This document shows positions 1-64,000 of a stretch of 64,000 nucleotides of DNA, piece after piece. Every line of letters begins with the position of its first letter. Position 1 is the first letter of the stretch. Under the pieces are notes generated by a model. That model was not told where the DNA came from. It did no database searches and worked only from the letters and a program-made list of their open reading frames with translations. This DNA is from Flavobacterium sp. Lineage in GTDB: Bacteria > Bacteroidota > Bacteroidia > Flavobacteriales > Flavobacteriaceae. The position numbers and the translations under genes are program-made. The DNA lies in the NCBI GenBank assembly GCA_021740105.1, contig JAIPAM010000001.1:196239-260238 (forward strand), given 5' to 3'.

Positions 1-32
1 TAACAATATTGTTTAATTAATTTTTAAGAGTG

Positions 33-40
33 CAAATATA
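33..40 (-). promoter_or_regulatory. Bacteroidota -7 promoter box (TATATTTG) for a divergent gene starting outside the window
   Basis: CAAATATA on + equals TAnnTTTG on -, near the window start. Confidence 0.4.
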
Positions 41-255
41 CCATTAAATATTTAATGTGCAACCCATTAAGTAAAAAAACCTGGTTTATATGTAATTATT
101 AGCGCTTTCCTATTTTCGGAAGTAACTATTTCAACATTAAAAAGTTAAATTCTGTTAAATTAATAGCCGTTTAGTTTCTCTTAATTGAAAAAAAGTTATT
201 TTTGAAGGTCTATTTATTAGAAAATAGAAAAAATATAACCCAAATATTAATCTTT

Positions 256-1584
256 ATGAAAAAATCTTTAATGGCTCTAAGTACATTGCTTATGCTAGGC
301 GGAGTTGCTTCAGCTCAAAAAGTTGCTTTTGAGGAATATACATTAGACAATGGTCTTCATGTAATTCTTCACAACGATGCTTCGGCACCAGTAATCATTA
401 CTTCGGTAATGTATCACGTAGGTTCTAAAAATGAAAATCCCGAACGAACTGGATTTGCTCACTTTTTTGAACACCTTTTATTCGAAGGAACTGAAAATAT
501 TAAACGTGGAGAATGGTTCAAAATTGTTACTGCCAATGGCGGAACCAATAATGCCAACACTTCTGAAGACAGAACGTACTATTATGAGGTTTTTCCATCA
601 AATAGTTTAGAATTGGGACTTTGGATGGAATCAGAAAGAATGATGCATCCTATTATCAACCAAATTGGTGTGGATACGCAAAATGAAGTTGTAAAAGAAG
701 AAAAACGGCTACGTGTTGACAATCAGCCTTACGGAAGTTTAATCGCAGAAGTAAAGAAAAACATGTATGTTAAGCATCCTTACCGTTGGGCTCCAATTGG
801 TTCAATGGAACATTTAGATGCAGCAACATTAGAAGAATTTCAAGCATTTAATAAAAAATACTATGTTCCTAATAACGCAGTATTAGTAGTTGCAGGAGAT
901 TTGAATGATATCCCAAAAACAAAAGAATGGGTTACTAAATATTTTGGAGCCATTCCAAAAGGAAAAGACGTTATAGTTGAAAAATTTGTTGAAGAACCTA
1001 TAACTTCTACTTTAAAAGCGAGCTATCAAGATCCGAACATTCAAAAACCTATGATTGTAGCTACTTATAGAACTCCTTCAATGAAAACTCGTGATGCAAG
1101 AGTTTTAGACATGATTTCAACTGTATTAAGTGAAGGGAAAAGTTCAAGAATGTACAAAAAAATTGTAGATGACAAGAAAATGGCCCTTCAAATTGGCGCT
1201 TTCAATTACAGTCAAGAAGATTATGGTATGTATATTTTATACGGAATGCCTCAAGGAACATTTACTTCTGAAGATATCGTAAAAGAAATAGATGAAGAAG
1301 TGGTAAAACTTCAAACCGAATTATTGACAGATAAAGAAATGCAAAAGCTTAAAAATATCTATGAAAATAATTATGTAAATGGTAATTCTAATGTAGAAGG
1401 TATCGCTGAAAACTTAGCTTCTTATTATCTTTTACACGGAGATATTAATTTGATCAATACAGAAATTGAAATGTATCGTTCTATAACAGCTCAAGAAATT
1501 AGAGAGGTTGCCAAAAAATATTTAAATCCAAATCAGAGATTGTTGTTGGATTATGTTCCATCAAAAGACAAAGCTCAAAACTAA
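256..1584 (+). CDS. M16 family zinc metallopeptidase (pitrilysin-like), catalytic subunit
   Basis: Inverted zinc motif HFFEH in TGFAHFFEHLLF; signal peptide MKKSLMALS from ATG 256 (track start 202 is a TTG extension). Confidence 0.93.
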   Translation: MKKSLMALSTLLMLGGVASAQKVAFEEYTLDNGLHVILHNDASAPVIITSVMYHVGSKNENPERTGFAHFFEHLLFEGTENIKRGEWFKIVTANGGTNNANTSEDRTYYYEVFPSNSLELGLWMESERMMHPIINQIGVDTQNEVVKEEKRLRVDNQPYGSLIAEVKKNMYVKHPYRWAPIGSMEHLDAATLEEFQAFNKKYYVPNNAVLVVAGDLNDIPKTKEWVTKYFGAIPKGKDVIVEKFVEEPITSTLKASYQDPNIQKPMIVATYRTPSMKTRDARVLDMISTVLSEGKSSRMYKKIVDDKKMALQIGAFNYSQEDYGMYILYGMPQGTFTSEDIVKEIDEEVVKLQTELLTDKEMQKLKNIYENNYVNGNSNVEGIAENLASYYLLHGDINLINTEIEMYRSITAQEIREVAKKYLNPNQRLLLDYVPSKDKAQN

Positions 1585-1595
1585 GAAATTATACC

Positions 1596-3641
1596 ATGAA
1601 AAAAATAATTATAGTATTATCAGGCTTGTTTTTAACTTTAACTATGCAAGCACAAGATCGAACTCAGCCAAAACCTGGACCATCTCCAGTAATAAAAATA
1701 AATAAACCTCAAACATTTACCCTTCCAAATGGATTGCAAGTAATGATTGTTGAAAACCACAAACTTCCGAGAGTTTCCTTTAGTTTAAATATTGACAATA
1801 GTCCCTATTCTGAAGGTGCAAAAAAAGGAGTTGCAAATTTAACTAGTAGCTTAATTGGAAATGGTAGTAAGAAAATTTCTAAAGACGCGTTCAATGAAGA
1901 AATTGATTTTCTTGGAGCAGAATTAAGTTTCTATGCTTCTGGTGCTTCTGGAAGTAGTTTGTCTAAATATTCAGGAAGAATTTTAGAATTAATGGCTGAT
2001 GGCGCTTTAAATCCTAACTTTACTCAAGAAGAATTTGATAAAGAAAAAGACAAATTAATTGAAGGCTTAAAAACTCAAGAAAAAAGTGTCGCCGCAGTAG
2101 CTGGTAGAGTTCAAAATGTATTGGCTTTCGGAAAAGACCATCCTTCAGGAGAATATTTAATCGAAGAAACCATTAAAAATGTTACTCTTTCTGATGTAGA
2201 AAATAATTATCATACTTATTTTGTGCCTGAAAATGCTTACCTAATTATTATTGGGGATGTTAAATTTAAAGATACAAAAAAGGCTGTTGAAAAATTATTT
2301 AGCTCTTGGGCTAAAGCAAGTGCGCCATCTGTAAAATATGCTGATCCTGTAAATGTTCAATATTCTCAAATCAATTTTGTGGATATGCCAAATGCAGTTC
2401 AATCGGAAATTTCATTGCAAAACACAGTGAATTTAAAAATGACTGATAAAGATTATTTTGCTACAATAGTTGCCAATCAAATTCTTGGAGGTGATTTTAA
2501 TAGCTACCTAAACATGAACCTTCGTGAGGCTCACGGATGGACTTATGGTGCTCGTTCAAGCATTGGCGGAAGCAAATATGTTTCTACATTCAGGGCTTCT
2601 ACACAAGTAAGAAATGCCGTCACTGATAGTGCAGTTGTAGAGTTTTTCAAAGAAATTAAGAAAATTAGAACGGAGAAAGTAACAGACGAAATGCTAGCCA
2701 ATGTAAAAGCAGGATATGTTGGGAAATTTGTAATGCAAATTGAAAAACCACAAACTGTTGCTGGATATGCATTACGTATAAAAACACAAGGTCTTCCTGA
2801 AGATTTCTACGAAAATTATATCAAAAACATCAATGCGGTAACTGCTGATGATGTTCTGGCTGTAGCCAATAAATATTTCCTTGAAGACAATATCCGAGTG
2901 GTAATTGTAGGTAAAGGAATTGAGGTTCTTCCTGGTTTAGAAAAGTTGAAAATTCCAATGTTTTATTTTGATAAATTTGGAGCTCCATCTACTAAACCTG
3001 TAATGAAAAAAGCAGTTCCAGCAGGCGTTACCGTAAAATCAGTGATTACGGCATATCTAAATGCAATTGGAGGTGAAAAAGCCTTAATAGCTGTAAAATC
3101 TATAAGCACTGTTGCTAGCGGCGAAATTCAAGGAACTCCTTTAGAAATGAATACAAAAGTTACTTCTTCCAATAAACTATCCAATGAAATCAAAGCAATG
3201 GGAATGAGTTTCATGAAACAAGTTGTTAATGAAAAAGGGGCTTATGTAACACAACAAGGTCAAAGAAAAGATCTTGACGGTGAAAAACTTGCTGAAGCAA
3301 AACAAAGCGCCATGCCTTTTCCTGAATTAACTATGGCTGCAAAAACTTCAATTGCTTTAGATGGAATTGAATCCTTTAATGGTGCAGATGCTTATGTGAT
3401 TAAAGACGGAAAAACGACTCATTATTATGATGTAAACACTGGATTAAAAATAGGTCAAGCGGTTACTCAAGAAGCAAATGGTCAAAAAATGACGCAAATA
3501 ACTAGCTATGGCGACTACAAAGAAGTGAAAGGAATTAAAGTTCCTTATAAAGTTTCTATGGCATTTGGTCCTCAAGAAATTGAATTCAAAACAACCGATG
3601 TTAAAATCAACGAAGGGGTTTCTGATGCAGATTTCAAATAA
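1596..3641 (+). CDS. M16 family peptidase partner subunit (no HxxEH) with C-terminal extension
   Basis: TLPNGLQV and LREAHGWTYG M16 motifs; zinc motif absent; signal peptide; 11 nt after the first M16 gene. Confidence 0.88.
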   Translation: MKKIIIVLSGLFLTLTMQAQDRTQPKPGPSPVIKINKPQTFTLPNGLQVMIVENHKLPRVSFSLNIDNSPYSEGAKKGVANLTSSLIGNGSKKISKDAFNEEIDFLGAELSFYASGASGSSLSKYSGRILELMADGALNPNFTQEEFDKEKDKLIEGLKTQEKSVAAVAGRVQNVLAFGKDHPSGEYLIEETIKNVTLSDVENNYHTYFVPENAYLIIIGDVKFKDTKKAVEKLFSSWAKASAPSVKYADPVNVQYSQINFVDMPNAVQSEISLQNTVNLKMTDKDYFATIVANQILGGDFNSYLNMNLREAHGWTYGARSSIGGSKYVSTFRASTQVRNAVTDSAVVEFFKEIKKIRTEKVTDEMLANVKAGYVGKFVMQIEKPQTVAGYALRIKTQGLPEDFYENYIKNINAVTADDVLAVANKYFLEDNIRVVIVGKGIEVLPGLEKLKIPMFYFDKFGAPSTKPVMKKAVPAGVTVKSVITAYLNAIGGEKALIAVKSISTVASGEIQGTPLEMNTKVTSSNKLSNEIKAMGMSFMKQVVNEKGAYVTQQGQRKDLDGEKLAEAKQSAMPFPELTMAAKTSIALDGIESFNGADAYVIKDGKTTHYYDVNTGLKIGQAVTQEANGQKMTQITSYGDYKEVKGIKVPYKVSMAFGPQEIEFKTTDVKINEGVSDADFK

Positions 3642-3663
3642 TAAATAAAGTAATTACTTTAAG

Positions 3664-3690
3664 AAGGCTATCTGAAAAGGTAGCCTTTTT
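3664..3690. terminator. Bidirectional intrinsic terminator
   Basis: AAGGCTA...TAGCCTT hairpin followed by a T-run, between convergent genes. Confidence 0.75.
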
Positions 3691-4556
3691 TATTTTTTAG
3701 AAGATAAATAAACTCCAATTAATATTATAAAAGCACCTAAAAACTGAATTGGCGTAAGCATTTCGTTATCTAATAATCCCCAGAAAAATGCTACAATTGG
3801 AATTAAATAGGTTACCGATGTCGCAAAAACAGGAGAGGAAATTTGAATTAATTTAAAGAAAATAATGTTTGCAATTCCAGTTCCAACAACCCCCAAAATT
3901 ATAATAAAGAGAATTGAATGTTGTGTTTTTTCCAAAACTAAAACATCAGAAAACCCAGATAAATACAAAATCAAACAAGCCGGAAGCAACATTACAGCAA
4001 AATTTCCAGTAGAAATGGTAAGTGGCGATAAATCGGATAGGTATTTCTTGATTAAATTCACATTAATTGCATAACAAATTGAAGCTATAATTACCAAAAT
4101 TGCATAGTAATAATTTTGTTCTGGATGATGAAAAGCACCATTAAAAATGAGAAGCATACTGCCAACTAATCCGATAATAACTCCAAACAACTGACTTCTT
4201 TTGAAATTTAATTCAAAGGCTAAAACCCCCAAAATCAATGTGTTTAATGGCGTTAAGGAATTAAGAATAGCGCTTACTGAACTATCCATTTGAGTTTGGG
4301 CAATAGAAAAAAGAAATGCAGGGACGAAGGTTCCAAACAAAGAGGTTATTACAATATATTTCCATTTCCCTTGTGGGATATTTGGCAAGGTTTTAAATCC
4401 AATAGCTAAGAGAAATACTGCGGCAAAAATAATTCGCAATGAACCCAATTGAAATGGTGTTAATCCAACTAATCCTCTTTTAATAAGTATAAATGAACTA
4501 CCCCAAATTAAGGCTAGTACTAACAAAAAAAACCATTTAGTGTGCTTAGAATTCAT
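3690..4556 (-). CDS. DMT/EamA family transporter
   Basis: About 10 TM segments; LALIWGSSF and SVTYLIPIVA EamA-type motifs. Confidence 0.9.
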   Translation of the reverse strand: MNSKHTKWFFLLVLALIWGSSFILIKRGLVGLTPFQLGSLRIIFAAVFLLAIGFKTLPNIPQGKWKYIVITSLFGTFVPAFLFSIAQTQMDSSVSAILNSLTPLNTLILGVLAFELNFKRSQLFGVIIGLVGSMLLIFNGAFHHPEQNYYYAILVIIASICYAINVNLIKKYLSDLSPLTISTGNFAVMLLPACLILYLSGFSDVLVLEKTQHSILFIIILGVVGTGIANIIFFKLIQISSPVFATSVTYLIPIVAFFWGLLDNEMLTPIQFLGAFIILIGVYLSSKK

Positions 4557-4676
4557 AGTTGTAGTTTATTATGCAAATTTTGTAATAATTTTAAGAATAT
4601 TGCCTTTAAATTTTAGTTATTTTTGTGAAAGTACTTAAACAAGTTTTTAAATTTAACCCTATTTAATACTAAAATT

Positions 4677-5060
4677 ATGCGTTTTAATCCCTCATTTTTG
4701 GCAATTGCACTTTCTAGTTTATTGTTTTTTAGTTGTAAAAAAACGGAGGTTTCTCAAACTACAACAACAGAAAAAACTGTAAAATTAAATTCGAAATCTA
4801 TTGCTGCAAAACCTCAAATGGCTACTTTTACTATTGAAGGAATGACTTGTGCGGTTGGATGTGCGAAGACAATTCAAGAAAAACTAGCATCAATGGATGG
4901 AATTCAAAGTGCAACTGTAGATTTTGACAAGAAATTTGCAACAGTAGAATTTGACGCATCAAAACAAACACCGGATCTTTTATTAAAAGCAGTTCAAGAA
5001 ACGGGAGACGGTAAAACTTATGTGGTTTCAAATATGAAATCGGAACCAGTAAAAAATTAA
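4677..5060 (+). CDS. Heavy-metal-associated (HMA) domain lipoprotein
   Basis: Lipobox LLFFSC; IEGMTCAVGCAKTI metal loop; HMA-like beta-alpha pattern. Confidence 0.82.
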   Translation: MRFNPSFLAIALSSLLFFSCKKTEVSQTTTTEKTVKLNSKSIAAKPQMATFTIEGMTCAVGCAKTIQEKLASMDGIQSATVDFDKKFATVEFDASKQTPDLLLKAVQETGDGKTYVVSNMKSEPVKN

Positions 5061-5061
5061 T

Positions 5062-5565
5062 TTATTCCGATTTTAATTTTTCAATAACCCCATTTTCAAT
5101 TTTTTCTTTGATTTTTATAACCTCATCTAAATTGTCATTTGGAACAGTCATTGACAATACATAATGGGCAATTTTCCAAGTATTTCCTTGCTTAATTAAT
5201 ACTCCGGAACCTCTACAAATTTTCATTTGAGTATCTAATAACTCATCGAACCACGCCGTGTTTTGTGTTTTATCAAAATAGATGTTTCTTTGTAAACATT
5301 TAAAATCCCAAGCTTTTCCCTTATCAAAATAGGGCTTTGAGAAAGCTTTAAAAGCATCCAATTGCCAGTTTTCTGTTGCATCTGTTCCAATAAAAACGCC
5401 ATTCGTAGTCATGTAGGAAAAATAGTTATCAAACTCCGTATTTGCAGCCGCTTTATGCCAAGAATCAAGTGTGGTATTAATCTTTTTTTTATCGCTATCA
5501 GTGTTTTGAGAAAATGATTTTGATCCCAATAGCAAGATGCAAAATAGTAGTATCGCTTTTTTCAT
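5062..5565 (-). CDS. Secreted NTF2/SnoaL-like family protein
   Basis: Signal peptide; LDSWHKAAA, FIGTDATENW, AWFDELL, WKIAHYVLS typical of Bacteroidota NTF2-like proteins. Confidence 0.8.
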   Translation of the reverse strand: MKKAILLFCILLLGSKSFSQNTDSDKKKINTTLDSWHKAAANTEFDNYFSYMTTNGVFIGTDATENWQLDAFKAFSKPYFDKGKAWDFKCLQRNIYFDKTQNTAWFDELLDTQMKICRGSGVLIKQGNTWKIAHYVLSMTVPNDNLDEVIKIKEKIENGVIEKLKSE

Positions 5566-5754
5566 TTTATTTATATTAAATTAGTTTCAAATATAATAGC
5601 TTTAACTTAAATTTCACTTATATTGGTCTGAAAACAAATACAATAAATAATTTACTATAAAAATTAATGTTTAAAGATTTTAAAACACAACTAGTTTAAA
5701 AAAATAATACAAGAAAAATTAACATTTTTCGTCTAAAAACAAAATAAAATACTT

Positions 5755-7362
5755 ATGAAAAAAATAACCCTCGTTTTATTTTGCTTAATTGGCAATTTCG
5801 TTTTTTCACATACCATCAATTATGAAAATGTTGTATTGAGACATTGGTCTATCGAAAAGCAACACCAATTTATTGATGGAACTTTTATGATATATAAAAA
5901 TGGTACCGTATTTATTGAAGATGCCAATAATAAAATTTCTAAAATTCCCTTTTCAGATTTATCAAATGAAGATCAAAAATTTGTAACAAGCAAAAACAGT
6001 TGGGTAAAAAATTTGAATACTATTACACCTGAAAAAAAGGAAAGTACTCAAAATATTTTTGATTTTAAATTTTGGATAATCCTTTTCTCATTAATCGCTT
6101 TTGGATATTATATCTACACTATTTCTGATAGAAAAAAACTAAAATTTCTCTATCCTGTTTTGTTTCTAGGGATACTTACTTCTTTGTATGGTTTTACAAA
6201 AAAAGCAATATCTACAACCGATCCTGCATTTCTTACTTCGGCATTTTCACAATTTGCTTCTACAGTTAGTACCACTTATGATGCCAATTTTTTCTATGTG
6301 AATTCAACTGGAATTCCAAACCACACGATGATGGTAGGAATTTCAAATCGAGGATGGCAACAACAAGTTCCAACTTCAAAATGCTATATCAATTCAAATC
6401 ATTGGACGATTCCTTTAAATCCAGTAATTGCTGCAACACCTGTTCCTGTTTCTTCAACACATTTCTTGAAAGGCGCTATTGCGATGGCAGTTAATGGAGT
6501 TCCCATTTTTAATTATCATACTAATACTGGAGTGGATAGTTTTCTTGACGGACAACTCGATAACTATGGAGGACATTGTGGAAGAGGCGACGATTATCAT
6601 TACCACACCGCGCCATTGCATTTAATCACTTTAGGTCAAGCATCAGCTACTTTACCCATTGCTTTTGGACTCGACGGATACGCTGTTTATGGAAATTTAG
6701 AACCTAATGGAACTGCAATGACAACACTTGATGCCAATCATGGGCATTATGGAACCAACGGAGTTTATCATTATCACGGTACCGCCGCTGCTCCTTATAT
6801 GATCGGAAATATGGTTGGAGTGGTTACGGAAGATGCCAATTTGCAAATTATTCCTCAACCACAAGGAACGGCAATTAGAACTGAAAATTGGACGCCCCTG
6901 GCTGGTGCCTTGATTACTTCTTGCGTTGCCAATGCTAACAATGGGTTCAACACCGCCTATTCTTTAAACGGCGTTTCAGGTTATGCAACAAATTATACTG
7001 CAACTGTGGCTGGATTATACACTTTTCAATATGTTACTCCTACAGGGACTACCTCAACGAATTATAACGGCCCGGCTCAATGTACAGTCCCAAATTTAGG
7101 TTTTGACGAAATAGCCTATTTAGACAATGCATTTACTATTTATCCAAATCCAACAAGCGATGTTTTAAATATTAAATTACGAAAAGACATCAATGAAAAT
7201 GATATTCAAGGGGTTTCAATTTATGATTTAAAAGGACGTTTAGTATCTAAAACCCCCGATTTCAATTCAAATATTGACATAAAAAATCTCTCTAAAGGAT
7301 CTTATGTTGTGAAAATTGAATTTTTGAATTACCTGATTTCTAAAAAAATAATGGTGAAATAA
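5755..7362 (+). CDS. YHYH-domain protein with N-terminal SHD1-like domain, TM hairpin and T9SS type-A CTD
   Basis: Two YHYH motifs (DDYHYH, GVYHYH); GxAxNGVP and FGLDGYAVYG YHYH-family motifs; IYPNP...KKIMVK CTD. Confidence 0.85.
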   Translation: MKKITLVLFCLIGNFVFSHTINYENVVLRHWSIEKQHQFIDGTFMIYKNGTVFIEDANNKISKIPFSDLSNEDQKFVTSKNSWVKNLNTITPEKKESTQNIFDFKFWIILFSLIAFGYYIYTISDRKKLKFLYPVLFLGILTSLYGFTKKAISTTDPAFLTSAFSQFASTVSTTYDANFFYVNSTGIPNHTMMVGISNRGWQQQVPTSKCYINSNHWTIPLNPVIAATPVPVSSTHFLKGAIAMAVNGVPIFNYHTNTGVDSFLDGQLDNYGGHCGRGDDYHYHTAPLHLITLGQASATLPIAFGLDGYAVYGNLEPNGTAMTTLDANHGHYGTNGVYHYHGTAAAPYMIGNMVGVVTEDANLQIIPQPQGTAIRTENWTPLAGALITSCVANANNGFNTAYSLNGVSGYATNYTATVAGLYTFQYVTPTGTTSTNYNGPAQCTVPNLGFDEIAYLDNAFTIYPNPTSDVLNIKLRKDINENDIQGVSIYDLKGRLVSKTPDFNSNIDIKNLSKGSYVVKIEFLNYLISKKIMVK

Positions 7363-7385
7363 TAATTTCATTTTAAACCCATTTT

Positions 7386-8606
7386 ATGACAAAATACTTC
7401 TATTTATTGTTATTATTTCCAATTTTTTCATGTGCGCAATACCTTGGAACAGGATCGATTACTCAAGGTTTAGCAACAGCCACGTCAGGTAATCTTTATT
7501 CTTGTACAAATGGTAGAATTGCAGCTTTAGGTACTATTACTGCTACCGATAATACCGTTTGGACTGTTCCTGCAGTAACCAATTTTACCAATAATTTATT
7601 TCCATTTGCGTCCAATTTATACAATGAATGTACTGGTAATTTATATGCAAATTCAACTGCAGCTTTAGCGGCTTTGAATGGTTCCGATATTGTAACTGTT
7701 GATACCAATGGAGAAATAATTACGGCTTATATTTTTGCTGATAATTATTTTGAAATGTACATCAATGGCGTTCCTGTAGGAAAAGATAATGTTCCATTTA
7801 CTCAATTTAATTCCAATATTGTCCGATTCAAAGTCAATCGCCCGTTTACAATTTCGATGCTTTTAGTGGATTGGGAAGAGCGTTTAGGTGTTGGAGGAGA
7901 AACCAATGGAGGCTTTAATTATCACTGTGGTGATGGTGGTATGGTAGCTGTTTTCAAGGATGCTAGTAACACTATAATTGCAAAAACAGGAAGCGATTGG
8001 AAAGCACAAACTTTTTATACTGCACCTATAATGAATTTATCGTGCCCTACTGAAAGTGGTACTTCACGCCTTTCGGCAAATTGTAGCACGGCAGATTCTA
8101 ATGCTGGAACAGCCTATTATGGATTGCATTGGGCAAGACCCTCAAACTGGACATTGGCAACGTTTGATGATTCTTCTTGGCCTGCCGCTACCACGTTTAC
8201 AAACGCAACAATAGGCGTTGATAATAAACCAGCTTATACTAATTTTACCACTATTTTTGATGATGTTTCCAATGATGCTCAGTTTATTTGGAGTAAAAAT
8301 GTAATTTTAGACAACGAAGTTATTGTTAGAAAAACAGTTTCTTCTTTGTCGGTTTATGATTTTGAAAACGTAAATTCAAAAATTAATATTTATCCGAATC
8401 CAACAAAAAATCAATTTAATTTAGATTATGATGCTGCTGTTTTTCCAATAAATAAAATTCAAATAATAAATACTTTTGGCGAATTACTATTTGAAACAAA
8501 TACCATTTCAAATTCCATTAAATTTGGTACAATTCCATCGGGAATGTATTTTGTAAAAATTATTTCAGACAAATTTGAGATAACAAAAAAATTAATAGTT
8601 GAATAA
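7386..8606 (+). CDS. T9SS type-A cargo protein with an uncharacterised beta-sandwich (lectin/CBM-like) domain
   Basis: Signal peptide; ADNYFEMYING...SDWK...FDDSSWPAA...AQFIW pattern; IYPNP...TKKLIVE CTD. Confidence 0.7.
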   Translation: MTKYFYLLLLFPIFSCAQYLGTGSITQGLATATSGNLYSCTNGRIAALGTITATDNTVWTVPAVTNFTNNLFPFASNLYNECTGNLYANSTAALAALNGSDIVTVDTNGEIITAYIFADNYFEMYINGVPVGKDNVPFTQFNSNIVRFKVNRPFTISMLLVDWEERLGVGGETNGGFNYHCGDGGMVAVFKDASNTIIAKTGSDWKAQTFYTAPIMNLSCPTESGTSRLSANCSTADSNAGTAYYGLHWARPSNWTLATFDDSSWPAATTFTNATIGVDNKPAYTNFTTIFDDVSNDAQFIWSKNVILDNEVIVRKTVSSLSVYDFENVNSKINIYPNPTKNQFNLDYDAAVFPINKIQIINTFGELLFETNTISNSIKFGTIPSGMYFVKIISDKFEITKKLIVE

Positions 8607-8619
8607 ATTGCCATTTGAA

Positions 8620-9828
8620 ATGAAAAAAAAATTACTTTTTGGATTCCTACTTCTAAATTCAACTTTGTTTTTTGGTCAAAGTGTTTCTAAAACTATTCGG
8701 TTATTGCCCGACACTGGACAAACCCAAAGCTACACTACTACATTTGGCGAAGACCATGATTATTTGATAAACACGCCTTCTTATACCAATAATAACAATG
8801 GAACAATTACCGATAATGTTACCGGATTGATGTGGCAACAAGTTGATGGTGGTGAAATGACTTTTGAAAATGCTATCACATATTGTAATAATTTGTCTTT
8901 AGGCGGTTTTTCAGGCTGGCGATTGCCAACTCCAACAGAAGCCTATAGCATTCTGAACCATCAAAGTTCGAACCCAGCAATCAATACCACTTTTTTTACT
9001 TTGACTACAGCGGAATATTGGTGGACAAGTGTTTTTGAAAATAATTCTACCACGAAAGTTTGGTGTACAAATTCAGGCGGTGGAATTGGAAATCATCCAA
9101 AAGCAGAAACCATAAGTGCCGGTGGAACAAAAAAATTCCATGCTAGAGCAGTTCGAAATATAACCACTCCAACAACCATTACCAATCATTTTACAGATAA
9201 TGGGGATGGGACTATAACCGATAATTTGACCCAGTTGGTTTGGCAAAAAATTCCGAATGCAAATATATTCACTTGGGAACAAGCAATAAGTTATGCAGAA
9301 GGATTAACTATAGGTTCAATTTCTGATTGGCGATTGCCGAACATCAAAGAATTGCAATCGATAAACAATGAATTGGCAACAAACCCGTCTGTTTTTGCAC
9401 CTTATTTTTCAAGTGTTGGCGTTCATAATTATTGGTCTTCAACTACATTGCCAAACCAAAATTTAAGTGCTTGGTATTGGAGTACCGCTTTTGGAATTAC
9501 AACTTACAGTGCTAAAACAGGTTCAAATTATGTACTTTGTGTAAGAGGAAATCCTTCACTTTCTTTAAACACTATTGAACCTCATACATCAATAAAAATT
9601 CATCCAAATCCATCTTCTCATTTTGTTTCCATTTCATTTCCACGCTACACAACTTCAGCAAAAATTGAAATCGTCGATACAATGGGAAAAATAGTTCTAA
9701 GCAAAGAAATTGTCGTCAATTCTAACGAATACTTATTAGACACGGAAGGAATTTCAGGAGGAATCTATTATTTATCAATCATAAATGGAAATAATAAGAA
9801 TACGTATAAAATCATAATGAAAAAATAA
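8620..9828 (+). CDS. Tandem DUF1566 (Lcl C-terminal) protein with T9SS type-A CTD
   Basis: Two copies of the NxDGTITDNxTxLxWQ...WRLPxxxE pattern; IHPNP...YKIIMKK CTD; ATG 8620 gives a signal peptide. Confidence 0.87.
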   Translation: MKKKLLFGFLLLNSTLFFGQSVSKTIRLLPDTGQTQSYTTTFGEDHDYLINTPSYTNNNNGTITDNVTGLMWQQVDGGEMTFENAITYCNNLSLGGFSGWRLPTPTEAYSILNHQSSNPAINTTFFTLTTAEYWWTSVFENNSTTKVWCTNSGGGIGNHPKAETISAGGTKKFHARAVRNITTPTTITNHFTDNGDGTITDNLTQLVWQKIPNANIFTWEQAISYAEGLTIGSISDWRLPNIKELQSINNELATNPSVFAPYFSSVGVHNYWSSTTLPNQNLSAWYWSTAFGITTYSAKTGSNYVLCVRGNPSLSLNTIEPHTSIKIHPNPSSHFVSISFPRYTTSAKIEIVDTMGKIVLSKEIVVNSNEYLLDTEGISGGIYYLSIINGNNKNTYKIIMKK

Positions 9829-11426
9829 TGAAAAAAATAGTTGTACTATTATTTCTATTGGTAATTAGTCATTCCAATTTTGCGCAACAACACAATGTGA
9901 TTTTTGTTATAGCAGATGATATTGGAGCCGACTATTGTGGATTTTATTCCAATTATACACAGTATAGCCCCATTCTTGATACCATCGCAATGCCAAATGT
10001 TAGGCGTTTATTAAGCAGAGGTGTTCGATTTAAAAATGCGTGGTCAAATCCAGTGTGCTCGCCTACTCGTGCTGGAATGATGACGGGAAGATATAGCTTT
10101 AGAACAGGAGTTGGAAATGCCATTGGAGGTGGCACTACATCGGTATTGAATACCAATGAAATTAGTATTCCACAATTATTAAATGTGTATTCTCCAAATG
10201 GAATTTCAAAAGCATTAATAGGAAAATGGCATTTACAATTGCCGTCGGTCGCTAATTATAGCAATCCAAATATAATGGGGTTTAACCATTACGAAGGAAG
10301 TCTATCGGGTGGAATTAACGATTATTTCGATTGGCAAAAAATTACAAATGGAGTCGCCTCTACCAATACAAATTACGCTACAACAGAGGTGGTAAACAAT
10401 TCTATTTCTTGGATTTCAGCACAGCCAACTACAAAGCCGTTCTTTCTTTGGATGGCATTCAATGCGCCACACAGTCCCTTTCATTTACCACCAGCTGGAA
10501 TGTATTCGGATACCACTTTGAGTGGAACAGCGGCAGATATTTCGGCTAATCCAAAAAAATATTATAAAGCTATGGTTCAAGCCATGGATCGTGAACTTGG
10601 TCGTTTATTTGATTATTTACAAAGTAGTGGAAAATGGGCAAATACAGACATCGTTTTTATTGGGGATAATGGAGATGATCCTGCAATTAATCAAGGTTCT
10701 GGAAGTGCAAAAGGGAGTGTATATCAGAAAGGGGTAAGTGTGCCTTTTATTATTTCAGGACCAACAGTTGTAAATCCAAACAGAAGTAGTGATGCGCTTG
10801 TTAACACCGTCGATTTATTTGCAACGGCATTAGAATTATTTGGATATTCCAACTGGCAATCGCAAATTCCTTCAAATAGACCAGTGGATTCAAAAAGCTT
10901 AATGCCGATATTATTAAATACTGCAACAGCTGTTAGGCCATGGGCATTTACAGAGGTTTTCAAAGATACTCCTACATCGGGAGATGGGAAAGCAATGAGA
11001 AATACGGGGTATAAATTGATAAAATTTGACGATGGTACAGAAAAATTTTTCAATTTAACGACGAATCCAACAGAAACGATAAATCAAAATTTACTTCTAG
11101 GAACTTTAACTACTACACAAATTTCCAATTACAATTATTTGTGTACCGAAATGACAAATTTAGTTGGAGGAACTTCGTTTTGTAACGCTTTAGGAGTTAA
11201 TGATGTAGGGCGACAAATTAATGTAAGTCCAAACCCATTTCATAATTTTATCTCCATAAAATCGGGTTCAGGAAATGAGAATTACAAACTGTATTCTAAT
11301 TTAGGCCAACTTATTTTCGAAGGAAAAGATATTGAAAATCAAGATTTTTCTTCGTTAGCAAATGGAATTTATTTCTTAAAAATAATGGATAAATCAACTT
11401 CAACTATCAAACTGATTAAAGAATAA
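9828..11426 (+). CDS. Cys-type (formylglycine) sulfatase with T9SS type-A CTD
   Basis: IADD, CSPTRAGMMTG signature, GKWHL, PHSPFH, GDNG; VSPNP...IKLIKE CTD; start overlaps the upstream stop (TAATG). Confidence 0.92.
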   Translation: MKKIVVLLFLLVISHSNFAQQHNVIFVIADDIGADYCGFYSNYTQYSPILDTIAMPNVRRLLSRGVRFKNAWSNPVCSPTRAGMMTGRYSFRTGVGNAIGGGTTSVLNTNEISIPQLLNVYSPNGISKALIGKWHLQLPSVANYSNPNIMGFNHYEGSLSGGINDYFDWQKITNGVASTNTNYATTEVVNNSISWISAQPTTKPFFLWMAFNAPHSPFHLPPAGMYSDTTLSGTAADISANPKKYYKAMVQAMDRELGRLFDYLQSSGKWANTDIVFIGDNGDDPAINQGSGSAKGSVYQKGVSVPFIISGPTVVNPNRSSDALVNTVDLFATALELFGYSNWQSQIPSNRPVDSKSLMPILLNTATAVRPWAFTEVFKDTPTSGDGKAMRNTGYKLIKFDDGTEKFFNLTTNPTETINQNLLLGTLTTTQISNYNYLCTEMTNLVGGTSFCNALGVNDVGRQINVSPNPFHNFISIKSGSGNENYKLYSNLGQLIFEGKDIENQDFSSLANGIYFLKIMDKSTSTIKLIKE

Positions 11427-11999
11427 ATGACCAGTTTAGAATCCCTTTATACTTATTTTCAACTAGGTTTCACGCATGTTATTCCTTTAGGTTTTGATCA
11501 TATACTTTTTATATTAACTTTGTTTTTTTTGAGTTCCAATATAAAAACGATGTTAATTCAATGTTCCGTTTTTACACTCGCACATAGTTTTTCATTGGCT
11601 TTAGCTGCATCAGGATTGATCATTCCTAATGCTAATATCGTAGAGCCTTTAATTGCTTTATCCATTTTATTTACGGCAATTGAAAACATCGTTCACAACA
11701 AAATAAACCCTTGGCGATTGGTTCTAATATTTGGCTTCGGATTAATCCACGGATTAGGATTTGCGAAAGCGCTAAATGAAATTGGAATGCCAAAAAATCA
11801 ATTTTTTAGTTCGCTTTTGTCATTTAATATTGGAGTTGAAATGGGTCAGGTTACCATAATAGTAGCGGCCTATTTTATAATCAGCAAGTGGTTTAGTAAA
11901 AAGATTTGGTATAAAGAAAGGGTTGTTTATCCAATTTCTTCGGTTATTGCCTGTATCGCTTTATATTGGGTAATAGAAAGAATTTTATTTCCAAATTAG
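11427..11999 (+). CDS. HupE/UreJ family membrane protein
   Basis: His motifs GFTH...GFDHILF, FTLAHS, FGLIHGLGFA, FNIGVE; hydrophobic; ATG directly after the sulfatase stop. Confidence 0.88.
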   Translation: MTSLESLYTYFQLGFTHVIPLGFDHILFILTLFFLSSNIKTMLIQCSVFTLAHSFSLALAASGLIIPNANIVEPLIALSILFTAIENIVHNKINPWRLVLIFGFGLIHGLGFAKALNEIGMPKNQFFSSLLSFNIGVEMGQVTIIVAAYFIISKWFSKKIWYKERVVYPISSVIACIALYWVIERILFPN

Positions 12000-13867
12000 T
12001 TTTTTACAATCAATAATGGAATGCCAATTTTATGGCGTAATTTATCTACGGTAGTTCCGAAAAGAAGGTCTTTAAATCCTGTGTGTCCATGGGTTCCCAT
12101 TACTAAAACATCAAAATCACCCTCATTTATAATTTTTGGAATTACAGAATTTGGTTTTCCAAACCCTAATTTAGTTGTTACTTTGAAACCTTTATTAGTC
12201 AACATTTCTTGGTATTCTTTCAATAATTTTTCATCTATTAAAGTTTCATGGTCATCGATGTTTTCTCCATAAACCAAGGCGCCAACGGTTTCAACTATAT
12301 GAATTAAAGTGTAATTAGCTTTTATTCCACCAAGTTCAAAAGCGCTATTTATTGCAATTTCATCTGCATCTGTAAAGTCAACTGACACGGCAATATTCTT
12401 TTTACTATACGTTTCGGAAGGCTTAAATTTTAAAACTAAATTGTGAGGAGAATGGTTTTCAATATTGTTTTTTGATTTTGAAAAAAACGGTTGGAAAACA
12501 ATGTAAATTAATAAAATTAAAAAGCCAACCGCCAACGGAACCACTGTTAACCACAAAACAATAGGATTTTCCGATATTTCCATCCAACCTTGAATTTCGT
12601 TGAAAACCAATTTTGCATTCAGCGAAACTATAATTGTAGCCACAAGCCATGAAGCAATTTGAGTGATTTTAGAAATTTGAAAATCTTTCATTTTCGATTT
12701 ATCACTAACAAAATGAATCAGTGGGATAATAGCAAAACCCAATTGTAAACTCAAAATTACCTGACTCAAAATCAGCATTTTTCCGGTTACGCTTTCGCCA
12801 AAAATAGAAATTACAATCACGGCTGGTACAATGGCTATCAATCGCGTTATAATGCGTCGAACCCAAGGTTGAATCCGTAAATTCAAATAACCTTCCATAA
12901 TAATTTGACCCGCTAAAGTTCCTGTAATTGTCGAACTTTGTCCTGCGGCTATTAGCGCAATGGCGAATAATATAGGCGCCCATTGAGTGCCTAACATTGG
13001 TTCTAACAATCGGTGTGCATCTTGAATTTCGGCCACTTCGAACAAGCCATTTTTGTAAAAAGTAGCGGCCGCCAAAATTAAAATGGCTGCATTTACAAAA
13101 AAAGCCAAGTTCAAGGCAATCGTACTGTCTATAAAATTATATTTCAATGCTTGTTTTATTCCAGCTTTGCTTCTATCAAATTTTCGGGTTTGAACCAGAG
13201 AAGAATGCAAATATAAATTGTGGGGCATTACCGTGGCGCCAATAATTCCAATCGCAATGTAAAGTGCTTCTTCGCTCGGCAAACTCGGAATCAAACCCTT
13301 CAATATACTTCCAACTTCTGGTTGCGCAAAAATCATTTCGAAAACAAAGGAAAACCCAATAATAGCTACCAAAGCAATAATAAAAGCTTCCATTTTTCGG
13401 ATGCCTTTATTGATTAAAAACAGCAATAAAAAAGTGTCCAAAACAGTAATCAAAACACCCTCCAAAAGCGGGATTCCAAAAAGCAAATTCAATCCAATTG
13501 CCATTCCCAAAACCTCAGCCAAATCGCACGCTGCAATTGCTATTTCGGCTAAAAAATAAAGTATGTAATTAATGAATTTTGAATAGGTTTCTCTAGAGGC
13601 TTGCGCCAAATCGCGTTGGGTAACAATTCCTAAACGAGCGCTCAAACTTTGTAAAAGCAACGCCATAATGTTGCTCATTAATAAAACCCACAGCAAAGCA
13701 TAACCAAACTGACTTCCGCCGGCCAAATCGGTTGCCCAATTTCCAGGATCCATGTAACCCACACTAATTAAATAAGCAGGTCCAAAAAAAGCAAGCAGTT
13801 TTCTAAATCCCGTTTTTTTATTTTGAGTTGGAACCGATTGGTTTACTTCTTCAAGTGATTTGCTCAT
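11996..13867 (-). CDS. mntH: Nramp divalent metal (Mn2+) transporter with C-terminal universal-stress-protein domain
   Basis: GYMDPGNW and GATVMPHNLYLHS Nramp signatures; C-terminal VAVDF-like...VMGTHGHTG...GTTVDKL USP motifs. Confidence 0.93.
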   Translation of the reverse strand: MSKSLEEVNQSVPTQNKKTGFRKLLAFFGPAYLISVGYMDPGNWATDLAGGSQFGYALLWVLLMSNIMALLLQSLSARLGIVTQRDLAQASRETYSKFINYILYFLAEIAIAACDLAEVLGMAIGLNLLFGIPLLEGVLITVLDTFLLLFLINKGIRKMEAFIIALVAIIGFSFVFEMIFAQPEVGSILKGLIPSLPSEEALYIAIGIIGATVMPHNLYLHSSLVQTRKFDRSKAGIKQALKYNFIDSTIALNLAFFVNAAILILAAATFYKNGLFEVAEIQDAHRLLEPMLGTQWAPILFAIALIAAGQSSTITGTLAGQIIMEGYLNLRIQPWVRRIITRLIAIVPAVIVISIFGESVTGKMLILSQVILSLQLGFAIIPLIHFVSDKSKMKDFQISKITQIASWLVATIIVSLNAKLVFNEIQGWMEISENPIVLWLTVVPLAVGFLILLIYIVFQPFFSKSKNNIENHSPHNLVLKFKPSETYSKKNIAVSVDFTDADEIAINSAFELGGIKANYTLIHIVETVGALVYGENIDDHETLIDEKLLKEYQEMLTNKGFKVTTKLGFGKPNSVIPKIINEGDFDVLVMGTHGHTGFKDLLFGTTVDKLRHKIGIPLLIVKN

Positions 13868-13870
13868 AAT

Positions 13871-14524
13871 TTATTGTAAATTTATATATAAATTTTCTGC
13901 TATTTTATTGGAAATAGAAATAGTCTTTGCGTTCAAAATAATTGTTAATGACTTATCAAATTCTTCACAGGAGATAACTTTTATTGTTGAACCTAAATAA
14001 ATATTTTGTTTGTCTAAATATTGCAAAAACACAGCTGACGAATTTTTAACCCCAACACATAAATAATCAGTATTTAATGTCGCTTCAGACAATAAAAATT
14101 TGTCTATTTTCTCTATTTCCCCCTTTGCATTAGGAATTGGATCTCCATGGGGATCAAACATTGGAAATCCAAGAAACGCTTCCAACTGATCTACTAATTT
14201 TTCAGATCTAATGTGTTCTAATTCTTCTGCAATTTCATGAACTTCATCCCAAGAAAAATTTAATTTATCAACTAAAAACACCTCCCATAATCTATGTTTT
14301 CTAACTATCATTTTTGCCGTATACAATCCTTTTTTAGTCAATGTTACCCCTTGGTATTTTTGATAAGAAACTAGGTTTTTTTCCGAAAGCTTTTTTAACA
14401 TGTCTGTTACTGAAGACGCTTTGGTTTCTATCATTCCTGCGATTGCATTCGTGTTTACACCTTTTGGAGAAACTAACGATAAATGATAAATTACTTTGAT
14501 ATAATTTTCTTCTGACACAGTCAT
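13871..14524 (-). CDS. mntR: DtxR/MntR family metal-dependent transcriptional regulator
   Basis: SEENYIK, VRKHRLWEVFL, AEELEH, DPHGDPIP; C-terminal FeoA/SH3-like domain; directly upstream of mntH. Confidence 0.92.
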   Translation of the reverse strand: MTVSEENYIKVIYHLSLVSPKGVNTNAIAGMIETKASSVTDMLKKLSEKNLVSYQKYQGVTLTKKGLYTAKMIVRKHRLWEVFLVDKLNFSWDEVHEIAEELEHIRSEKLVDQLEAFLGFPMFDPHGDPIPNAKGEIEKIDKFLLSEATLNTDYLCVGVKNSSAVFLQYLDKQNIYLGSTIKVISCEEFDKSLTIILNAKTISISNKIAENLYINLQ

Positions 14525-14541
14525 GATAAACATTTTTTTTA

Positions 14542-14549
14542 CAAATGTA
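14542..14549 (-). promoter_or_regulatory. -7 promoter box (TACATTTG) of mntR-mntH
   Basis: CAAATGTA on + equals TAnnTTTG on -, just upstream of the mntR start. Confidence 0.6.
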
Positions 14550-14578
14550 ACAATTAATTTTATTTAGATTAAAATAAT

Positions 14579-14596
14579 TTTTAGATTTGTCTAAAA
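14579..14596. promoter_or_regulatory. Candidate MntR/DtxR operator overlapping the -7 box (TAGATTTG, 14582-14589) of the divergent porin gene
   Basis: Perfect 7-4-7 palindrome TTTTAGA-TTTG-TCTAAAA; a second half-site TTTAGATT at 14563-14570. Confidence 0.65.
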
Positions 14597-14604
14597 TTAG
14601 TACT

Positions 14605-15348
14605 ATGAAAAAAAGTGTCATTTTCTTTATGATGTTTGTGGCTCAAACTTTTGTGGCTCAAATTAACGAACCAATTCAAGCGGACAGACCAGACCAAACT
14701 GAAACACCGGCAATTGTTCCAAGAGGAATGTTTCAAGTAGAAACTGGATTTACTTTTCAGAAAAATGATGAAATTAGCAAAACCAATACTTTACCAACTG
14801 CTTTATGGAAATATGGTGTCAATGAAAATTTTGAGTTGAGATTAATCACCGAATTTATATCAGAAAAAATTGACGAAAATACACAAGAAGGTTTAGCGCC
14901 AATATTTATAGGTTTTAAAGTAAAATTGGCCGAAGAAAAAGGCATTGTTCCCAAAACATCTTTTATTGCACATATTGGTCTCCCGAATGCTGCTTCCACA
15001 AAATACAAAACTGATTTTTATGCCCCCGAATTTAGATTGGTAATGCAGCACACTTTATCAAATAAATTTTCTTTAAGTTATAATTTGGGAGCCGAATGGG
15101 ACGGATTTTCTGCTGAACCAACTTTTATTTATACATTAACAACAGGTTATTCAATAACAAAAAAATTAGGATCTTATATTGAATTATTTGGTTTTTCTCC
15201 ACAAAACCAAAAAACCAATCATAATTTTGATGGCGGAATAACCTATTTGATAAACGATAATTTTATGTTAGATTTGTCTTCGGGCTTTGGTATTACAAAA
15301 AATGCTCCAAAAAATTATTTTGCAATAGGATTCTCCTTCAGAATATAA
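14605..15348 (+). CDS. Outer-membrane beta-barrel 'transporter' (Phenol_MetA_deg-like family)
   Basis: Signal peptide; DRPDQTE...VPxGxFQVETG N-terminal motif; alternating beta-strand pattern ending GFSFRI. Confidence 0.8.
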   Translation: MKKSVIFFMMFVAQTFVAQINEPIQADRPDQTETPAIVPRGMFQVETGFTFQKNDEISKTNTLPTALWKYGVNENFELRLITEFISEKIDENTQEGLAPIFIGFKVKLAEEKGIVPKTSFIAHIGLPNAASTKYKTDFYAPEFRLVMQHTLSNKFSLSYNLGAEWDGFSAEPTFIYTLTTGYSITKKLGSYIELFGFSPQNQKTNHNFDGGITYLINDNFMLDLSSGFGITKNAPKNYFAIGFSFRI

Positions 15349-15351
15349 CAC

Positions 15352-16515
15352 ATGAAACATTACAATTACATATTTGCAGGTGCAGGTTTGTCGGCTTTAA
15401 TGACGGTGTATAAAATGGTGCAATCGGGGAAATTCTCTGATAAAACCATTTTATTATTAGATGAGAACAATAAAAAAATCAACGATAGAACTTGGTGTTT
15501 TTGGGAAGAAAAAAGTGAAACTTGGGATGCAATAGTTACTAAAAAATGGAATCCAGCACTTTATGCAAATCCAAACCGATTGGTAGAAATTGATTTAGCG
15601 CCCAAAAAATACAATCAAATTAGAAGTATTGACTTTTATAATTTTGTTTTAGATGAAATTTCCAAACAAGAGAATATCACATTTGAAAATCAAAAAGTAG
15701 TAGAAGTTCAAGAAGTTGAAAATCAAATTACAGTCCACACAATTTCGGAAATATATACTTGCGATCAATTATTCAACAGTATTCTAAATCCTCTTGAAGT
15801 TGAAAATCAAAAACAATATCCGCTTTTGAAACAGCATTTTATAGGTTGGTTCATTCAAACAGAACAGGAAATTTTCAATCCGGAACAAGCAATGGTCATG
15901 GATTTTTCAGTGGAACAAAAAGGAAATACAAGGTTCATGTATGTGCTTCCAACCTCAAAAACTGAAGCACTTTTAGAATATACGCTTTTTTCGCAATCGC
16001 ATTTAGAAACTTCAGAATACGAATCGGAAATTGAACTTTATATTCAAAAATTAGGAATTACCAATTATAAAATTGTCGAAAAAGAACGCGGAAGTATCCC
16101 TATGTCGTGTTTCCCATTTTGGAAAAATAACACCAAAAGAGTATTAAATATTGGCTCTGCAGGAGGTTGGACAAAAGCAAGTACCGGATATACTTTCAAA
16201 AATGCCGATAAAAAATCAACGCAATTGGTTCAATTTCTTCAAAGTAAAACAGACTTCAAAAAGTTTCATAAAATAAATAAATTCTGGTTTTACGACTTGT
16301 TATTATTAGACATTTTATACAGAAAAAATGAAAAAGGGGCAACCATATTCTCTGCACTCTTCACAAAATCAAATCCCCAGTTGAATTTCAAATTTTTAGA
16401 TGAAGAAACCTCATTTTGGGAAGACTTACAAATCATTTGGAAATGCCCAAAAGGGCTTTTTGTAAAGGGTTTATTTGCCTTAATCTTTAGATATTCATTT
16501 AATATCAAACTATAA
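15352..16515 (+). CDS. crtY: Lycopene cyclase family FAD-dependent protein
   Basis: FAGAGLSAL dinucleotide fold, NDRTWCFW, MDF, RFMYVLP, GGWTKASTGYTF. Confidence 0.8.
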   Translation: MKHYNYIFAGAGLSALMTVYKMVQSGKFSDKTILLLDENNKKINDRTWCFWEEKSETWDAIVTKKWNPALYANPNRLVEIDLAPKKYNQIRSIDFYNFVLDEISKQENITFENQKVVEVQEVENQITVHTISEIYTCDQLFNSILNPLEVENQKQYPLLKQHFIGWFIQTEQEIFNPEQAMVMDFSVEQKGNTRFMYVLPTSKTEALLEYTLFSQSHLETSEYESEIELYIQKLGITNYKIVEKERGSIPMSCFPFWKNNTKRVLNIGSAGGWTKASTGYTFKNADKKSTQLVQFLQSKTDFKKFHKINKFWFYDLLLLDILYRKNEKGATIFSALFTKSNPQLNFKFLDEETSFWEDLQIIWKCPKGLFVKGLFALIFRYSFNIKL

Positions 16516-16621
16516 CAAAACTTTATAATTGAAATAAAAATTAAACTGCAATTCTCTTTATCTTTGTAGCAGATTTTACAATCTAAATTCAGAAATCAAC
16601 AATCTTAAATCATAAATAATT

Positions 16622-17032
16622 ATGTACCCAGAAGAAATGGTAATTCCAATGCAAGCTGAACTTACAGCTGCTGGATTTCAAGATTTACACAGTGCCGAAG
16701 CGGTGGAAAACGCCTTAAAACTAGAAGGAACAACGCTTGTAGTTGTAAATTCTGTTTGTGGTTGTGCGGCTAGAAACGCACGCCCAGGAGTAAAAATGAG
16801 TTTGGATGGCGCTAAAAAACCAACCAACTTAATAACTGTTTTTGCAGGCGTAGACAAAGATGCCGTTGATGCTGCAAGAAAACATATGTTTCCTTTTCCT
16901 CCTTCATCACCAAGTGTGGCTTTGTTCAAAAACGGCGAATTGGTGCACATGTTGGAGCGCCATCACATTGAAGGTCGCCCTGCAGAATTAATCGCGGAAA
17001 ACCTACAAGTCGCGTTTGCAGAATTCTGCTAG
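16622..17032 (+). CDS. BrxA/BrxB (YphP/YqiW) bacilliredoxin family protein
   Basis: VNSVCGCAARNARP (CGC motif), TVFAGVD, PPSSPSVALFK. Confidence 0.9.
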   Translation: MYPEEMVIPMQAELTAAGFQDLHSAEAVENALKLEGTTLVVVNSVCGCAARNARPGVKMSLDGAKKPTNLITVFAGVDKDAVDAARKHMFPFPPSSPSVALFKNGELVHMLERHHIEGRPAELIAENLQVAFAEFC

Positions 17033-17048
17033 TTTAAAAATAAATTAC

Positions 17049-17085
17049 AAAAACCTCTTCTAATTAATTTATGAGAGGTTTTTTT
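17049..17085 (+). terminator. Intrinsic terminator after the bacilliredoxin gene
   Basis: AAAACCTCT...AGAGGTTTT stem plus T-run. Confidence 0.7.
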
Positions 17086-17087
17086 AT

Positions 17088-17119
17088 TTTCAAATTGGTT
17101 CATTTCCAAATTTTCAAAT
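17088..17119. repeat. Degenerate 8-mer tandem array (TTyCAAAT x4)
   Basis: TTTCAAAT-TGGTTCAT-TTCCAAAT-TTTCAAAT in register, abutting a -7 box TATCTTTG at 17120-17127. Confidence 0.55.
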
Positions 17120-17184
17120 TATCTTTGTTCCAGAATTCTTCTATTTAGATTTCACATAATTTCTCAACTTAAACTGTTTATAGC

Positions 17185-18540
17185 ATGCAACTGTACAACA
17201 CCTTAAGCGCAGAAGAAAGAGCCATCATGATTGATGATGCCGGAAAACAAAGACTTACTTTGTCTTTCTATGCTTATGCGCAAATTTCAAATCCCACACA
17301 ATTTCGTAATGATTTATTCCTTGCTTGGAACCCACTCGATGTTTTAGGAAGAATTTATGTTGCCAACGAAGGAATTAACGCCCAACTTTCCTTGCCAGCA
17401 GACCATTTTTATGCCTTCAAAGACACTATTGAAGTTTATGATTTCATGAAAGGAATCCGATTAAATATTGCGGTAGAGCAAGACGATCTTTCTTTTTTAA
17501 AATTGACCATAAAAGTTCGAGATAAAATTGTAGCAGACGGTTTAGTGGACCAAACTTTCGATGTAACCAATATCGGAATTCACTTAAAAGCTAAAGAATT
17601 TAATGATTTACTAGAGGATCCAAACACCATTGTGGTGGATATGAGAAATCATTACGAATCTGAAATTGGTCATTTCACCAATGCCATAAAGCCTGATGTT
17701 GATACTTTCAGAGAAAGTTTACCTATCATAGAAAACCAACTTTCCGATCACAAACAAGACAAGAAATTATTGATGTATTGCACCGGTGGAATTCGATGTG
17801 AAAAAGCAAGTGCCTATTTTAAACATAAAGGTTTTGAAAACGTTTACCAGTTGGAAGGCGGAATCATAGAATACACTCGACAAGTAAAAGCGGAAGGTTT
17901 ACAAAGTAAATTCATTGGTAAGAACTTTGTTTTTGACCATCGATTAGGCGAAAGAATTACTGATGATATCGTTTCTCAATGTCATCAATGTGGCGCCCCT
18001 TGCGATGTTCATACCAACTGCGCCAATGAAGGTTGCCATTTGTTGTTTATCCAATGTGACTCTTGTAAATCAAATATGGAAGGTTGTTGCTCCGCAGATT
18101 GTGTGTCGGTAATTCACCTTCCTGAAGACGAACAAAAAGCCATTCGTAGAGGAATAAAAAACGGAAATAAAATATTCAAAAAAGGAAAATCTGAAGTATT
18201 AACCTTTAAAAATAATTCCGATGCCCAAGCTATTTTTGGAACCAATGAAAAAAAATCAACTGCTGTAAAAACTCCAAAAATTAAGAAAATATACATCGGG
18301 AAAGGAGAACATTACTTTCCAAAATCAAATATTGGACAATTTATAATTGAAGAAAATGAAATTAATATTGGCGACCAATTATTAATAAAAGGGGTTACAA
18401 CCGGGGAGCAAAAAATTGAACTCACAGAAATGTTAGTCAATGGAACCGATTCAAAAAAAGCGGTTGCGGGTGCTACTTGCACCTTTAAATTACCCTTTCG
18501 AATTCGATTATCAGACAAATTATATAAAATCATAGAATAA
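17185..18540 (+). CDS. trhO: Rhodanese-related tRNA uridine(34) hydroxylase TrhO-type with an extra C-terminal beta-barrel domain
   Basis: GRIYVANEGINAQ, DMRNHYESEIGHF, MYCTGGIRCEKAS, LEGGII, GKNFVFDHR, Cys-rich CHQC...C...C. Confidence 0.88.
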   Translation: MQLYNTLSAEERAIMIDDAGKQRLTLSFYAYAQISNPTQFRNDLFLAWNPLDVLGRIYVANEGINAQLSLPADHFYAFKDTIEVYDFMKGIRLNIAVEQDDLSFLKLTIKVRDKIVADGLVDQTFDVTNIGIHLKAKEFNDLLEDPNTIVVDMRNHYESEIGHFTNAIKPDVDTFRESLPIIENQLSDHKQDKKLLMYCTGGIRCEKASAYFKHKGFENVYQLEGGIIEYTRQVKAEGLQSKFIGKNFVFDHRLGERITDDIVSQCHQCGAPCDVHTNCANEGCHLLFIQCDSCKSNMEGCCSADCVSVIHLPEDEQKAIRRGIKNGNKIFKKGKSEVLTFKNNSDAQAIFGTNEKKSTAVKTPKIKKIYIGKGEHYFPKSNIGQFIIEENEINIGDQLLIKGVTTGEQKIELTEMLVNGTDSKKAVAGATCTFKLPFRIRLSDKLYKIIE

Positions 18541-18558
18541 TTTCTATAATTAATTTCC

Positions 18559-18596
18559 AAAACCGCTATTACTACTATTGTTACAGCGGTTTTTTT
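18559..18596 (+). terminator. Intrinsic terminator after trhO
   Basis: AAAACCGCT...AGCGGTTTT plus T-run. Confidence 0.65.
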
Positions 18597-18608
18597 AATT
18601 TGAAAAAA

Positions 18609-18632
18609 GTTTAAACTTTTAAACTTTTAAAC
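18609..18632. repeat. TTTTAAAC 8-mer x3
   Basis: GTTTAAAC-TTTTAAAC-TTTTAAAC. Confidence 0.55.
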
Positions 18633-18709
18633 CTAAAATTAAAATAATATCTTTACACATTAATCTTTATGAACCTACGTTGTGCAAGACACAACACCAC
18701 GATATAATT

Positions 18710-19978
18710 ATGGCATGTACAAGTTGTTCAACTTCAGATGGCGGAGCGCCAAAGGGTTGTAAAAATAATGGAACTTGTGGCACAGATAGCTGCAATAAAT
18801 TAACAGTATTTGACTGGCTTTCAAACATGAGTTTGCCTAATGGCGAAGCTCCGTTTGACTGCGTTGAAGTACGTTTTAAAAATGGTAGAAAAGAATTTTA
18901 TAGAAATACTGAAAAACTAACATTAAGCATTGGAGATATTGTGGCAACAGAATCCTCTCCAGGTCACGATGTCGGAATTGTAACCCTTACAGGCGAATTG
19001 GTAAAAATTCAAATGAAGAAAAAAGGGGTCAATCACACCAGCCCAGAAATCCTAAAAATATACCGAAAAGCTTCCCAAAAAGACATCGATATTTGGTCGG
19101 CAGCCAGAGACAAAGAAGAGCCAATGAAAGTTCGAGCTCGGGAATTGGCTATAGCTCAAAAACTAGAAATGAAAATTTCTGATATCGAATTTCAAGGTGA
19201 CGGATTGAAAGCTACCTTTTATTACACTGCAGAAGCAAGAATAGATTTCCGTTTGCTTATTAAAGATTTTGCTAAAGAATTCAACACTAGAATTGAAATG
19301 AAGCAAGTTGGTTTTCGTCAGGAAGCCTCTCGATTGGGCGGAATTGGTTCGTGCGGTAGAGAATTATGTTGCTCAACATGGCTAACTGATTTTAGAAGTG
19401 TAAATACTTCCGCAGCACGTTACCAACAGTTGTCTCTCAACCCTCAAAAATTAGCTGGGCAGTGCGGAAAACTCAAATGTTGTTTGAATTATGAGTTGGA
19501 TACGTATATGGATGCGCTTAAAACATTTCCTGATTTTGACACTAAACTGAGTACCGAAAAAGGCGATGCTATTTGTCAAAAACAAGATATTTTTAAAGGG
19601 TTAATGTGGTTTGCTTACACAAATAATTTTGCCAATTGGCACGTACTAAAAATCGATCAGGTTAAAGAAATTGTTGCAGAAAATAAATTGAAAAAGAAAG
19701 TTTCTTCTCTTGAAGATTTTGCCTTAGAAATTGTTTCTGAACCTGAAAAAGATTTCAATAATGCCATGGGACAAGAAAGTCTTACGAGATTTGACCAGCC
19801 TAAGAAAAAGAAAAAACCAAATAGAAATAACAAACGTCCAGGTGAAAATGCAATCGTGGCTAACAATAATAACAGACCAAAGCAAAATAAAAACCAGGGG
19901 AAACCTTTTGGAAATAATAAAATCAGACCTAACGAAAATACAATTAAACCTAATAATAACAATGAACCTAAAGAGTAG
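18710..19978 (+). CDS. ricT: PSP1/RicT (YaaT) family protein
   Basis: Cys-rich N-terminus, VEVRFKNGRKEFY, GGIGSCGRELCCSTW, KLAGQCGKLKCCLNYE. Confidence 0.9.
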   Translation: MACTSCSTSDGGAPKGCKNNGTCGTDSCNKLTVFDWLSNMSLPNGEAPFDCVEVRFKNGRKEFYRNTEKLTLSIGDIVATESSPGHDVGIVTLTGELVKIQMKKKGVNHTSPEILKIYRKASQKDIDIWSAARDKEEPMKVRARELAIAQKLEMKISDIEFQGDGLKATFYYTAEARIDFRLLIKDFAKEFNTRIEMKQVGFRQEASRLGGIGSCGRELCCSTWLTDFRSVNTSAARYQQLSLNPQKLAGQCGKLKCCLNYELDTYMDALKTFPDFDTKLSTEKGDAICQKQDIFKGLMWFAYTNNFANWHVLKIDQVKEIVAENKLKKKVSSLEDFALEIVSEPEKDFNNAMGQESLTRFDQPKKKKKPNRNNKRPGENAIVANNNNRPKQNKNQGKPFGNNKIRPNENTIKPNNNNEPKE

Positions 19979-20447
19979 TATTCTTTTTATTCTTATTGCA
20001 GTACTCTTTATTTCGTGCGATAAAAAAAGGGTTTTTGACGAATATCAGTCAGTAGGTAGTGCATGGAATTTAAAGAAAGAAGTGGTTTTTGAACTTCCAA
20101 AAATTGATACATTAAAAAAATATAACTTGTTTATTAACCTAAGAGCAAATGACGATTATAAATTTAATAATCTGTTTTTGATCGTTTCCCAAGAACAGCC
20201 AAATGGGCTTACCAAAGTGGATACTTTAGAATATCAAATGGCCGATGTAGACGGAACGCTACTTGGTGATGGATTTAGTGATATTAAAGAAAGTAAATTG
20301 TTTTATAAAGAAAATGTAAAATTTACAGCTTCAGAAAACAATAAAATTCATATCAAACAAGCCGTACGCCAAACAGGAAAAATTGAGGGAATTCAAGATT
20401 TAGAGGGAATTACCGAAGTTGGTTTTAGAGTAGAATCATTAGAATAA
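19962..20447 (+). CDS. gldH: Gliding motility lipoprotein GldH
   Basis: Lipobox LFISC; YNLFINLRANDDYKFNNLFL, DTLEYQMA, IKQAVR; ATG 19962 overlaps the ricT end. Confidence 0.9.
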   Translation: MNLKSSILFILIAVLFISCDKKRVFDEYQSVGSAWNLKKEVVFELPKIDTLKKYNLFINLRANDDYKFNNLFLIVSQEQPNGLTKVDTLEYQMADVDGTLLGDGFSDIKESKLFYKENVKFTASENNKIHIKQAVRQTGKIEGIQDLEGITEVGFRVESLE

Positions 20448-20451
20448 AATT

Positions 20452-22749
20452 ATGGCAGTTAAAAAAAATAACACCCCTTTAAAAGACATTGAATACTATA
20501 AAAAGAAATTTTGGAAAGTCTTTTTTTACTGTATTATTGGAATTTCTGTGTTTTTCCTTTTTGCCTCTTGGGGACTTTTTGGATCAATGCCTTCCTTCGA
20601 AGATTTAGAAAATCCAGACTCTAATTTGGCTACTGAAGTGATCTCCTCAGACGGAGTGACCATTGGAAAATTTTACAATGAAAATAGAACTTCCATTAAA
20701 TACCAAGATTTACCAAAACACCTCGTTAATGCATTAGTAGCAACCGAAGATGAACGTTTCTATGAGCATTCTGGAATTGACGGAAGAGGAACTTTACGTG
20801 CCGTTGCGAGTTTAGGAACCAGTGGAGGAGCGAGTACTTTAACCCAACAATTAGCCAAACAATTATTTCACGGTGAAGGATCAAAATTTTTACCTTTCAG
20901 GGTAATCCAAAAAGCAAAAGAGTGGATCATCGCCATCCGATTGGAACGCCAATACACCAAAAATGAAATCATAGCGATGTACTTCAACAAAGCCGATTTT
21001 ATTAATACTGCAGTAGGTATTCGTTCTGCGGCTAAAGTATATTTTGGGAAAGAACCACGTAATTTAACCGTAAGTGAAGGGGCTATGCTTGTCGGAATGC
21101 TAAAAAATCCTTCCCTTTTTAACCCTATTAAAAGATTAGAAAAAGTACAAAATCGTAGGAATGTTGTTTTAGGGCAAATGGTGAAAAATAATTTTTTAAC
21201 TGAAGAAGCAAAAACAGCATTGGAAAGACAACCAATCGTTTTAGACTTTCACCCAGAAAGCCATAAAGATGGGATTGCTACCTATTTCAGAGAGTATCTT
21301 AGAGAATTCATGAAAAACTGGTTGAAAGAAAATAAAAAACCTGACGGATCAGAATACGATATTTACAGAGACGGATTAAAAATTTACACCACCATCGATT
21401 CAAGAATTCAAGCTAATGCTGAAGAAGCTGTATCGGAGCATTTAACGAATTTACAACAAGAGTTTTTTGACCAATCTAAAACTAATAAAAACGCTCCTTT
21501 TGTAAATATTTCAAAAGACGAAACCGATAAAATCATGATGCAAGCCATGAAATCATCGGATCGTTGGAGAGAATTAAAATTACAAGATAAAAGCGATGAA
21601 GAAATTATTAAGTCCTTTAGTTTGAAAACTAAAATGACCGTGTTTACCTGGAAAGGCGAACGCGATACCATAATGACCCCATCAGATTCTATTCGCTATT
21701 ACAAGCATTTCCTTCAAACGGGATTGATGTCGATGGAACCGCAAACCGGACATGTAAAAGCGTGGGTTGGAGGAATAAATTATAAATATTTTCAATACGA
21801 TCACGTAGGTCAAGGGGCGCGACAAGTGGGTTCAACCTTCAAACCGTTCGTTTATGCCACAGCAATCGAGCAATTGAACATGTCTCCTTGCGACTCCATT
21901 ATCGACTCCCCATTTACGATTCCTGTGGGTCGTCATCACGTGACCGAAACTTGGACGCCTTCCAATTCCGATAATAAATACCGAGGAATGGTAACCTTAA
22001 AAAAGGCATTGGCCAACTCTATCAATACCGTTTCAGCAAAATTAATGGACAAAGTTGGTCCAGAAGCGGTAGTAGAATTAGCGCATAAACTAGGTATAAA
22101 ATCAGAAATTCCTCTGCAACCCTCAATCGCATTAGGAGCTGTAGATATTACCGTTCAAGATATGGTTGCCGCCTACAGCACTTTTGCCAATCAAGGAGTT
22201 TATATCAAACCGCAATTCATCACCAGAATAGAAGATAAAAACGGAGTGGTACTTTACGAACCAATTCCTGAATCTCACGATGTTTTGAATAAAGACGTGG
22301 CGTATGCCGTAATAAAATTATTGGAAGGCGTAACCGAAGAAGGATCAGGATCTCGATTGAGAACCCAAGGTGGTGGAAACGGTTACAACAGAGTTACAGG
22401 ATATCCGTATGTATTTACAAACCCAATTGCAGGGAAAACAGGAACCACACAAAATCAATCTGACGGTTGGTTTATGGGAATGGTGCCCAATTTGGTAACC
22501 GGCGTTTGGGTAGGTTGTGAAGACCGATCCGCTCGTTTTAAAAGTATTACTTACGGTCAAGGCGCCGTAGCAGCATTACCAATTTGGGGTTTAATGATGA
22601 AGAAATGTTACGCCGATGAAACGCTAAAACTTTCAAAAGAAGACTTTGAAAGACCAGATAATCTAAACATAAAAGTCGATTGTTGGTCGCCACCAGTCAA
22701 GAAAGATTCCACAGAAACCGAACAAAATACAGACGAATTTAGTTTGTAA
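20452..22749 (+). CDS. mrcA: Penicillin-binding protein 1A (bifunctional transglycosylase/transpeptidase)
   Basis: ATEDERF, GASTLTQQLAK; SxxK (GSTFKP), SxN (SIN), KTG (GKTGT). Confidence 0.93.
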   Translation: MAVKKNNTPLKDIEYYKKKFWKVFFYCIIGISVFFLFASWGLFGSMPSFEDLENPDSNLATEVISSDGVTIGKFYNENRTSIKYQDLPKHLVNALVATEDERFYEHSGIDGRGTLRAVASLGTSGGASTLTQQLAKQLFHGEGSKFLPFRVIQKAKEWIIAIRLERQYTKNEIIAMYFNKADFINTAVGIRSAAKVYFGKEPRNLTVSEGAMLVGMLKNPSLFNPIKRLEKVQNRRNVVLGQMVKNNFLTEEAKTALERQPIVLDFHPESHKDGIATYFREYLREFMKNWLKENKKPDGSEYDIYRDGLKIYTTIDSRIQANAEEAVSEHLTNLQQEFFDQSKTNKNAPFVNISKDETDKIMMQAMKSSDRWRELKLQDKSDEEIIKSFSLKTKMTVFTWKGERDTIMTPSDSIRYYKHFLQTGLMSMEPQTGHVKAWVGGINYKYFQYDHVGQGARQVGSTFKPFVYATAIEQLNMSPCDSIIDSPFTIPVGRHHVTETWTPSNSDNKYRGMVTLKKALANSINTVSAKLMDKVGPEAVVELAHKLGIKSEIPLQPSIALGAVDITVQDMVAAYSTFANQGVYIKPQFITRIEDKNGVVLYEPIPESHDVLNKDVAYAVIKLLEGVTEEGSGSRLRTQGGGNGYNRVTGYPYVFTNPIAGKTGTTQNQSDGWFMGMVPNLVTGVWVGCEDRSARFKSITYGQGAVAALPIWGLMMKKCYADETLKLSKEDFERPDNLNIKVDCWSPPVKKDSTETEQNTDEFSL

Positions 22750-22765
22750 TTTTTGGTAGCTTTTT

Positions 22766-22824
22766 CCGGCTGTGCAATGCAATCCACGCGAAAAGGCGTG
22801 GGATTTCCTCTGCCATCCGGGCTA
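22766..22824. repeat. GC-rich palindromic REP/MITE-like intergenic element
   Basis: CCGG...AATCC-ACGC-GAAAAG-GCGTG-GGATT...CCGGG nested inverted repeats in an AT-rich context. Confidence 0.6.
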
Positions 22825-22861
22825 GGAATTAGAATTACTTCAAAATTATAGTACAAAAGAG

Positions 22862-22902
22862 AAGTAGCCTCAAAATCAGAATTGGTGATTTTGAGGCTAC
22901 TT
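22862..22902. terminator. Perfect 17-bp hairpin, probable terminator after PBP1A
   Basis: AAGTAGCCTCAAAATCA-gaattgg-TGATTTTGAGGCTACTT. Confidence 0.75.
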
Positions 22903-22979
22903 ATTTTATAGGAAATGATGAAAAATTGATTAATAATTCGTTATTTTTGAAGTTAAGAAAAACTAAGAATAAACGAACA

Positions 22980-23678
22980 ATGATTAATAAAAAAGTACCT
23001 ACCGTTCAAGAAGCCCTAAACGGGATTGAAAACGGAATGACTATACTACTTGGTGGTTTCGGATTGTGTGGAATTCCTGAAAATTCCATTGCCGAATTAG
23101 TAAAAAAAGGGAATCACAACCTAACCTGTATTTCTAATAATGCCGGTGTGGATGATTTTGGGCTTGGTTTACTATTGCAAAAAAAGCAAATCAAAAAAAT
23201 GATCTCTTCTTATGTTGGAGAAAACGCCGAATTTGAGCGTCAAATGTTATCTGGCGAATTAGAGGTAGAATTAATCCCACAAGGAACACTTGCCGAAAGA
23301 TGTCGCGCCGCTCAAGCGGGAATTCCCGCGTTTTTTACTCCAGCAGGTTTTGGTACAGAAGTCGCTGTTGGAAAAGAAACTCGAGAATTCAATGGCAAAA
23401 TGCACGTTATGGAACATGCCTTTAAAGCCGATTTTGCAATTGTAAAAGCGTGGAAAGGCGATACAGCAGGAAATTTAATTTTTAAAGGAACCGCAAGAAA
23501 TTTTAATCCTTGTATGGCGGGAGCAGCAAAAATTACCGTGGCTGAAGTCGAAGAATTGGTAGAAGCGGGATCGCTAGATCCAAACCAAATTCATATTCCA
23601 GGGATATTCGTACAACGGATTTTCCAAGGAGAAAAATATGAAAAGAGAATTGAACAACGCACCGTGAGACAGAAATAA
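22980..23678 (+). CDS. scoA: 3-oxoacid CoA-transferase subunit A
   Basis: [44 protein letters not shown]. Confidence 0.93.
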
Positions 23679-23687
23679 TTTGAAAAT

Positions 23688-23727
23688 TTTCCCATTTTCA
23701 AATCATCAAATTTCCAAATTTCCAAAT
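23688..23727. repeat. Degenerate 8-mer tandem array x5 between scoA and scoB
   Basis: TTTCCCAT-TTTCAAAT-CATCAAAT-TTCCAAAT-TTCCAAAT. Confidence 0.65.
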
Positions 23728-23736
23728 AAAAAAGAC

Positions 23737-24393
23737 ATGTTAACAAAAGAAGATATCGCAAAACGAATTGCAAAAGAAGTTAAAAACAACTATTTCGTGA
23801 ACCTCGGAATTGGAATTCCAACCCTAGTGGCTAATTACGTTAGGAAAGACATTTCGGTGGAATTTCAAAGTGAGAATGGTGTTTTAGGAATGGGACCTTT
23901 CCCATTTGAAGGCGAGGAAGATGCCGATGTAATTAATGCCGGAAAGCAAACGATTACCACTTTAGCTGGAGCGAGTTTTTTTGACTCTGGGATGAGTTTC
24001 GGAATGATTCGTGGTCAGCATGTCGATTTAACAATTTTGGGTGCGATGGAAGTTTCTGAAAATGGTGATATTGCCAACTGGAAAATTCCTGGTAAAATGG
24101 TAAAAGGAATGGGTGGCGCGATGGATTTAGTGGCTTCTGCCGATAATATTATTGTGGCGATGATGCACGTGAATAAAGCTGGAGAAAGCAAAATTCTTAA
24201 AAAATGTACTTTGCCATTGACGGGTGTGGGCTGCGTTAAAAAAATAGTAACCGAATTGGCCGTTTTAGAAATTACCCCAAAAGGATTTCAACTTTTGGAG
24301 AGAGCGCCAGGCGTTTCTGTAGCACACATTATTGCGGCAACTGAAGCCGACTTAATTATAGAAGGAGAAATTCCCGAAATGGTTATTGAATAA
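23737..24393 (+). CDS. scoB: 3-oxoacid CoA-transferase subunit B
   Basis: VNLGIGIPT, QSENG (catalytic Glu), MIRGQH, GMGGAMDL. Confidence 0.93.
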   Translation: MLTKEDIAKRIAKEVKNNYFVNLGIGIPTLVANYVRKDISVEFQSENGVLGMGPFPFEGEEDADVINAGKQTITTLAGASFFDSGMSFGMIRGQHVDLTILGAMEVSENGDIANWKIPGKMVKGMGGAMDLVASADNIIVAMMHVNKAGESKILKKCTLPLTGVGCVKKIVTELAVLEITPKGFQLLERAPGVSVAHIIAATEADLIIEGEIPEMVIE

Positions 24394-24406
24394 AGTAATT
24401 AACTAT

Positions 24407-24434
24407 TTTACACCTGACCCGTTTTGAAAACGGG
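24407..24434. repeat. REP-like palindrome, left copy (28-bp direct repeat of 28772-28799)
   Basis: TTTACACCTGACCCGTTTTGAAAACGGG is identical at both sites. Confidence 0.85.
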
Positions 24435-24449
24435 CCAAGGGTTTGGTGT

Positions 24450-27119
24450 TTAAAATCTAAATTCCATTTTTAAAAGTATATATCTTGGTTGCAAGCGGTA
24501 TTCTGTTTTTGAAATGCTAATATCGCTAAGACTATAACTTCTGAATGTTTCCGTGTTGAAAAGATTGTTTCCTGAAAGTGAGAAATGTAATTTTCCTGAG
24601 GGCGGCGCATAACGAGCTTCTAAATCCATAAAATAATATTTATTACTGTCTTTATCAAGATTCCCAAAATAATATCGTTCCGTTTGTATTTGAAAATTTA
24701 ATTTGTCATTAATTACTAATGATAAATCTAAGAATGCCATAGAATCAGTGTAGGAATTTGTAGTTGTAGTTTTTATTTCATTGTAATTCCACTTTGAGCC
24801 TATATGATAGTTTAATATGCCTTTGAAACCAGATCGAATTTCGAATCCATAATTTAAAGAATTATTATTTATTTCTCGTAAATCAGAATTATTAACACTA
24901 TTCTTATAATTAGATTTAGAACCATCAACAGTTATTTTCAAATTAGACGTAATGGGTTTAAAATACTTTTCTATATTGGTAAAGAATGTTAAAAATTCTC
25001 GATTTTTGAATAGTACCTTTTCAGACTGAGAATAGTTTTGGGTAAGTATTGTATTGGTACTAAAAAAATCATTGTCTTTTAATAAAACTATCGAAAAATT
25101 ACCGAAAAATTTTTCTCCCCAATTTCCAAAAGTATAATTCACCAATGCAGTCGAAGCATTCAATTGATTGAAACTACCCGTGCCTTTTGAAAAAGAACGA
25201 AAACTAGTTTGAATATAACTATTATAAACGTCCAAAATAGTAGCGTTTGATTTATTAATTGAATAGGAAGCTAAAATTTTATTTTTTTTGTTAATTTCCC
25301 ATTCCAATCCGAACTTAGGATTTACAAAAAAAGGACTTTGGGTTTGTAAATTTTCAACCTTTTTTAAACTATTAAAAAGTTGATGAATATCTAGTTGTGA
25401 AGCCATCGTGATTTTTTTGAATTTAAATCTATAAATGGTATTTAGATACAAATCTGTAGTGCTATAGGATAAACTGTTTTGATAACCAGCTGGTTCAGAA
25501 ACAATACTTTCGTTGTTTTTAATTTTAAAATGAGAGAGTAAATCATCATTTCTGTATTGATTCCCAAATCTAAGTTCAAATAAATTACCGTTTGATTTGC
25601 GGTCTAATAAATAAGCTTCTACTCCTGCGAATTGCATTTTATTTTCACTAGTTTGCAATATATTGTTTGCAGTTTGAGAAAATAAATCTTGATATATAAA
25701 TTTATTGACGTTATAGTTTTGCGGGGTTTTTTCATTAATGTATCTTCCAGATATCAACAATACTTTATTGCTTTTAAATTTATTGGTCCAAACTAATTTT
25801 TGGTCAATCAGTTGATTGTCACTTTTTAGATTTTCATTTATAAAATCGCCATTAAACACTAAATCGCTTTTGTTTTTTTCGTTCGTTTTATTTATTTTTC
25901 CGGTATACTCGAATGTTTTTGTTTTAGAAATATCATACGTCAAATCTATTTTTCCAAAACCTGTTATTTGAGTTTTCCTACCTACAAAATTCTCAGTATT
26001 TTCAAAGGAAGTGTTTCCTACCAAAAAAGACTGAAAGCTGTTTCTAAAAAAATCATTCTCATCAGAATTAAAAAACCCCATTGCTTTAAGTTTTACTTTA
26101 GGAGAAAGTGTAAAAATTGAATTCAAAGAAATCATTTCTGCATTATTAAAATTCACTCTTTTTTGTTTTAAAGTTGGATTAAAAGTACTTAAATCAATCA
26201 ATGCGTTTGCACTTTGATTATCTCCAATAATTTCTATCCCATCCATTCTATAAGGTCTAATTATATTGTTTATTTCGCCAGTGGCATTATTACCAATATT
26301 ATTTAAATTAGTAATAAAATAAAATTTATTTTTTTTACCAAAATTCATTAAGTTACTTCCTGCATCATAACGGTTTTCTGAAACTAATCCATAACCTAAT
26401 TGCATGTTTCCAAACCATTGTCGTTTAAAATTCTCTTTAAGTGTTAAGTTTAACGCTACTTTATTACTGTTTTCTATCCCTTTTAAATGTTTATTATTAG
26501 AGTAATGTTGGTACAATTCTACTTTTTCTATTGGATTAACAGGCATGTTTTTTGTTAAGAGTTTATATCCTTTTTCAAAAAAATCATCACCGTCAACCAT
26601 AACTTTTTCAATTTCTTGACTGCCAACTTTTATAGTTCCATTTTGATCAATTGTTAAACCGGGGATTTTTTTGAGTAAATCTTCCACCACTTGTTCGTTA
26701 CCCTGTAAAAATGATTTGGCCAAAAAGGTAATTGTATCTTTCTTTATTGTTATTGCCCGCTCTTGAATTACAATAACTTCACTTAACTCTAATGATTTAG
26801 AAGTTAAAACTGCATTTTTTTCAATCACTTTTGATTCAGAGGTAACTTCTATCTCAAATGTTTTAGGAGCATAGTTAAATGCCGAAAATACCAGGAAGAA
26901 TTTTCCGGTTTTATTGGTATTGAATTTGAATGTTCCATTCTCTTGTGAATGTGTAAAAGTAATAATCAACTTGTTGGTTGGGTCTTTCAATACTACATTA
27001 CAATTTGAAATTACATTCAATTCTACATCTTTCACTACTCCACTAATTGTAGTTTGTGAATAAGAAACGTTTAACATCAAAACAAACAAAACCACTATTC
27101 TATTTTTTTTTAATATCAT
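24450..27119 (-). CDS. Outer-membrane beta-barrel protein (TonB-dependent-receptor-like) with N-terminal carboxypeptidase-regulatory-like domain
   Basis: Signal peptide; TISGVVKD...N-terminal domain; EVIV, KKDTITF, VEDLLKKIPG plug-like motifs; C-terminal ...EFRF. Confidence 0.82.
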   Translation of the reverse strand: MILKKNRIVVLFVLMLNVSYSQTTISGVVKDVELNVISNCNVVLKDPTNKLIITFTHSQENGTFKFNTNKTGKFFLVFSAFNYAPKTFEIEVTSESKVIEKNAVLTSKSLELSEVIVIQERAITIKKDTITFLAKSFLQGNEQVVEDLLKKIPGLTIDQNGTIKVGSQEIEKVMVDGDDFFEKGYKLLTKNMPVNPIEKVELYQHYSNNKHLKGIENSNKVALNLTLKENFKRQWFGNMQLGYGLVSENRYDAGSNLMNFGKKNKFYFITNLNNIGNNATGEINNIIRPYRMDGIEIIGDNQSANALIDLSTFNPTLKQKRVNFNNAEMISLNSIFTLSPKVKLKAMGFFNSDENDFFRNSFQSFLVGNTSFENTENFVGRKTQITGFGKIDLTYDISKTKTFEYTGKINKTNEKNKSDLVFNGDFINENLKSDNQLIDQKLVWTNKFKSNKVLLISGRYINEKTPQNYNVNKFIYQDLFSQTANNILQTSENKMQFAGVEAYLLDRKSNGNLFELRFGNQYRNDDLLSHFKIKNNESIVSEPAGYQNSLSYSTTDLYLNTIYRFKFKKITMASQLDIHQLFNSLKKVENLQTQSPFFVNPKFGLEWEINKKNKILASYSINKSNATILDVYNSYIQTSFRSFSKGTGSFNQLNASTALVNYTFGNWGEKFFGNFSIVLLKDNDFFSTNTILTQNYSQSEKVLFKNREFLTFFTNIEKYFKPITSNLKITVDGSKSNYKNSVNNSDLREINNNSLNYGFEIRSGFKGILNYHIGSKWNYNEIKTTTTNSYTDSMAFLDLSLVINDKLNFQIQTERYYFGNLDKDSNKYYFMDLEARYAPPSGKLHFSLSGNNLFNTETFRSYSLSDISISKTEYRLQPRYILLKMEFRF

Positions 27120-27927
27120 CAAAATTTATTTCAATAAAATTATTTTCATCTACTACTTTTGCATTGGCATTATTGGTTGTAGAAACCACTCCTCTAGGCA
27201 TCGAAGATCTAATTTTTGTGGTAATTTCTTTAAACATCAACTCTACAAAAGATACATAAATTATTCTCTCTTGTATTGGTGTTATATAGGTATGATTGAA
27301 AAACCCTCTAATATCTATGGTATTTACTTCCATTTGTAATTCTATTTTTTCTGCAAAAAATTGAAACTGATTTAAAGAATCAGTAGCTTCTAAAATAAGG
27401 CCTGGAAGCCCGTTGAGTTTCCAAGGCCCCAAACTAACAGGAATGTCATTAGTAAACCAAACGGTATAGGTTCGACCTCTGAAATTTCCTCTTGCTTTTT
27501 GACAGTTAAAAGAATTAATTTTTTTGGTTTCATTTAGTAATTCCCAGGAAATAATTCTTGCCTTGTCTTTCACAAATAAAGTGTCAAATTTGATTGCTGC
27601 GAAGTCAATTGGAAAAAATTTATGATCAATTATACAATTGTTCTTAATGTCCGTTAGCATTCCAAAGCTCTTTGGGGTATTAATGTCAAAATTAAAATAA
27701 AGATCAATATTCATGTTTGAATTTTCCTCTTCTCTTCCAATAACCTCAACCTTTTTTTTATTCAAATGGTCGTTTTTTATGGTGAAAATACTTTGACTAT
27801 TATTGAAAATCAATTTTGCTTCTTTTTTAACGCCATATGCAAAAAAACTGAAAGTTACCTCACCATTCTGGGATTGAGAAAATACTAAAGAAAATGTAAA
27901 AAGTAAAAAAAGTAGATATGTTTTCAT
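27100..27927 (-). CDS. GLPGLI family protein
   Basis: Literal GPWKLNGLPGLILEA; W.L..ETKKI..F.CQKA...FRGRTYTVWF; signal peptide; overlaps the barrel gene start. Confidence 0.92.
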   Translation of the reverse strand: MKTYLLFLLFTFSLVFSQSQNGEVTFSFFAYGVKKEAKLIFNNSQSIFTIKNDHLNKKKVEVIGREEENSNMNIDLYFNFDINTPKSFGMLTDIKNNCIIDHKFFPIDFAAIKFDTLFVKDKARIISWELLNETKKINSFNCQKARGNFRGRTYTVWFTNDIPVSLGPWKLNGLPGLILEATDSLNQFQFFAEKIELQMEVNTIDIRGFFNHTYITPIQERIIYVSFVELMFKEITTKIRSSMPRGVVSTTNNANAKVVDENNFIEINFDDIKKK

Positions 27928-27949
27928 TTTATTATTATTTAATGGTTAT

Positions 27950-27982
27950 AAAAATACGAGTAGCTTAATTTAGCTACTCGTA
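27950..27982 (-). terminator. Intrinsic terminator/stabilising hairpin between the small secreted protein and GLPGLI genes
   Basis: 11-bp stem TACGAGTAGCT/AGCTACTCGTA (27955-27982) followed on - by TTTT. Confidence 0.65.
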
Positions 27983-27993
27983 GGAACTAATAA

Positions 27994-28323
27994 TTAAATA
28001 CTTGGAGTCCAAATACTCGCTAAAAAAGCGATGGCTTTAGCAAGCAAACAGGCCCACCAAGAAGCTTCAAATGTTTCGCTTATTGGAATTGAATAGTTAA
28101 TTCCATTAATAGTAACATTAATAGTAGACTTAACAGTACAAGGAGCTGCGGTTTTCAAAAATTCAGGACTTAGTTTACTAAATTCGAGAGGAGAATAGGA
28201 TTTTCCATCAATGGAAATACTGGTAATTTCTTGTTTCAGGATAGTGAAATTGTCAACATTAGTTGCAAATCCACTAACTGAAAATACAACTGTGGCGATT
28301 AATCCGAAGAATACTTTTTTCAT
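27994..28323 (-). CDS. Small secreted two-cysteine protein (109 aa)
   Basis: Sec signal MKKVFFGLIATVVFSVSGFA; Cys62 and Cys92; hydrophobic C-terminal helix. Confidence 0.72.
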   Translation of the reverse strand: MKKVFFGLIATVVFSVSGFATNVDNFTILKQEITSISIDGKSYSPLEFSKLSPEFLKTAAPCTVKSTINVTINGINYSIPISETFEASWWACLLAKAIAFLASIWTPSI

Positions 28324-28771
28324 CATGTATAATTTATTGTGCTTGAAACTTTGCAAGTTCTTTTGGAACTTTTAGGCAGTCAAAGATTTTTTGCGTTTTT
28401 CTCCAATATGGAATTTCTGCCTGTTGTAGGTAACCCAGTTTTCTTTAGTCAGGTGTTATTTCGCTTTTGCAAATAGCCTTAAGTTGGCTGGGCGTAGAAA
28501 TTTTACACGGACACTAGTCATTAGATTTAATACAACTTTATTTATTAGGTCTTAGAAAGTTAGACTTATCTTAAAAAATTCATATTTTATTTCATCAAAT
28601 GTAATTTCTTGAATTAACTTGTAGATGTTGAAAAAAGATTTGAGTTATTGAATAATGACATTATTTTCATGTTATAGTAAAATTTAACAATAAGCATGGC
28701 TTTCCTCTATATTAATAGTAAGAATTTAACAGATTGTTCTTTTTGTAAAATCGGGGATTCTTTAAATTGTC

Positions 28772-28809
28772 TTTACACCTGACCCGTTTTGAAAACGGGT
28801 CAGGTGTTT
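28772..28809. repeat. REP-like perfect palindrome, right copy
   Basis: ACACCTGACCCGTTTT-G-AAAACGGGTCAGGTGT, 16-bp perfect arms (28775-28807). Confidence 0.85.
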
Positions 28810-28811
28810 AT

Positions 28812-28968
28812 GGCGCGTGAGGGAGTACTTCACTATACTTTTATTTTAATTGGAGTTCAGTGAATTTCATTTGAAGCGAAAAGCCCACAGCAAAGTGGAA
28901 CGCAGTGGAACTTTGCGAGGACTTGTAGCGGAAAGCCCGACCCGGAGTTTTTACGGAGGGGCACGCCC
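28812..28968. repeat. GC-rich composite REP/MITE-like element
   Basis: GGCGCGTG...CACGCCC ends; internal direct repeat AGCGxAAAGCCC (about 28875 and 28927); CAAAG/CTTTG inner stem. Confidence 0.6.
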
Positions 28969-29044
28969 AAAAAAAAGGCCGCTTGCAAAATAAAATATCG
29001 GATAAATCGTTTATTCTGTACGAGGAAAATTGGTCTAAATCCAT

Positions 29045-29052
29045 TATATTTG
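29045..29052 (+). promoter_or_regulatory. -7 promoter box (TATATTTG) of asnS
   Basis: Exact TAnnTTTG upstream of ATG 29096. Confidence 0.55.
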
Positions 29053-29095
29053 CAACTATAATTAGGTTTATTTTAATATTATTAGATTTTCAAAG

Positions 29096-30529
29096 ATGAA
29101 ACATACCAAGGTTAAAGATTTATTGAATAGCTCCCAAACGTTGCAGGAAGTGAATGCCAAAGGATGGGTGCGCACGTTTAGAAACAATCAGTTTATTGCA
29201 TTAAATGACGGTTCGACTATAAATAATATTCAGTGTGTAGTTGATTTTGAAAATACCCCAGAGGAAACCTTAAAGCGCATTACTACTGGAGCGGCAGTTT
29301 CAGTAACGGGTACTTTAGTGGAAAGCCAAGGTGCCGGACAAAAATTTGAAATTCAAGTTATAAAACTTGAAATCTTAGGCGACTCGGATGCGGAGAAATT
29401 CCCAATGCAACCTAAGAAACATTCCTTAGAATTTTTGCGTGAGAATGCGCATTTAAGAGTGCGTACCAATGCTTTTGGAGCGATTATGAGAGTGCGTTCG
29501 GTATTGTCGTTTGCGGTTCATAATTATTTTCAAAACAACGGTTTTGTCTATGTAAATACCCCAATCATTACCGGTTCGGATGCGGAAGGCGCGGGAGAAA
29601 TGTTTAAAGTTACGGCTTTACCATTTGAAAATACACCAAAAACAGAAGACGGAAAAATAAATTATAAAGAAGACTTTTTTGGCAAAGAAACCAACTTAAC
29701 GGTTTCGGGCCAATTGGAAGCAGAAACCTACGCGATGGCTTTAGGTCAGGTTTATACTTTTGGACCTACATTTCGTGCTGAAAACTCCAACACGTCGCGT
29801 CACTTGGCCGAGTTTTGGATGATTGAGCCGGAAGTGGCGTTCAATGATTTGAGTGACAACATGGACTTGGCAGAAGATTTTATCCAGTATGTAATTAAAT
29901 ACACCATGGATAAATGCCAAGACGATTTGAAATTTCTTGAAGGTCGTTTAATCGATGAGGAAAAAGTAAAACCGCAAGCAGAACGTAGTGAAATGGCGCT
30001 ATTAGAGAAATTGAATTTTGTATTAGAAAACAATTTCAAGCGCGTTTCTTATACTGAAGCGATTGATATTTTAAGAAATAGCAAGCCGAATAAAAATAAG
30101 AAATTCAATTATATCATTGACGAATGGGGCGCTGATTTACAATCGGAGCACGAGCGTTATTTGGTAGAAAAACACTTTAAATGCCCAGTAATTCTTTACG
30201 ATTATCCAGCGAATATTAAGGCATTTTACATGCGATTGAATGAAGATGGAAAAACCGTTCGCGCCATGGACATTTTATTCCCAGGAATTGGCGAAATCGT
30301 GGGCGGATCGCAAAGAGAAGAGCGCTACGAAGTATTGGTCGAAAAAATGAAAGTGCTTGGAATAGACGAGGAAGAATTATGGTGGTACTTGGATACCCGC
30401 AGATTTGGAAGCGCCGTTCACTCTGGATTTGGACTTGGTTTTGAAAGATTGGTGCTGTTTGTAACGGGTATGACCAATATTCGAGATGTGATTCCTTTCC
30501 CAAGAACTCCTGGAAGTGCAGAATTCTAA
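29096..30529 (+). CDS. asnS: Asparagine--tRNA ligase
   Basis: [53 protein letters not shown]. Confidence 0.97.
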
Positions 30530-30533
30530 AAAA

Positions 30534-30600
30534 TTGTTTGAAGTTTAAAGTTGTTTAAAATGCTGCAACATTAAACTTTAAGCATTAAACTTTTAAACAA
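30534..30600. repeat. Inverted heptamer arrays (GTTTAAA left / TTTAAAC right)
   Basis: GTTTGAA,GTTTAAA,GTTTAAA facing ATTAAAC,TTTAAGC,ATTAAAC,TTTAAAC. Confidence 0.65.
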
Positions 30601-30604
30601 TAAA

Positions 30605-32068
30605 ATGCAAAAGCAATTTCTAAGTTTAAAGTTATCTCAAAAATTATCTCCACAACAAATTCAGTTGATGAAGTTAATTCAATTGCCTACGCAAGCTTTT
30701 GAGCAACGTTTATTGGAGGAAATGAATGAAAATCCGGCTTTGGAAACCGGTACTGAAGATAATTATGAAGCGGATGAATTTGAAAATGAAGACTATGACG
30801 ATTATGATGATGCTGAAAATGATCGAATTGAAGCCGATGATATCAATATTGACGATTACCTAACTAACGACGAAATTCCCGATTACAAAACACAATCTAA
30901 TAATTATGGTGATGAAGATTCTAATTTAGAATCGCCATTGGCTTCCCCTGTTAGTTTTCACCAAGATTTAATCAACCAGCTGAATACCTTTATTTTGAAC
31001 GATAGCGAACGTGAAATCGCTGAATTTCTTGTAGGAAGCATTGATGATATGGGTTATATCCGAAGAAGTATTCAGGATATTGTTGATGATTTAGCCTTCA
31101 CACAAGGCGTTTATACCGATGAGAAAACGGTCGAGCATTTGTTGCATGTTATTCATGAATTGGAACCACCGGGAGTTGGAGCCCGCGATTTACAAGAGTG
31201 TTTGCTTTTGCAATTAAAACACAAAACCCCAACAGAATCAGTGGCTTTGGCTACTTCTATTTTGTCGGAACAATTTGATGCTTTTACCAAAAAACATTAC
31301 GATAAGTTGGTGCACAAATTCAATGTTTCAAATGATCAATTGAAAAAAGCCATTCACGAAATAGAAAAATTAAACCCAAAACCCGGAGGATCTTTTACGG
31401 GAAATAATAAAGTAACTGAAAATATTGTCCCTGATTTTACCATTAGAATTGTAGACGGTGAACTAGAACTGACGTTAAACGGCAGAAATGCCCCATTGCT
31501 TCACGTGTCGAAAGATTATCAGGAAATGATGCAGACGTATAAGGTTTCCAAAGACAAATCGAATTCTCAAAAAGAAGCAGTTCAATTTATTAAGCAAAAA
31601 TTAGATTCTGCAAAATGGTTTATTGATGCCATTAAGCAACGCCAAGAAACACTATATGTAACGATGAATGCTATCATGCATTTTCAAGAAGAATTTTTCC
31701 TTGATGGGGAAGAAACTAAGATGAAACCAATGATTTTGAAAGACATTGCCGATATGGTAGGTTTAGATATTTCGACGATTTCTCGTGTTGCTAATAGCAA
31801 GTATGTTGAAACTCCCTATGGCACGAAATTGATCAAAGAGTTCTTTTCTGAAGCAATGAAAAACGATCAAGGGGAGGATGTTTCCACTTTAGAAATAAAG
31901 AAAATTCTACAAAATGTAATTGCAGAAGAAGACAAACACAAGCCTTTGCCAGACGACCAATTAGCAGAAATATTGAAAGAAAGAGGTTACCCAATAGCCA
32001 GAAGAACTATTGCGAAATACAGAGAATTGCTTGATATTCCTGTGGCCAGAATGAGAAAAAAAATGTAA
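30605..32068 (+). CDS. rpoN: RNA polymerase sigma-54 factor
   Basis: Q-rich region I, PxGVGARDLQECL, DISTISRV HTH, RpoN box ARRTIAKYRE. Confidence 0.97.
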   Translation: MQKQFLSLKLSQKLSPQQIQLMKLIQLPTQAFEQRLLEEMNENPALETGTEDNYEADEFENEDYDDYDDAENDRIEADDINIDDYLTNDEIPDYKTQSNNYGDEDSNLESPLASPVSFHQDLINQLNTFILNDSEREIAEFLVGSIDDMGYIRRSIQDIVDDLAFTQGVYTDEKTVEHLLHVIHELEPPGVGARDLQECLLLQLKHKTPTESVALATSILSEQFDAFTKKHYDKLVHKFNVSNDQLKKAIHEIEKLNPKPGGSFTGNNKVTENIVPDFTIRIVDGELELTLNGRNAPLLHVSKDYQEMMQTYKVSKDKSNSQKEAVQFIKQKLDSAKWFIDAIKQRQETLYVTMNAIMHFQEEFFLDGEETKMKPMILKDIADMVGLDISTISRVANSKYVETPYGTKLIKEFFSEAMKNDQGEDVSTLEIKKILQNVIAEEDKHKPLPDDQLAEILKERGYPIARRTIAKYRELLDIPVARMRKKM

Positions 32069-32081
32069 TCTAATTAGTGAT

Positions 32082-32687
32082 TTGAAAAAAATTATCGCAT
32101 TATTTTCCTATTTTTTTCATCCGATATTTATCCCAATGTTCGGTACGCTATTCTACTTTTTAATAAGCACTTTTTATTATACCATCCAGCAGAAATACCT
32201 AATTTTATTACAAATAGGAGTAGTAACGATTCTAATTCCAATTGCGTTTTTCTATTTTTTACGCTCATTTGACAAGGCAGATAATGCAATGATTCCTGAT
32301 TTAACCCAACGGAAAATCCCTTTGCTATTTCAAGGAATGATTATTTATTTATTACTTTCAAATACCATAAAAGAAAGTATTTTACCAGAATTGTATTTCT
32401 ACTTATTGGGAGGTTTAATCAGTACTTTTGTTTTATTTGTATTGGTATTCTTAAAAATAAAAGCGAGTATTCACTTAGTTGGCATTAGCTCATTAACCGT
32501 TTTTGTAGGGGCGTTAAGTGTGCATTATGAGGTAAATATTATTCCTATTTTTGCCGTTTTAGTTCTCTTAAATGGATTGATAGCTACTTCTAGATTGGAA
32601 TTAAATGCACATACTTACAAAGAAATTGTTTTTGGCTTTTTTACAGGATTTTTACCTCAGCTCGTTCTAACTTACTTTTGGCTATAG
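32082..32687 (+). CDS. Conserved hypothetical integral membrane protein (PAP2-like)
   Basis: About 6 TM helices; FHP, KASIH, SRL..NAH motifs; TTG start. Confidence 0.7.
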   Translation: MKKIIALFSYFFHPIFIPMFGTLFYFLISTFYYTIQQKYLILLQIGVVTILIPIAFFYFLRSFDKADNAMIPDLTQRKIPLLFQGMIIYLLLSNTIKESILPELYFYLLGGLISTFVLFVLVFLKIKASIHLVGISSLTVFVGALSVHYEVNIIPIFAVLVLLNGLIATSRLELNAHTYKEIVFGFFTGFLPQLVLTYFWL

Positions 32688-33368
32688 GATATAAAACATA
32701 AATCCAAAATTCAAAGAATTCATTTCTATCGCTCTACCATTTATTTCTGCCGATTTAAATATCGGATTCAATCCATAATAAATATTGAAATTAACCGTGT
32801 TATAACCCACACTCAAATAAGTTCCGTATTGGAATTTATTGATGTCTGGATTTCCAGTTACCAAATAAGAAGTTTGACTGTCTTCATATTTTGATTGTGT
32901 ATAAAACATATAACTCAATTTGAAGCCGGTGTAAATTCTCCAAAATTTATGCGTGTTTGGGACTGAAGTTCTCCAACGGTATTCAATTGGAAGATCGATG
33001 GAATGCAGTGACAATTTATTGGTGTCAAATAAAGTCCCGTCTTGAATAGAATTGTATACCGGTGTCCCATTGTTATCAGAAATCAATATATTTTGATTAT
33101 AACTGTTTAATGAATATCCTAATCCAACAGCAAAGGCTCTGTTTCTAGTTTTATTTATGGGCATATCTCTCAGAAATCCAATTGAAAAACTTGGTGAAAA
33201 CTTATTTTGTGTAATTCCAAGTGGTCTTTTTTGAAGAATATTATAGGTAACCCCAAAATAAAATTGATCTTCACGATACAAAGAATCTACCGCTTCAAAA
33301 TCGGGAACCGACTGCGAAAAAACAGAGAAAAAAGATAAAAAAATAAAGCAATTTATTACAAAGCGCAT
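32682..33368 (-). CDS. Outer-membrane beta-barrel (porin/PorT-like family)
   Basis: Signal peptide; YREDQFYFG, LPIEYRWRT, YYGLNPIF beta-strand pattern. Confidence 0.78.
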   Translation of the reverse strand: MRFVINCFIFLSFFSVFSQSVPDFEAVDSLYREDQFYFGVTYNILQKRPLGITQNKFSPSFSIGFLRDMPINKTRNRAFAVGLGYSLNSYNQNILISDNNGTPVYNSIQDGTLFDTNKLSLHSIDLPIEYRWRTSVPNTHKFWRIYTGFKLSYMFYTQSKYEDSQTSYLVTGNPDINKFQYGTYLSVGYNTVNFNIYYGLNPIFKSAEINGRAIEMNSLNFGFMFYIL

Positions 33369-33439
33369 GTCTCTTATTTTGGAGGTTTAAAGATACAAAA
33401 AAGTTATAGAAATACTTTTATTCTTAGGGGTTAAAAAAC

Positions 33440-33478
33440 AAAACTCCAATAGCTTAATTTATAAGATATTAGAGTTTT
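33440..33478 (-). terminator. Imperfect hairpin, probable tRNA terminator
   Basis: AAAACTC...GAGTTTT with inner AATA/TATT and CTTA/TAAG. Confidence 0.45.
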
Positions 33479-33484
33479 TATATG

Positions 33485-33569
33485 CAGAGAGGAAGGGATT
33501 CGAACCCTCGATATGTTGCCATATACACGCTTTCCAAGCGTGCGCCTTCAGCCACTCGGCCACCTCTCT
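33485..33569 (-). tRNA. tRNA-Ser (anticodon GGA)
   Basis: Acceptor AGAGAGG/CCTCTCT plus discriminator G; anticodon arm CACGC-TTGGAAA-GCGTG; long variable arm; GGTTCGAATCC; CCA not encoded. Confidence 0.96.
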
Positions 33570-33626
33570 ATTTGGGATTGCAAATAACTAAAAAAAAAGT
33601 CGTTAATAAAAGTTAATTGAGCAGAT

Positions 33627-34652
33627 TTATGCTATTTCACCACGGATTGAAGTTTCAAAATAATTTTTGAAATCTTTTGCAGGTACTTTTTGACCTAGAA
33701 GAAACATTAATTTGGTAACGGCAGCTTCAGTGGTAATGTCTTTCCCTGAAATGACTCCTATTTTTTTCAGCAAGGTACTCGTTTCATAATGTCCCATGGT
33801 TACACTTCCGCCGGAGCATTGGGTAACATTAACGATATATAAGCCGCTTTTTGTTGCCTTTTTCAGAAGTGAGATAAACCACTCGTCTGTAGGAGCATTT
33901 CCAGAGCCATACGTTTCTAAAACAATCCCTTTTAAGTTTGGGATATTTAATATTGCCGACAATACCGACTCGTTTATTCCAGGAAACAATTTTATTATCG
34001 CTACATTATCATCTAATTCAGTATTAATTTTGAATTTTTTACTCGATTTAGGTAATAAGAAAGGAGTATTTATTTTTAAATGCACTCCGGATTCCGCTAA
34101 TTCAGGGTAGTTTGGTGAAGCAAAAGCATTAAAGTGTTCCGCATTGATTTTCGTAGTTCTGTTGCCTCGGTATAACTTGTATTCAAAATAAAGGCCCACT
34201 TCTGAAACAACCGGTTTGTTTTTAGTTTGTAAAGAAGCTATTTGAATGGCCGTAATTAAATTTTCCTTAGCATCTGTTCTTAAATCTCCTATAGGGAGTT
34301 GCGAACCAGTAATAATAACCGGTTTAGAAAGATTTTCAAGCATAAAACTCAGTGCCGAAGCGGTATAAGACATGGTGTCTGAGCCGTGTAAAACTACAAA
34401 ACCATCAAAAGCATCGTAATTGTTTTGAATACTATTTGCTATAGAAATCCAATGTATAGAAGTCATATTGGAGGAATCCAAAGGCTTTTCAAAGGATATG
34501 GTTTCAATATCACAGTCCAGTTGTTTTAATTCTGGAATTTTCGAAATTAATTTACTAAAGTCAAAAGCTTTCAAGGCGCCCGAATCGAAATCTTTCATCA
34601 TTCCGATGGTGCCTCCAGTATAAATTAATAATATTTTAGCTTTAGCTTGCAT
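33627..34652 (-). CDS. ansA: Type I (cytoplasmic) L-asparaginase
   Basis: YTGGTIGM, LHGSDTMSYTAS, TGSQLP, GNAP. Confidence 0.94.
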   Translation of the reverse strand: MQAKAKILLIYTGGTIGMMKDFDSGALKAFDFSKLISKIPELKQLDCDIETISFEKPLDSSNMTSIHWISIANSIQNNYDAFDGFVVLHGSDTMSYTASALSFMLENLSKPVIITGSQLPIGDLRTDAKENLITAIQIASLQTKNKPVVSEVGLYFEYKLYRGNRTTKINAEHFNAFASPNYPELAESGVHLKINTPFLLPKSSKKFKINTELDDNVAIIKLFPGINESVLSAILNIPNLKGIVLETYGSGNAPTDEWFISLLKKATKSGLYIVNVTQCSGGSVTMGHYETSTLLKKIGVISGKDITTEAAVTKLMFLLGQKVPAKDFKNYFETSIRGEIA

Positions 34653-35778
34653 CTTCTAATTTCATTTTATTGACTACCGGATTGGCATACATCGCTAGAA
34701 AACTTTGCATTTGAAATTCATCAGAATGATCAATTCTCATTTCTAATCTTCGTTCAAAAAGTGCTTTTTCATCTGCAGTATACAAATGAGAAAACTGAGT
34801 TGTCCCATTTAACTTATCATAAGCGATATAGTTAGTAGGCCATAATTTATAATTTTTGATTATTGCATAATCTAAAACGTGAGCCAATGCTTGAATTTGT
34901 TTATTGGCATTATCAAATTCTAAAGCAATAGCATCCAACTCGGTATCTAATATTTTTCCAACGCTAATATGGATTCTTTTCTTCGGCCCCATAATTCCGC
35001 TTAGTAACGTATTAAAATCTTCATTTTTGGCTTTAACATACACCTCATTATTTGCTTCAGCTATTAATTGAGGCATTTTTAAGGCATCGGTAGGATCGTA
35101 TTCGTAAGATATAGAAATGGGTACAATTCTAATTTTCTTAAAATATTTAATAATATTTTCTTCTTCAGATCCCATGGCAAGCATTTTAATAACTCCTGGA
35201 TGCGTCGCGTCATTTCCATCTTTGGTTCGACCTTCCCGTTGTGCAATCCAAACCGATCTATTTTCTCTCAGTAATAATTGAGCAATATATTCCGACAATA
35301 ACTTGGAGCTTTGTAATAATTCTCTTGGCGGTAACCCTCTTAAAACCAAAAAGTTTCTATTGATTTTCGCCAAGATATTCATGAATGATTTTTTAACCAA
35401 GTTGTCTCCAATTGCTGAGGCAGTCATCAATAATCCATGGTCAAACAAACACCCATTTAAAATCGAAGTATCTAAAATAATATCTCTATGATTGGAAATA
35501 AATAAATAGGAAGTGTTTTGTTCTAAAGTTTCAAATCCAGTTGTAGTTACCCCTTCAGAAGTCAGTTCTATTACTTTTTGTATAGAATGATAAATAAAAT
35601 TACTTTGAAAATCTCTAGTAGAATAGGTTTTTCTAAGTTGTGTTTTCCATACCTCTTCATCCACTCCAGGAAATGTAAATTCCATTAATGCCTTCATCAT
35701 TGGATGGTCCACGGTATCTTTTAAAGCGCCGTTTATTTCAGCGTCATAATAGGGTCTTATAAAATCAAATTTTGACAT
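34642..35778 (-). CDS. Glycerolipid acyltransferase (PlsC-like, HX4D)
   Basis: SNHRDIILD, AIGDNL, IAQREGRTKDG, SYEYDP. Confidence 0.85.
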   Translation of the reverse strand: MSKFDFIRPYYDAEINGALKDTVDHPMMKALMEFTFPGVDEEVWKTQLRKTYSTRDFQSNFIYHSIQKVIELTSEGVTTTGFETLEQNTSYLFISNHRDIILDTSILNGCLFDHGLLMTASAIGDNLVKKSFMNILAKINRNFLVLRGLPPRELLQSSKLLSEYIAQLLLRENRSVWIAQREGRTKDGNDATHPGVIKMLAMGSEEENIIKYFKKIRIVPISISYEYDPTDALKMPQLIAEANNEVYVKAKNEDFNTLLSGIMGPKKRIHISVGKILDTELDAIALEFDNANKQIQALAHVLDYAIIKNYKLWPTNYIAYDKLNGTTQFSHLYTADEKALFERRLEMRIDHSDEFQMQSFLAMYANPVVNKMKLEDAS

Positions 35779-35840
35779 TTACATTTTTATTTTATTCACA
35801 AATGAACGAAATTTTATCGAATTTTATCCTTTAAAAGTGA

Positions 35841-36608
35841 TTAAATCCCAAAAATAGCTTTCGAATTTTCGGTCGTTTTTAATGCGATTTCTTCAGGTGA
35901 TAAGTCATAAAGGGAAGCTAATTTATCGACTACATTCACGATAAAACTGCTTTCATTTCTTTTTCCTCTGTAAGGAATTGGCGCTAAATAAGGAGAATCT
36001 GTTTCTAAAACGAGGTGCTTCAAATCTATTTGATGAATGAACTGATCGATTTTGCCATTTTTGAAAGTTACCACTCCTCCTATTCCGAGTTTCATATTAT
36101 AAGAAATCGCTTGTAATGCTTGTTCGTAGGTACCTGAAAAGCAATGAAAAATTCCAAATAAGTCCTCTGATTTTTCTTCTTCTAATATTTCAAAGATCTC
36201 ATCAAAAGCCTCACGACAATGAATTACAATGGGTAATTTGTATTTTTTCGCCCATTGAATTTGTATTTTAAATGCAATTTGCTGTTCTTTTAAATGGGTT
36301 TTATCCCAATACAAATCAATTCCGATTTCACCAATTGCATAGAATTTTCTAGAAGCCAATTCCTGTTCTACCATTTGCAACTCGTCCAAATAATTGTCTT
36401 TTACATGCGTTGGGTGCAACCCCATCATCAAAAATACATTCTCAGGATAATCGGCTTCTAAAGCATACATTTTTTGGATATAATTTGAATCAATTGCGGG
36501 AATAAAAAAACGCTTCACTCCATTATTTATAGCACGTTGAATCATTTCGTCACGATCCATGTCGAATTCTTCAGAATATAAATGAGTATGAGTATCGGTG
36601 ATGTTCAT
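35841..36608 (-). CDS. tatD: TatD family metal-dependent hydrolase/DNase
   Basis: DTHTHL, GEIGID, IHCREA, FHCF, ETDSPYLAP. Confidence 0.93.
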   Translation of the reverse strand: MNITDTHTHLYSEEFDMDRDEMIQRAINNGVKRFFIPAIDSNYIQKMYALEADYPENVFLMMGLHPTHVKDNYLDELQMVEQELASRKFYAIGEIGIDLYWDKTHLKEQQIAFKIQIQWAKKYKLPIVIHCREAFDEIFEILEEEKSEDLFGIFHCFSGTYEQALQAISYNMKLGIGGVVTFKNGKIDQFIHQIDLKHLVLETDSPYLAPIPYRGKRNESSFIVNVVDKLASLYDLSPEEIALKTTENSKAIFGI

Positions 36609-36668
36609 TTTAATTTTTCAAAAAACAAAGGTACTATTTTGATTGGTTTTGAATTCAATTTACAAATA

Positions 36669-36697
36669 AAATCCCGTTTAGAAACTAAACGGGATTT
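36669..36697 (-). terminator. Terminator after sucB
   Basis: 13-bp perfect stem AAATCCCGTTTAG-AAA-CTAAACGGGATTT. Confidence 0.75.
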
Positions 36698-36718
36698 ATA
36701 TAATTGGTACTCCAAATT

Positions 36719-37936
36719 TTACAATTCGAAAGCCTTTTTAGGGTTGTTATCGCATAATAATTCCAATGGATTTTCTAATGCTTCTTTAACTGCAACTAAG
36801 AATCCTACTGACTCACGTCCGTCGATGATTCTGTGATCATAGGATAAGGCAACATACATCATTGGATGAATTTCAACTTTACCGTTTACCGCAATTGGAC
36901 GCTCAATAATATTGTGCATTCCTAAAATTCCTGATTGTGGTGGGTTGATAATTGGCGTACTCAGCATACTTCCAAAAACGCCTCCGTTAGTAATCGTAAA
37001 GGTTCCTCCGGTCATATCGTCAACGGTAATTTGTCCGTCACGAGCTTTAATAGCTAATCTTTTTATCTCCGCTTCAATCCCTCTGAAAGTTAAATTTTCA
37101 GCATTTCTAACTACCGGAACCATCAAACCTTTTGGTCCAGAAACGGCAATTGAAATATCACAAAAATCATATCCGATTTTGTAATCTCCATCCATCATTG
37201 AGTTCACGTCTGGGAATAAGGCTAAAGCTCTGGTAACTGCTTTGGTAAAAAATGACATGTAACCTAAGCCTACTCCACCATGTTTCGCTTTGAATGCGTC
37301 TTTGTATTCATTACGCAATGTATTGATTGGCGTCATGTTCACTTCATTAAAAGTCGTTAACATGGCAGTATCGTTTTTCGCAGCTACTAATCTTTCCGCT
37401 ACTTTACGACGCAACATTGATAATTTGGTTCTTTCCGCTCCTCTAGAACCTCCTGTTGGTGTTCCCATTGAAGGAACGGCATTTACAGCATCTTCTTTGG
37501 TGATTCTTCCGTCTTTTCCTGTTCCAACAATATCTGAAGGTTGGATATTTTTTTCCTCTAATATTTTTCTAGCTGCTGGTGAAGGTGTTCCAGACGCATA
37601 TGTTGCTGCTGCAGGCGCGGCTTTAACTTCAGCTACTGCTTGCTTTGGTGCTTCAACTACTTTTGGGCTTTCTGCTGCAGGTGCTGCTCCCGATGGTTTC
37701 CCTTCGGTGTCAATTAAGCAAACTACTGCTCCTACCGCCACTGTGTCTCCTTCTTCAGCTTTTAAAGTAATGATTCCACTTACCTCAGCTGGTAATTCAA
37801 GAGTTGCTTTGTCAGAATCTACTTCAGCAATTGCTTGGTCTTTTTCTACATAATCGCCGTCTTTTACTAACCAAGTGGCGATTTCAACTTCTTTAATTGA
37901 TTCTCCCGGTGAGGGAACTTTCATTTCTAAAATCAT
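36719..37936 (-). CDS. sucB: 2-oxoglutarate dehydrogenase E2 (dihydrolipoyl succinyltransferase)
   Basis: Lipoyl domain SDKA, E3-binding [19 protein letters not shown]. Confidence 0.96.
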
Positions 37937-37944
37937 AATTTTTT

Positions 37945-38004
37945 GTTTAAGGTTTGAATTGTTTAAAGTTTAAAGTATTATAACAGAAACCTTAAACTTT
38001 AAAC
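37945..38004. repeat. Inverted heptamer arrays (GTTTAAA / TTTAAAC) between sucA and sucB
   Basis: GTTTAAG,GTTTGAA,GTTTAAA,GTTTAAA facing CAGAAAC,CTTAAAC,TTTAAAC. Confidence 0.65.
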
Positions 38005-38011
38005 TATTTTC

Positions 38012-40786
38012 TTATCTAAATAAATCTTTATCAAATACCATTTTTATTGCATCGGCATGACGACGTTTTGCTCTTGTGTAACTTCCTGATGCTGGTGCAG
38101 CATAAGCTCGCAAAGAGGCCAACCTCCATTTTACCAAGTCGAAATTCATCAACATAAAGCTGTAAGCTCCCATGTTTCTTGGCTCTTCTTGCGCCCAAAC
38201 GTAATCGTCGGCATTTGGGTATTTGGCAATTATTTCTTTTAATTGTGCTACTGGCAATGGAAATAATTGTTCGATTCTAACAACTGCTACGTCATTTCGT
38301 CCATTATTTTCTCTCTCCGCAGTGATATCGTAATAGAATTTTCCAGTACAGAAAACCAATGTTTTTACGTCTTTCTTATTTTCGGTTTCGTCATCGATAG
38401 TTTCTTGAAAACACCCTTTTTCAAAATCTTCAATTGGAGAAACTACTCTTGGATCACGCAATAAACTTTTTGGTGAAAACACAATAAGCGGCTTGCGGAA
38501 AGTGGTTTTCATTTGTCTTCTCAACAAATGATAGAAATTGGCTGGCGTGGTACAATCGGCCACATACATGTTATTTCTAGCACAAAGTTGTAAATAACGT
38601 TCCATTCTAGCAGACGAGTGTTCTGCTCCTTGATTCTCATATCCGTGAGGCAATAAGAGTACAATTCCGTTTTGGTTGTTCCATTTATCTTCACCACAAG
38701 AAATGTATTGGTCCAACATGATTTGAGCTCCATTACTAAAATCTCCAAATTGTGCTTCCCAAATAGTAAGTGTTTTAGGACTTGCTAATGCATATCCATA
38801 ATCAAAACCTAAAACTCCGTATTCTGATAAAAGAGAATTGAAAACGTTGAAGTTTCCTTTTTTACCTTCGATGTGATTTAGTAAAATAACTTCTTCTTCA
38901 GAGTTCTCTACTTTAACAACCGCATGACGGTGAGAGAAAGTTCCGCGTTCCACATCTTGCCCTGAGATTCTAACATTATATCCTTCTTGTAAAAGCGAAC
39001 CATAAGCTAAATGTTCGGCCATAGCCCAATCTAACTTGTTGGTTTCGAAATACATGGTTTTTCTATCGTTGATTAGCTTTTGAATTTTACTAATAAACTT
39101 TTTATCTGAAGGTAAATTACAAACGGCATTGGCCACATTAGTAAGTCCTTTTTTATGGTAGGAAGTATCTACTTTTTCCAGCATTTGAACGTTGGTTACT
39201 TGTTCGAATCCCAACCATTCGTTTTGCATAAAAGGAGTAATTATGGTAAGATCTTTTTTACGAGATTTTTCTAAATTTACTTCTAATTTATCTTTGTAAG
39301 CCGCTTCTAAACTTTTGATGTAAGTGGCGTCAATTACCCCCTCTTCAATCAATTTTGCAGTATAAATATCTCTTGGATTTTTGTGACTTGCTATTGTTTT
39401 ATATAATAATGGCTGTGTAAATCTTGGTTCATCCCCTTCATTATGTCCGTATTTTCTATATCCTAATAAATCGATAAATACGTCACTTCCAAATTGCATT
39501 CTGTAATCCAAAGCGAATAACATGGCGTGAACCACCGCTTCTGTATCGTCCGCATTTACGTGCAATACCGGTGACAAAGTCACTTTTGCAACGTCTGTAC
39601 AATAGGTTGAAGAACGTGCATCTAAATAATTAGTAGTAAAACCAACTTGATTATTGATCACAATATGAATGGTTCCACCTGTTTTGTAACCGTCCAATTG
39701 CGCCATTTGAATAATTTCATAAACAATTCCTTGTCCAGCCACTGCCGCATCTCCGTGAACAGCGATTGGCAATACTTTTGAGAAATCATCTGGGAAATAT
39801 TTATCTTGTTTTGCTCTTGTTATTCCTTCAATTACTGCACCTACCGTTTCTAAATGCGAAGGATTTGGTGCTAAATTGATATTGATGTGTTTTCCTGTCC
39901 TTGTTTTTCTATCAGAGGTTAAACCCAAATGGTATTTAACATCTCCATCAAAATATTCTTGGTCGTAATCTTTTCCGTCAAATTCGGAGAAAATATCTTG
40001 GGTAGATTTTCCGAAGATGTTAGCTAAGATGTTCAAGCGACCACGGTGCGCCATTCCCATCACAAATTGTTCTACCCCTTTTTCAGCAGCAGCCTCAATC
40101 AAGGCATCTAAACCAGGGATTATTGACTCTCCTCCTTCTAATGAGAAACGTTTTTGTCCTACGTATTTGGTGTGTAAGAAATTTTCAAAAGAAACCGCTT
40201 CATTTAATTTATTTAAAATCACTTTTTTCTCGTCGGCAGAGAAAGTGGGTGTGTTATCATTAACTCCTAATTTTTCTTGAATCCACTGAATTACTTCTGG
40301 TTTTCTAATGTACATGTATTCCACACCAATGTGCTGACAATAAATTTTGTCTAAGTGTGCTATAATATCCGTTAAAGTACAAGGAGCAATGTAGATTAAT
40401 TTGGCTGCATCAAAAACAGTGTTTAAATCGGATTGGTTTAAACCAAAATTTTCAATTTCTAATGTTGGAGAATAGGTTCTTCTGTCTCGAACAGGGTTTG
40501 TTTGAGTAAACAAGTGCCCTCTTGTTCTGTAGGCTTCAATTAGTTTAAGTACTTGGAATTCTTTTTGAAGTTTTGCTGAAATAGTACTGTAATCTTGGCC
40601 TTCAGATGGAGTTGAAAAAGTTCCGTCTGTTGTGATTTCTCCGTTTGAGCTGCTGATTCCAAAGTCAAAACCTTGAAAAAAACTTCTCCATGATGGCTCC
40701 ACGCTATCAGGGTTTTCTAAATATTGATCGTATAATTGTGCGAAAAATTCGGTGTGTGCTGCATTTAAGAAGGAAAACCTATCCAT
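38012..40786 (-). CDS. sucA: 2-oxoglutarate dehydrogenase E1
   Basis: KRFSLEGGE, GMAHRGRLN, DVKYHLG, HGDAA, WEAQFGDF, LLPHGYE. Confidence 0.97.
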   Translation of the reverse strand: MDRFSFLNAAHTEFFAQLYDQYLENPDSVEPSWRSFFQGFDFGISSSNGEITTDGTFSTPSEGQDYSTISAKLQKEFQVLKLIEAYRTRGHLFTQTNPVRDRRTYSPTLEIENFGLNQSDLNTVFDAAKLIYIAPCTLTDIIAHLDKIYCQHIGVEYMYIRKPEVIQWIQEKLGVNDNTPTFSADEKKVILNKLNEAVSFENFLHTKYVGQKRFSLEGGESIIPGLDALIEAAAEKGVEQFVMGMAHRGRLNILANIFGKSTQDIFSEFDGKDYDQEYFDGDVKYHLGLTSDRKTRTGKHININLAPNPSHLETVGAVIEGITRAKQDKYFPDDFSKVLPIAVHGDAAVAGQGIVYEIIQMAQLDGYKTGGTIHIVINNQVGFTTNYLDARSSTYCTDVAKVTLSPVLHVNADDTEAVVHAMLFALDYRMQFGSDVFIDLLGYRKYGHNEGDEPRFTQPLLYKTIASHKNPRDIYTAKLIEEGVIDATYIKSLEAAYKDKLEVNLEKSRKKDLTIITPFMQNEWLGFEQVTNVQMLEKVDTSYHKKGLTNVANAVCNLPSDKKFISKIQKLINDRKTMYFETNKLDWAMAEHLAYGSLLQEGYNVRISGQDVERGTFSHRHAVVKVENSEEEVILLNHIEGKKGNFNVFNSLLSEYGVLGFDYGYALASPKTLTIWEAQFGDFSNGAQIMLDQYISCGEDKWNNQNGIVLLLPHGYENQGAEHSSARMERYLQLCARNNMYVADCTTPANFYHLLRRQMKTTFRKPLIVFSPKSLLRDPRVVSPIEDFEKGCFQETIDDETENKKDVKTLVFCTGKFYYDITAERENNGRNDVAVVRIEQLFPLPVAQLKEIIAKYPNADDYVWAQEEPRNMGAYSFMLMNFDLVKWRLASLRAYAAPASGSYTRAKRRHADAIKMVFDKDLFR

Positions 40787-40898
40787 AATTTTTGAATGTC
40801 CTGATTTGTAAAATTGTTACGCAAAAGTACAATAAATGAAATATAATATTAAATTATTTAGATACTTTTATCTTTTATTAACCAATTTTTTGAAATAC

Positions 40899-41450
40899 AT
40901 GAGAAAATCGAACTTTTTGATCGCTCCAAAAATGAATTTAATATTTATAATTATTTTATTTTCGAGCGCAGTACACTCTCAAACCTCAGAAAATAGTATA
41001 AAATCAACACCGACATTTTGGAAAAATGTACAATTTGGAGGTGGATTTGGATTGAACATTAGCTCCCAATTTACCGAAATCAATTTGGCTCCCGGAGCTA
41101 TTTATCGTTTAAACCCAAAAGTGGCTGTTGGAATGGGGCTTCAAGGAAGCTTTATTTCCTCAAAAAACGACTATTCTTCTTCAATTTATGGAATGAGTAT
41201 ACTCTTATTAATGAACCCTATCGAAGAATTCCAAATCTCAATTGAACTGGAACAATTAAGGGTAAATAGAAATATTGTTATGATTGACGGGCCCAATAAG
41301 GCCAACAATTTTTGGAACACTGGTTTGTTTTTAGGTGGCGGTTATGGCGCTGATAATGTTGTTGTGGGAATTCGATATAATTTACTATTTAAAGAATCTG
41401 ACTTTGTATATTCTAGCGCAATGATGCCATTTATTCGGGTTTATTTTTAA
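40899..41450 (+). CDS. Hypothetical outer-membrane beta-barrel protein
   Basis: Signal-like N-terminus, Gly/aromatic alternating strands, C-terminal PFIRVYF; start uncertain. Confidence 0.65.
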   Translation: MRKSNFLIAPKMNLIFIIILFSSAVHSQTSENSIKSTPTFWKNVQFGGGFGLNISSQFTEINLAPGAIYRLNPKVAVGMGLQGSFISSKNDYSSSIYGMSILLLMNPIEEFQISIELEQLRVNRNIVMIDGPNKANNFWNTGLFLGGGYGADNVVVGIRYNLLFKESDFVYSSAMMPFIRVYF

Positions 41451-41523
41451 AAACTACTCTAATTTGTTCATTTAAAATTTCCATTAATTTAATAATAAGA
41501 TTGTAACTTTGTTTAAAATTAAA

Positions 41524-42858
41524 ATGAAAATGAAAAAAATACTACTTCCCCTATTTTTGTTTCTATTCACTGTTTCGTTTTCACAAAGTAATATACTTCA
41601 ATCGGGCCCAATGGTGGGATATTGCGAAATGAAAGAAGCCATGATTTGGTTACAAACCACAAAAGAGACTTTAGTTAGAATTGACTATTATGCTATTGAC
41701 AATCCAAAAGAAAAATTTTCTTCGGATACTCAAAAATCCGAAAGCAGTAATGGATTTACTAATCATATTGTTTTAAATAAATTACAGCCTGGTAAACAAT
41801 ATCATTACGATGTTTTTCTTGATGGTAAAAAAGTTGTATTGCCATATGAAACTGCATTTTCATCAAAAAAATTATGGCTTTGGCGTGAAGATGCTCCCGA
41901 TTTTACGGTAGCTTTCGGAAGTTGCAATTACATTAATGAAGAGGCGGTTGATCGTCCAGGAAAAGGGTACGGTAGTGGTTATGAAATTTACGAAAGTATT
42001 CATGCTAAAAAACCTAATATCATGCTTTGGGGAGGCGACAATATCTATTTGCGTGAAGCGGATTGGGACAGTAAAACAGGGATTTACCACCGCTATACGC
42101 ACTCTAGATCTATCAAAGAATTACAACCTTTATTGGCAAGTACGCAAAATTTTGCCATATGGGATGATCATGATTTTGGACCAAACGATGGCGATCGAAG
42201 CTTTTATTTCAAATATGAAACTCAAAATGCATTTAAAAACTTTTGGGCAAATAAAACCTATGGAACTGATGCTAATCAAAAGGAAGGGATTTATTCTACT
42301 TTCAATTGGGGAGACGCTCAATTTTTCTTGCTTGACGACCGTTTTTTTAAATCGCCAAACGATCGCTTAACAGGTGAAAAAACCATAATTGGATCAACAC
42401 AATTCGAATGGTTAATTGACGCATTGTCAAGTTCGAAAGCTACTTTCAAAATTATCGTTATTGGGGGACAAGTTTTAAATCCATCAGCAAGATTTGAAAA
42501 TTATGAAAACTATCCTAAAGAGAAAGAAAAGTTACTCTCTGAAATTGAGGCTAATAAAATTAAAGGTGTTTTATTTCTTACCGGTGACCGTCATTTTTCT
42601 GAATTATCAAAACTAAATCGCGAAAATACCTATCCATTGTACGATTGGACGGTTTCACCATTAACCTCCGGAGTTGGAAATTCCTATAAAGATGATGTAA
42701 ATACAAACAGAGTAGAAGGTAGTTTATTTGCTCAAAACAATTTTGGGACCCTCTCTTTTTCAGGTAATAAAACCAACCGCCAACTAAAATTAACTTTGTT
42801 TGATGTTCAAGGTAAGGAACTTTGGAATAAAGTAATTACCAAAAAAGAATTGGAATAA
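41524..42858 (+). CDS. phoD: PhoD family alkaline phosphatase/phosphodiesterase
   Basis: QSGPMVG, AFGSCN, WGGDNIY, WDDHD, LLDDRF, TGDRH; -7 box TAACTTTG at 41504-41511. Confidence 0.88.
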   Translation: MKMKKILLPLFLFLFTVSFSQSNILQSGPMVGYCEMKEAMIWLQTTKETLVRIDYYAIDNPKEKFSSDTQKSESSNGFTNHIVLNKLQPGKQYHYDVFLDGKKVVLPYETAFSSKKLWLWREDAPDFTVAFGSCNYINEEAVDRPGKGYGSGYEIYESIHAKKPNIMLWGGDNIYLREADWDSKTGIYHRYTHSRSIKELQPLLASTQNFAIWDDHDFGPNDGDRSFYFKYETQNAFKNFWANKTYGTDANQKEGIYSTFNWGDAQFFLLDDRFFKSPNDRLTGEKTIIGSTQFEWLIDALSSSKATFKIIVIGGQVLNPSARFENYENYPKEKEKLLSEIEANKIKGVLFLTGDRHFSELSKLNRENTYPLYDWTVSPLTSGVGNSYKDDVNTNRVEGSLFAQNNFGTLSFSGNKTNRQLKLTLFDVQGKELWNKVITKKELE

Positions 42859-43908
42859 ATGATCGAAGATAAAAATCCACAAAGAACCAGTGTTTCACAA
42901 TTAGGCGAGTTTGGGCTTATTGACCACTTGACTAAAAACTTCAAAATAAATCATTCTTCTACACTAAAAGGAATTGGTGATGATGCCGCAGTTTTGGATT
43001 TTGCAGATAAAAAAATTGTCGTTTCTACAGATTTATTAATCGAAGGGGTTCATTTTGATTTGGCCTACATGCCTCTAAAACACTTGGGCTATAAAGCTGT
43101 GGTTGCTAATGTTTCTGATATTTGTGCGATGAATGCAAAGGCAACACAAATCACCGTTTCAGTTGCCGTTTCCAATAGATTTCCTCTAGAAGCATTGGAA
43201 GAATTATTTGACGGAATTACCGTTGCTTCACAAGAATACAATGTTGATGTTATTGGTGGCGACACCACTTCTTCACAAAAAGGATTGATCATTAGTATCA
43301 CTGCAATTGGCGAAGCTGATGAAAGTGAATTAGTATACAGAAATGGTGCTAAAGAAACTAATTTATTGGTGGTCTCAGGTGATATTGGCGCGGCCTACAT
43401 GGGATTACAAGTTTTAGAACGTGAAAAGCAAGTGTTTCAAGTGAACCCAAATTCACAACCGGATTTAGAAGCTTACACGTACTTAATTGAACGTCAATTG
43501 CGACCTGAAGCTCGAAAAGATATTCGCACTTTATTACATGCTTTGGAAATAAAACCAACGGCAATGATTGATATTTCGGATGGATTATCATCAGAGATTA
43601 TGCACATTTGTAAACAATCAAAAGTAGGTTGTAATTTATATGAAGATAAATTACCGCTCGATCCACAATTGATTAATGTGTGCGAAGAGTTTAACATTGA
43701 CGCTACAACAGTAGCCATCAATGGTGGTGAAGACTATGAATTGCTGTTTACCATTGCTATAGAAGATTTCGAAAAAATTAAAGGAAACCCAAATTTTACC
43801 ATCATTGGACACATGACTTCCGAAAGCGAAGGCGTTCATTTAGTTACCCGTGCGAATACTAAAATTCCTATGAAAGCTCGAGGTTGGGATTCTATTTCTG
43901 AAGAATAA
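42859..43908 (+). CDS. thiL: Thiamine-monophosphate kinase
   Basis: LGEFGLI, GIGDDAA, STDLLIEGVHF, NVSDICAM, GGDT, IDISDGL, GGEDYELLFT. Confidence 0.95.
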   Translation: MIEDKNPQRTSVSQLGEFGLIDHLTKNFKINHSSTLKGIGDDAAVLDFADKKIVVSTDLLIEGVHFDLAYMPLKHLGYKAVVANVSDICAMNAKATQITVSVAVSNRFPLEALEELFDGITVASQEYNVDVIGGDTTSSQKGLIISITAIGEADESELVYRNGAKETNLLVVSGDIGAAYMGLQVLEREKQVFQVNPNSQPDLEAYTYLIERQLRPEARKDIRTLLHALEIKPTAMIDISDGLSSEIMHICKQSKVGCNLYEDKLPLDPQLINVCEEFNIDATTVAINGGEDYELLFTIAIEDFEKIKGNPNFTIIGHMTSESEGVHLVTRANTKIPMKARGWDSISEE

Positions 43909-43920
43909 ATAAGATATTAG

Positions 43921-43951
43921 TCCTGACCATAACCGGTCGGGATTTTTTTTT
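43921..43951 (+). terminator. Terminator after thiL
   Basis: TCCTGACC-ataacc-GGTCGGGA plus long T-run. Confidence 0.7.
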
Positions 43952-44001
43952 GAAATTAAATTAATGTTAAATCTCATTTGTAGGTTTCAATACACAAAAC
44001 T

Positions 44002-44021
44002 ATATCGTAATATTGCGATAT
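44002..44021. promoter_or_regulatory. Candidate ArsR operator overlapping the arsR start codon
   Basis: Near-perfect palindrome ATATCGTAATATTGCGATAT. Confidence 0.65.
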
Positions 44022-44346
44022 GGGAATAACAAAAAAAATAGGTTTCTCTGAAGAAACGATTGAAATGTCAGAAACCCTGAAAGCATTTGGGCATCCTGCA
44101 CGTTTGGAAATCGTAAAATTTTTAATCAATTCTCCCACTTGTATTTGTGGAGACATTGTAGAATTCTTACCCTTATCGCAGTCTACAGTCTCTAAACATT
44201 TATCGGAATTAAAAAAAGCAGGAATAATTAAAGGCACTATATCGGGTAATTCTATTTGTTATTGTTTGAATGAAAGCACCCTACAAAAATTACAAAATTT
44301 TATCACAATTTTACAAACCAACAGCAGTTCTAAAGAATGTTGTTAA
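44020..44346 (+). CDS. arsR: ArsR/SmtB family transcriptional repressor
   Basis: KAFGHPARLEI, CICG, LSQSTVSKHLSELK; C-terminal ECC. Confidence 0.9.
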   Translation: MGITKKIGFSEETIEMSETLKAFGHPARLEIVKFLINSPTCICGDIVEFLPLSQSTVSKHLSELKKAGIIKGTISGNSICYCLNESTLQKLQNFITILQTNSSSKECC

Positions 44347-44357
44347 AATCAAACGTC

Positions 44358-44861
44358 ATGAACTGGAATGAATTTAAAACACAATTAGCCGAAAATCCTG
44401 GACTTCATTTGCAATTTGAATTTGCAAAAAATCAAAAAGTAAATCCTTCTTTTCATATCACGGAAATCAAACAAGCTAACATCACTGCTGTTGATTGTGG
44501 CGGAAAAATGAATGCCTGGACAGAAGTAATCGTCCAACTTTGGGAACCAAACAAAACAGAAATTGGCCGGTCCATGCAAGTTTCAAAAGCCATTTCAATT
44601 ATTGAACTAGTAGAAAACACCCTCCCATTAAACCCAAACAGTATCGTGAAAATTGAATTTGGAAATGATCTTTTTGAAACTCGCCAAATGCATCCTCAAG
44701 ATTTCGATATCATAAATGACGAAATAATCGTAAAATTAGTTGCCGACAAAACTCAATGCAAAGCAATTGGCAGAGGGGAATCGTGTGGAACTCCAAAACC
44801 AAAAGTAAAAATAAATGACATTCAAAACAGTTCTTGCTCGCCAGAATCGGGGTGTTGTTAA
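44358..44861 (+). CDS. DUF6428-like protein with Cys-rich tail
   Basis: FHITEIK, VDCGG, EVIVQLWE, terminal SCSPESGCC; typical ArsR neighbour in Bacteroidota (recalled). Confidence 0.75.
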   Translation: MNWNEFKTQLAENPGLHLQFEFAKNQKVNPSFHITEIKQANITAVDCGGKMNAWTEVIVQLWEPNKTEIGRSMQVSKAISIIELVENTLPLNPNSIVKIEFGNDLFETRQMHPQDFDIINDEIIVKLVADKTQCKAIGRGESCGTPKPKVKINDIQNSSCSPESGCC

Positions 44862-44873
44862 AATTTAATATAT

Positions 44874-44999
44874 ATGAAAGATGTAATTATAAAATATAAG
44901 AAACCTATAATTATCACCATTGGTCTCACGGCGTTAAATCTCTATTTTGGGTTTGACGCTCGGTTTACAATTATTAATTTATTATGGTTATTGGTATGA
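44874..44999 (+). CDS. Unannotated 41-aa small membrane protein
   Basis: MKDVIIKYKKPIIITIGLTALNLYFGFDARFTIINLLWLLV; fills the gap between operon genes; stop overlaps the arsC start (ATGA). Confidence 0.6.
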   Translation: MKDVIIKYKKPIIITIGLTALNLYFGFDARFTIINLLWLLV

Positions 45000-45415
45000 A
45001 AAAAATCTTAGTTCTTTGCACTGGAAATTCTTGCAGAAGTCAGATGGCACATGGGTATTTAGAACATTTTGGTAAAGATAGAGTACACGTTTATAGCGCT
45101 GGCGTTGAAATTCACGGACTCAATCCCTTTGCTGTTGGCATCCTATCCGAAGATGGAATTGACATTTCCAAAAACACCTCCAATCATGTGGATGAATATT
45201 CAAATATCGCTTTTGATTATGTAATTACGGTTTGTGACAATGCAAAAGAAGCTTGTCCGTTTTTCCCAACGCAAACAAAAACTATTCACCATAGTTTTGA
45301 AGATCCGTCAAAAGCATCAGGAACCGCTAAAGAATTGATTACTGAATTCCGAAAAGTGCGCGATGAAATTAAAGAATACTCGAAAGCCTTCATCGAAAAT
45401 TTAGACACAATTTAA
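44996..45415 (+). CDS. arsC: Arsenate reductase, LMW-PTP (thioredoxin-coupled) type
   Basis: CTGNSCRSQMA P-loop, VITVCD and EACP resolving cysteines, FEDP. Confidence 0.88.
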   Translation: MKKILVLCTGNSCRSQMAHGYLEHFGKDRVHVYSAGVEIHGLNPFAVGILSEDGIDISKNTSNHVDEYSNIAFDYVITVCDNAKEACPFFPTQTKTIHHSFEDPSKASGTAKELITEFRKVRDEIKEYSKAFIENLDTI

Positions 45416-45467
45416 CATTTTTGTTTTATAAAAAGAATTAGATTTGTTCGAATTAAAACAATTATTT

Positions 45468-46013
45468 ATGAAAAACATTCTAGTTATTATTGTATTATTT
45501 GCTACAGCCTTTGGATTTGCACAAGATAAAGACAAAGACAAATCTTCCGTTTTAAGTAGAAAACATGAGCTTAAGATTGGTGGGATTCACCTTCTTGGCG
45601 GACCCTTATTAGAAGGGACCTACGAATACATTTATTCAAAAGATTTTACCTATGGTACCTCAGTATTAATAAGTCTCGATGGTAAAACTGCTTATGATGA
45701 GGAATTTTCTGTGACTCCATTTGCACGGTTTTATTTTCAAGAAACCAAAGAATATGGTGCTCAAGGGTTTTTTGTTGAAGGATTTGCTAAATACCTTTCA
45801 GGTAAATACACCCCAGAAGTTTTTAATCTCTTTACATCTAATACACCTAAATCCTACTCTGCAGGCGCTTTAGGACTTTGCCTAGGTAAAAAATGGACCA
45901 ATTCTAGCGGGTTTGTGTTTGAAATTCTAGTTGGTGGAGGAAGAACAATTGGTGGAAGTGATCAACCGGACGGAATCTTTAGAGGAGATTTACTTATCGG
46001 TTACCGATTTTAA
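45468..46013 (+). CDS. Hypothetical outer-membrane beta-barrel protein (DUF3575-like)
   Basis: Signal peptide; TPFARFYF, GFFVEGF, GKKW, GFVFE, IGYRF; own -7 box TAGATTTG at 45439-45446. Confidence 0.72.
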   Translation: MKNILVIIVLFATAFGFAQDKDKDKSSVLSRKHELKIGGIHLLGGPLLEGTYEYIYSKDFTYGTSVLISLDGKTAYDEEFSVTPFARFYFQETKEYGAQGFFVEGFAKYLSGKYTPEVFNLFTSNTPKSYSAGALGLCLGKKWTNSSGFVFEILVGGGRTIGGSDQPDGIFRGDLLIGYRF

Positions 46014-46027
46014 ATAAGTTATATATT

Positions 46028-46062
46028 AAAAAAGGCGCTTCAATCTCGAAGCGCCTTTTTTT
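46028..46062. terminator. Bidirectional terminator
   Basis: AAAAAGGCGCTTC-aatctc-GAAGCGCCTTTTT. Confidence 0.82.
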
Positions 46063-46098
46063 ATTTCCAATTAAACAAATAATCGAGTGTCATTTTAC

Positions 46099-47640
46099 CT
46101 ACATTTTCATTAACCAATTTTTCATTGAAACTTCATTTTCAATAATTACTTTTAAATCGGTAATTTTCACGCGATCTTGTTTCATGGTGTCTCTGTGACG
46201 AATCGTTACCGTTTGGTCTTCAACTGTTTGATGGTCTACAGTAATACAAAATGGAGTTCCTAGCGCATCTTGTCTTCTGTAACGTCTTCCCACAGCATCT
46301 TTCTCATCATAGGAAACATTAAAATCCCACTTTAAATCGTCAATAATTTGATGTGCAATTTCAGGTAATCCGTCTTTTTTCACCAATGGGAAAATGGCTG
46401 CTTTCGTTGGCGCAAGTACTGATGGTAATTGTAAAACTGTTCTCACTGAACCGTCTTCTAAAGTTTCTTCTTTCAAAGAACTCGAGAAAATTGCTAAGAA
46501 CATTCTGTCTAATCCAACTGACGTTTCCACCACATACGGCGTATAATTCGCATTGGTTTCGGTATCAAAATACTGTAATTTCTTACCTGAAAATTTCTCG
46601 TGTGCTTTCAAGTCGAAATCGGTACGAGAGTGAATTCCTTCTAATTCTTTGAAACCAAAAGGAAAATTAAATTCTATATCTGCCGCCGCATTAGCATAAT
46701 GCGCTAATTTTTCATGATCGTGAAAACGATAATTTGCTGCTCCTAAACCTAGGGAAAGGTGCCAACTTAATCGAGTATTTTTCCAATGCTCGTACCACTT
46801 CATTTCATCGCCAGGTTTCACAAAAAACTGCATTTCCATTTGTTCAAATTCACGCATTCTAAAAATAAATTGTCTTGCAACGATTTCATTTCTAAACGCT
46901 TTACCTGTTTGAGCAATTCCAAAAGGAATTTTCATTCGCCCTGATTTTTGAACATTTAAAAAATTGACAAAAATTCCTTGAGCCGTTTCGGGACGCAAAT
47001 ACAAGTCCATTGCAGTATCTGCAGAAGCACCCAGTTTTGTTCCAAACATCAAGTTAAACTGACGTACTTCGGTCCAATTTCTAGATCCCGATTCTGGACA
47101 CGCAATTTCTAATTCTTCAATTAAAGCTTTTACATCATCAAGATCCTCATTCTCTAACGATCTTGCCATTCGAGCTAAAACTTCATTTTTCTTGGTCAAA
47201 TATTCAATCACTCTGGCATTTGTAGTAACAAATTCTTCGCGGTTAAAAGCATCTCCAAAACGAACACTCGCTTTCTCAATTTCCTTTTCTGCTTTTTGAT
47301 TCAACTTTTCAGCATAATCCTCTATCAAAACGTCTGCTCTATATCTTCTTTTGGAATCTTTGTTGTCAATTAATGGGTCGTTAAAAGCATCTACGTGGCC
47401 GGAAGCCTTCCAAGTAGTAGGATGCATCAATATGGCAGAATCAAGACCTACAATATTTTCGTTCATTTGCACCATCGATTTCCACCAATATTCTCTGATG
47501 TTTTTCTTTAATTCTACTCCGTTTTGAGCATAATCATACACTGCACTCAAACCGTCATAAATTTCGCTTGACGGAAAAATAAATCCGTATTCCTTCGCAT
47601 GCGAAACTACATTTTTAAATAAATCTTCTTGTTTTACCAT
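46099..47640 (-). CDS. glyQS: Glycine--tRNA ligase (homodimeric type)
   Basis: SSEIYDG, LRPETAQGIF, FRNEI, REFEQME, HYA, GRRYRRQD. Confidence 0.96.
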   Translation of the reverse strand: MVKQEDLFKNVVSHAKEYGFIFPSSEIYDGLSAVYDYAQNGVELKKNIREYWWKSMVQMNENIVGLDSAILMHPTTWKASGHVDAFNDPLIDNKDSKRRYRADVLIEDYAEKLNQKAEKEIEKASVRFGDAFNREEFVTTNARVIEYLTKKNEVLARMARSLENEDLDDVKALIEELEIACPESGSRNWTEVRQFNLMFGTKLGASADTAMDLYLRPETAQGIFVNFLNVQKSGRMKIPFGIAQTGKAFRNEIVARQFIFRMREFEQMEMQFFVKPGDEMKWYEHWKNTRLSWHLSLGLGAANYRFHDHEKLAHYANAAADIEFNFPFGFKELEGIHSRTDFDLKAHEKFSGKKLQYFDTETNANYTPYVVETSVGLDRMFLAIFSSSLKEETLEDGSVRTVLQLPSVLAPTKAAIFPLVKKDGLPEIAHQIIDDLKWDFNVSYDEKDAVGRRYRRQDALGTPFCITVDHQTVEDQTVTIRHRDTMKQDRVKITDLKVIIENEVSMKNWLMKM

Positions 47641-47737
47641 AATGATGCAAAAATATAAAAAGTGAAATTAATAAATGCATATAAAATGTACTTTGAACCT
47701 TACTTTTCGTTATTTTTATAGATAAATCTCAAATTAG

Positions 47738-48421
47738 ATGATAAATAACCTAGTTAATTTATTTTTTCCAGATGTTTGTTTGGGTTGTAAAGGGTTTTTA
47801 TTATCTGAAGAAAGGGTAATTTGTTCCACTTGCAGACACGAAATTCCTCTTACACAACATTTTCTAAATCAGGAAAATGAAGCGTTTATGAAATTTTATG
47901 GGAAAATTCCAGTGGAACACGTTTCCGCATTATTTTATTTTCATAAAAAGGGAATTGTTCAAGAAATTATCCACGGACTGAAATACCATGGCCATCAAGA
48001 AGTAGGAACCATTTTTGGAGAATGGATTTCGGAAGAGCTGATTTTATTACTCATTTCAACCCATTTTGATGCGGTAATTCCAGTACCTCTTCACAAGAAA
48101 AGACTTAGAGAAAGAGGTTACAACCAAGTGACCAACTTTGGAGTTGCAATAGCAAAGAAATTAGAAATCCCCTTTAACGAATCTCTTTTGAAAAGAAATG
48201 TATATTCAAAAACGCAGGTAAAAAAAGATTTATTGGGAAGAATTTCAGTTATTGATTCCCTTTTTGACGTTACTTTTAATGAAAATGCCCACAACAAACA
48301 CTTCTTACTAATTGATGATGTTTTAACTACGGGTGCCACTTTAGAAGCTTGCGGAAGAGCTTTATTAAAAATCCCGGGCGCAAAAATTAGTATTGTTTGT
48401 ATGGCAATGTCACATTCTTAA
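47738..48421 (+). CDS. comF: ComF family phosphoribosyltransferase
   Basis: N-terminal CxxC...CxxC, PVPLH, RGYNQ, LIDDVLTTGAT. Confidence 0.88.
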   Translation: MINNLVNLFFPDVCLGCKGFLLSEERVICSTCRHEIPLTQHFLNQENEAFMKFYGKIPVEHVSALFYFHKKGIVQEIIHGLKYHGHQEVGTIFGEWISEELILLLISTHFDAVIPVPLHKKRLRERGYNQVTNFGVAIAKKLEIPFNESLLKRNVYSKTQVKKDLLGRISVIDSLFDVTFNENAHNKHFLLIDDVLTTGATLEACGRALLKIPGAKISIVCMAMSHS

Positions 48422-48511
48422 AAGTCAATAGTAATTATGCCTTTGAAAACCTTGCAGTTGTTATTGATTATTTGTTAATTTGTTTTGAATTTAATCTAAA
48501 AAAAACCAAAA

Positions 48512-49465
48512 ATGCTTAGGATTTATTTGTTGCTATTCTTTTTGGTTTCCCAACTTCAAGCACAAACAACTATGATTATTCCACCAAATTTACAAAAAGG
48601 AGATACTATTGCCATTGTGGCCACTGCCCGAAAAAACATTGTTGATAACTTAAAGCCAGCTATTGAACTGGCTAAAAGCTGGGGATTGAATGTAGTAATT
48701 GGAAAAACTATTGGATTGGATAATCATCAATTGGCAGGAACCGATGAACAAAGAGCTGCCGATTTTCAAGAAATGATTGACAACCCAAATATAAAAGCGG
48801 TTTGGTGCGTTCGTGGCGGTTATGGAACCGCAAGAATGGTTGAATTAGTTGATTTTTCAAAATTTAAACAAGCCCCGAAATGGATTATAGGATTTAGTGA
48901 TGTTACTGTTATTCACAGTCATTTGAATACTATGGGAGTGGCAACAATTCACGGAATTATGCCAGTAAATGTGGAAAAAGCATCGGCAAAAGTGGAAGAA
49001 ACGTTACGAAAAGCACTCTTTGGCGAAAGCTTAACATATACTTTTCCTTGTCAAAGTGAAAACAGATTAGGTGTTTCTGAAGGCGAATTAGTGGGCGGGA
49101 ATTTGTCAATTTTATATAGTATGATGGGGTCTGAATCGCAAGTTGATTGTAAAGGTAAAATCCTGTTTATTGAAGATTTAGACGAATATTTATACCATAT
49201 CGATCGAATGATGCTGAGTTTAAAACGCTGTGGTTGCTTTGATGATTTAAAAGGATTAGTTGTTGGAAGTTTTATAAAAATGCACGATAATGAAATCCCA
49301 TGGGGGAAAAATGCCCATGAAATTATATTGGATATTACTAAAAAATACCATTTTCCTATCGTTTTTGATTTCCCGGCAGGACATATTCACGATAACAACA
49401 CCCTTATTTTTGGAAAAAAAGTGAGTTTAGAAATTAACGATAAAGAAACCATTTTGAAATATTAA
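48512..49465 (+). CDS. ldcA: S66 family LD-carboxypeptidase
   Basis: RGGYG, GFSDVT (Ser), GGNLS, FIED (Glu), AGH (His). Confidence 0.9.
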   Translation: MLRIYLLLFFLVSQLQAQTTMIIPPNLQKGDTIAIVATARKNIVDNLKPAIELAKSWGLNVVIGKTIGLDNHQLAGTDEQRAADFQEMIDNPNIKAVWCVRGGYGTARMVELVDFSKFKQAPKWIIGFSDVTVIHSHLNTMGVATIHGIMPVNVEKASAKVEETLRKALFGESLTYTFPCQSENRLGVSEGELVGGNLSILYSMMGSESQVDCKGKILFIEDLDEYLYHIDRMMLSLKRCGCFDDLKGLVVGSFIKMHDNEIPWGKNAHEIILDITKKYHFPIVFDFPAGHIHDNNTLIFGKKVSLEINDKETILKY

Positions 49466-49482
49466 AACTAAACTAAAATTGA

Positions 49483-49842
49483 ATGGCCGATCATAACGAT
49501 TTAGGAAAACTAGGAGAAGAATTGGCCGTTGAATTTTTAGAAAAAAATGGTTATTCTATTTTAGAAACGAATTGGACTTTTCAAAAAGCGGAAGTAGATA
49601 TTATTGCAAAAAAAGAAAATATCCTAGCCGTTGTAGAAGTAAAAACCCGCTCCAGTATCGATTTTGGACTTCCTCAGGACTTTGTTAAACCAAAAAAAAT
49701 CCAACTCTTAGTTAAAGCTATCAACGAATATGTGATTTCAAATGATCTTGAAGTGGAAGTTCGCTTTGATATTATTGCACTTCATAGAGAAGGAAAAGGG
49801 TTTAAAATAGAACATTTAGAAGACGCCTTTTTTTATTTTTAA
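49483..49842 (+). CDS. yraN: YraN family nuclease-like protein
   Basis: GKLGEELA, EVDIIA, VEVKTR, RFDII. Confidence 0.92.
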   Translation: MADHNDLGKLGEELAVEFLEKNGYSILETNWTFQKAEVDIIAKKENILAVVEVKTRSSIDFGLPQDFVKPKKIQLLVKAINEYVISNDLEVEVRFDIIALHREGKGFKIEHLEDAFFYF

Positions 49843-49886
49843 TGTTATATTTATAACAATTTGTTTTTTATTGATACATTTGTATC
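49843..49886. promoter_or_regulatory. Two related palindromes plus the -7 box (TACATTTG, 49875-49882) upstream of the HTH-ACT gene
   Basis: TGTTATA-TT-TATAACA (49843-49858) and GATACA-TT-TGTATC (49873-49886). Confidence 0.45.
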
Positions 49887-49907
49887 GCATTTAAACATCA
49901 TTATAAA

Positions 49908-50567
49908 ATGAAAACCGTCTCTTCAATTGTAGAAAATTACATCAAAACAAAGCCTTTTTTATTAAGTGCCTTATCCCAAAACATTATCAATTTAACTTCA
50001 TTATCAAGAAATATGATGATTGAATTGGAGTCGGAATTTGGGAAAGACGTAAAACAAGGTGCAATTGTAATGGCGTTAAAACGCCTTTCTGTAGATTTGG
50101 ATTTTAGATTGAATCACAAGATTTCGAAAGTGATGAAAAACTTGGGTGAAATCACCGTTCGGTCTTCTTTAATTGATTATACGTTTGCGGTTTCCAGTAC
50201 TATTTTGACCAAGCAAGCCGATTTAATTTCGGAGATCAATAGCAATCCTGATATTTTTTACACCTCATCCAAAGGCGTTAGCGAAACCAATATTATTGTG
50301 AGTCAAAGCGTCGGTCACTTGGTAGAAAAGCATTTTGCATCTGAAAAACAAATTCAAAAACTAGAAAATCTAGCTTCTATAACAACAAAATTACCCAAAG
50401 AAAACACAGTAATTCCTGGGATTTACTACTTTATTTTTCAGCGTTTGGCTTGGGAAGGAATTATTATAAACGAGGTAATTTCAACCTCTAATGAATTTAC
50501 TATTTTGGTAAGTGAAGACGAAGTAGATATTGCTTTTAGGGTAATTAAGGATCTAAAATCGTTATAA
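49908..50567 (+). CDS. Helical/HTH-like N-terminus plus ACT-like C-terminus protein, no kinase domain
   Basis: IINLTSLSR...AIVMALKRL N-terminus; PGIYYFIFQRLAWEGIIINEVISTSNEFTILV ACT-like end. Confidence 0.7.
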   Translation: MKTVSSIVENYIKTKPFLLSALSQNIINLTSLSRNMMIELESEFGKDVKQGAIVMALKRLSVDLDFRLNHKISKVMKNLGEITVRSSLIDYTFAVSSTILTKQADLISEINSNPDIFYTSSKGVSETNIIVSQSVGHLVEKHFASEKQIQKLENLASITTKLPKENTVIPGIYYFIFQRLAWEGIIINEVISTSNEFTILVSEDEVDIAFRVIKDLKSL

Positions 50568-50569
50568 AT

Positions 50570-53500
50570 CTAAACCATCTGAATCAATTCCAACGCTTTA
50601 TTAATTGATTTTACGTTTTCAAAAGTCAGTAATAATCGCAATCCATTTGGAGTTTGTTTTTCCTTCATGGTGCACAATTTAGATTGCATTTGTACAAATT
50701 GCAATACTTGGCTGAATCGCCCGGATTGGTAGTAACTTGATTGCTGATCGGACACAAAATAGCATATCATTTTGCCCTGTTTCATTACCAATTTTTCAAT
50801 TCCTAATTGGGTGGCAACCCATTTAATTTTGATACTATTTAGCAACGAAATGGCTTGTTTTGGCAAAGGTCCAAAGCGATCTATCAGTTTACTTTCGAAT
50901 TCTATTAATCCATTTTCGTCTTTAATAACGCTCAATTCATTGTACAATTTAAGTCGCTCTGTTATGTTATTGATATATTCATCAGGAAACAACAATTCGA
51001 AATCGGTATCTAATTGCAGGTCTTTTACATAGGTTTTTTCAACGTCTTTAGTTTCGTCAGAATACAGCTCTTTGAACTCATTTTCCTTTAATTCATCAAT
51101 GGCTTCATTCATAATTTTTTGATAGGTTTCAAAACCAATTTCATTAATGAAACCGCTTTGTTCACCTCCCAATAAATCTCCTGCACCACGAATTTCTAGG
51201 TCTTTCATAGCAATATTTAGTCCGCCTCCCAATTCGCTATACTGCTCTAACGCTTGGATTCTTTTTCTAGCATCGTCGGTCATTGCGGAATACGGAGGAC
51301 AGATGAAATAGCAAAACGCTTTTTTATTGCTTCGACCCACTCGCCCGCGCATTTGATGCAAATCGGAAATACCAAAATTATTAGCATTATTGATAAAAAT
51401 GGTATTGGCATTGGGCACATCCAAACCACTTTCAATTATGGTTGTTGCGACTAAAACATCGAATTCGCCGTTCATAAAAGCCAACATTAATTCTTCTAAT
51501 TTCTTACCATCCATTTGGCCGTGACCAATTCCAACTCTTGCGTTAGGCACCAGTCGCTGGATCATTCCGGCCACTTCTTTGATGTTTTCAATTCGATTAT
51601 TGACAAAGAAAACTTGTCCATTTCTTTGAATTTCATAAGATATCGCGTCTCGAATTGACTCTTCACTAAATCCAATTACGTTGGTTTCAATAGGATAACG
51701 ATTGGGTGGCGGGGTCGTAATTACAGATAAATCTCTGGCGGCCATCAATGAAAACTGTAACGTTCTCGGTATTGGCGTTGCGGTTAATGTCAGGGTGTCA
51801 ATATTGGCAGCGATGGTTTTTAGCTTGTCTTTTACGTTCACCCCAAATTTTTGTTCTTCGTCCACAATCAGTAATCCTAAATCTTTAAAAACTACATTTT
51901 TGTTTACTAATTGATGAGTTCCAATTAAAATGTCGAGTTTCCCTTCTTCCAATTGTTTCAGCGTTTCTACTTTTTGTTTCGCCGTTCTAAAACGGTTTAA
52001 ATAACCTACAGAAACAGGCATGTCTTTCAGTCTTTCGGAAAATGTTCTAAAATGTTGGTACGCTAAAATGGTTGTTGGCACTAAAACCGCGACTTGTTTT
52101 CCATTATCTACAGCTTTAAATGCAGCTCGAATGGCAACTTCTGTTTTTCCAAAACCTACGTCACCACAAACCAATCGATCCATTGGGCGGTCACTTTCCA
52201 TATCAGCTTTGACTTCCTGAGTGGCTTTATTTTGGTCGGGTGTATCTTCATAAATAAACGAACTTTCAAGCTCTAATTGCAAATAACTATCGAGGCTAAA
52301 TTGGAATCCTTTTTCTAATCTTCGCTTGGCATACAATTGAATTAAATTGAACGCAATGTGTTTCACTCGGGCTTTTGTCTTTTGTTTTAAAACCTTCCAA
52401 GCGTTCGATCCTAGTTTATAAATTTTAGGCGGCGTTCCGTCTTTTCCGTTGAACTTAGAAATTTTATATAGCGAATGAATGCTCACATAAACGATGTCAT
52501 TATCGGCATAAACCAACTTAATTGCCTCTTGGGTTTTGCCTTCCACTTGAATTTTTTGTAAGCCCCCAAACTTCCCAATTCCGTGATCAATATGTGTTAC
52601 ATAATCGCCAACGGATAAATTAGTCAGTTCTTGGAGTGTAATGGTTTGCTTTTTTGCGTAGCCATTTTTGATACTGAATTTATGGTATCGCTCAAAAATT
52701 TGATGATCGGTATAACACGCAATTTGAAGTTCCTCGTCAATAAATCCTTGAAATAAAGGCAATTTTATGGTGTCATATTGTTTTCTAATACTTTCGTGAT
52801 TGGCTTCATCCAAGGTTTGAAAAATATCGTGAAAGCGCTTTGCCTGCGCTTCATTGGAACAAAATAAATAATTTTTTATTCCATTAAAATGATTGTCATT
52901 TAAGTTATTTAGCAATAAATCAAATTGCTTATTAAATGACGGCTGGGGAAGAATATGGAATTCAACCGTTTTGTTTGAATTAAAAATGGCTTTGGAACCC
53001 AATTCAACCACATTAAAATCGAGTGCTTTCTTTAAAAATGATTTTTGATTTAAAAACAATTGCTCGGGAGCTAGGTGTTTTATTTCGCCCGTTAACTTGC
53101 TGTAGGCCTCTTCTGCTTTCGCAAATAAGTTGTCCAATTTTGAAATAAGCGCATCCGTGTTTTGAATAAAAAGTGTCGTATTTGAGGAAATATAATCCAA
53201 AAAACTCTCGCGGTCTTCTTGAAAAAACTTATTTTCTACATTTGGAATGATCGTAATTTTATTCTTTTTTTCAATTGACAGTTGCGTTTCCACATCAAAA
53301 CTCCGAATAGAATCTACCTCATTTCCAAAAAATTCAATTCGATACGGATTGTCATTTGAAAAAGAAAAAACATCAATTATTCCACCTCGAACAGAAAATT
53401 CACCTGGCTCTGTAATGAAATCCACTCTTTTAAATTCATATTCAAAAAGCACTTCATTAATAAAATCGATTGAAATTTTATCACCCACGGCCACTTTCAA

Positions 53501-53926
53501 CGTGTTCTTTTCCAACTCTTTTTTAGTTACTACTTTTTCAAATAACGATTCGGGATAAGTAACAATAATTGCTGGTTTTTTTCGAGAGTTGATGCGGTTC
53601 AAAACCTCAGCACGAAGCAAAACATTGGCATTATCCACCTCTTCAATTTTGTAGGGAATGCGAAAAGAACCTGGATAAAAAAGCACTTCTTTATCTCCTA
53701 TTAATTGTTCCAAATCGTTTAGATAATAGGCGGCGGCTTCCTTATCTTCGAAAATCATTAAAAAAGGAAGTTCGCTTTTATGAAAAAGGGAGTTTACAAC
53801 AAACGATAACGAAGACCCAATTAACCCCTTAAGGTGAATTTTATTTTCTGATTGTTGTAAAAATTCTCCAATTTGACTGACCTTAGTGGCTTTGTCATAT
53901 TTACCTACTACTACTGATTTGCTCAA
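50570..53926 (-). CDS. mfd: Transcription-repair coupling factor
   Basis: UvrB-like N-terminus, CarD/RID VTHIDHGIG, GDVGFGKT, DEEQ, QMRGRVGR, TRCF C-terminus. Confidence 0.97.
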   Translation of the reverse strand: MSKSVVVGKYDKATKVSQIGEFLQQSENKIHLKGLIGSSLSFVVNSLFHKSELPFLMIFEDKEAAAYYLNDLEQLIGDKEVLFYPGSFRIPYKIEEVDNANVLLRAEVLNRINSRKKPAIIVTYPESLFEKVVTKKELEKNTLKVAVGDKISIDFINEVLFEYEFKRVDFITEPGEFSVRGGIIDVFSFSNDNPYRIEFFGNEVDSIRSFDVETQLSIEKKNKITIIPNVENKFFQEDRESFLDYISSNTTLFIQNTDALISKLDNLFAKAEEAYSKLTGEIKHLAPEQLFLNQKSFLKKALDFNVVELGSKAIFNSNKTVEFHILPQPSFNKQFDLLLNNLNDNHFNGIKNYLFCSNEAQAKRFHDIFQTLDEANHESIRKQYDTIKLPLFQGFIDEELQIACYTDHQIFERYHKFSIKNGYAKKQTITLQELTNLSVGDYVTHIDHGIGKFGGLQKIQVEGKTQEAIKLVYADNDIVYVSIHSLYKISKFNGKDGTPPKIYKLGSNAWKVLKQKTKARVKHIAFNLIQLYAKRRLEKGFQFSLDSYLQLELESSFIYEDTPDQNKATQEVKADMESDRPMDRLVCGDVGFGKTEVAIRAAFKAVDNGKQVAVLVPTTILAYQHFRTFSERLKDMPVSVGYLNRFRTAKQKVETLKQLEEGKLDILIGTHQLVNKNVVFKDLGLLIVDEEQKFGVNVKDKLKTIAANIDTLTLTATPIPRTLQFSLMAARDLSVITTPPPNRYPIETNVIGFSEESIRDAISYEIQRNGQVFFVNNRIENIKEVAGMIQRLVPNARVGIGHGQMDGKKLEELMLAFMNGEFDVLVATTIIESGLDVPNANTIFINNANNFGISDLHQMRGRVGRSNKKAFCYFICPPYSAMTDDARKRIQALEQYSELGGGLNIAMKDLEIRGAGDLLGGEQSGFINEIGFETYQKIMNEAIDELKENEFKELYSDETKDVEKTYVKDLQLDTDFELLFPDEYINNITERLKLYNELSVIKDENGLIEFESKLIDRFGPLPKQAISLLNSIKIKWVATQLGIEKLVMKQGKMICYFVSDQQSSYYQSGRFSQVLQFVQMQSKLCTMKEKQTPNGLRLLLTFENVKSINKALELIQMV

Positions 53927-53939
53927 CTAAAATATGATT

Positions 53940-54512
53940 TTATCGGGTTGGAATGGCTCTTGAAGTATCTAACATTTGGATCAAATCGGATTCTCCTTCT
54001 TCTTTAGGAATGGTGCTTTTTCTCACAATTTCATCCAATTGATTTTGAAGTGATAGCAATTGAACGTTTATTTCTATAACTAAAGCAATTACTTTATTAT
54101 CAGGAATTTCATCTAAATTGATGAAAAGATTCAGCGAATTTATTTTAGAAATCAAAACTGCAATTCGGCTTTTTACTTCCGGTTTATCGTAGGCTATTGG
54201 AATATTGTTGTTTAATTCTGCAACTTTCTTTGAAAGCACTTTGGCTTTTTTCTGAAATGCTCCAATGGTGCTCTTCGGTTTGCTATTCAATTCCAATAAA
54301 AAAACACGCCATTCTGGCCACATGTCAAATAATCCTTGTGACGCAGGGTTTATCGGATTGGCATTAAAAGTCCATCCTTTATTGATGTTATTAAAAATCG
54401 TCTCTTTCTTTTTAGCGTCTTTAGCGTTCTCTATTAGGCGCTGTTCCTTGTTATTTTGACAAGAAAAAAATAGTAGAAGCACTATTAAAAGAGCCGTATT
54501 TTGCAGTTTCAT
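53940..54512 (-). CDS. Hypothetical lipoprotein
   Basis: Lipobox LLFFSC after ATG 54512; helical; upstream of mfd. Confidence 0.72.
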   Translation of the reverse strand: MKLQNTALLIVLLLFFSCQNNKEQRLIENAKDAKKKETIFNNINKGWTFNANPINPASQGLFDMWPEWRVFLLELNSKPKSTIGAFQKKAKVLSKKVAELNNNIPIAYDKPEVKSRIAVLISKINSLNLFINLDEIPDNKVIALVIEINVQLLSLQNQLDEIVRKSTIPKEEGESDLIQMLDTSRAIPTR

Positions 54513-54632
54513 CTTTATAATTATTTGACACAAAGTTACAAAGGTAATTCAAGAAATACGAATTTTGAATAATTCTCATGTAAAATGATTTTAAAATTCG
54601 AAATTGTTATATTTGTGGTCTAAATAGATCAA

Positions 54633-55574
54633 ATGACTACAAAAATTCTAATTATCGGAGCTTGCGGACAAATCGGTACCGAGCTAACTCAAAAATTACG
54701 GGAGATTTATGGTGTAGAAAACGTAATTGCTTCGGATATTAGAAAATTAAATATTGATGTGGTGAATTCCGGACCATTTGAAGTTCTCAATGCATTGGAT
54801 TTTAATCAAATTCAACATCTTGTTGAAGTGCACCAAATTGATGAAGTTTATTTGATGGCCGCCTTATTATCGGCAACAGCTGAAAAAAACCCGGCATTTG
54901 CGTGGGACTTAAATATGAATTCCCTTTTTCACGTTTTGAATTTGGCGAAAGCTGGAAAAATTAAAAAAGTATTCTGGCCTTCAAGTATTGCCGTTTTTGG
55001 ACCTACCACCCCAAGAGAAAATACACCTCAATATACCATTATGGAACCAAGTACGGTTTACGGAATTAGCAAACAAACGGGAGAAAGATGGTGCGAATAT
55101 TACCACAATGTCTATGGTGTTGACGTGAGAAGTATTCGATATCCTGGCTTAATTAGTTGGTCGTCGCCTCCTGGGGGTGGAACTACCGATTATGCAATTG
55201 ATATATTTCACAAAGCTATTGCAAAGAAAAAATACGACTGCTTTTTATCTTCAGAAACCAAAATGCCAATGATGTACATGGACGATGCGATTGCAGCAAC
55301 TATCCAAATTATGCAAAGTCCAAAAGAGCAAGTTAAAATCCGTTCTTCTTATAATTTAGCGGCAATGAGTTTTACACCAACAGAAATTGCTAAAGAAATT
55401 AAGAAACACATCCCAGAATTTGAGATTACTTATCACCCTGATTTCCGTCAGAAAATTGCTGATAGTTGGCCAGCAAGTATTGATGATAGCGCTGCTAGGG
55501 AAGATTGGAATTGGAAACATCAATTTGATATTTCGAGCATGACAAAAGACATGCTGGACCATTTGAAAAAATAA
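54633..55574 (+). CDS. tdh: L-threonine 3-dehydrogenase (SDR/UDP-Gal epimerase type)
   Basis: GACGQIG, LSATAE, WPSSIAVFG, YGISK, GGGTTDY; closely resembles the Flavobacterium SDR-type ThrDH as recalled; -7 box TATATTTG at 54608-54615. Confidence 0.88.
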   Translation: MTTKILIIGACGQIGTELTQKLREIYGVENVIASDIRKLNIDVVNSGPFEVLNALDFNQIQHLVEVHQIDEVYLMAALLSATAEKNPAFAWDLNMNSLFHVLNLAKAGKIKKVFWPSSIAVFGPTTPRENTPQYTIMEPSTVYGISKQTGERWCEYYHNVYGVDVRSIRYPGLISWSSPPGGGTTDYAIDIFHKAIAKKKYDCFLSSETKMPMMYMDDAIAATIQIMQSPKEQVKIRSSYNLAAMSFTPTEIAKEIKKHIPEFEITYHPDFRQKIADSWPASIDDSAAREDWNWKHQFDISSMTKDMLDHLKK

Positions 55575-55580
55575 GGGAAT

Positions 55581-55790
55581 TTATTTTTCGCTTACATATT
55601 CCATAATATCTCCAGGCTGACAATCTAAAACTTTACAGATCATTTCTAAAGTTGAAAAACGAATTGCTCTCGCTTTACCTGTTTTTAAAATTGACAAATT
55701 TGCCGTTGTGATCCCAATTGAATCCGCTAATTCATTGGAACGCATTTTTCGTTTGGCGAGCATCACATCTACATTTATAATAATTGCCAT
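55581..55790 (-). CDS. Cro/CI-type HTH regulator (YozG-like)
   Basis: ELADSIGITTANLSILKTGKARAIRFSTL..IC..L.CQPGD. Confidence 0.9.
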   Translation of the reverse strand: MAIIINVDVMLAKRKMRSNELADSIGITTANLSILKTGKARAIRFSTLEMICKVLDCQPGDIMEYVSEK

Positions 55791-55792
55791 AG

Positions 55793-56299
55793 TTATATTG
55801 TTAGTTCGTTATCTTCTTTAATACGTTTACCAATGATAAAAACTTCGGATAATACTTTGAAAAATAACCCAAGCGCCATTATATATAAAAAGGGACCGAA
55901 ACCTAAATTAACTGAAATAGTACTTTTAGAAAATGCACCTAATAAATCTGAAATTAAATATATACTTGCCGAAAGCATAACCAAATTTCCAATTTTATCT
56001 AATAATTGGTAGGTATTCACCTCAAAAATTATTTTTTTTCTGAAATTATTCAAAAGTGATTTGAAATTATAAAGTGCAAAAAGTATAATTCCAAAATTTA
56101 CTATGCTCAATACCAATCCTATTTTTCCGTAAAGAGTTGTTGTGTAAATATTTATTCCGGAAATATTTATTGGAATATCAATTGGTTCATTGGAAAACAA
56201 AGCAAAGCTAATAAACACGATTAATAAAGGAAATGCGATTATAGACATAATCCAAAGGTAATCTACAATGGTTTTTAAAAATACTAATTTTCTCATCAT
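55793..56299 (-). CDS. DUF2975 family membrane protein
   Basis: 4 TM helices, IFE...L..IG, C-terminal G..IKEDNELTI; coupled to the HTH gene. Confidence 0.88.
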   Translation of the reverse strand: MMRKLVFLKTIVDYLWIMSIIAFPLLIVFISFALFSNEPIDIPINISGINIYTTTLYGKIGLVLSIVNFGIILFALYNFKSLLNNFRKKIIFEVNTYQLLDKIGNLVMLSASIYLISDLLGAFSKSTISVNLGFGPFLYIMALGLFFKVLSEVFIIGKRIKEDNELTI

Positions 56300-56319
56300 T
56301 TTTAATTTTAAAGTTGTTA

Positions 56320-56354
56320 CAAATATAAATTAATTATTGATAAACAATAATTAA
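56320..56354 (-). promoter_or_regulatory. -7 box (TATATTTG, 56320-56327) and 10-5-10 palindromic operator of the DUF2975-HTH operon
   Basis: TTAATTATTG-ATAAA-CAATAATTAA at 56330-56354. Confidence 0.6.
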
Positions 56355-56634
56355 ATACTAAAAAACAATATTTTTTTACAAATAAGAACAAAATAAAGTT
56401 GCTTACTTTTATATGTTTTAAATTAATACCAATAAAAATTGGTTTTTAACAAGTATAGAAGGTAATTCAATTTGGCAAAATTACTTTTGCTTAAATCCTT
56501 TAACTTTGACATTTATAAATTAAATTTGTGGCAATTTATTATTTTAACAATTTAATCTTGAAATTTAATATAAAGACACTCTCAATATAAAAATGCATTA
56601 CAGTAAATTAAATTGAAGTAAAAAAACAATATAA

Positions 56635-58806
56635 ATGGAAAAAGAAAGAAATAAAATCAAACTGAAAGTTAAAGAAAAAAAAATATCTGGTTTTGATAGT
56701 TATTTATCAATAGCTTTAAAAGTTATTGGTATTCTTTTTTTAGGGATAGCCGGATATTATTTTATCGATGCTCAAGGTGAAGATTTAATTACTAAGATCA
56801 TTTCTTTTTTTGCTGCTCCTGAAGTCATAGTGCCAATAGGAGAAACTCCCTTTCCTTGGAAACCTATCTCCTATTTATTAACAAGTCACATTATAGGAAT
56901 TTCTGGATTAATTTGGGCAATTTATTATTCCAGAAACCATCTTAATAAAGCATACCCTTTTACACTTAGTATTGTTATTGCAATGACTTTTGTTAATACC
57001 TTAATGTATTTTTATTGGTATTTCACAATATGGGCTTTACCTTATTATAACTATTATATTGCTAGTGCTTTTTTAGCGGTTACTTTAATTCCATCTTTTA
57101 TATGCTATAAAATATATAAACGGAAATCATTACTTTCCGCAATATTGATATACTTCCATATTTTCATGTTAGAGATGCTTGCTGATTCTTTAAATGAAAA
57201 CAGGTATTTGTATGTTTTTTCAGCGATTTCAATTTTCACACTTGTTTTATTTTATATCTCTAAGCGTGACAAACCCTATTTAAGTTTATTTTTAAATGGA
57301 ATTTTCGCCTATGGCTTTTTAATGATATTAGTACTTAAAAAATTTGTTTTTAACACTAATGCCACTTTTTTAAGCTTATTTTTTATTGTTAGTTTTATAT
57401 ATTTTGCCCTTTTTTATGGAATCACATTGTATTATAGCATCAAAGAAAATAAGAAGATTTTTTCAATAATAAATGTTCTAAATACAGTTGTCTATATAGT
57501 TCTAAATGGATACGTATTATCCAGATTTGGGTATTCAAATTATTTAGGGTGTATTCTTTTTATTGCGTTTGTAGTGCATCTATCGTCAATAATTATTTAT
57601 TATAAATATTATTTTCAAAAAGGAAAATTAATTACATATGAAATAGCATCATTAGTATTGTTTTCTGCCTCAGTATCTCTAATTAGAAATGAGTATTTTA
57701 TAAGTCTGTTTTTTGGAATCATATCTTTACTATTCTTTGGTTATGCAAAAGTTTATAAAAACAAAAATTTCGTTAATATTGTTATTATCGCATTAATTAC
57801 TTTATCAGCAAATTTTGTTTATTTAACAATAAATAGTTATTTCATATTATTAAATTCTCCAAGCTTTGGAATAAATTCAATTATCCAAAAAGTTTTCCTA
57901 AACAGTTTAATCATTTTGCTTTTTATATTTCTCTTGCGAATAATCGTAATAAAGGAAACACAAGAGGAGGAGCAAAATTGGTTTAATAGAAGGAGATATA
58001 TTCGTTATTTAAATATTCTATCAGCTATAACGAGTTTTGTTTTTATAGAATGGTTATGTTTTTTCTTACTTTATTCTACTGTATATGATTTTGCATTTTC
58101 AAATAAAATTTTAATAGTTATTGGTAGCCTTTTTGCCTTATTTATTTTAAAAAACGACAATTATTTTTCAAAAAAAATCAAGAATTGGATTTACTTATCG
58201 GTTTATTTTTTCGCAATATTTGTTATCTCACAAATCCATCTAAATTTTTCATTTACATCAATTGAATATATTGTTTCTAATAATCTCACTTTATTGGAAG
58301 TGGTGATTCATTATATTGAATTGTTTTTAGCCCTATCCATTTTTGCAATATCATTTACAAGATTCTATTATCAAAACATTGGTAAAAGAAAAAAAATGTT
58401 GCAATTTTTTGTTTTTACCCTTTACTTCGTCATTACCTTCGTCATTTGCAAAGAATATGATTACATTTCAGTTTTAACTAGTATTTCAAGTTCTAAAATA
58501 AGCGGTGATGATTTTGAAATGATTCTAAGATCAAACCAATTTTTGCCCTATTCTATGATAATATTGACTTGCGCTTCACTATTATTGATCGTAGGGATTA
58601 AATTAAAAAGCCTTTTTTTACGAAGTGTCTCAATAATTATAATAGGAGCAGATTTAGTAAAAATATTTTTTATTGAATTTATTGAAATTTCAGATAATTA
58701 CAAAGGCGGTGTGTTTATTGTAATTGGCGCTTTATTGTTATTACTTTCCTGGTTTTATAACAAAACAAAATACAGAAGAAAAAGAAGGATTTCAAGAAAA
58801 AGTTAA
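56635..58806 (+). CDS. Large polytopic membrane protein, DUF2339-like C-terminus
   Basis: About 20 hydrophobic segments; C-terminal LRSVS...LVKIFF.E......KGGVFIVIG.LLLLLSWFY. Confidence 0.65.
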   Translation: MEKERNKIKLKVKEKKISGFDSYLSIALKVIGILFLGIAGYYFIDAQGEDLITKIISFFAAPEVIVPIGETPFPWKPISYLLTSHIIGISGLIWAIYYSRNHLNKAYPFTLSIVIAMTFVNTLMYFYWYFTIWALPYYNYYIASAFLAVTLIPSFICYKIYKRKSLLSAILIYFHIFMLEMLADSLNENRYLYVFSAISIFTLVLFYISKRDKPYLSLFLNGIFAYGFLMILVLKKFVFNTNATFLSLFFIVSFIYFALFYGITLYYSIKENKKIFSIINVLNTVVYIVLNGYVLSRFGYSNYLGCILFIAFVVHLSSIIIYYKYYFQKGKLITYEIASLVLFSASVSLIRNEYFISLFFGIISLLFFGYAKVYKNKNFVNIVIIALITLSANFVYLTINSYFILLNSPSFGINSIIQKVFLNSLIILLFIFLLRIIVIKETQEEEQNWFNRRRYIRYLNILSAITSFVFIEWLCFFLLYSTVYDFAFSNKILIVIGSLFALFILKNDNYFSKKIKNWIYLSVYFFAIFVISQIHLNFSFTSIEYIVSNNLTLLEVVIHYIELFLALSIFAISFTRFYYQNIGKRKKMLQFFVFTLYFVITFVICKEYDYISVLTSISSSKISGDDFEMILRSNQFLPYSMIILTCASLLLIVGIKLKSLFLRSVSIIIIGADLVKIFFIEFIEISDNYKGGVFIVIGALLLLLSWFYNKTKYRRKRRISRKS

Positions 58807-58853
58807 TTAAATAATTATTGATTCGTTTCGAGTAAATTTGAATTTTTCTATTT

Positions 58854-60008
58854 ATGAAGTTTCCAAAAAAACTTGCCTTTAAAATTGAATCCAGAGAGCA
58901 AAATAACTCTTTGCGAAAATTGGCATTTTCCAACCATTTAATAGATTTTGCTTCCAATGATTATATCGGATTTGCGAAATCGGAAACCATTTTCAATGAA
59001 ACGCATTCCTATTTAATAAATAAAAATATAATTCAAAATGGCGCGACTGGATCCCGATTATTATCAGGAAATCATGCTGTTTATGAAGGCGCAGAAAACT
59101 ACATTTCAAAATTTCATCAATCGGAAAGCGCTTTACTATTTAACTCCGGTTACGATGCTAATGTCGGTTTTTTTAGTGCCGTTCCGCAACGCAATGACGT
59201 TATTCTATTCGATGAACTAGCACACGCGTCCATTCGGGACGGAATTCAACTATCCAATGCAAAATCCTACAAATTTCAACACAACGATTTCGAAGATTTA
59301 GAACGAATAATTCTTAAACTATCAACCAGCAACCAGCAACCAGCAACCATTTTTGTAGTTACTGAAAGTGTTTTTTCTATGGATGGCGATACACCAAACC
59401 TAGAAGAACTAGTTACCCTTAGCAATAAATACAACTGTTATTTAGTTGTAGATGAAGCCCACGCTTTAGGAGTTTTTGGTGATCATGGTGAAGGATTAGT
59501 CCAAATGTTAGGTTTACAAGACGAGGTTTTTGCAAGAATTATGACTTTCGGAAAAGGGCTAGGTTGCCATGGCGCAGCCATTTTAGGATCCCAAAAACTA
59601 ATAGATTATTTAGTCAATTTCGCAAGGAGTTTTATATATACCACGGGGCTTTCGCCTCATTCAATAGCAACCATTCTAATTGCTTATCAGCATTTGAAAA
59701 ATGAAAAAGTAGCGGTTCAAAAACTTCGTGAAAACATTATTCATTTCAATCAAGAAAAAAAACAATTGGGTTTAAACCCTCTTTTTGTGCGAAGTAAATC
59801 AGCGATTCAAAGTGCGATTATCCCTGGAAATCAAAAAGTGAAAAATAGTGCGAGCCTACTTCAAGAAAAAGGATTCGATGTAAAAGCCATTCTTTCCCCT
59901 ACTGTTCCTGAAGGGCAAGAACGCCTTCGGTTTTGTTTACACAGCTATAACTCGAAAGAAGAAATCTCAGAAGTGTTGCAATTTCTTGCCACTTTATTAT
60001 TTAAATAA
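58854..60008 (+). CDS. bioF: 8-amino-7-oxononanoate synthase
   Basis: FASNDYIG, GSRLLSG, SGYDAN, HASIRDG, ESVFSMDGD, DEAH, TFGKG (PLP Lys), RLRF; heads bioD-bioA. Confidence 0.92.
   Translation: MKFPKKLAFKIESREQNNSLRKLAFSNHLIDFASNDYIGFAKSETIFNETHSYLINKNIIQNGATGSRLLSGNHAVYEGAENYISKFHQSESALLFNSGYDANVGFFSAVPQRNDVILFDELAHASIRDGIQLSNAKSYKFQHNDFEDLERIILKLSTSNQQPATIFVVTESVFSMDGDTPNLEELVTLSNKYNCYLVVDEAHALGVFGDHGEGLVQMLGLQDEVFARIMTFGKGLGCHGAAILGSQKLIDYLVNFARSFIYTTGLSPHSIATILIAYQHLKNEKVAVQKLRENIIHFNQEKKQLGLNPLFVRSKSAIQSAIIPGNQKVKNSASLLQEKGFDVKAILSPTVPEGQERLRFCLHSYNSKEEISEVLQFLATLLFK
59323..59350 (+). repeat. Intragenic heptamer tandem repeat (CAACCAG x3 + CAACCAT) in bioF
   Basis: Read directly; encodes STSNQQPAT. 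Confidence 0.85.
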
Positions 60009-60021
60009 ATATTAACATCAA

Positions 60022-60066
60022 TTTCCTTACTGTCTTTGCAATTTCTTTGCGAACTTTGCAGTTAAA
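60022..60066. repeat. CwTTGCr four-unit intergenic repeat, copy 1 (bioF-bioD)
   Basis: CCTTACT-GT-CTTTGCA-ATTT-CTTTGCG-AA-CTTTGCA-GTTAAA. Confidence 0.55.
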
Positions 60067-60074
60067 GAATAACT

Positions 60075-60698
60075 ATGAAATTATTTATAACAGGAATATC
60101 AACCGATGTAGGAAAAACAATCGCTTCTGCAATTATTACAGAAGCGCTTGTCGCCGATTATTGGAAGCCGGTTCAAGCAGGAGATTTAGACCATTCTGAT
60201 AGTCATAAAATTCTAAGTTATATTTCAAATGATCAATCGGTTATTCACGAAAATAGCTACAAATTAAATACACCCGCAAGTCCGCATTTAGCAGCCGAAA
60301 TAGATGGTATAACAATCGATTTAAAAAATATTAAAGAACCGATAACTAAAAATCATTTGGTGGTGGAAGGCGCAGGTGGCGTTTTGGTTCCTTTAAATAC
60401 TAACGATTTTGTTATCGACTTGGTTCAACCTGACTACAAAATTATAATTGTTTCCAGACATTATTTAGGGAGTATCAACCATACGCTTTTAACTATTGAA
60501 GCAATAAAAAACAGAGGTTTAACCATCGCAGGAATTATTTTTAATGGCAATGAAAATAAAGCTACCGAATCTTTAATTTTAAATTATTCGAAACTAAAAT
60601 TCATAGGCAGAATTAACGATGAACCGTATTTTGATAAAAATGTAATTGCTGAATATGCCGATTTATTTAGAGATAATTTAATGGCAATTGAATCGTAA
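60075..60698 (+). CDS. bioD: Dethiobiotin synthase
   Basis: TDVGKT P-loop, YWKPVQAG, SPHLAA, VEGAGG, LGSINHT. Confidence 0.96.
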   Translation: MKLFITGISTDVGKTIASAIITEALVADYWKPVQAGDLDHSDSHKILSYISNDQSVIHENSYKLNTPASPHLAAEIDGITIDLKNIKEPITKNHLVVEGAGGVLVPLNTNDFVIDLVQPDYKIIIVSRHYLGSINHTLLTIEAIKNRGLTIAGIIFNGNENKATESLILNYSKLKFIGRINDEPYFDKNVIAEYADLFRDNLMAIES

Positions 60699-60711
60699 AT
60701 AAAATAATTAA

Positions 60712-61983
60712 ATGGATTTAACCGATAGAGACGGGTTACATATTTGGCATCCTTACACCCAACATAAAACTTCAAAACCACCAATTGCAATTGTAAAAGG
60801 GAAAGGAGCTTTGCTTTGGGATGATTTCAATAATGAATATATTGACGCAATCGCTTCTTGGTGGGTAAATCCGTTTGGACATTCCAATACCATTATCGCT
60901 GACGCTATTTATAAGCAACTAACCACTTTAGAACACGTTTTGTTTGGTGGATTTACGCATGAACCTGCGGTGGTTTTATCTGAAAAATTGATTAAAATCT
61001 TACCTAAAAATCAAAATAAAATTTTCTTTTCCGATAATGGATCAACGGCTGTTGAAGTAGCGATTAAAGTGGCATTGCAGTATTTTTTCAATAAAGGAGA
61101 AAAGAAAACTACCCTGATTGCCTTTGAAAATGCCTTCCACGGAGACACCTTTGCTGCGATGGCAGCCAGTGGAATTTCATTTTACACACAAGCTTTCGAA
61201 GGTATGTTTATAGACGTAGTTCGTATTCCTGTTCCGATAAAAGGGGAAGAAGAAACTAGTTTTCATGCATTAGCTCAGGCCATAAAAAACTATAATTGTG
61301 CGGCATTTATTTTTGAACCTTTGGTTTTGGGAGCTGCAGGAATGGTGATGTACAATCCGGAAGAACTGGATAAATTAATCGGGATTTGTAAAGAAAATAA
61401 AATACTTACCATCGCCGATGAAGTGATGACTGGCTTTGGTAAAACTGGAAAAACGTTTGCTTGCGATTATCTTGTTGGGCAACCCGATATGATGTGCTTG
61501 TCGAAAGCTTTAACGGGCGGAACCATTCCAATGGCAATTACAACATTTACTGAAGAATTATTTGAAGCCTTTTACAGTGATGACATCAACAAGGCGTTGT
61601 TTCACGGACATACATTTACTGGAAATCCAACGGGATGCGCTGCAGCATTGGCGAGTTTGGCACTCTTGGATACCGAAGAAATGCAAGCCAATATTGCCAG
61701 AGTAAATCAAAGCCATTTGGCCTTTGAGAAGCACATCAAAGAGCATCCTAAAGTAACAACAACCAGAGTTTTAGGAGTTATTTTTGCATTGGAAATAAAA
61801 ACTGAATCCCAAGCCAGTTATTACGGAACTTTACGAAACAAACTTTACGATTTTTTCATTGAAAACGGAGTGATTTTGAGGCCCGTGGGAAACATAGTCT
61901 ATATTTTGCCGCCTTATATTATTGAGGAAGACCAACTCCAAAAAATATATACTGTAGTTGAAAACGCTTTAAATATAGTATAA
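60712..61983 (+). CDS. bioA: Adenosylmethionine--8-amino-7-oxononanoate transaminase
   Basis: HIWHPYTQ, SWWV, SDNGSTAVEVA, FHGDT, ADEVMTGFG, LSKALTGG, HGHTFTGNP, LRPVG. Confidence 0.96.
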   Translation: MDLTDRDGLHIWHPYTQHKTSKPPIAIVKGKGALLWDDFNNEYIDAIASWWVNPFGHSNTIIADAIYKQLTTLEHVLFGGFTHEPAVVLSEKLIKILPKNQNKIFFSDNGSTAVEVAIKVALQYFFNKGEKKTTLIAFENAFHGDTFAAMAASGISFYTQAFEGMFIDVVRIPVPIKGEEETSFHALAQAIKNYNCAAFIFEPLVLGAAGMVMYNPEELDKLIGICKENKILTIADEVMTGFGKTGKTFACDYLVGQPDMMCLSKALTGGTIPMAITTFTEELFEAFYSDDINKALFHGHTFTGNPTGCAAALASLALLDTEEMQANIARVNQSHLAFEKHIKEHPKVTTTRVLGVIFALEIKTESQASYYGTLRNKLYDFFIENGVILRPVGNIVYILPPYIIEEDQLQKIYTVVENALNIV

Positions 61984-61999
61984 GATAAAAGATCTCTTT

Positions 62000-62042
62000 C
62001 ATTGCGTACATTGCGAAAAACTTTGCGACCTTTGCCAATAAA
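62000..62042. repeat. CwTTGCr four-unit intergenic repeat, copy 2 (bioA-KAS)
   Basis: CATTGCG-TA-CATTGCG-AAAAA-CTTTGCG-AC-CTTTGCC-AATAAA. Confidence 0.55.
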
Positions 62043-62060
62043 TTTTAATAAATAATCACT

Positions 62061-63215
62061 TTGCCAACAACGATTTCTATAACCGCCATCGCATCCATTT
62101 CTGGATTAGGAAATGATCAAAATGTCATTTGGCAAAATTATTTGAATGACAATCACTGCTTTATTGAAACTACTGTTGGTAATCAAAACACTAATATTGC
62201 CCCTTTAAATTCCGATTCTAAAAAACTAGTAAGCGAATTAAAAAAATCAGATTCTAAATACAAATCACTTGATAATTCTGTATTATTTGCAATAGCTACT
62301 TCAAGAAAAGCGATTGAAAAAGCGGGTTGGCAGAAAAGTGACACTTTTGGAATTAACATCGGATCATCACGTGGTGCAACAGAATTATTTGAAAAACACC
62401 ACTTGGATTTCATCCAATCTGGGAAAGTAGTAACTTTAGCCTCGCCAACTACGACGCTCGGAAATATCTCTTCTTGGGTTTCACATGATTTACAAAGTCA
62501 AGGACCAGAAATTTCACATTCTATTACCTGCTCAACGGCATTACATGCCTTATTAAATGGAATTGCATGGTTAAAATCTGGTATGGCTGATAAATTTTTG
62601 GTTGGCGGTAGCGAAGCTCCATTAACCGATTTTACGATTGCTCAAATGCGAGCTTTAAAAATATATTCTAAAAATAGTGCCGAATTCCCATGTCGCGCCT
62701 CAGACTTAAATAAGAAACAAAACTCACTTGTATTGGGTGAAGGGGCTGCAGTATGCTGTATTGAAATTGGAAGAACCGACAAAACTATCGCAGTTATTGA
62801 AGGAATTGGGTACGCTACTGAAATTTTAGAACACAATGTTTCTGTTTCTACAGAAGCAACTTGCTTTCAAAAATCGATGAAAATGGCTTTAGGAGCTACT
62901 GAATTATCAGAGGTCGATGCGATTGTAATGCACGCTCCTGGAACGATTAAAGGGGACTTATCAGAATACAAAGCAATTCAAAAAATATTTGGAGCCGAAC
63001 TTCCTTTGTTAACTACCAATAAATGGAAAATCGGTCACACCTTTGGAGCCTCCGGAATGTTGAGCATTGAAATGGCCATTTTGATGTTACAAAATCAAAC
63101 CTTTATCGGAGTCCCATTTGCGGAAGCAAAAACCGAAAAGAAACCATTGAAAAAAATCATGGTAAATGCCGTAGGTTTTGGCGGAAATGCGGTAAGTGTT
63201 TTGTTGAGTTTGTAA
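62061..63215 (+). CDS. Beta-ketoacyl synthase (FabB/FabF-like, Cys-His-His) following the biotin genes
   Basis: TCSTALHA (Cys), MHAPGT (His1), KIGHTFGASG (His2), GEGA, GFGG; TTG start. Confidence 0.85.
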   Translation: MPTTISITAIASISGLGNDQNVIWQNYLNDNHCFIETTVGNQNTNIAPLNSDSKKLVSELKKSDSKYKSLDNSVLFAIATSRKAIEKAGWQKSDTFGINIGSSRGATELFEKHHLDFIQSGKVVTLASPTTTLGNISSWVSHDLQSQGPEISHSITCSTALHALLNGIAWLKSGMADKFLVGGSEAPLTDFTIAQMRALKIYSKNSAEFPCRASDLNKKQNSLVLGEGAAVCCIEIGRTDKTIAVIEGIGYATEILEHNVSVSTEATCFQKSMKMALGATELSEVDAIVMHAPGTIKGDLSEYKAIQKIFGAELPLLTTNKWKIGHTFGASGMLSIEMAILMLQNQTFIGVPFAEAKTEKKPLKKIMVNAVGFGGNAVSVLLSL

Positions 63216-63259
63216 ATTTTTAGATTAAAGTCATAAAGTCAAATTTCGAATAATTTCAA

Positions 63260-63294
63260 TAACTTATAACTTACAACCTACAACTTATAACTTA
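63260..63294. repeat. Heptamer tandem array yAACyTA x5
   Basis: TAACTTA-TAACTTA-CAACCTA-CAACTTA-TAACTTA, overlapping the recX stop. Confidence 0.75.
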
Positions 63295-63770
63295 CTTTCC
63301 AAGTCTTTCACTTTTTCATAAACCATATTGCTTTCAAATCCTTTTCGGAGTAAGAAATCACAGAATTTTTTTCGCTTTTTTAGACTATCATTTTCTTTCA
63401 TTGTTTCCCAATGGCGATCCGCAATAAAATGAAAATTGGTATAATATTCTTCTTCCGATATTTCTTTAAGAGCTGTTTTTATATTGTAGGAAGAGATATT
63501 TCGGAATTTCAATTCGTTTACAATTCTAATATTTCCCCAATATTTAATTCGGTGTTTTCCTCTAGCAAAACTGCAAGCAAAACGCTCTTCGTTTAGAAAA
63601 TTTTGATCGATAAGGTGTACTATTATCAAATCGATAACTTGAGGAATCATGTTCATTCCTCGAAGTTTTTCGACCACTTCTTTATGACAACGCTCTTGGT
63701 AGGCGCAGTAATTCTCTAACTTGGATTGAGCTTCCTGAATGGAATAGGTTTTATGAGAATTATTTTCCAA
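63285..63770 (-). CDS. recX: Regulatory protein RecX
   Basis: YCAYQERCHKEV..KL, FLNEERFA, KYWG..RI..EL, FLLRKGFE. Confidence 0.92.
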   Translation of the reverse strand: MENNSHKTYSIQEAQSKLENYCAYQERCHKEVVEKLRGMNMIPQVIDLIIVHLIDQNFLNEERFACSFARGKHRIKYWGNIRIVNELKFRNISSYNIKTALKEISEEEYYTNFHFIADRHWETMKENDSLKKRKKFCDFLLRKGFESNMVYEKVKDLESKL

Positions 63771-63807
63771 AATTTATTGATTGTCTATTGAGAATAGAAA
63801 CAAAAAA

Positions 63808-63999
63808 CTAGGCATTTGTTTTCCCTGAAGCCTCTAAATTTTTTTCGATTGTATGTCCTGGTCTTGACCATTTTGGCTTTTCTCCTAACGATTGGAACTG
63901 AGAATCTTCAGCTTCAACGGTAGTTGGTTGAGAAACTTTAACAAATGGTTTTTGAGGAATTAATCCTAAGGTTTCAAACATTTTCATGTCCTCATTTAC
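63808..63999 (-). CDS. bioB: Biotin synthase, 3' end only (truncated by the window edge)
   Basis: Open frame VNEDMKMFETLGLIPQKPFVKVSQPTTVEAEDSQFQSLGEKPKWSRPGHTIEKNLEASGKTNA-stop, resembling flavobacterial BioB C-termini as recalled; adjacent to the bio cluster. Confidence 0.75.
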   Translation of the reverse strand, partial: VNEDMKMFETLGLIPQKPFVKVSQPTTVEAEDSQFQSLGEKPKWSRPGHTIEKNLEASGKTNA

Positions 64000-64000
64000 A

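Follow-up and report, generated by a model that had tools for sequence, protein, structure and literature searches.

Organization and conservation of the operon

The window, which here means the whole 64,000-nucleotide stretch of Flavobacterium sp. DNA that was analyzed, contains five co-oriented plus-strand genes at positions 5755-11999, spaced by 23 nt, 13 nt, a 1-nt overlap and 0 nt. The ORF coordinates and Pfam assignments were found to agree exactly with the gaps and domains given in a preliminary description of this DNA. The genes, their promoter and their flanks are:

4677-5060, HMA lipoprotein gene, upstream flank
5062-5565, minus strand, SnoaL_3 gene, between the HMA gene and the operon
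5710-5735, plus strand, ECF-type promoter CAAGAA-N14-CGTCTA, its end 19 nt upstream of the YHYH_TM ATG
5755-7362, plus strand, YHYH_TM gene, 535 aa
7386-8606, plus strand, gene for a beta-rich T9SS cargo without family assignment, accessory, 406 aa, only the CTD recognized
8620-9828, plus strand, gene for a T9SS cargo with two Lcl_C/DUF1566 domains, core, 402 aa from ATG
9828-11426, plus strand, S1 formylglycine sulfatase gene (PF00884) with T9SS CTD, accessory, 532 aa
11427-11999, plus strand, HupE_UreJ_2 inner-membrane permease gene (PF13795), 190 aa
11996-13867, minus strand, MntH-Usp gene, downstream flank
13871-14533, minus strand, MntR gene, downstream flank

A TTG at position 8599 is an alternative start of the Lcl_C gene. 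All four cargo proteins matched TIGR04183 (T9SS type A) with 34.9-45.5 bits at a cut-off of 23 bits, which bears out the four type-A CTDs claimed earlier, and the genome encodes GldK (576.6 bits, cut-off 350). Signal peptides were assigned by visual inspection of the N-termini alone. The HMA and mntH-mntR flanks were also as described, with the SnoaL_3 gene having gone unmentioned; mntH-mntR adjacency was seen in close relatives only. Por_Secre_tail was the sole Pfam/NCBIfam match of the 406-aa beta-rich protein, for which alignment A2 has a mean identity of 64% and AF2 gave a poor model (pLDDT 65.8).

The gene set was found in Flavobacteriales, Saprospiraceae and Chitinophagaceae, the usual order being ECF sigma, anti-sigma, Metal_resist, (two Metallophos), YHYH_TM, (beta-rich), Lcl_C, (sulfatase), HupE. 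This order is kept between families of the phylum at identities down to 44-50%. Dozens of genomes show this gene order, which puts the grouping far beyond chance, and on the sequence evidence the five genes are a real, conserved Bacteroidota operon. Of the 52 loci with enough sequence downstream of YHYH_TM, 40 have Lcl_C there, 23 HupE, 18 the beta-rich protein and 14 the sulfatase; HupE is missing beside YHYH_TM in over half of them. When loci were centred on HupE, Lcl_C preceded it in 48/79 and YHYH_TM was present in 36/79. The core consists of the YHYH protein, the protein with two Lcl_C domains and HupE, while the sulfatase and the beta-rich protein are accessories. That the genes form a conserved unit agrees with the preliminary description.

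It is very hard to maintain that T9SS cargo genes and an unrelated permease are mere neighbors with no common function. Gene membership does differ between genomes, and few genomes hold the whole set (11 of 401 sampled from the phylum, and not one of the 15 others listed for the same genus). However, the order kept across families already contradicts this explanation, as do the tight spacing behind one promoter, the sharing of that promoter with a copper-type operon and the complementary N-termini of YHYH_TM and HupE, both described below. The carriers are largely freshwater metagenome bins according to their record titles.

The preliminary description made a sulfated substrate the organizing theme: in an extracellular complex, the Lcl_C and beta-sandwich proteins would bind a sulfated glycan, the sulfatase would desulfate it, and the YHYH and HupE proteins would just supply or handle a cofactor metal. 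The sulfatase (PF00884, 4.5e-43, and Por_Secre_tail; motif CSPTRAGMMTGR) looks catalytically complete by its motifs, with CSPTR, DDIGAD, GKWH and DNGD all present, and its best solved relatives are glycan sulfatases (about 1e-30). Sulfatases of the clusters form one orthologous group (57-67% identity), and the genome encodes ten sulfatases and a canonical FGE that sits away from the locus. In the third protein, Pfam detects Lcl_C/DUF1566 twice (2.4e-48), along with Por_Secre_tail. The earlier statement that DUF1566 is functionally uncharacterized no longer fully applies, since Legionella Lcl binds sulfated glycosaminoglycans via its DUF1566-containing domain, but the same paper calls the generic role of DUF1566 unclear (PMC11162425). 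The Lcl_C fold is lectin-like, as proposed, but nothing in this analysis links it to a sulfated ligand. Sulfatase is lacking from 38/52 YHYH_TM loci, most of which retain Lcl_C and HupE; a SusC/SusD pair, glycoside hydrolases and lyases are all missing from the families recurring at these loci, and the recurrent genes are of copper and redox types. The theme was not borne out by the gene counts, and we consider a complex of this kind very unlikely.

The YHYH_TM protein and the HupE permease

In the Pfam/NCBIfam search the first protein matched Por_Secre_tail and, of the 193-position YHYH profile (PF14240, 2e-12), positions 1-110 only. It was divided as follows:

residues 1-18, signal peptide, N-terminus read by eye
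residues about 19-88, SHD1-like small domain, beginning with invariant His19
positions 5809-5811, plus strand, codon of His19, the predicted first mature residue
residues 104-150 (positions 6064-6204, plus strand), transmembrane hairpin with basic loop SDRKKLK
residues about 155-370, divergent YHYH domain
residues about 375-445, Ig-like beta domain
residues 462-535, T9SS type-A CTD

In every homologue examined an A/S/G|H junction was found right behind the hydrophobic signal. H19 and W31 are invariant among the 48 homologues of alignment A1, as are nine His residues altogether. The hairpin is kept in 24/24 homologues displayed and ends in LY[GS]F, followed by TTDPxF; in the AF2 model (pLDDT 72.8) it corresponds to helices at 104-123 and 126-150. 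The N-terminal domain matches the SHD1 domain 2hbp (Foldseek, TM 0.74 normalized to the target), while the Foldseek fold search returned no PDB match for the YHYH core, which has many invariant His, Asp and Cys residues. The nine invariant His and the invariant N-terminal His make it highly probable that this is a metal protein, in line with the earlier proposal. We know of no export route for a T9SS cargo with an inner-membrane hairpin. The YHYH family is uncharacterized, and a three-His metal site has been predicted for it, as zinc (preprint 10.64898/2026.10.18.759936).

The 11427-11999 protein was confirmed as a HupE/UreJ-type membrane protein (HupE_UreJ_2, PF13795, 7.8e-44) with invariant residues H17, D24, H25, Q45, C46, H53, E73, H108, E138 and Q141, and is likely a membrane metal handler, as had been suggested. 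It is truncated, with neither signal peptide nor N-terminal His, and has a GFTHVIP motif 13 residues past its start, the same as in every HupE adjoining YHYH_TM. Of the 49 non-redundant HupE genes next to YHYH_TM, none encodes a signal peptide or an N-terminal His. Conversely, none of 13 HupE genes encoding a signal peptide followed by His (SP-His, counted by sequence pattern) adjoins YHYH_TM; SP-His HupE genes form a single tree clade of 29 rows, none of which adjoins YHYH_TM or Lcl_C. The Fisher p of 2e-9 overstates this complementarity, one split on the HupE tree being one evolutionary event. Some SP-His HupE proteins start with HTINY or HVINY (H-[TV]-I-N-Y) and mature YHYH_TM starts with HTINYENVV, the shared HTINY motif being only five residues long. 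The N-terminal-His domain and hairpin, complementary to the truncated HupE, were missed in the preliminary description.

For PF13795 permeases fused to N-terminal-His domains, Cu2+ binding with a Kd of 60-75 nM was reported, and the domains were proposed to feed the permease, as uptake devices; all characterized HupE/UreJ proteins are importers (PMC12537917).

A shared promoter and a probable copper-type regulon

A scan of the genome for C[CA]AGAA-N14-CGTCTA gave three intergenic sites, located upstream of YHYH_TM in the window and of an anti-sigma-like gene and an oxidase gene on contig C10. In 159 related loci, 49 of 59 promoter matches were found no more than 200 nt upstream of cluster genes, and 58/59 lay on the cluster strand. 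The 49 matches precede YHYH_TM (19), anti-sigma (15), ECF sigma (8), MCO (3), Lcl_C (2), MbnP (1) and Metallophos (1). A looser -10 element occurs upstream of 16/44 YHYH_TM genes vs 3/371 unrelated genes.

The set directly adjoins, in other genomes, genes for an ECF sigma, an anti-sigma and a CnrX-like sensor, for MbnP-MbnH and a T9SS multicopper oxidase, and for redoxins, additional YHYH proteins and purple-acid-type phosphatases; an arylsulfotransferase-like (ASST-like) propeller protein is a further cluster member. Pfam identified these neighbors as Cu-oxidase_3/_2 with CTD, MbnP (2.2e-40), CCP_MauG (1.1e-52), Metal_resist/LTXXQ, ECF sigma, AhpC-TSA redoxins and full-length YHYH. At least one of these copper-type neighbors was present at 18 of the 42 loci with at least 8 kb of upstream sequence. 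The source genome has the copper-type genes in a separate nine-gene operon (C10:69989-78416), in which the genes for ECF sigma, a small anti-sigma-like and a sensor-like protein come first, followed by those for MbnP, MbnH, a T9SS multicopper oxidase, one redoxin and a pair of YHYH proteins. The 239-aa protein at the sensor position had no Pfam match. The C10 MbnP retains the WxW motif described for MbnP (PMC11951088), a copper protein matured by MbnH (PMC11951088); the pair belongs to the methanobactin operons of Methylosinus trichosporium OB3b (PMC11951088, PMC3621798). Neither the link to this ECF sigma/MbnPH/multicopper-oxidase regulon nor the shared promoter appeared in the preliminary description, whose interpretation is partly supported overall.

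With moderate confidence we favor a split 'anglerase'-HupE/UreJ-2 metal-capture device inside a copper-linked, two-locus ECF regulon. The C10-encoded ECF sigma factor would drive both loci, with the five window genes as the distal operon, and the regulon would manage a transition metal, most likely copper, in the envelope and outside the cell. Signal-peptide cleavage would expose His19 at the N-terminus of the SHD1-like domain, which the hairpin would tether to the inner membrane. There the N-terminal His would take up a periplasmic metal ion and pass it to the HupE_UreJ_2 permease, which would have lost the signal peptide and N-terminal His borne by its stand-alone relatives. The His-rich YHYH domain and the Lcl_C and beta-rich T9SS cargos may act at the cell surface or outside it by binding the metal or an organic carrier of it, and the sulfatase would be an optional secreted hydrolase, as would two purple-acid-type phosphatases and the arylsulfotransferase-like protein in other genomes. 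The likeliest role of the operon is to capture a trace metal, probably copper, and pass it to a membrane permease. Gene content, its conservation, the promoter motif common to both loci, the invariant His and the complementary N-termini are observations; the identity of the metal, its import as opposed to sequestration, contact between the hairpin protein and HupE, and the fate of this T9SS cargo are inferred.

Only the neighbor genes point to copper. CnrX-like sensors and HupE proteins are classically associated with nickel/cobalt, which weighs against it, as do the predicted zinc site of YHYH and the adjacent mntH in the source genome.

An unlikely alternative is a defence regulon against metal excess, of copper or of nickel/cobalt. 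A CnrX-like sensor would detect surplus metal and so free the ECF sigma factor, secreted His-rich YHYH proteins and the oxidase would sequester and oxidize the metal outside, anions freed by the secreted phosphatases and sulfatase would precipitate it, and HupE with the N-terminal-His domain would just load secreted copper proteins in a CopC/CopD-like manner. An ECF sigma/short anti-sigma/Metal_resist (PF13801) triad heads many clusters in a layout resembling the metal-excess sensor CnrYXH, and CueO/PcoA-type multicopper oxidases are classic resistance factors; oxidase and CnrX-like sensor suit a metal-excess response at least as well as uptake. Phosphatases also keep turning up in the cluster, and the HMA-domain lipoprotein lies upstream in the source genome. 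However, no P-type ATPase or RND efflux pump is among the families recurring at these loci, MbnP/MbnH derive from copper-acquisition operons, and trace-metal scarcity seems more plausible than excess for small-genome freshwater carriers. The importer role of characterized HupE/UreJ proteins and the uptake proposed for PF13795 fusions also argue for acquisition (PMC12537917).

The combination of T9SS multicopper oxidase, ASST-like propeller, sulfatase and purple-acid-type phosphatases in one regulon could instead point to secreted proteins that together oxidize phenolic or humic matter, and the mostly freshwater origin of the carriers would fit. The sulfatase, arylsulfotransferase-like protein and phosphatases would unmask phenols for a laccase-like oxidase and the di-haem peroxidase, while YHYH_TM and HupE would only secure copper for the oxidase; alternatively the YHYH domain, with its unsolved, His-, Asp- and Cys-rich core, would be a new copper oxidase. 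We find this improbable, as the hydrolases are the least conserved members, MbnH-MbnP is a protein-maturation pair rather than a free peroxidase, the data give no hint of a substrate, and Ang-type N-terminal-His domains were found to lack meaningful oxidase activity (PMC12537917).

The split-anglerase reading itself has to accommodate the SHD1-like fold, the export route of the hairpin protein, the frequent absence of HupE, the short HTINY motif, the single tree split behind the complementarity and the C10 sensor-position protein lacking a Pfam match, all of which weigh against it. It gives the uncharacterized YHYH family a testable job.

Comparison with known systems

Searches of a paper library found no characterized system of this composition, in agreement with the preliminary description. 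The third protein shares with Legionella Lcl the DUF1566/Lcl_C C-type-lectin-like domain, present twice, but has no collagen repeat or trimerizing stalk and is exported by T9SS, Lcl being a T2SS protein (PMC11162425).

Like the methanobactin operons, the regulon includes MbnP (PF20243, WxW kept) and a MauG-like di-haem peroxidase; this pair is apparently co-regulated with the window operon and is contiguous with window-type operons in other genomes. In contrast, methanobactin genes and an MbnT-type receptor are absent from the families recurring at these loci, and the pair, outside the window here, is tied to T9SS cargos and an ECF sigma factor.

CnrYXH is a nickel/cobalt-sensing ECF system of Cupriavidus metallidurans. 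The ECF sigma, short membrane anti-sigma and periplasmic Metal_resist (PF13801) genes that head clusters in many genomes resemble it, as does a promoter that appears auto-regulated. However, the output here is secreted binders, oxidase and permease, whereas that of CnrYXH is an RND efflux pump, and the sensor-position protein of the source genome differs in having no Pfam match.

CopC/CopD with a PcoA-type multicopper oxidase (and Bacillus YcnI/YcnJ) unite a periplasmic N-terminal-His copper binder, an inner-membrane permease and a multicopper oxidase in one regulon. By analogy, the regulon described here may follow the same logic, although the protein families are unrelated, the cargo is exported by T9SS and the binder would be tethered by a hairpin.

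The anglerase (Ang-1/Ang-2)-HupE/UreJ-2 proteins (Franco Cairo et al., Nat Commun 2025, PMC12537917) likewise have a PF13795 permease and an extracytoplasmic domain that starts with an invariant His once mature, in a copper-linked context, and metallophosphatases are often adjacent in both, as reported for Ang-2 (PMC12537917). They are found in Pseudomonadota or Actinomycetota and Ang-1 is an Ig-like sandwich, whereas in the Bacteroidota operon the His-bearing domain is a small SHD1-like barrel on a separate protein, followed by its own hairpin, a YHYH domain and a T9SS tail.

The operon and its encoded proteins

The operon at 5755-11999 consists of five open reading frames on the + strand with spacings of 23 nt, 13 nt, a 1-nt overlap and 0 nt, in agreement with the preliminary description. 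The domain calls made there were also upheld: YHYH, two Lcl_C (DUF1566), an S1 sulfatase with CSPTR, HupE_UreJ_2, and four type-A T9SS C-terminal sorting domains (CTDs).

The operon and its flanks (window coordinates, strand, feature)
4677-5060, +, HMA lipoprotein, upstream flank
between the HMA gene and the operon, SnoaL_3 gene (profile search), upstream flank
5755-7362, +, YHYH_TM, YHYH domain and transmembrane hairpin
7386-8606, +, 406-aa beta-rich protein
8620-9828, +, Lcl_C
9828-11426, +, sulfatase
11427-11999, +, HupE
11996-13867, -, MntH-Usp fusion of 623 aa, convergent, downstream flank
downstream flank, convergent with the operon, MntR

The genome is small (2.19 Mb in 15 contigs), and the closest public records were freshwater Flavobacterium-type metagenome bins. 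For the Lcl_C gene an alternative in-frame TTG at 8599 would give an 8-nt overlap with the preceding gene; the ATG at 8620, with a standard signal peptide, is the likelier start. The upstream HMA lipoprotein carries the motif MTCAVGC (C-x3-C) in place of the usual M-x-C-x-x-C, and accompanies the operon in close relatives only. MntH (Nramp) has a C-terminal universal-stress-protein domain, and the 3' end of its gene overlaps the end of hupE convergently by 4 nt. The adjoining mntH-mntR pair could suggest a manganese system, but the adjacency was limited to close relatives, the genes are convergent and there is no common promoter, and the idea was rejected. No riboswitch or other RNA element was found in window positions 4400-14700 at E <= 0.1, and a sigma-70 and terminator scan gave a signal no higher than the shuffled expectation.

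YHYH_TM, the first protein, matched PF14240 at 47.9 bits (cut-off 25) over profile positions 1-110 of 193 only, and is therefore a divergent YHYH member. In an alignment of 48 homologues the two DYHYH/VYHYH motifs were invariant. So was H19, the first residue after the signal peptide (...VFS/HTINYEN..., with the slash at the cleavage site predicted by eye), which always followed A, S or G. An invariant N-terminal His is a hallmark of histidine-brace metal sites. The N-terminal domain of about 70 residues matched the SHD1 small barrel 2hbp (Foldseek on an AF2 model with pLDDT 72.8; TM 0.74 to the target). Next come a linker and, at residues 104-150, a conserved transmembrane hairpin whose loop is basic. 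The YHYH domain that follows is rich in His/Asp/Cys and very strongly conserved (GGHCGRGDDYHYH, DANHGH, GVYHYH); an Ig-like domain and the T9SS tail complete the protein. No solved structure resembling the YHYH core was found by sequence or by fold. YHYH (PF14240) is widespread in bacteria, diatoms and other eukaryotes, with no solved structure or known function. The family has been called uncharacterised, with a predicted three-His metal site (preprint 10.64898/2026.10.18.759936).

All four cargo CTDs scored above the TIGR04183 cut-off (34.9-45.5 bits vs 23), and the tail of YHYH_TM was the best-scoring of the four against PF18962 (55.9 bits). The T9SS component searched for, GldK, is encoded in the genome (576.6 bits, cut-off 350). 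No internal hydrophobic segment was found in the other three cargos. The conserved hairpin sets YHYH_TM apart from the periplasmic solubility expected of T9SS cargo, and we know of no export route for a T9SS cargo with an inner-membrane hairpin. The combination of such a hairpin and a fully conserved T9SS export tail in one protein poses a cell-biological puzzle; YHYH_TM may either be cut after the second helix, in the conserved LY[GS]F...TTDPxF region, or stay tethered.

The sulfatase matched PF00884 at 148.1 bits and appears to be catalytically complete, with CSPTRAGMMTGR (CSPTR, a C-x-P-x-R motif), DDIGAD and DNGD all present, including metal-binding Asp residues. Its best solved relatives were several different glycan sulfatases, all near 1e-30. 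Ten sulfatase-domain genes were found in the 2.19-Mb genome, and eight of these form two clusters on another contig, C10, at about 151-155 kb and at 274-291 kb. One of the two clusters adjoins a canonical FGE. The latter, an FGE-sulfatase domain protein, is encoded at C10:280097-281017 (281 bits).

The Lcl_C protein matched PF07603 at 163.7 bits (cut-off 34.9) in two stretches. Lcl_C has a C-type-lectin-like fold, and the paper that solved it called its generic role unclear (PMC11162425). We considered Lcl_C as an FGE-like maturation enzyme supplied with copper by YHYH and HupE; this was rejected because the canonical FGE lies in a sulfatase-rich locus and the sulfatase of the operon is accessory. 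For the 406-aa beta-rich protein, neither profile search (T9SS tail only) nor fold search gave a family. Possible ligands of Lcl_C and the beta-rich protein are organic metal carriers and surface polymers.

Conservation and membership of the unit

A one-genome-per-species scan with YHYH_TM gave 137 relatives. The best 80 of the 137 loci were kept, and synteny was determined by tblastn and clustering of all ORFs. At identities as low as 44-50%, the order of the genes was preserved in Flavobacteriales, Saprospiraceae and Chitinophagaceae.

Recurrence of the operon members
Lcl_C after YHYH_TM, 40 of 52 loci with at least 5 kb downstream
HupE after YHYH_TM, 23 of 52 loci with at least 5 kb downstream
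beta-rich protein after YHYH_TM, 18 of 52 loci with at least 5 kb downstream
sulfatase after YHYH_TM, 14 of 52 loci with at least 5 kb downstream
Lcl_C immediately upstream of HupE, 48 of 79 HupE-centred loci
YHYH_TM upstream of HupE, 36 of 79 HupE-centred loci

Based on these counts the unit is real and has YHYH_TM, Lcl_C and HupE as its core, while the sulfatase, one recurrent orthologous group present in about a quarter of the loci, is an optional member. The real module and the metal theme of the preliminary description were retained, but the sulfated substrate that it placed at the centre was not.

The spread was patchy: the unit was present in 11 genomes out of 401 sampled from the phylum and in 7 of 178 genera, and in no other genome of the same genus among the 15 listed. 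A large protein collection, from which 8,000 candidates were scored, held at least 2,819 relatives at E <= 1e-20, with generic names where they were named at all. Cultured carriers include Flavobacterium luteum NBRC 112527 (locus L110) and Flavobacterium sp. SUN046 (L133). One Flavobacterium bin had a second YHYH_TM-like gene (23% identity) directly upstream of the full-length one (L027:3934-7181). Some Flavobacterium-like or Hymenobacter-like bins are filed under the implausible names Rhizobium sp. Q54, Candidatus Nitrotoga sp., Chitinophaga pinensis and Rhodanobacter (L011, L014, L003, L031, L105, L170 and others); these look like mislabelled records rather than cross-phylum transfer.

The copper-type cluster and the ECF-type promoter

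In more distant genomes the set forms the tail of a longer co-oriented cluster, whose members were confirmed by Pfam. The cluster encodes an ECF sigma factor, a small membrane protein and a Metal_resist/LTXXQ (CnrX-like) protein; MbnP, a MauG-like di-haem peroxidase (MbnH), a T9SS-tailed multicopper oxidase and two AhpC/TSA-type redoxins; and, as tailed cargos, a full-length YHYH protein, two purple-acid-type metallophosphoesterases and an arylsulfotransferase-like propeller. Of the 42 loci that extend 8 kb or more upstream, 18 had at least one copper-type member. A frequent compact order was sigma, anti-sigma, sensor, (phosphatase x2), YHYH_TM, Lcl_C, HupE.

In the genome studied here the copper-type genes are located outside the window, in a nine-gene operon at C10:69989-78416. 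Its order is ECF sigma, 88-aa membrane protein, 239-aa protein, MbnP, MbnH, multicopper oxidase with CTD, redoxin and two YHYH proteins with CTD. MbnP retains the WxW motif, and the two YHYH paralogues match the full PF14240 profile at about 1e-53. The 239-aa protein in the sensor position (L096:7828-8547, identical to C10:70827-71546) had no Pfam match. Its C-terminal tail, rich in Pro/His/Arg (HRPPPPPRDGDHPRGPREGNRPPPPPHWNEEGHGRPGD...), may bind metal or span the periplasm.

The regions upstream of YHYH_TM genes share CGTC[TCA]AA about 20-40 nt before the ATG, with C[CA]AGAA 14 nt earlier. Together the two elements have the typical layout of an ECF -35/-10 promoter. The -10 element was found upstream of 16 of 44 YHYH_TM genes as against 3 of 371 unrelated genes, and also ahead of sigma, anti-sigma, MbnP and oxidase genes. 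The full pattern had 59 matches in 2.2 Mb of related loci, 58 of them on the cluster strand. Forty-nine of the 59 were located at most 200 nt upstream of cluster genes (YHYH_TM 19, anti-sigma 15, sigma 8, oxidase 3, Lcl_C 2, MbnP 1, phosphatase 1). The genome of the window contains four matches to the N14 form, of which three are intergenic: one at window 5710-5735, 19 nt ahead of the first gene, and two inside the copper-type operon (C10:70524 and C10:73257). The fourth, C10:303568, lies inside a gene region without a downstream ORF and was treated as a chance match. Judged from sequence, the promoter common to both operons places the window operon, very probably, in the regulon of the C10 sigma factor.

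Copper is the favoured metal, as suggested by MbnP/MbnH, the multicopper oxidase, the redoxins and the N-terminal His chemistry. Nickel or cobalt would instead be expected from the precedents of HupE and CnrX, zinc from the site predicted for YHYH, and manganese from the neighbouring mntH, a neighbour in close relatives only; these metals are less probable than copper. With respect to direction, uptake is placed slightly ahead of a response to metal excess because of the permease family and MbnPH; the sensor type and the oxidase speak for the latter.

HupE, proposed metal capture and related systems

HupE matched PF13795 at 149.5 bits (cut-off 24.5; 7.8e-44) over profile positions 1-154 of 156. 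The His/Asp motifs of its membrane helices are conserved: H17, D24, H25, H53, H108, E138 and also C46 were invariant in 22 orthologues. We compared the N-termini of 100-odd hupE genes. All HupE proteins adjoining YHYH_TM or Lcl_C start 8-15 residues before GFTHVIP, without signal peptide or His, and that of the window starts 13 residues ahead of this first conserved motif. Those away from YHYH_TM and Lcl_C (Hymenobacter, Flavipsychrobacter, Taibaiella, and others) all have a signal peptide with His directly after it (AAA/HVLNTDLSKLSR, SA/HTINYVLDK, QA/HVINYELEK), and are here termed SP-His. Counted by pattern, N-terminus against adjacency gave 0 / 13 / 49 / 7, the 49 being non-redundant HupE proteins beside YHYH_TM that have neither signal peptide nor N-terminal His; the pattern missed seven rows that have SP-His by eye. 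In a maximum-likelihood tree the SP-His forms made up one well-supported clade of 29 rows, none of them adjacent to YHYH_TM or Lcl_C. The complementarity of the N-termini is thus one evolutionary event, and owing to this single split we do not rely on a Fisher p-value for it. Mature YHYH_TM starts with HTINY..., much as part of the SP-His clade starts with H-[TV]-I-N-Y; the likeness is suggestive, but the motif is short.

A stand-alone SP-His HupE was observed between other partner genes in Hymenobacter sp. BRD67 (L174:4055-11470). Upstream of it are genes for a 759-aa secreted protein starting SSHREAPLIADDP, with an apparent T9SS tail as read from the sequence, and then a TPR protein; a TonB-dependent-receptor-like gene lies downstream. 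The same permease family would seem to have other partners here.

HupE/UreJ-2 anglerase devices, in which an N-terminal-His capture domain is joined to the permease, were first described in 2025, as fusions only; the domain bound Cu2+ with a Kd of 60-75 nM and was proposed to feed the permease (PMC12537917). The simplest reading of the HupE N-termini is a split device, in which a separate protein, anchored by its hairpin, bears the capture His that the permease of the same operon lacks. Such a split anglerase-type capture and permease device, within a copper-linked, ECF-controlled, T9SS-dependent regulon, is in our judgement the best explanation of the operon, and somewhat more probable than all else together.

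A more extensive and rather unlikely reading is that a single gene, 5755-7362, supplies the two ends of a metal relay running from outside the cell to the cytoplasm, its product being cut or uncut. If cut after the second membrane helix, the protein would leave a His1 'angler' beside the truncated HupE in the inner membrane, and the released His-rich YHYH protein would be exported by T9SS as an extracellular copper-capturing protein. If uncut, it would reach across the periplasm, from the hairpin next to HupE to the CTD docking at the T9SS. The relay would amount to protein-based, T9SS-dependent trace-metal acquisition in Bacteroidota, with a dedicated ECF sensor as the switch, coupling to MbnP/MbnH, and YHYH as a new class of metal-binding fold.

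The operon joins YHYH, MbnP/MbnH (in a role outside methanotrophs) and HupE/UreJ-2 within a single regulon whose promoter can be recognised; since cultured carriers exist, the question can be tested at the bench. Its T9SS cargo would also be the first to serve in trace-metal handling. A literature search found no published description of a system like this operon. The preferred split device shares with anglerase-HupE/UreJ-2 a conserved His as the first residue after the predicted signal-peptide cleavage. However, the anglerase carries its His domain, an Ig-like beta-sandwich, as an N-terminal fusion to the permease, whereas here the domain is part of a separate protein encoded four genes upstream and its fold is that of an SHD1-like small barrel (PMC12537917 for the anglerase).

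Follow-up and report, generated by a model that had tools for sequence, protein, structure and literature searches.

Four early routes of biotin synthesis are counted in the recent literature: BioC-BioH, BioI-BioW, BioZ and BioE. BioZ, found in alpha-proteobacteria, is a 3-oxopimeloyl-ACP synthase of the KAS III (FabH) type (PMC7645780, PMC8024396, PMC12625853), and the housekeeping FAS II is able to finish the free 3-oxopimeloyl-ACP that it makes (PMC7645780). BioE-BioL is a ferritin-like diiron oxygenase route of the Weeksellaceae (PMC12704756, PMC12915131). A FabF-like ketosynthase, DVU2563, lies in the extended biotin cluster of Desulfovibrio vulgaris (DVU2558-DVU2565) that was predicted by Rodionov et al. 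in 2004 (PMC545781), and RB-TnSeq data have shown that biotin synthesis depends on the cluster containing it (Trotter et al. 2023, PMC10102598). BioZ and this Desulfovibrio ketosynthase are the closest precedents for the gene described here. Flavobacteria are reported to be primary producers of biotin in aquatic environments (PMC9561691), and about 60% of the Flavobacteriaceae genera that we sampled carry bioFDAB. We have analysed a biotin locus at the end of a 64,000-nucleotide stretch of DNA from a freshwater Flavobacterium sp. (the window), in which bioF, bioD and bioA are followed by a gene for a divergent ketosynthase. None of the four counted routes was found in this genome.

The features of the locus are summarized in Table 1. 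An earlier reading of the window from its letters alone (the original prediction) had described bioF, bioD, bioA and the ketosynthase gene as co-oriented, with bioB converging on them from beyond recX, and the gene coordinates and strands bear this out. The full BioB protein, read from the genome, scores 405 bits against TIGR00433 (cut-off 225). The bioF gene is the first of a conserved order, bioF-bioD-bioA-ketosynthase, which recurs in 77 of the 90 genera that bear the ketosynthase and is thus not a matter of chance. A scan for sigma-70 promoters and terminators, otherwise uninformative, found no terminator between bioA and the ketosynthase gene. Upstream of bioF, a comparison of 54 Flavobacterium loci revealed no conserved palindrome or operator; only the usual Bacteroidota promoter box of the TAnnTTTG type is present, just before the start codon. 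An Rfam search of window positions 54000-64000 gave no match.

Table 1. Genes of the biotin locus and codons of interest in the ketosynthase gene (window coordinates)
Feature	Position	Strand	Remarks
bioF, 8-amino-7-oxononanoate synthase	58854-60008	+	best NCBIfam match TIGR00858, 348 bits, below the cut-off of 426
bioD, dethiobiotin synthase	60075-60698	+	TIGR00347, 129 bits (cut-off 83)
bioA, SAM-dependent KAPA transaminase	60712-61983	+	TIGR00508, 538 bits (cut-off 405)
Biotin-cluster ketosynthase, divergent KAS I/II, 384 aa, TTG start	62061-63215	+	PF00109, 80 bits; PF02801, 55 bits; candidate omega-carboxyacyl-ACP elongating enzyme
Arg104 codon, motif GSSRGAT	62370-62372	+	position of FabF Ile108, in the acyl-pocket 'back gate'
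Catalytic Cys157 codon	62529-62531	+	aligned with the FabF active-site Cys; invariant
Gln195 and Met196 codons	62643-62648	+	Met196 in place of FabF Phe202, the second half of the back gate
HAPGT motif, residues 291-295	62931-62945	+	catalytic His291; Pro293 in place of the first Thr of FabF HGTST
NKWKIGH motif, catalytic Lys321 and His326	63021-63038	+	both residues invariant
Gating Phe373 codon	63177-63179	+	counterpart of FabF Phe400; invariant
recX	63285-63770	-	
bioB, 3' end	63808-64000	-	runs past the window end; whole gene G000:C1:260046-261158

The ketosynthase has the features of the KAS I/II class: both ketoacyl-synthase domains, each above the cut-off of 20.8 bits, a Cys-His-His triad, the catalytic lysine and the gating phenylalanine. 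A triad set in altered motifs of a short protein had been noted from the sequence at the outset, and it is indeed present: Cys157, His291 and His326 are all there, with HAPGT around the first histidine and NAVGFGG at residues 369-375. Among 136 family representatives (31-64% identity) Cys157, His291, Lys321, His326 and Phe373 are invariant, His291 being found in 136/136, while Pro293 is found in at least 90%. The AF2 model of the protein (pLDDT 83, pTM 0.88) has FabF structures as its top Foldseek matches, with a TM score of 0.85 at 20-23% identity. The least confident regions of the model are two stretches that are conserved in the family, residues 125-133 (SPTTTLG) and residues 202-218. We considered whether this could be the housekeeping FabF and rejected the idea, its score against the TIGR03150 equivalog model being 137 bits versus a cut-off of 494. 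The true FabF of the genome scores 588 bits against the same cut-off and is encoded elsewhere, with acpP alongside, so the ketosynthase of the operon is not the housekeeping enzyme. The original prediction had seen no ACP gene next to the ketosynthase, and this holds for the whole genome: the only ACP adjoins the true fabF, 350 kb away.

The genome (2.19 Mb, 97.9% complete) was searched for the known pimelate routes. No BioC was found genome-wide above the TIGR02072 cut-off of 185 bits; the best match scored 56 bits and belongs to a group of weak methyltransferase matches at 50-56 bits. BioH was not sought separately, since it has no role without BioC. BioG, BioW (PF03744) and a P450 of the BioI type were likewise missing genome-wide, in searches whose positive controls all matched (in Bacillus subtilis for BioW and the P450). 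BioE queries (ferritin-like, ~207 aa) were taken from three genomes of the same order with the arrangement bioL <-> bioE-bioF-bioD; they gave no tblastn or HMM match in this genome, and no BioE was found in 151 genomes of the family. By their sequences, the KAS III genes look like FabH and not like BioZ: two paralogs reach 281 and 145 bits against FabH structures but 159 and 64 bits against solved BioZ, and a third is above the FabH cut-offs and adjoins accB/accC. The absence of bioC, bioG, bioW, bioI and bioZ, which had been remarked on for the window, thus extends to the genome as a whole. The genome also encodes an acyl-CoA dehydrogenase that scores 280 bits against the glutaryl-CoA dehydrogenase model, which is below the cut-off of that model. 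It carries GLTEPNxGSDP, a motif typical of glutaryl-CoA dehydrogenase, and glutaryl-CoA is therefore probably a metabolite of the source bacterium.

Across 151 Flavobacteriaceae genera the ketosynthase and BioA are found together in 90 and are both missing from 59; two genera have BioA only and none has the ketosynthase only (Fisher p = 4e-40, a value uncorrected for phylogeny and inflated by shared ancestry and operon co-inheritance). Nor does the ketosynthase occur without BioA anywhere among the 151 + 400 genomes sampled. In the 77 genera with the conserved order, bioA is directly upstream of the ketosynthase gene on the same strand; the other 13 of the 90 have the pair split, by more than 3 kb or between contigs, and still keep both. 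The one clear genome with BioA only (G005, with the cluster bioB-bioA-bioF-(213 aa)-bioC-bioD) is also the sole genome with a real BioC; no other BioC in the 151 genomes exceeds the cut-off. The ketosynthase and BioC are mutually exclusive across the family sample. The genes can also be lost together, as seen in two genomes of the same genus in which a relic of bioF persists and bioD, bioA and the ketosynthase gene are all gone. Four other Bacteroidota families have homologs with 34-49% identity, all of which adjoin bioA or bioF, and one distant representative is part of a translationally coupled bioF-D-A-KAS-bioB operon. The phyletic check that the original prediction had called for therefore came out on the side of a link to biotin, with the gene present in 90 of the 92 BioA-positive genera, in none without BioA, and linked to bio genes in the four other families. 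Against this reading, some distant members of the family that carry the arginine discussed below are found away from bio genes. No second conserved partner gene was seen beside the ketosynthase gene in at least 30 loci of the family or in the four other families. FabG-like and FabZ-like genes in particular are missing beside it here, in 30 family loci and in the 4 other families. In other genera the cluster is flanked or interrupted by unrelated genes that are not conserved (NfeD/flotillin-like, SET-domain, ATP-grasp, signal peptidase, small membrane proteins).

The most distinctive substitution is in the predicted acyl pocket. When aligned with the FabF of the same genome and with FabF in the PDB, the ketosynthase has GSSRGA opposite GSGIGG, the identity of Ile108 having been fixed by comparison of structure 4ls5 with the I108F mutant 4ls6. 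The position of Ile108 is occupied by arginine in 35/35 orthologs and in 136/136 family representatives. That of Phe202 is occupied by methionine in 34/35 orthologs, and the preceding Gln195 is conserved in at least 90% of the 136 representatives. The hydrophobic Ile108-Phe202 back gate of FabF is thus absent, with Arg104 and Met196 in its stead. The original prediction had suggested a search of the pocket for a basic residue that could bind a carboxylate; judged by alignment, Arg104 is such a residue, and it is invariant across the family. It would lie within the acyl pocket, at the back gate of FabF, and may serve to bind a carboxylate; a free carboxylate is what most simply explains an invariant arginine at this place. 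The I108-F202 gate of FabF is at about C7-C8 of the bound chain, and a glutaryl methyl ester on the active-site cysteine has the length of a C7 acid (PMC9006962); the position of the gate fits the chemistry proposed below. Counting against the carboxylate-binding role, Glu111 of the ketosynthase is likewise invariant and could pair with Arg104.

We propose that the gene encodes a biotin-dedicated, stand-alone ketosynthase of the KAS II type that makes the pimeloyl moiety without the methyl-ester disguise of BioC/BioH, a reading to which we give a probability of roughly 0.45. The enzyme would extend acyl chains whose omega-carboxylate is free, as far as 3-oxopimeloyl-ACP, and so replace both BioC and BioH. 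Its acyl pocket, closed by Arg104 with Gln195 and Met196 opposite, would have room for a short acyl chain of this kind attached to Cys157; the His-His-Lys-Phe machinery would decarboxylate malonyl-ACP and then condense the two units. The core step, which we regard as probable, would be the condensation of a glutaryl thioester with malonyl-ACP to 3-oxopimeloyl-ACP. The single housekeeping AcpP would act as carrier, and the housekeeping FabG, FabZ and enoyl reductase would convert 3-oxopimeloyl-ACP to pimeloyl-ACP for BioF, the would-be consumer of the pimeloyl thioester. The original prediction had cast the ketosynthase either as a functional analogue of BioZ or as an elongator of dicarboxylic acyl chains; comparative genomics and sequence, through the lack of any known route and the tight linkage to bio genes, both lend support to this view. 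The two results that it had listed as refuting were tested at the level of genomes, and neither came out that way.

In the full version that we favour, at somewhat less than even odds, the ketosynthase would also run the first round. Malonyl-ACP that escapes decarboxylation would serve as the primer and be condensed with a second malonyl-ACP to 3-oxoglutaryl-ACP, which would then be reduced to glutaryl-ACP. With two such rounds one gene would stand in for BioC and BioH, and the pathway would be independent of amino-acid catabolism. We are a shade more tentative about the strongest form of the proposal, in which a FabF-derived ketosynthase would be a complete replacement for BioC and BioH, carrying out both condensations on ordinary AcpP with no disguise, dedicated carrier or catabolic input. 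Two considerations bear on these versions. With a free carboxylate, 3-oxoglutaryl-ACP is a beta-keto acid prone to decarboxylation, which counts against the two-round version. In addition, Desulfovibrio keeps an ACP, a reductase and dehydratases in its biotin cluster, a hint that C5 intermediates may be poor substrates for the housekeeping enzymes.

That unstable free 3-oxoglutaryl intermediate would be avoided if the enzyme performed a single condensation in the manner of BioZ, in which glutaryl-CoA from lysine or tryptophan catabolism, or glutaryl-ACP derived from it, would be joined to malonyl-ACP to give 3-oxopimeloyl-ACP with no malonyl primer. An arginine predicted to be at the C7-C8 level of the pocket would suit the carboxylate of a C5 chain best, and the GLTEPNxGSDP acyl-CoA dehydrogenase makes the presence of glutaryl-CoA probable. 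However, KAS I/II enzymes normally take acyl-ACP primers and not acyl-CoA, and neither a glutaryl-CoA:ACP transacylase nor a CaiB-type transferase is linked to the cluster. A single condensation would also tie biotin synthesis to the breakdown of amino acids, in a genome streamlined to 2.2 Mb. That both the chemistry and its completion by housekeeping FAS II work is proved by the BioZ pathway, but glutaryl-ACP is unseen in nature according to the same source (PMC7645780). We judge this BioZ-like course to be unlikely, if open to serious consideration.

The genomic evidence places the gene in biotin synthesis without specifying its reaction, and the enzyme could therefore be linked to biotin through other chemistry or a partner not yet seen: a disguise other than the methyl ester, another dicarboxylate, or an unlinked enzyme of supply or release. 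In Desulfovibrio several further proteins are required, a nitroreductase-like one encoded outside the cluster among them, and the weak methyltransferase matches to the BioC model could be viewed in the same light. Yet BioC is above cut-off in 0/90 of the ketosynthase-bearing genera, only one ACP is encoded in the genome, the 30 or more loci and four other families compared show no second gene conserved near the ketosynthase gene, and a free carboxylate is the simplest account of the invariant arginine; we find a different chemistry or a hidden partner improbable. Far less credible still is that the protein is not a biotin enzyme at all but a ketosynthase specialised for fatty acids or polyketides, whose gene is a mere passenger of the operon. 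Operon co-inheritance alone may yield part of the co-occurrence, and several distant homologs with the arginine are away from bio genes, one of them overlapping an amine-oxidase/desaturase-like gene. Such a passenger would nevertheless be difficult to reconcile with the complete lack of sampled genomes that have the ketosynthase without BioA, with its retention in the 13 genera where it is separated from bioA, with its exact complementarity to BioC, with its recurrence in the bio clusters of other families, or with the lack of any other pimelate source in the genome. We thus retain the dedicated omega-carboxyacyl ketosynthase as the preferred reading.

The original prediction had spoken of an undescribed early biotin pathway in flavobacteria. 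For the flavobacteria this stands in the literature searched, as a full-text search found no description of a bio-linked KAS I/II enzyme in these bacteria, although an earlier passing mention is possible. The kind of solution is not wholly new, since the FabF-like ketosynthase of the Desulfovibrio biotin cluster has genetic support (PMC10102598). If our proposal is correct, the Flavobacteriaceae would owe their pimelate mainly to this ketosynthase, and one more separate pathway would join the early routes to biotin. Metabolic models in which flavobacteria are scored as lacking the early pathway would need correction, and it would become clear why certain flavobacteria are biotin prototrophs. 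The enzyme would also offer a lineage-specific target in those fish-pathogenic Flavobacterium species that have the gene, as BioE does for the Weeksellaceae, and a natural ketosynthase tolerant of free carboxylates that could be useful for the production of dicarboxylic acids. The question is directly testable, as it concerns a single, easily cloned gene.

Compared with known systems, the ketosynthase is closest in structure to FabF, with which it shares the fold, the catalytic cysteine, the two histidines, the lysine and the gating phenylalanine. It differs from FabF in its low identity (20-25%), in having Arg for Ile108, Met for Phe202 and HAPGT for HGTST, and in two deletions, one of 5 residues before the SPTTTLG motif and one of ~16 residues near the C-terminus. 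A pocket arginine in a thiolase-fold condensing enzyme is also found in the plant type III PKS PYKS, in which Arg134 forms a salt bridge to a 3-oxoglutaryl thioester derived from malonyl, at its free carboxylate, and blocks further elongation (PMC6731253). PYKS uses CoA substrates and belongs to alkaloid biosynthesis, so that the parallel is a mechanistic analogy only, with homology limited to the fold. BioE-BioL fills the same gap, in genomes with no BioC/H, BioI/W or BioZ, in a sister family of the same order, and is likewise adjacent to bioF; BioE is nevertheless unrelated both as a protein and in its chemistry, the oxidative cleavage of long acyl chains.

The Desulfovibrio cluster resembles this locus in having a KAS I/II-type ketosynthase among the biotin genes and no bioC or bioH (PMC10102598), a likeness in gene content. 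That cluster, however, has further genes, for an ACP of its own, a FabG-like reductase and two FabZ-like proteins, and the nitroreductase-like protein is needed as well, whereas the locus described here adds nothing but the ketosynthase gene, in a genome with one ACP. Like BioZ, the ketosynthase is a thiolase-fold condensing enzyme encoded in the bio cluster of a genome without other pimelate genes, and like BioZ it is proposed to use a primer with a free omega-carboxylate and to leave its product to the housekeeping FAS II. The two enzymes are of different classes: BioZ is a KAS III whose triad is Cys-His-Asn and whose primer is an acyl-CoA, while the ketosynthase combines PF00109 and PF02801 with a Cys-His-His triad. 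BioZ uses a pair of serines to hold the glutaryl carboxylate; in the flavobacterial enzyme the corresponding role would fall to the invariant arginine at the back gate.

The four co-oriented genes bioF, bioD, bioA and a 384-aa ketosynthase of the KAS I/II type were confirmed by ORF listing and family scans. The original prediction, which proposed the last of these as a new route to the pimelate precursor of biotin, was accurate in its details of this gene: the HAPGT and NAVGFGG motifs, the length of 384 residues and the lack of an adjacent ACP were all borne out.

Features of the biotin locus (window positions unless a contig of the source genome, G000, is named)
Feature	Position	Strand or orientation	Basis
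bioF	58854-60008	+	ORF listing, family scan
bioD	60075-60698	+	ORF listing, family scan
bioA	60712-61983	+	ORF listing, family scan
ketosynthase, 384 aa	62061-63215	+	ORF listing, family scan
recX	63285-63770	opposite to bioFDA-ketosynthase	
bioB	G000:C1:261158 down to 260046 (window 63808 onward)	converging, beyond recX	

The gap between bioA and the ketosynthase gene is 77 nt, and a scan of this spacer revealed no terminator-like site. The spacer contains a series of similar short words at 61995-62060 (cATTGCGtaCATTGCGaaaaacTTTGCGaccTTTGCC), which could be a promoter or operator. The ketosynthase start codon at 62061 is TTG, with no in-frame ATG near the conserved N-terminal strand; the ORFs of several orthologs (loci L010 and L021) also first open at TTG, and this start may reflect a deliberately low level of translation. 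At 63240-63295, past the stop codon of the ketosynthase and before recX, lies a heptamer-like repeat run (AACTTATAACTTACAACCTACAACTTATAACTTAC). Upstream of bioF, a comparison of 54 relatives showed no conserved palindrome. Directly upstream of bioF is an ORF (56635-58806, + strand) for a highly hydrophobic, multi-pass membrane protein of 723 aa with no NCBIfam matches. It falls within a segment (55500-58800) of 23-26% G+C, compared to 33-37% on both flanks, which suggests an inserted or fast-evolving segment.

The ketosynthase carries both ketoacyl-synthase Pfam domains and belongs to the KAS I/II superfamily, but it is far from every curated family. Its named relatives come from Flavobacterium species and freshwater Bacteroidota MAGs. 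Among solved structures it comes closest to FabF proteins, at ~20-25% identity, and an AlphaFold2 model (pLDDT 83, pTM 0.88) superposes on FabF with a TM score of 0.85. All catalytic residues are in place when the protein is aligned to the FabF of the same genome and to FabF proteins in the PDB, namely Cys157, His291, Lys321 and His326, along with the gating Phe373. GSSRGA stands where FabF has GSGIGG. The Ile of the FabF motif was fixed as Ile108 from a comparison between the wild-type Bacillus subtilis enzyme (4ls5) and the I108F mutant (4ls6); in sequence alignments of the ketosynthase family this residue becomes Arg104 and Phe202 becomes Met196, preceded by a conserved Gln195. Also in this family, HAPGT replaces HGTST, an SPTTTLG motif follows a 5-residue deletion where FabF has its dimer-interface PFF(V/I)P loop, and ~16 residues are deleted near the C-terminus relative to FabF. 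Identity with FabF itself is rejected, since the enzyme reaches 137 bits with the equivalog model, whose cut-off is 494, and the gate residues differ.

A profile search of the whole library returned more than 150 clusters (at 50% identity) above 349 bits. Of these, 136 with 31-64% identity to the query were aligned, and just 15 columns show no variation, among them those of Arg104, Cys157, His291, Lys321, His326 and Phe373. One bio-linked ketosynthase from a high-G+C member of the Bacteroidota (L045, G482:C1, 7745-9322) has a long low-complexity LPHD/LPQP-repeat insert after the first helix, and the representative sequence P0250 has an insert resembling it. Distant Arg-bearing members from other lineages (34-40% identity) lie away from bio genes, at loci L147 (5542-6705), L145 (6001-7236) and L151 (1852-3015); one overlaps an amine-oxidase/NAD-binding gene and another shares a contig with Planctomycete-type PSD domains.

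Among 151 Flavobacteriaceae genomes, one per genus, ketosynthase orthologs (E <= 1e-30) were found in 90 and BioA in 92, and every one of the 90 also has BioA. The Fisher p value for this co-occurrence, 4e-40, overstates independence because of shared ancestry. Immediately upstream of the ketosynthase, 77 of the 90 carry bioA in the same orientation; the other 13 retain both genes despite a separation of over 3 kb or a location on different contigs. Of the two genomes with BioA alone, one has a fragmentary assembly. The second, G005, is the single genome of the 151 with BioC above the curated cut-off, so that bioFDAB is accompanied in this family by either the ketosynthase or BioC, to the exclusion of the other. 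Its cluster, bioB-bioA-bioF-(213 aa)-bioC-bioD (L039, G005:C1:1910000-1929900, 6349-11775), was probably acquired horizontally; the BioA is 38% identical to that of the window (best match PRK07986, 645 bits), and the 213-aa protein, without NCBIfam matches, occupies the BioG position. Two genomes of the same genus (G486 at L057, G201 at L058) keep a relic bioF, 63-64% identical, at the syntenic site, but bioD, bioA and the ketosynthase have disappeared together, which marks these as decayed biotin loci; in G201, recX is a few kb away, as in the window. In a sample of 400 genomes across the phylum, BioA occurs in 202 and the ketosynthase in 25. The family members included there have both (21) or neither (8), and the only four matches outside the family (34-49% identity) all adjoin bioA or bioF. 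One distant representative has a bioF-D-A-KAS-bioB operon with 4-nt overlaps. No other gene was consistently associated with the ketosynthase across the compared loci. The unlinked cases, the co-loss, the complementarity with BioC and the recurrence across families each supply evidence of their own. The feature is genuine and not due to chance, and a role of the ketosynthase in biotin synthesis is very likely (probability roughly 0.85 to 0.9).

The source assembly (2.19 Mb, 97.9% complete) was searched for the known pimelate routes with family searches that each gave a positive signal in control genomes. Genome-wide, the top match to BioC (TIGR02072) reached 56 bits, with the cut-off set at 185, and there were no matches to BioG (PF04301), BioW (PF03744) or P450/BioI (PF00067 and a heme-motif regular expression). 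BioE, a fourth pimelate route published in December 2025 from Weeksellaceae (PMC12704756), was sought with a query from three genomes of the same order. There, a gene for a 207-aa EEHRH/EEEGH protein precedes bioF and bioD, and a MocR-type regulator diverges from it, matching the published arrangement. This query found nothing in the source genome by tblastn or HMM, nor in the 151 genera. The only other KAS I/II gene of the genome is a true fabF (C1:612445-613698, 588 bits against a cut-off of 494), adjoined by the single ACP of the whole genome. Two of the three KAS III genes exceed FabH cut-offs, and none is near bio genes. For two of the proteins, comparison with solved structures gave much higher scores to FabH than to BioZ (281 versus 159 bits and 145 versus 64 bits). 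The divergent third gene (G000:C12:110162-111220, minus strand; 211 bits, the FabH subfamily cut-off being 249) is surrounded by glycosyltransferase and flippase genes; in comparison with solved BioZ, its product is not BioZ-like.

In FabF, I108F restricts chain length, and a glutaryl methyl ester bound to the active-site Cys equals a C7 acid in length (review PMC9006962). On the simplest reading, the acyl pocket of the ketosynthase is shortened and capped by a cation, and would then accept a short acyl chain with a terminal free carboxylate. The enzyme probably condenses a glutaryl thioester with malonyl-ACP to 3-oxopimeloyl-ACP, the BioZ reaction, whose product is completed by E. coli FAS II (PMC7645780). 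As for the glutaryl group, the favoured, still tentative, source is a preceding round in which the same enzyme would condense an undecarboxylated malonyl primer with malonyl-ACP, and such a self-sufficient two-round scheme is plausible. It is favoured because KAS II enzymes use ACP substrates, the genome has a single ACP and no transferases are linked. The same condensation has been proposed for a Desulfovibrio cluster (PMC10102598), and Arg134 of PYKS offers a mechanistic analogy (PMC6731253). Catabolic glutaryl-CoA as the primer would better suit how deep the Arg lies in the pocket and is feasible because the genome encodes a probable glutaryl-CoA dehydrogenase; it is the less probable alternative. 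The proposed function of the ketosynthase is directly testable.

No published description of a bio-linked KAS I/II ketosynthase from flavobacteria was found in the part of the literature that was searched. The FabF-like ketosynthase of the Desulfovibrio bio cluster, which has genetic support, is among the closest systems. That cluster has a dedicated ACP, reductase and dehydratases, whereas the flavobacterial locus is without these, and a full module of the Desulfovibrio type is therefore rejected. BioZ, the other of the closest systems, has the same role as that proposed for the flavobacterial enzyme, but belongs to a different class of ketosynthase, and identity with BioZ is rejected for this reason.
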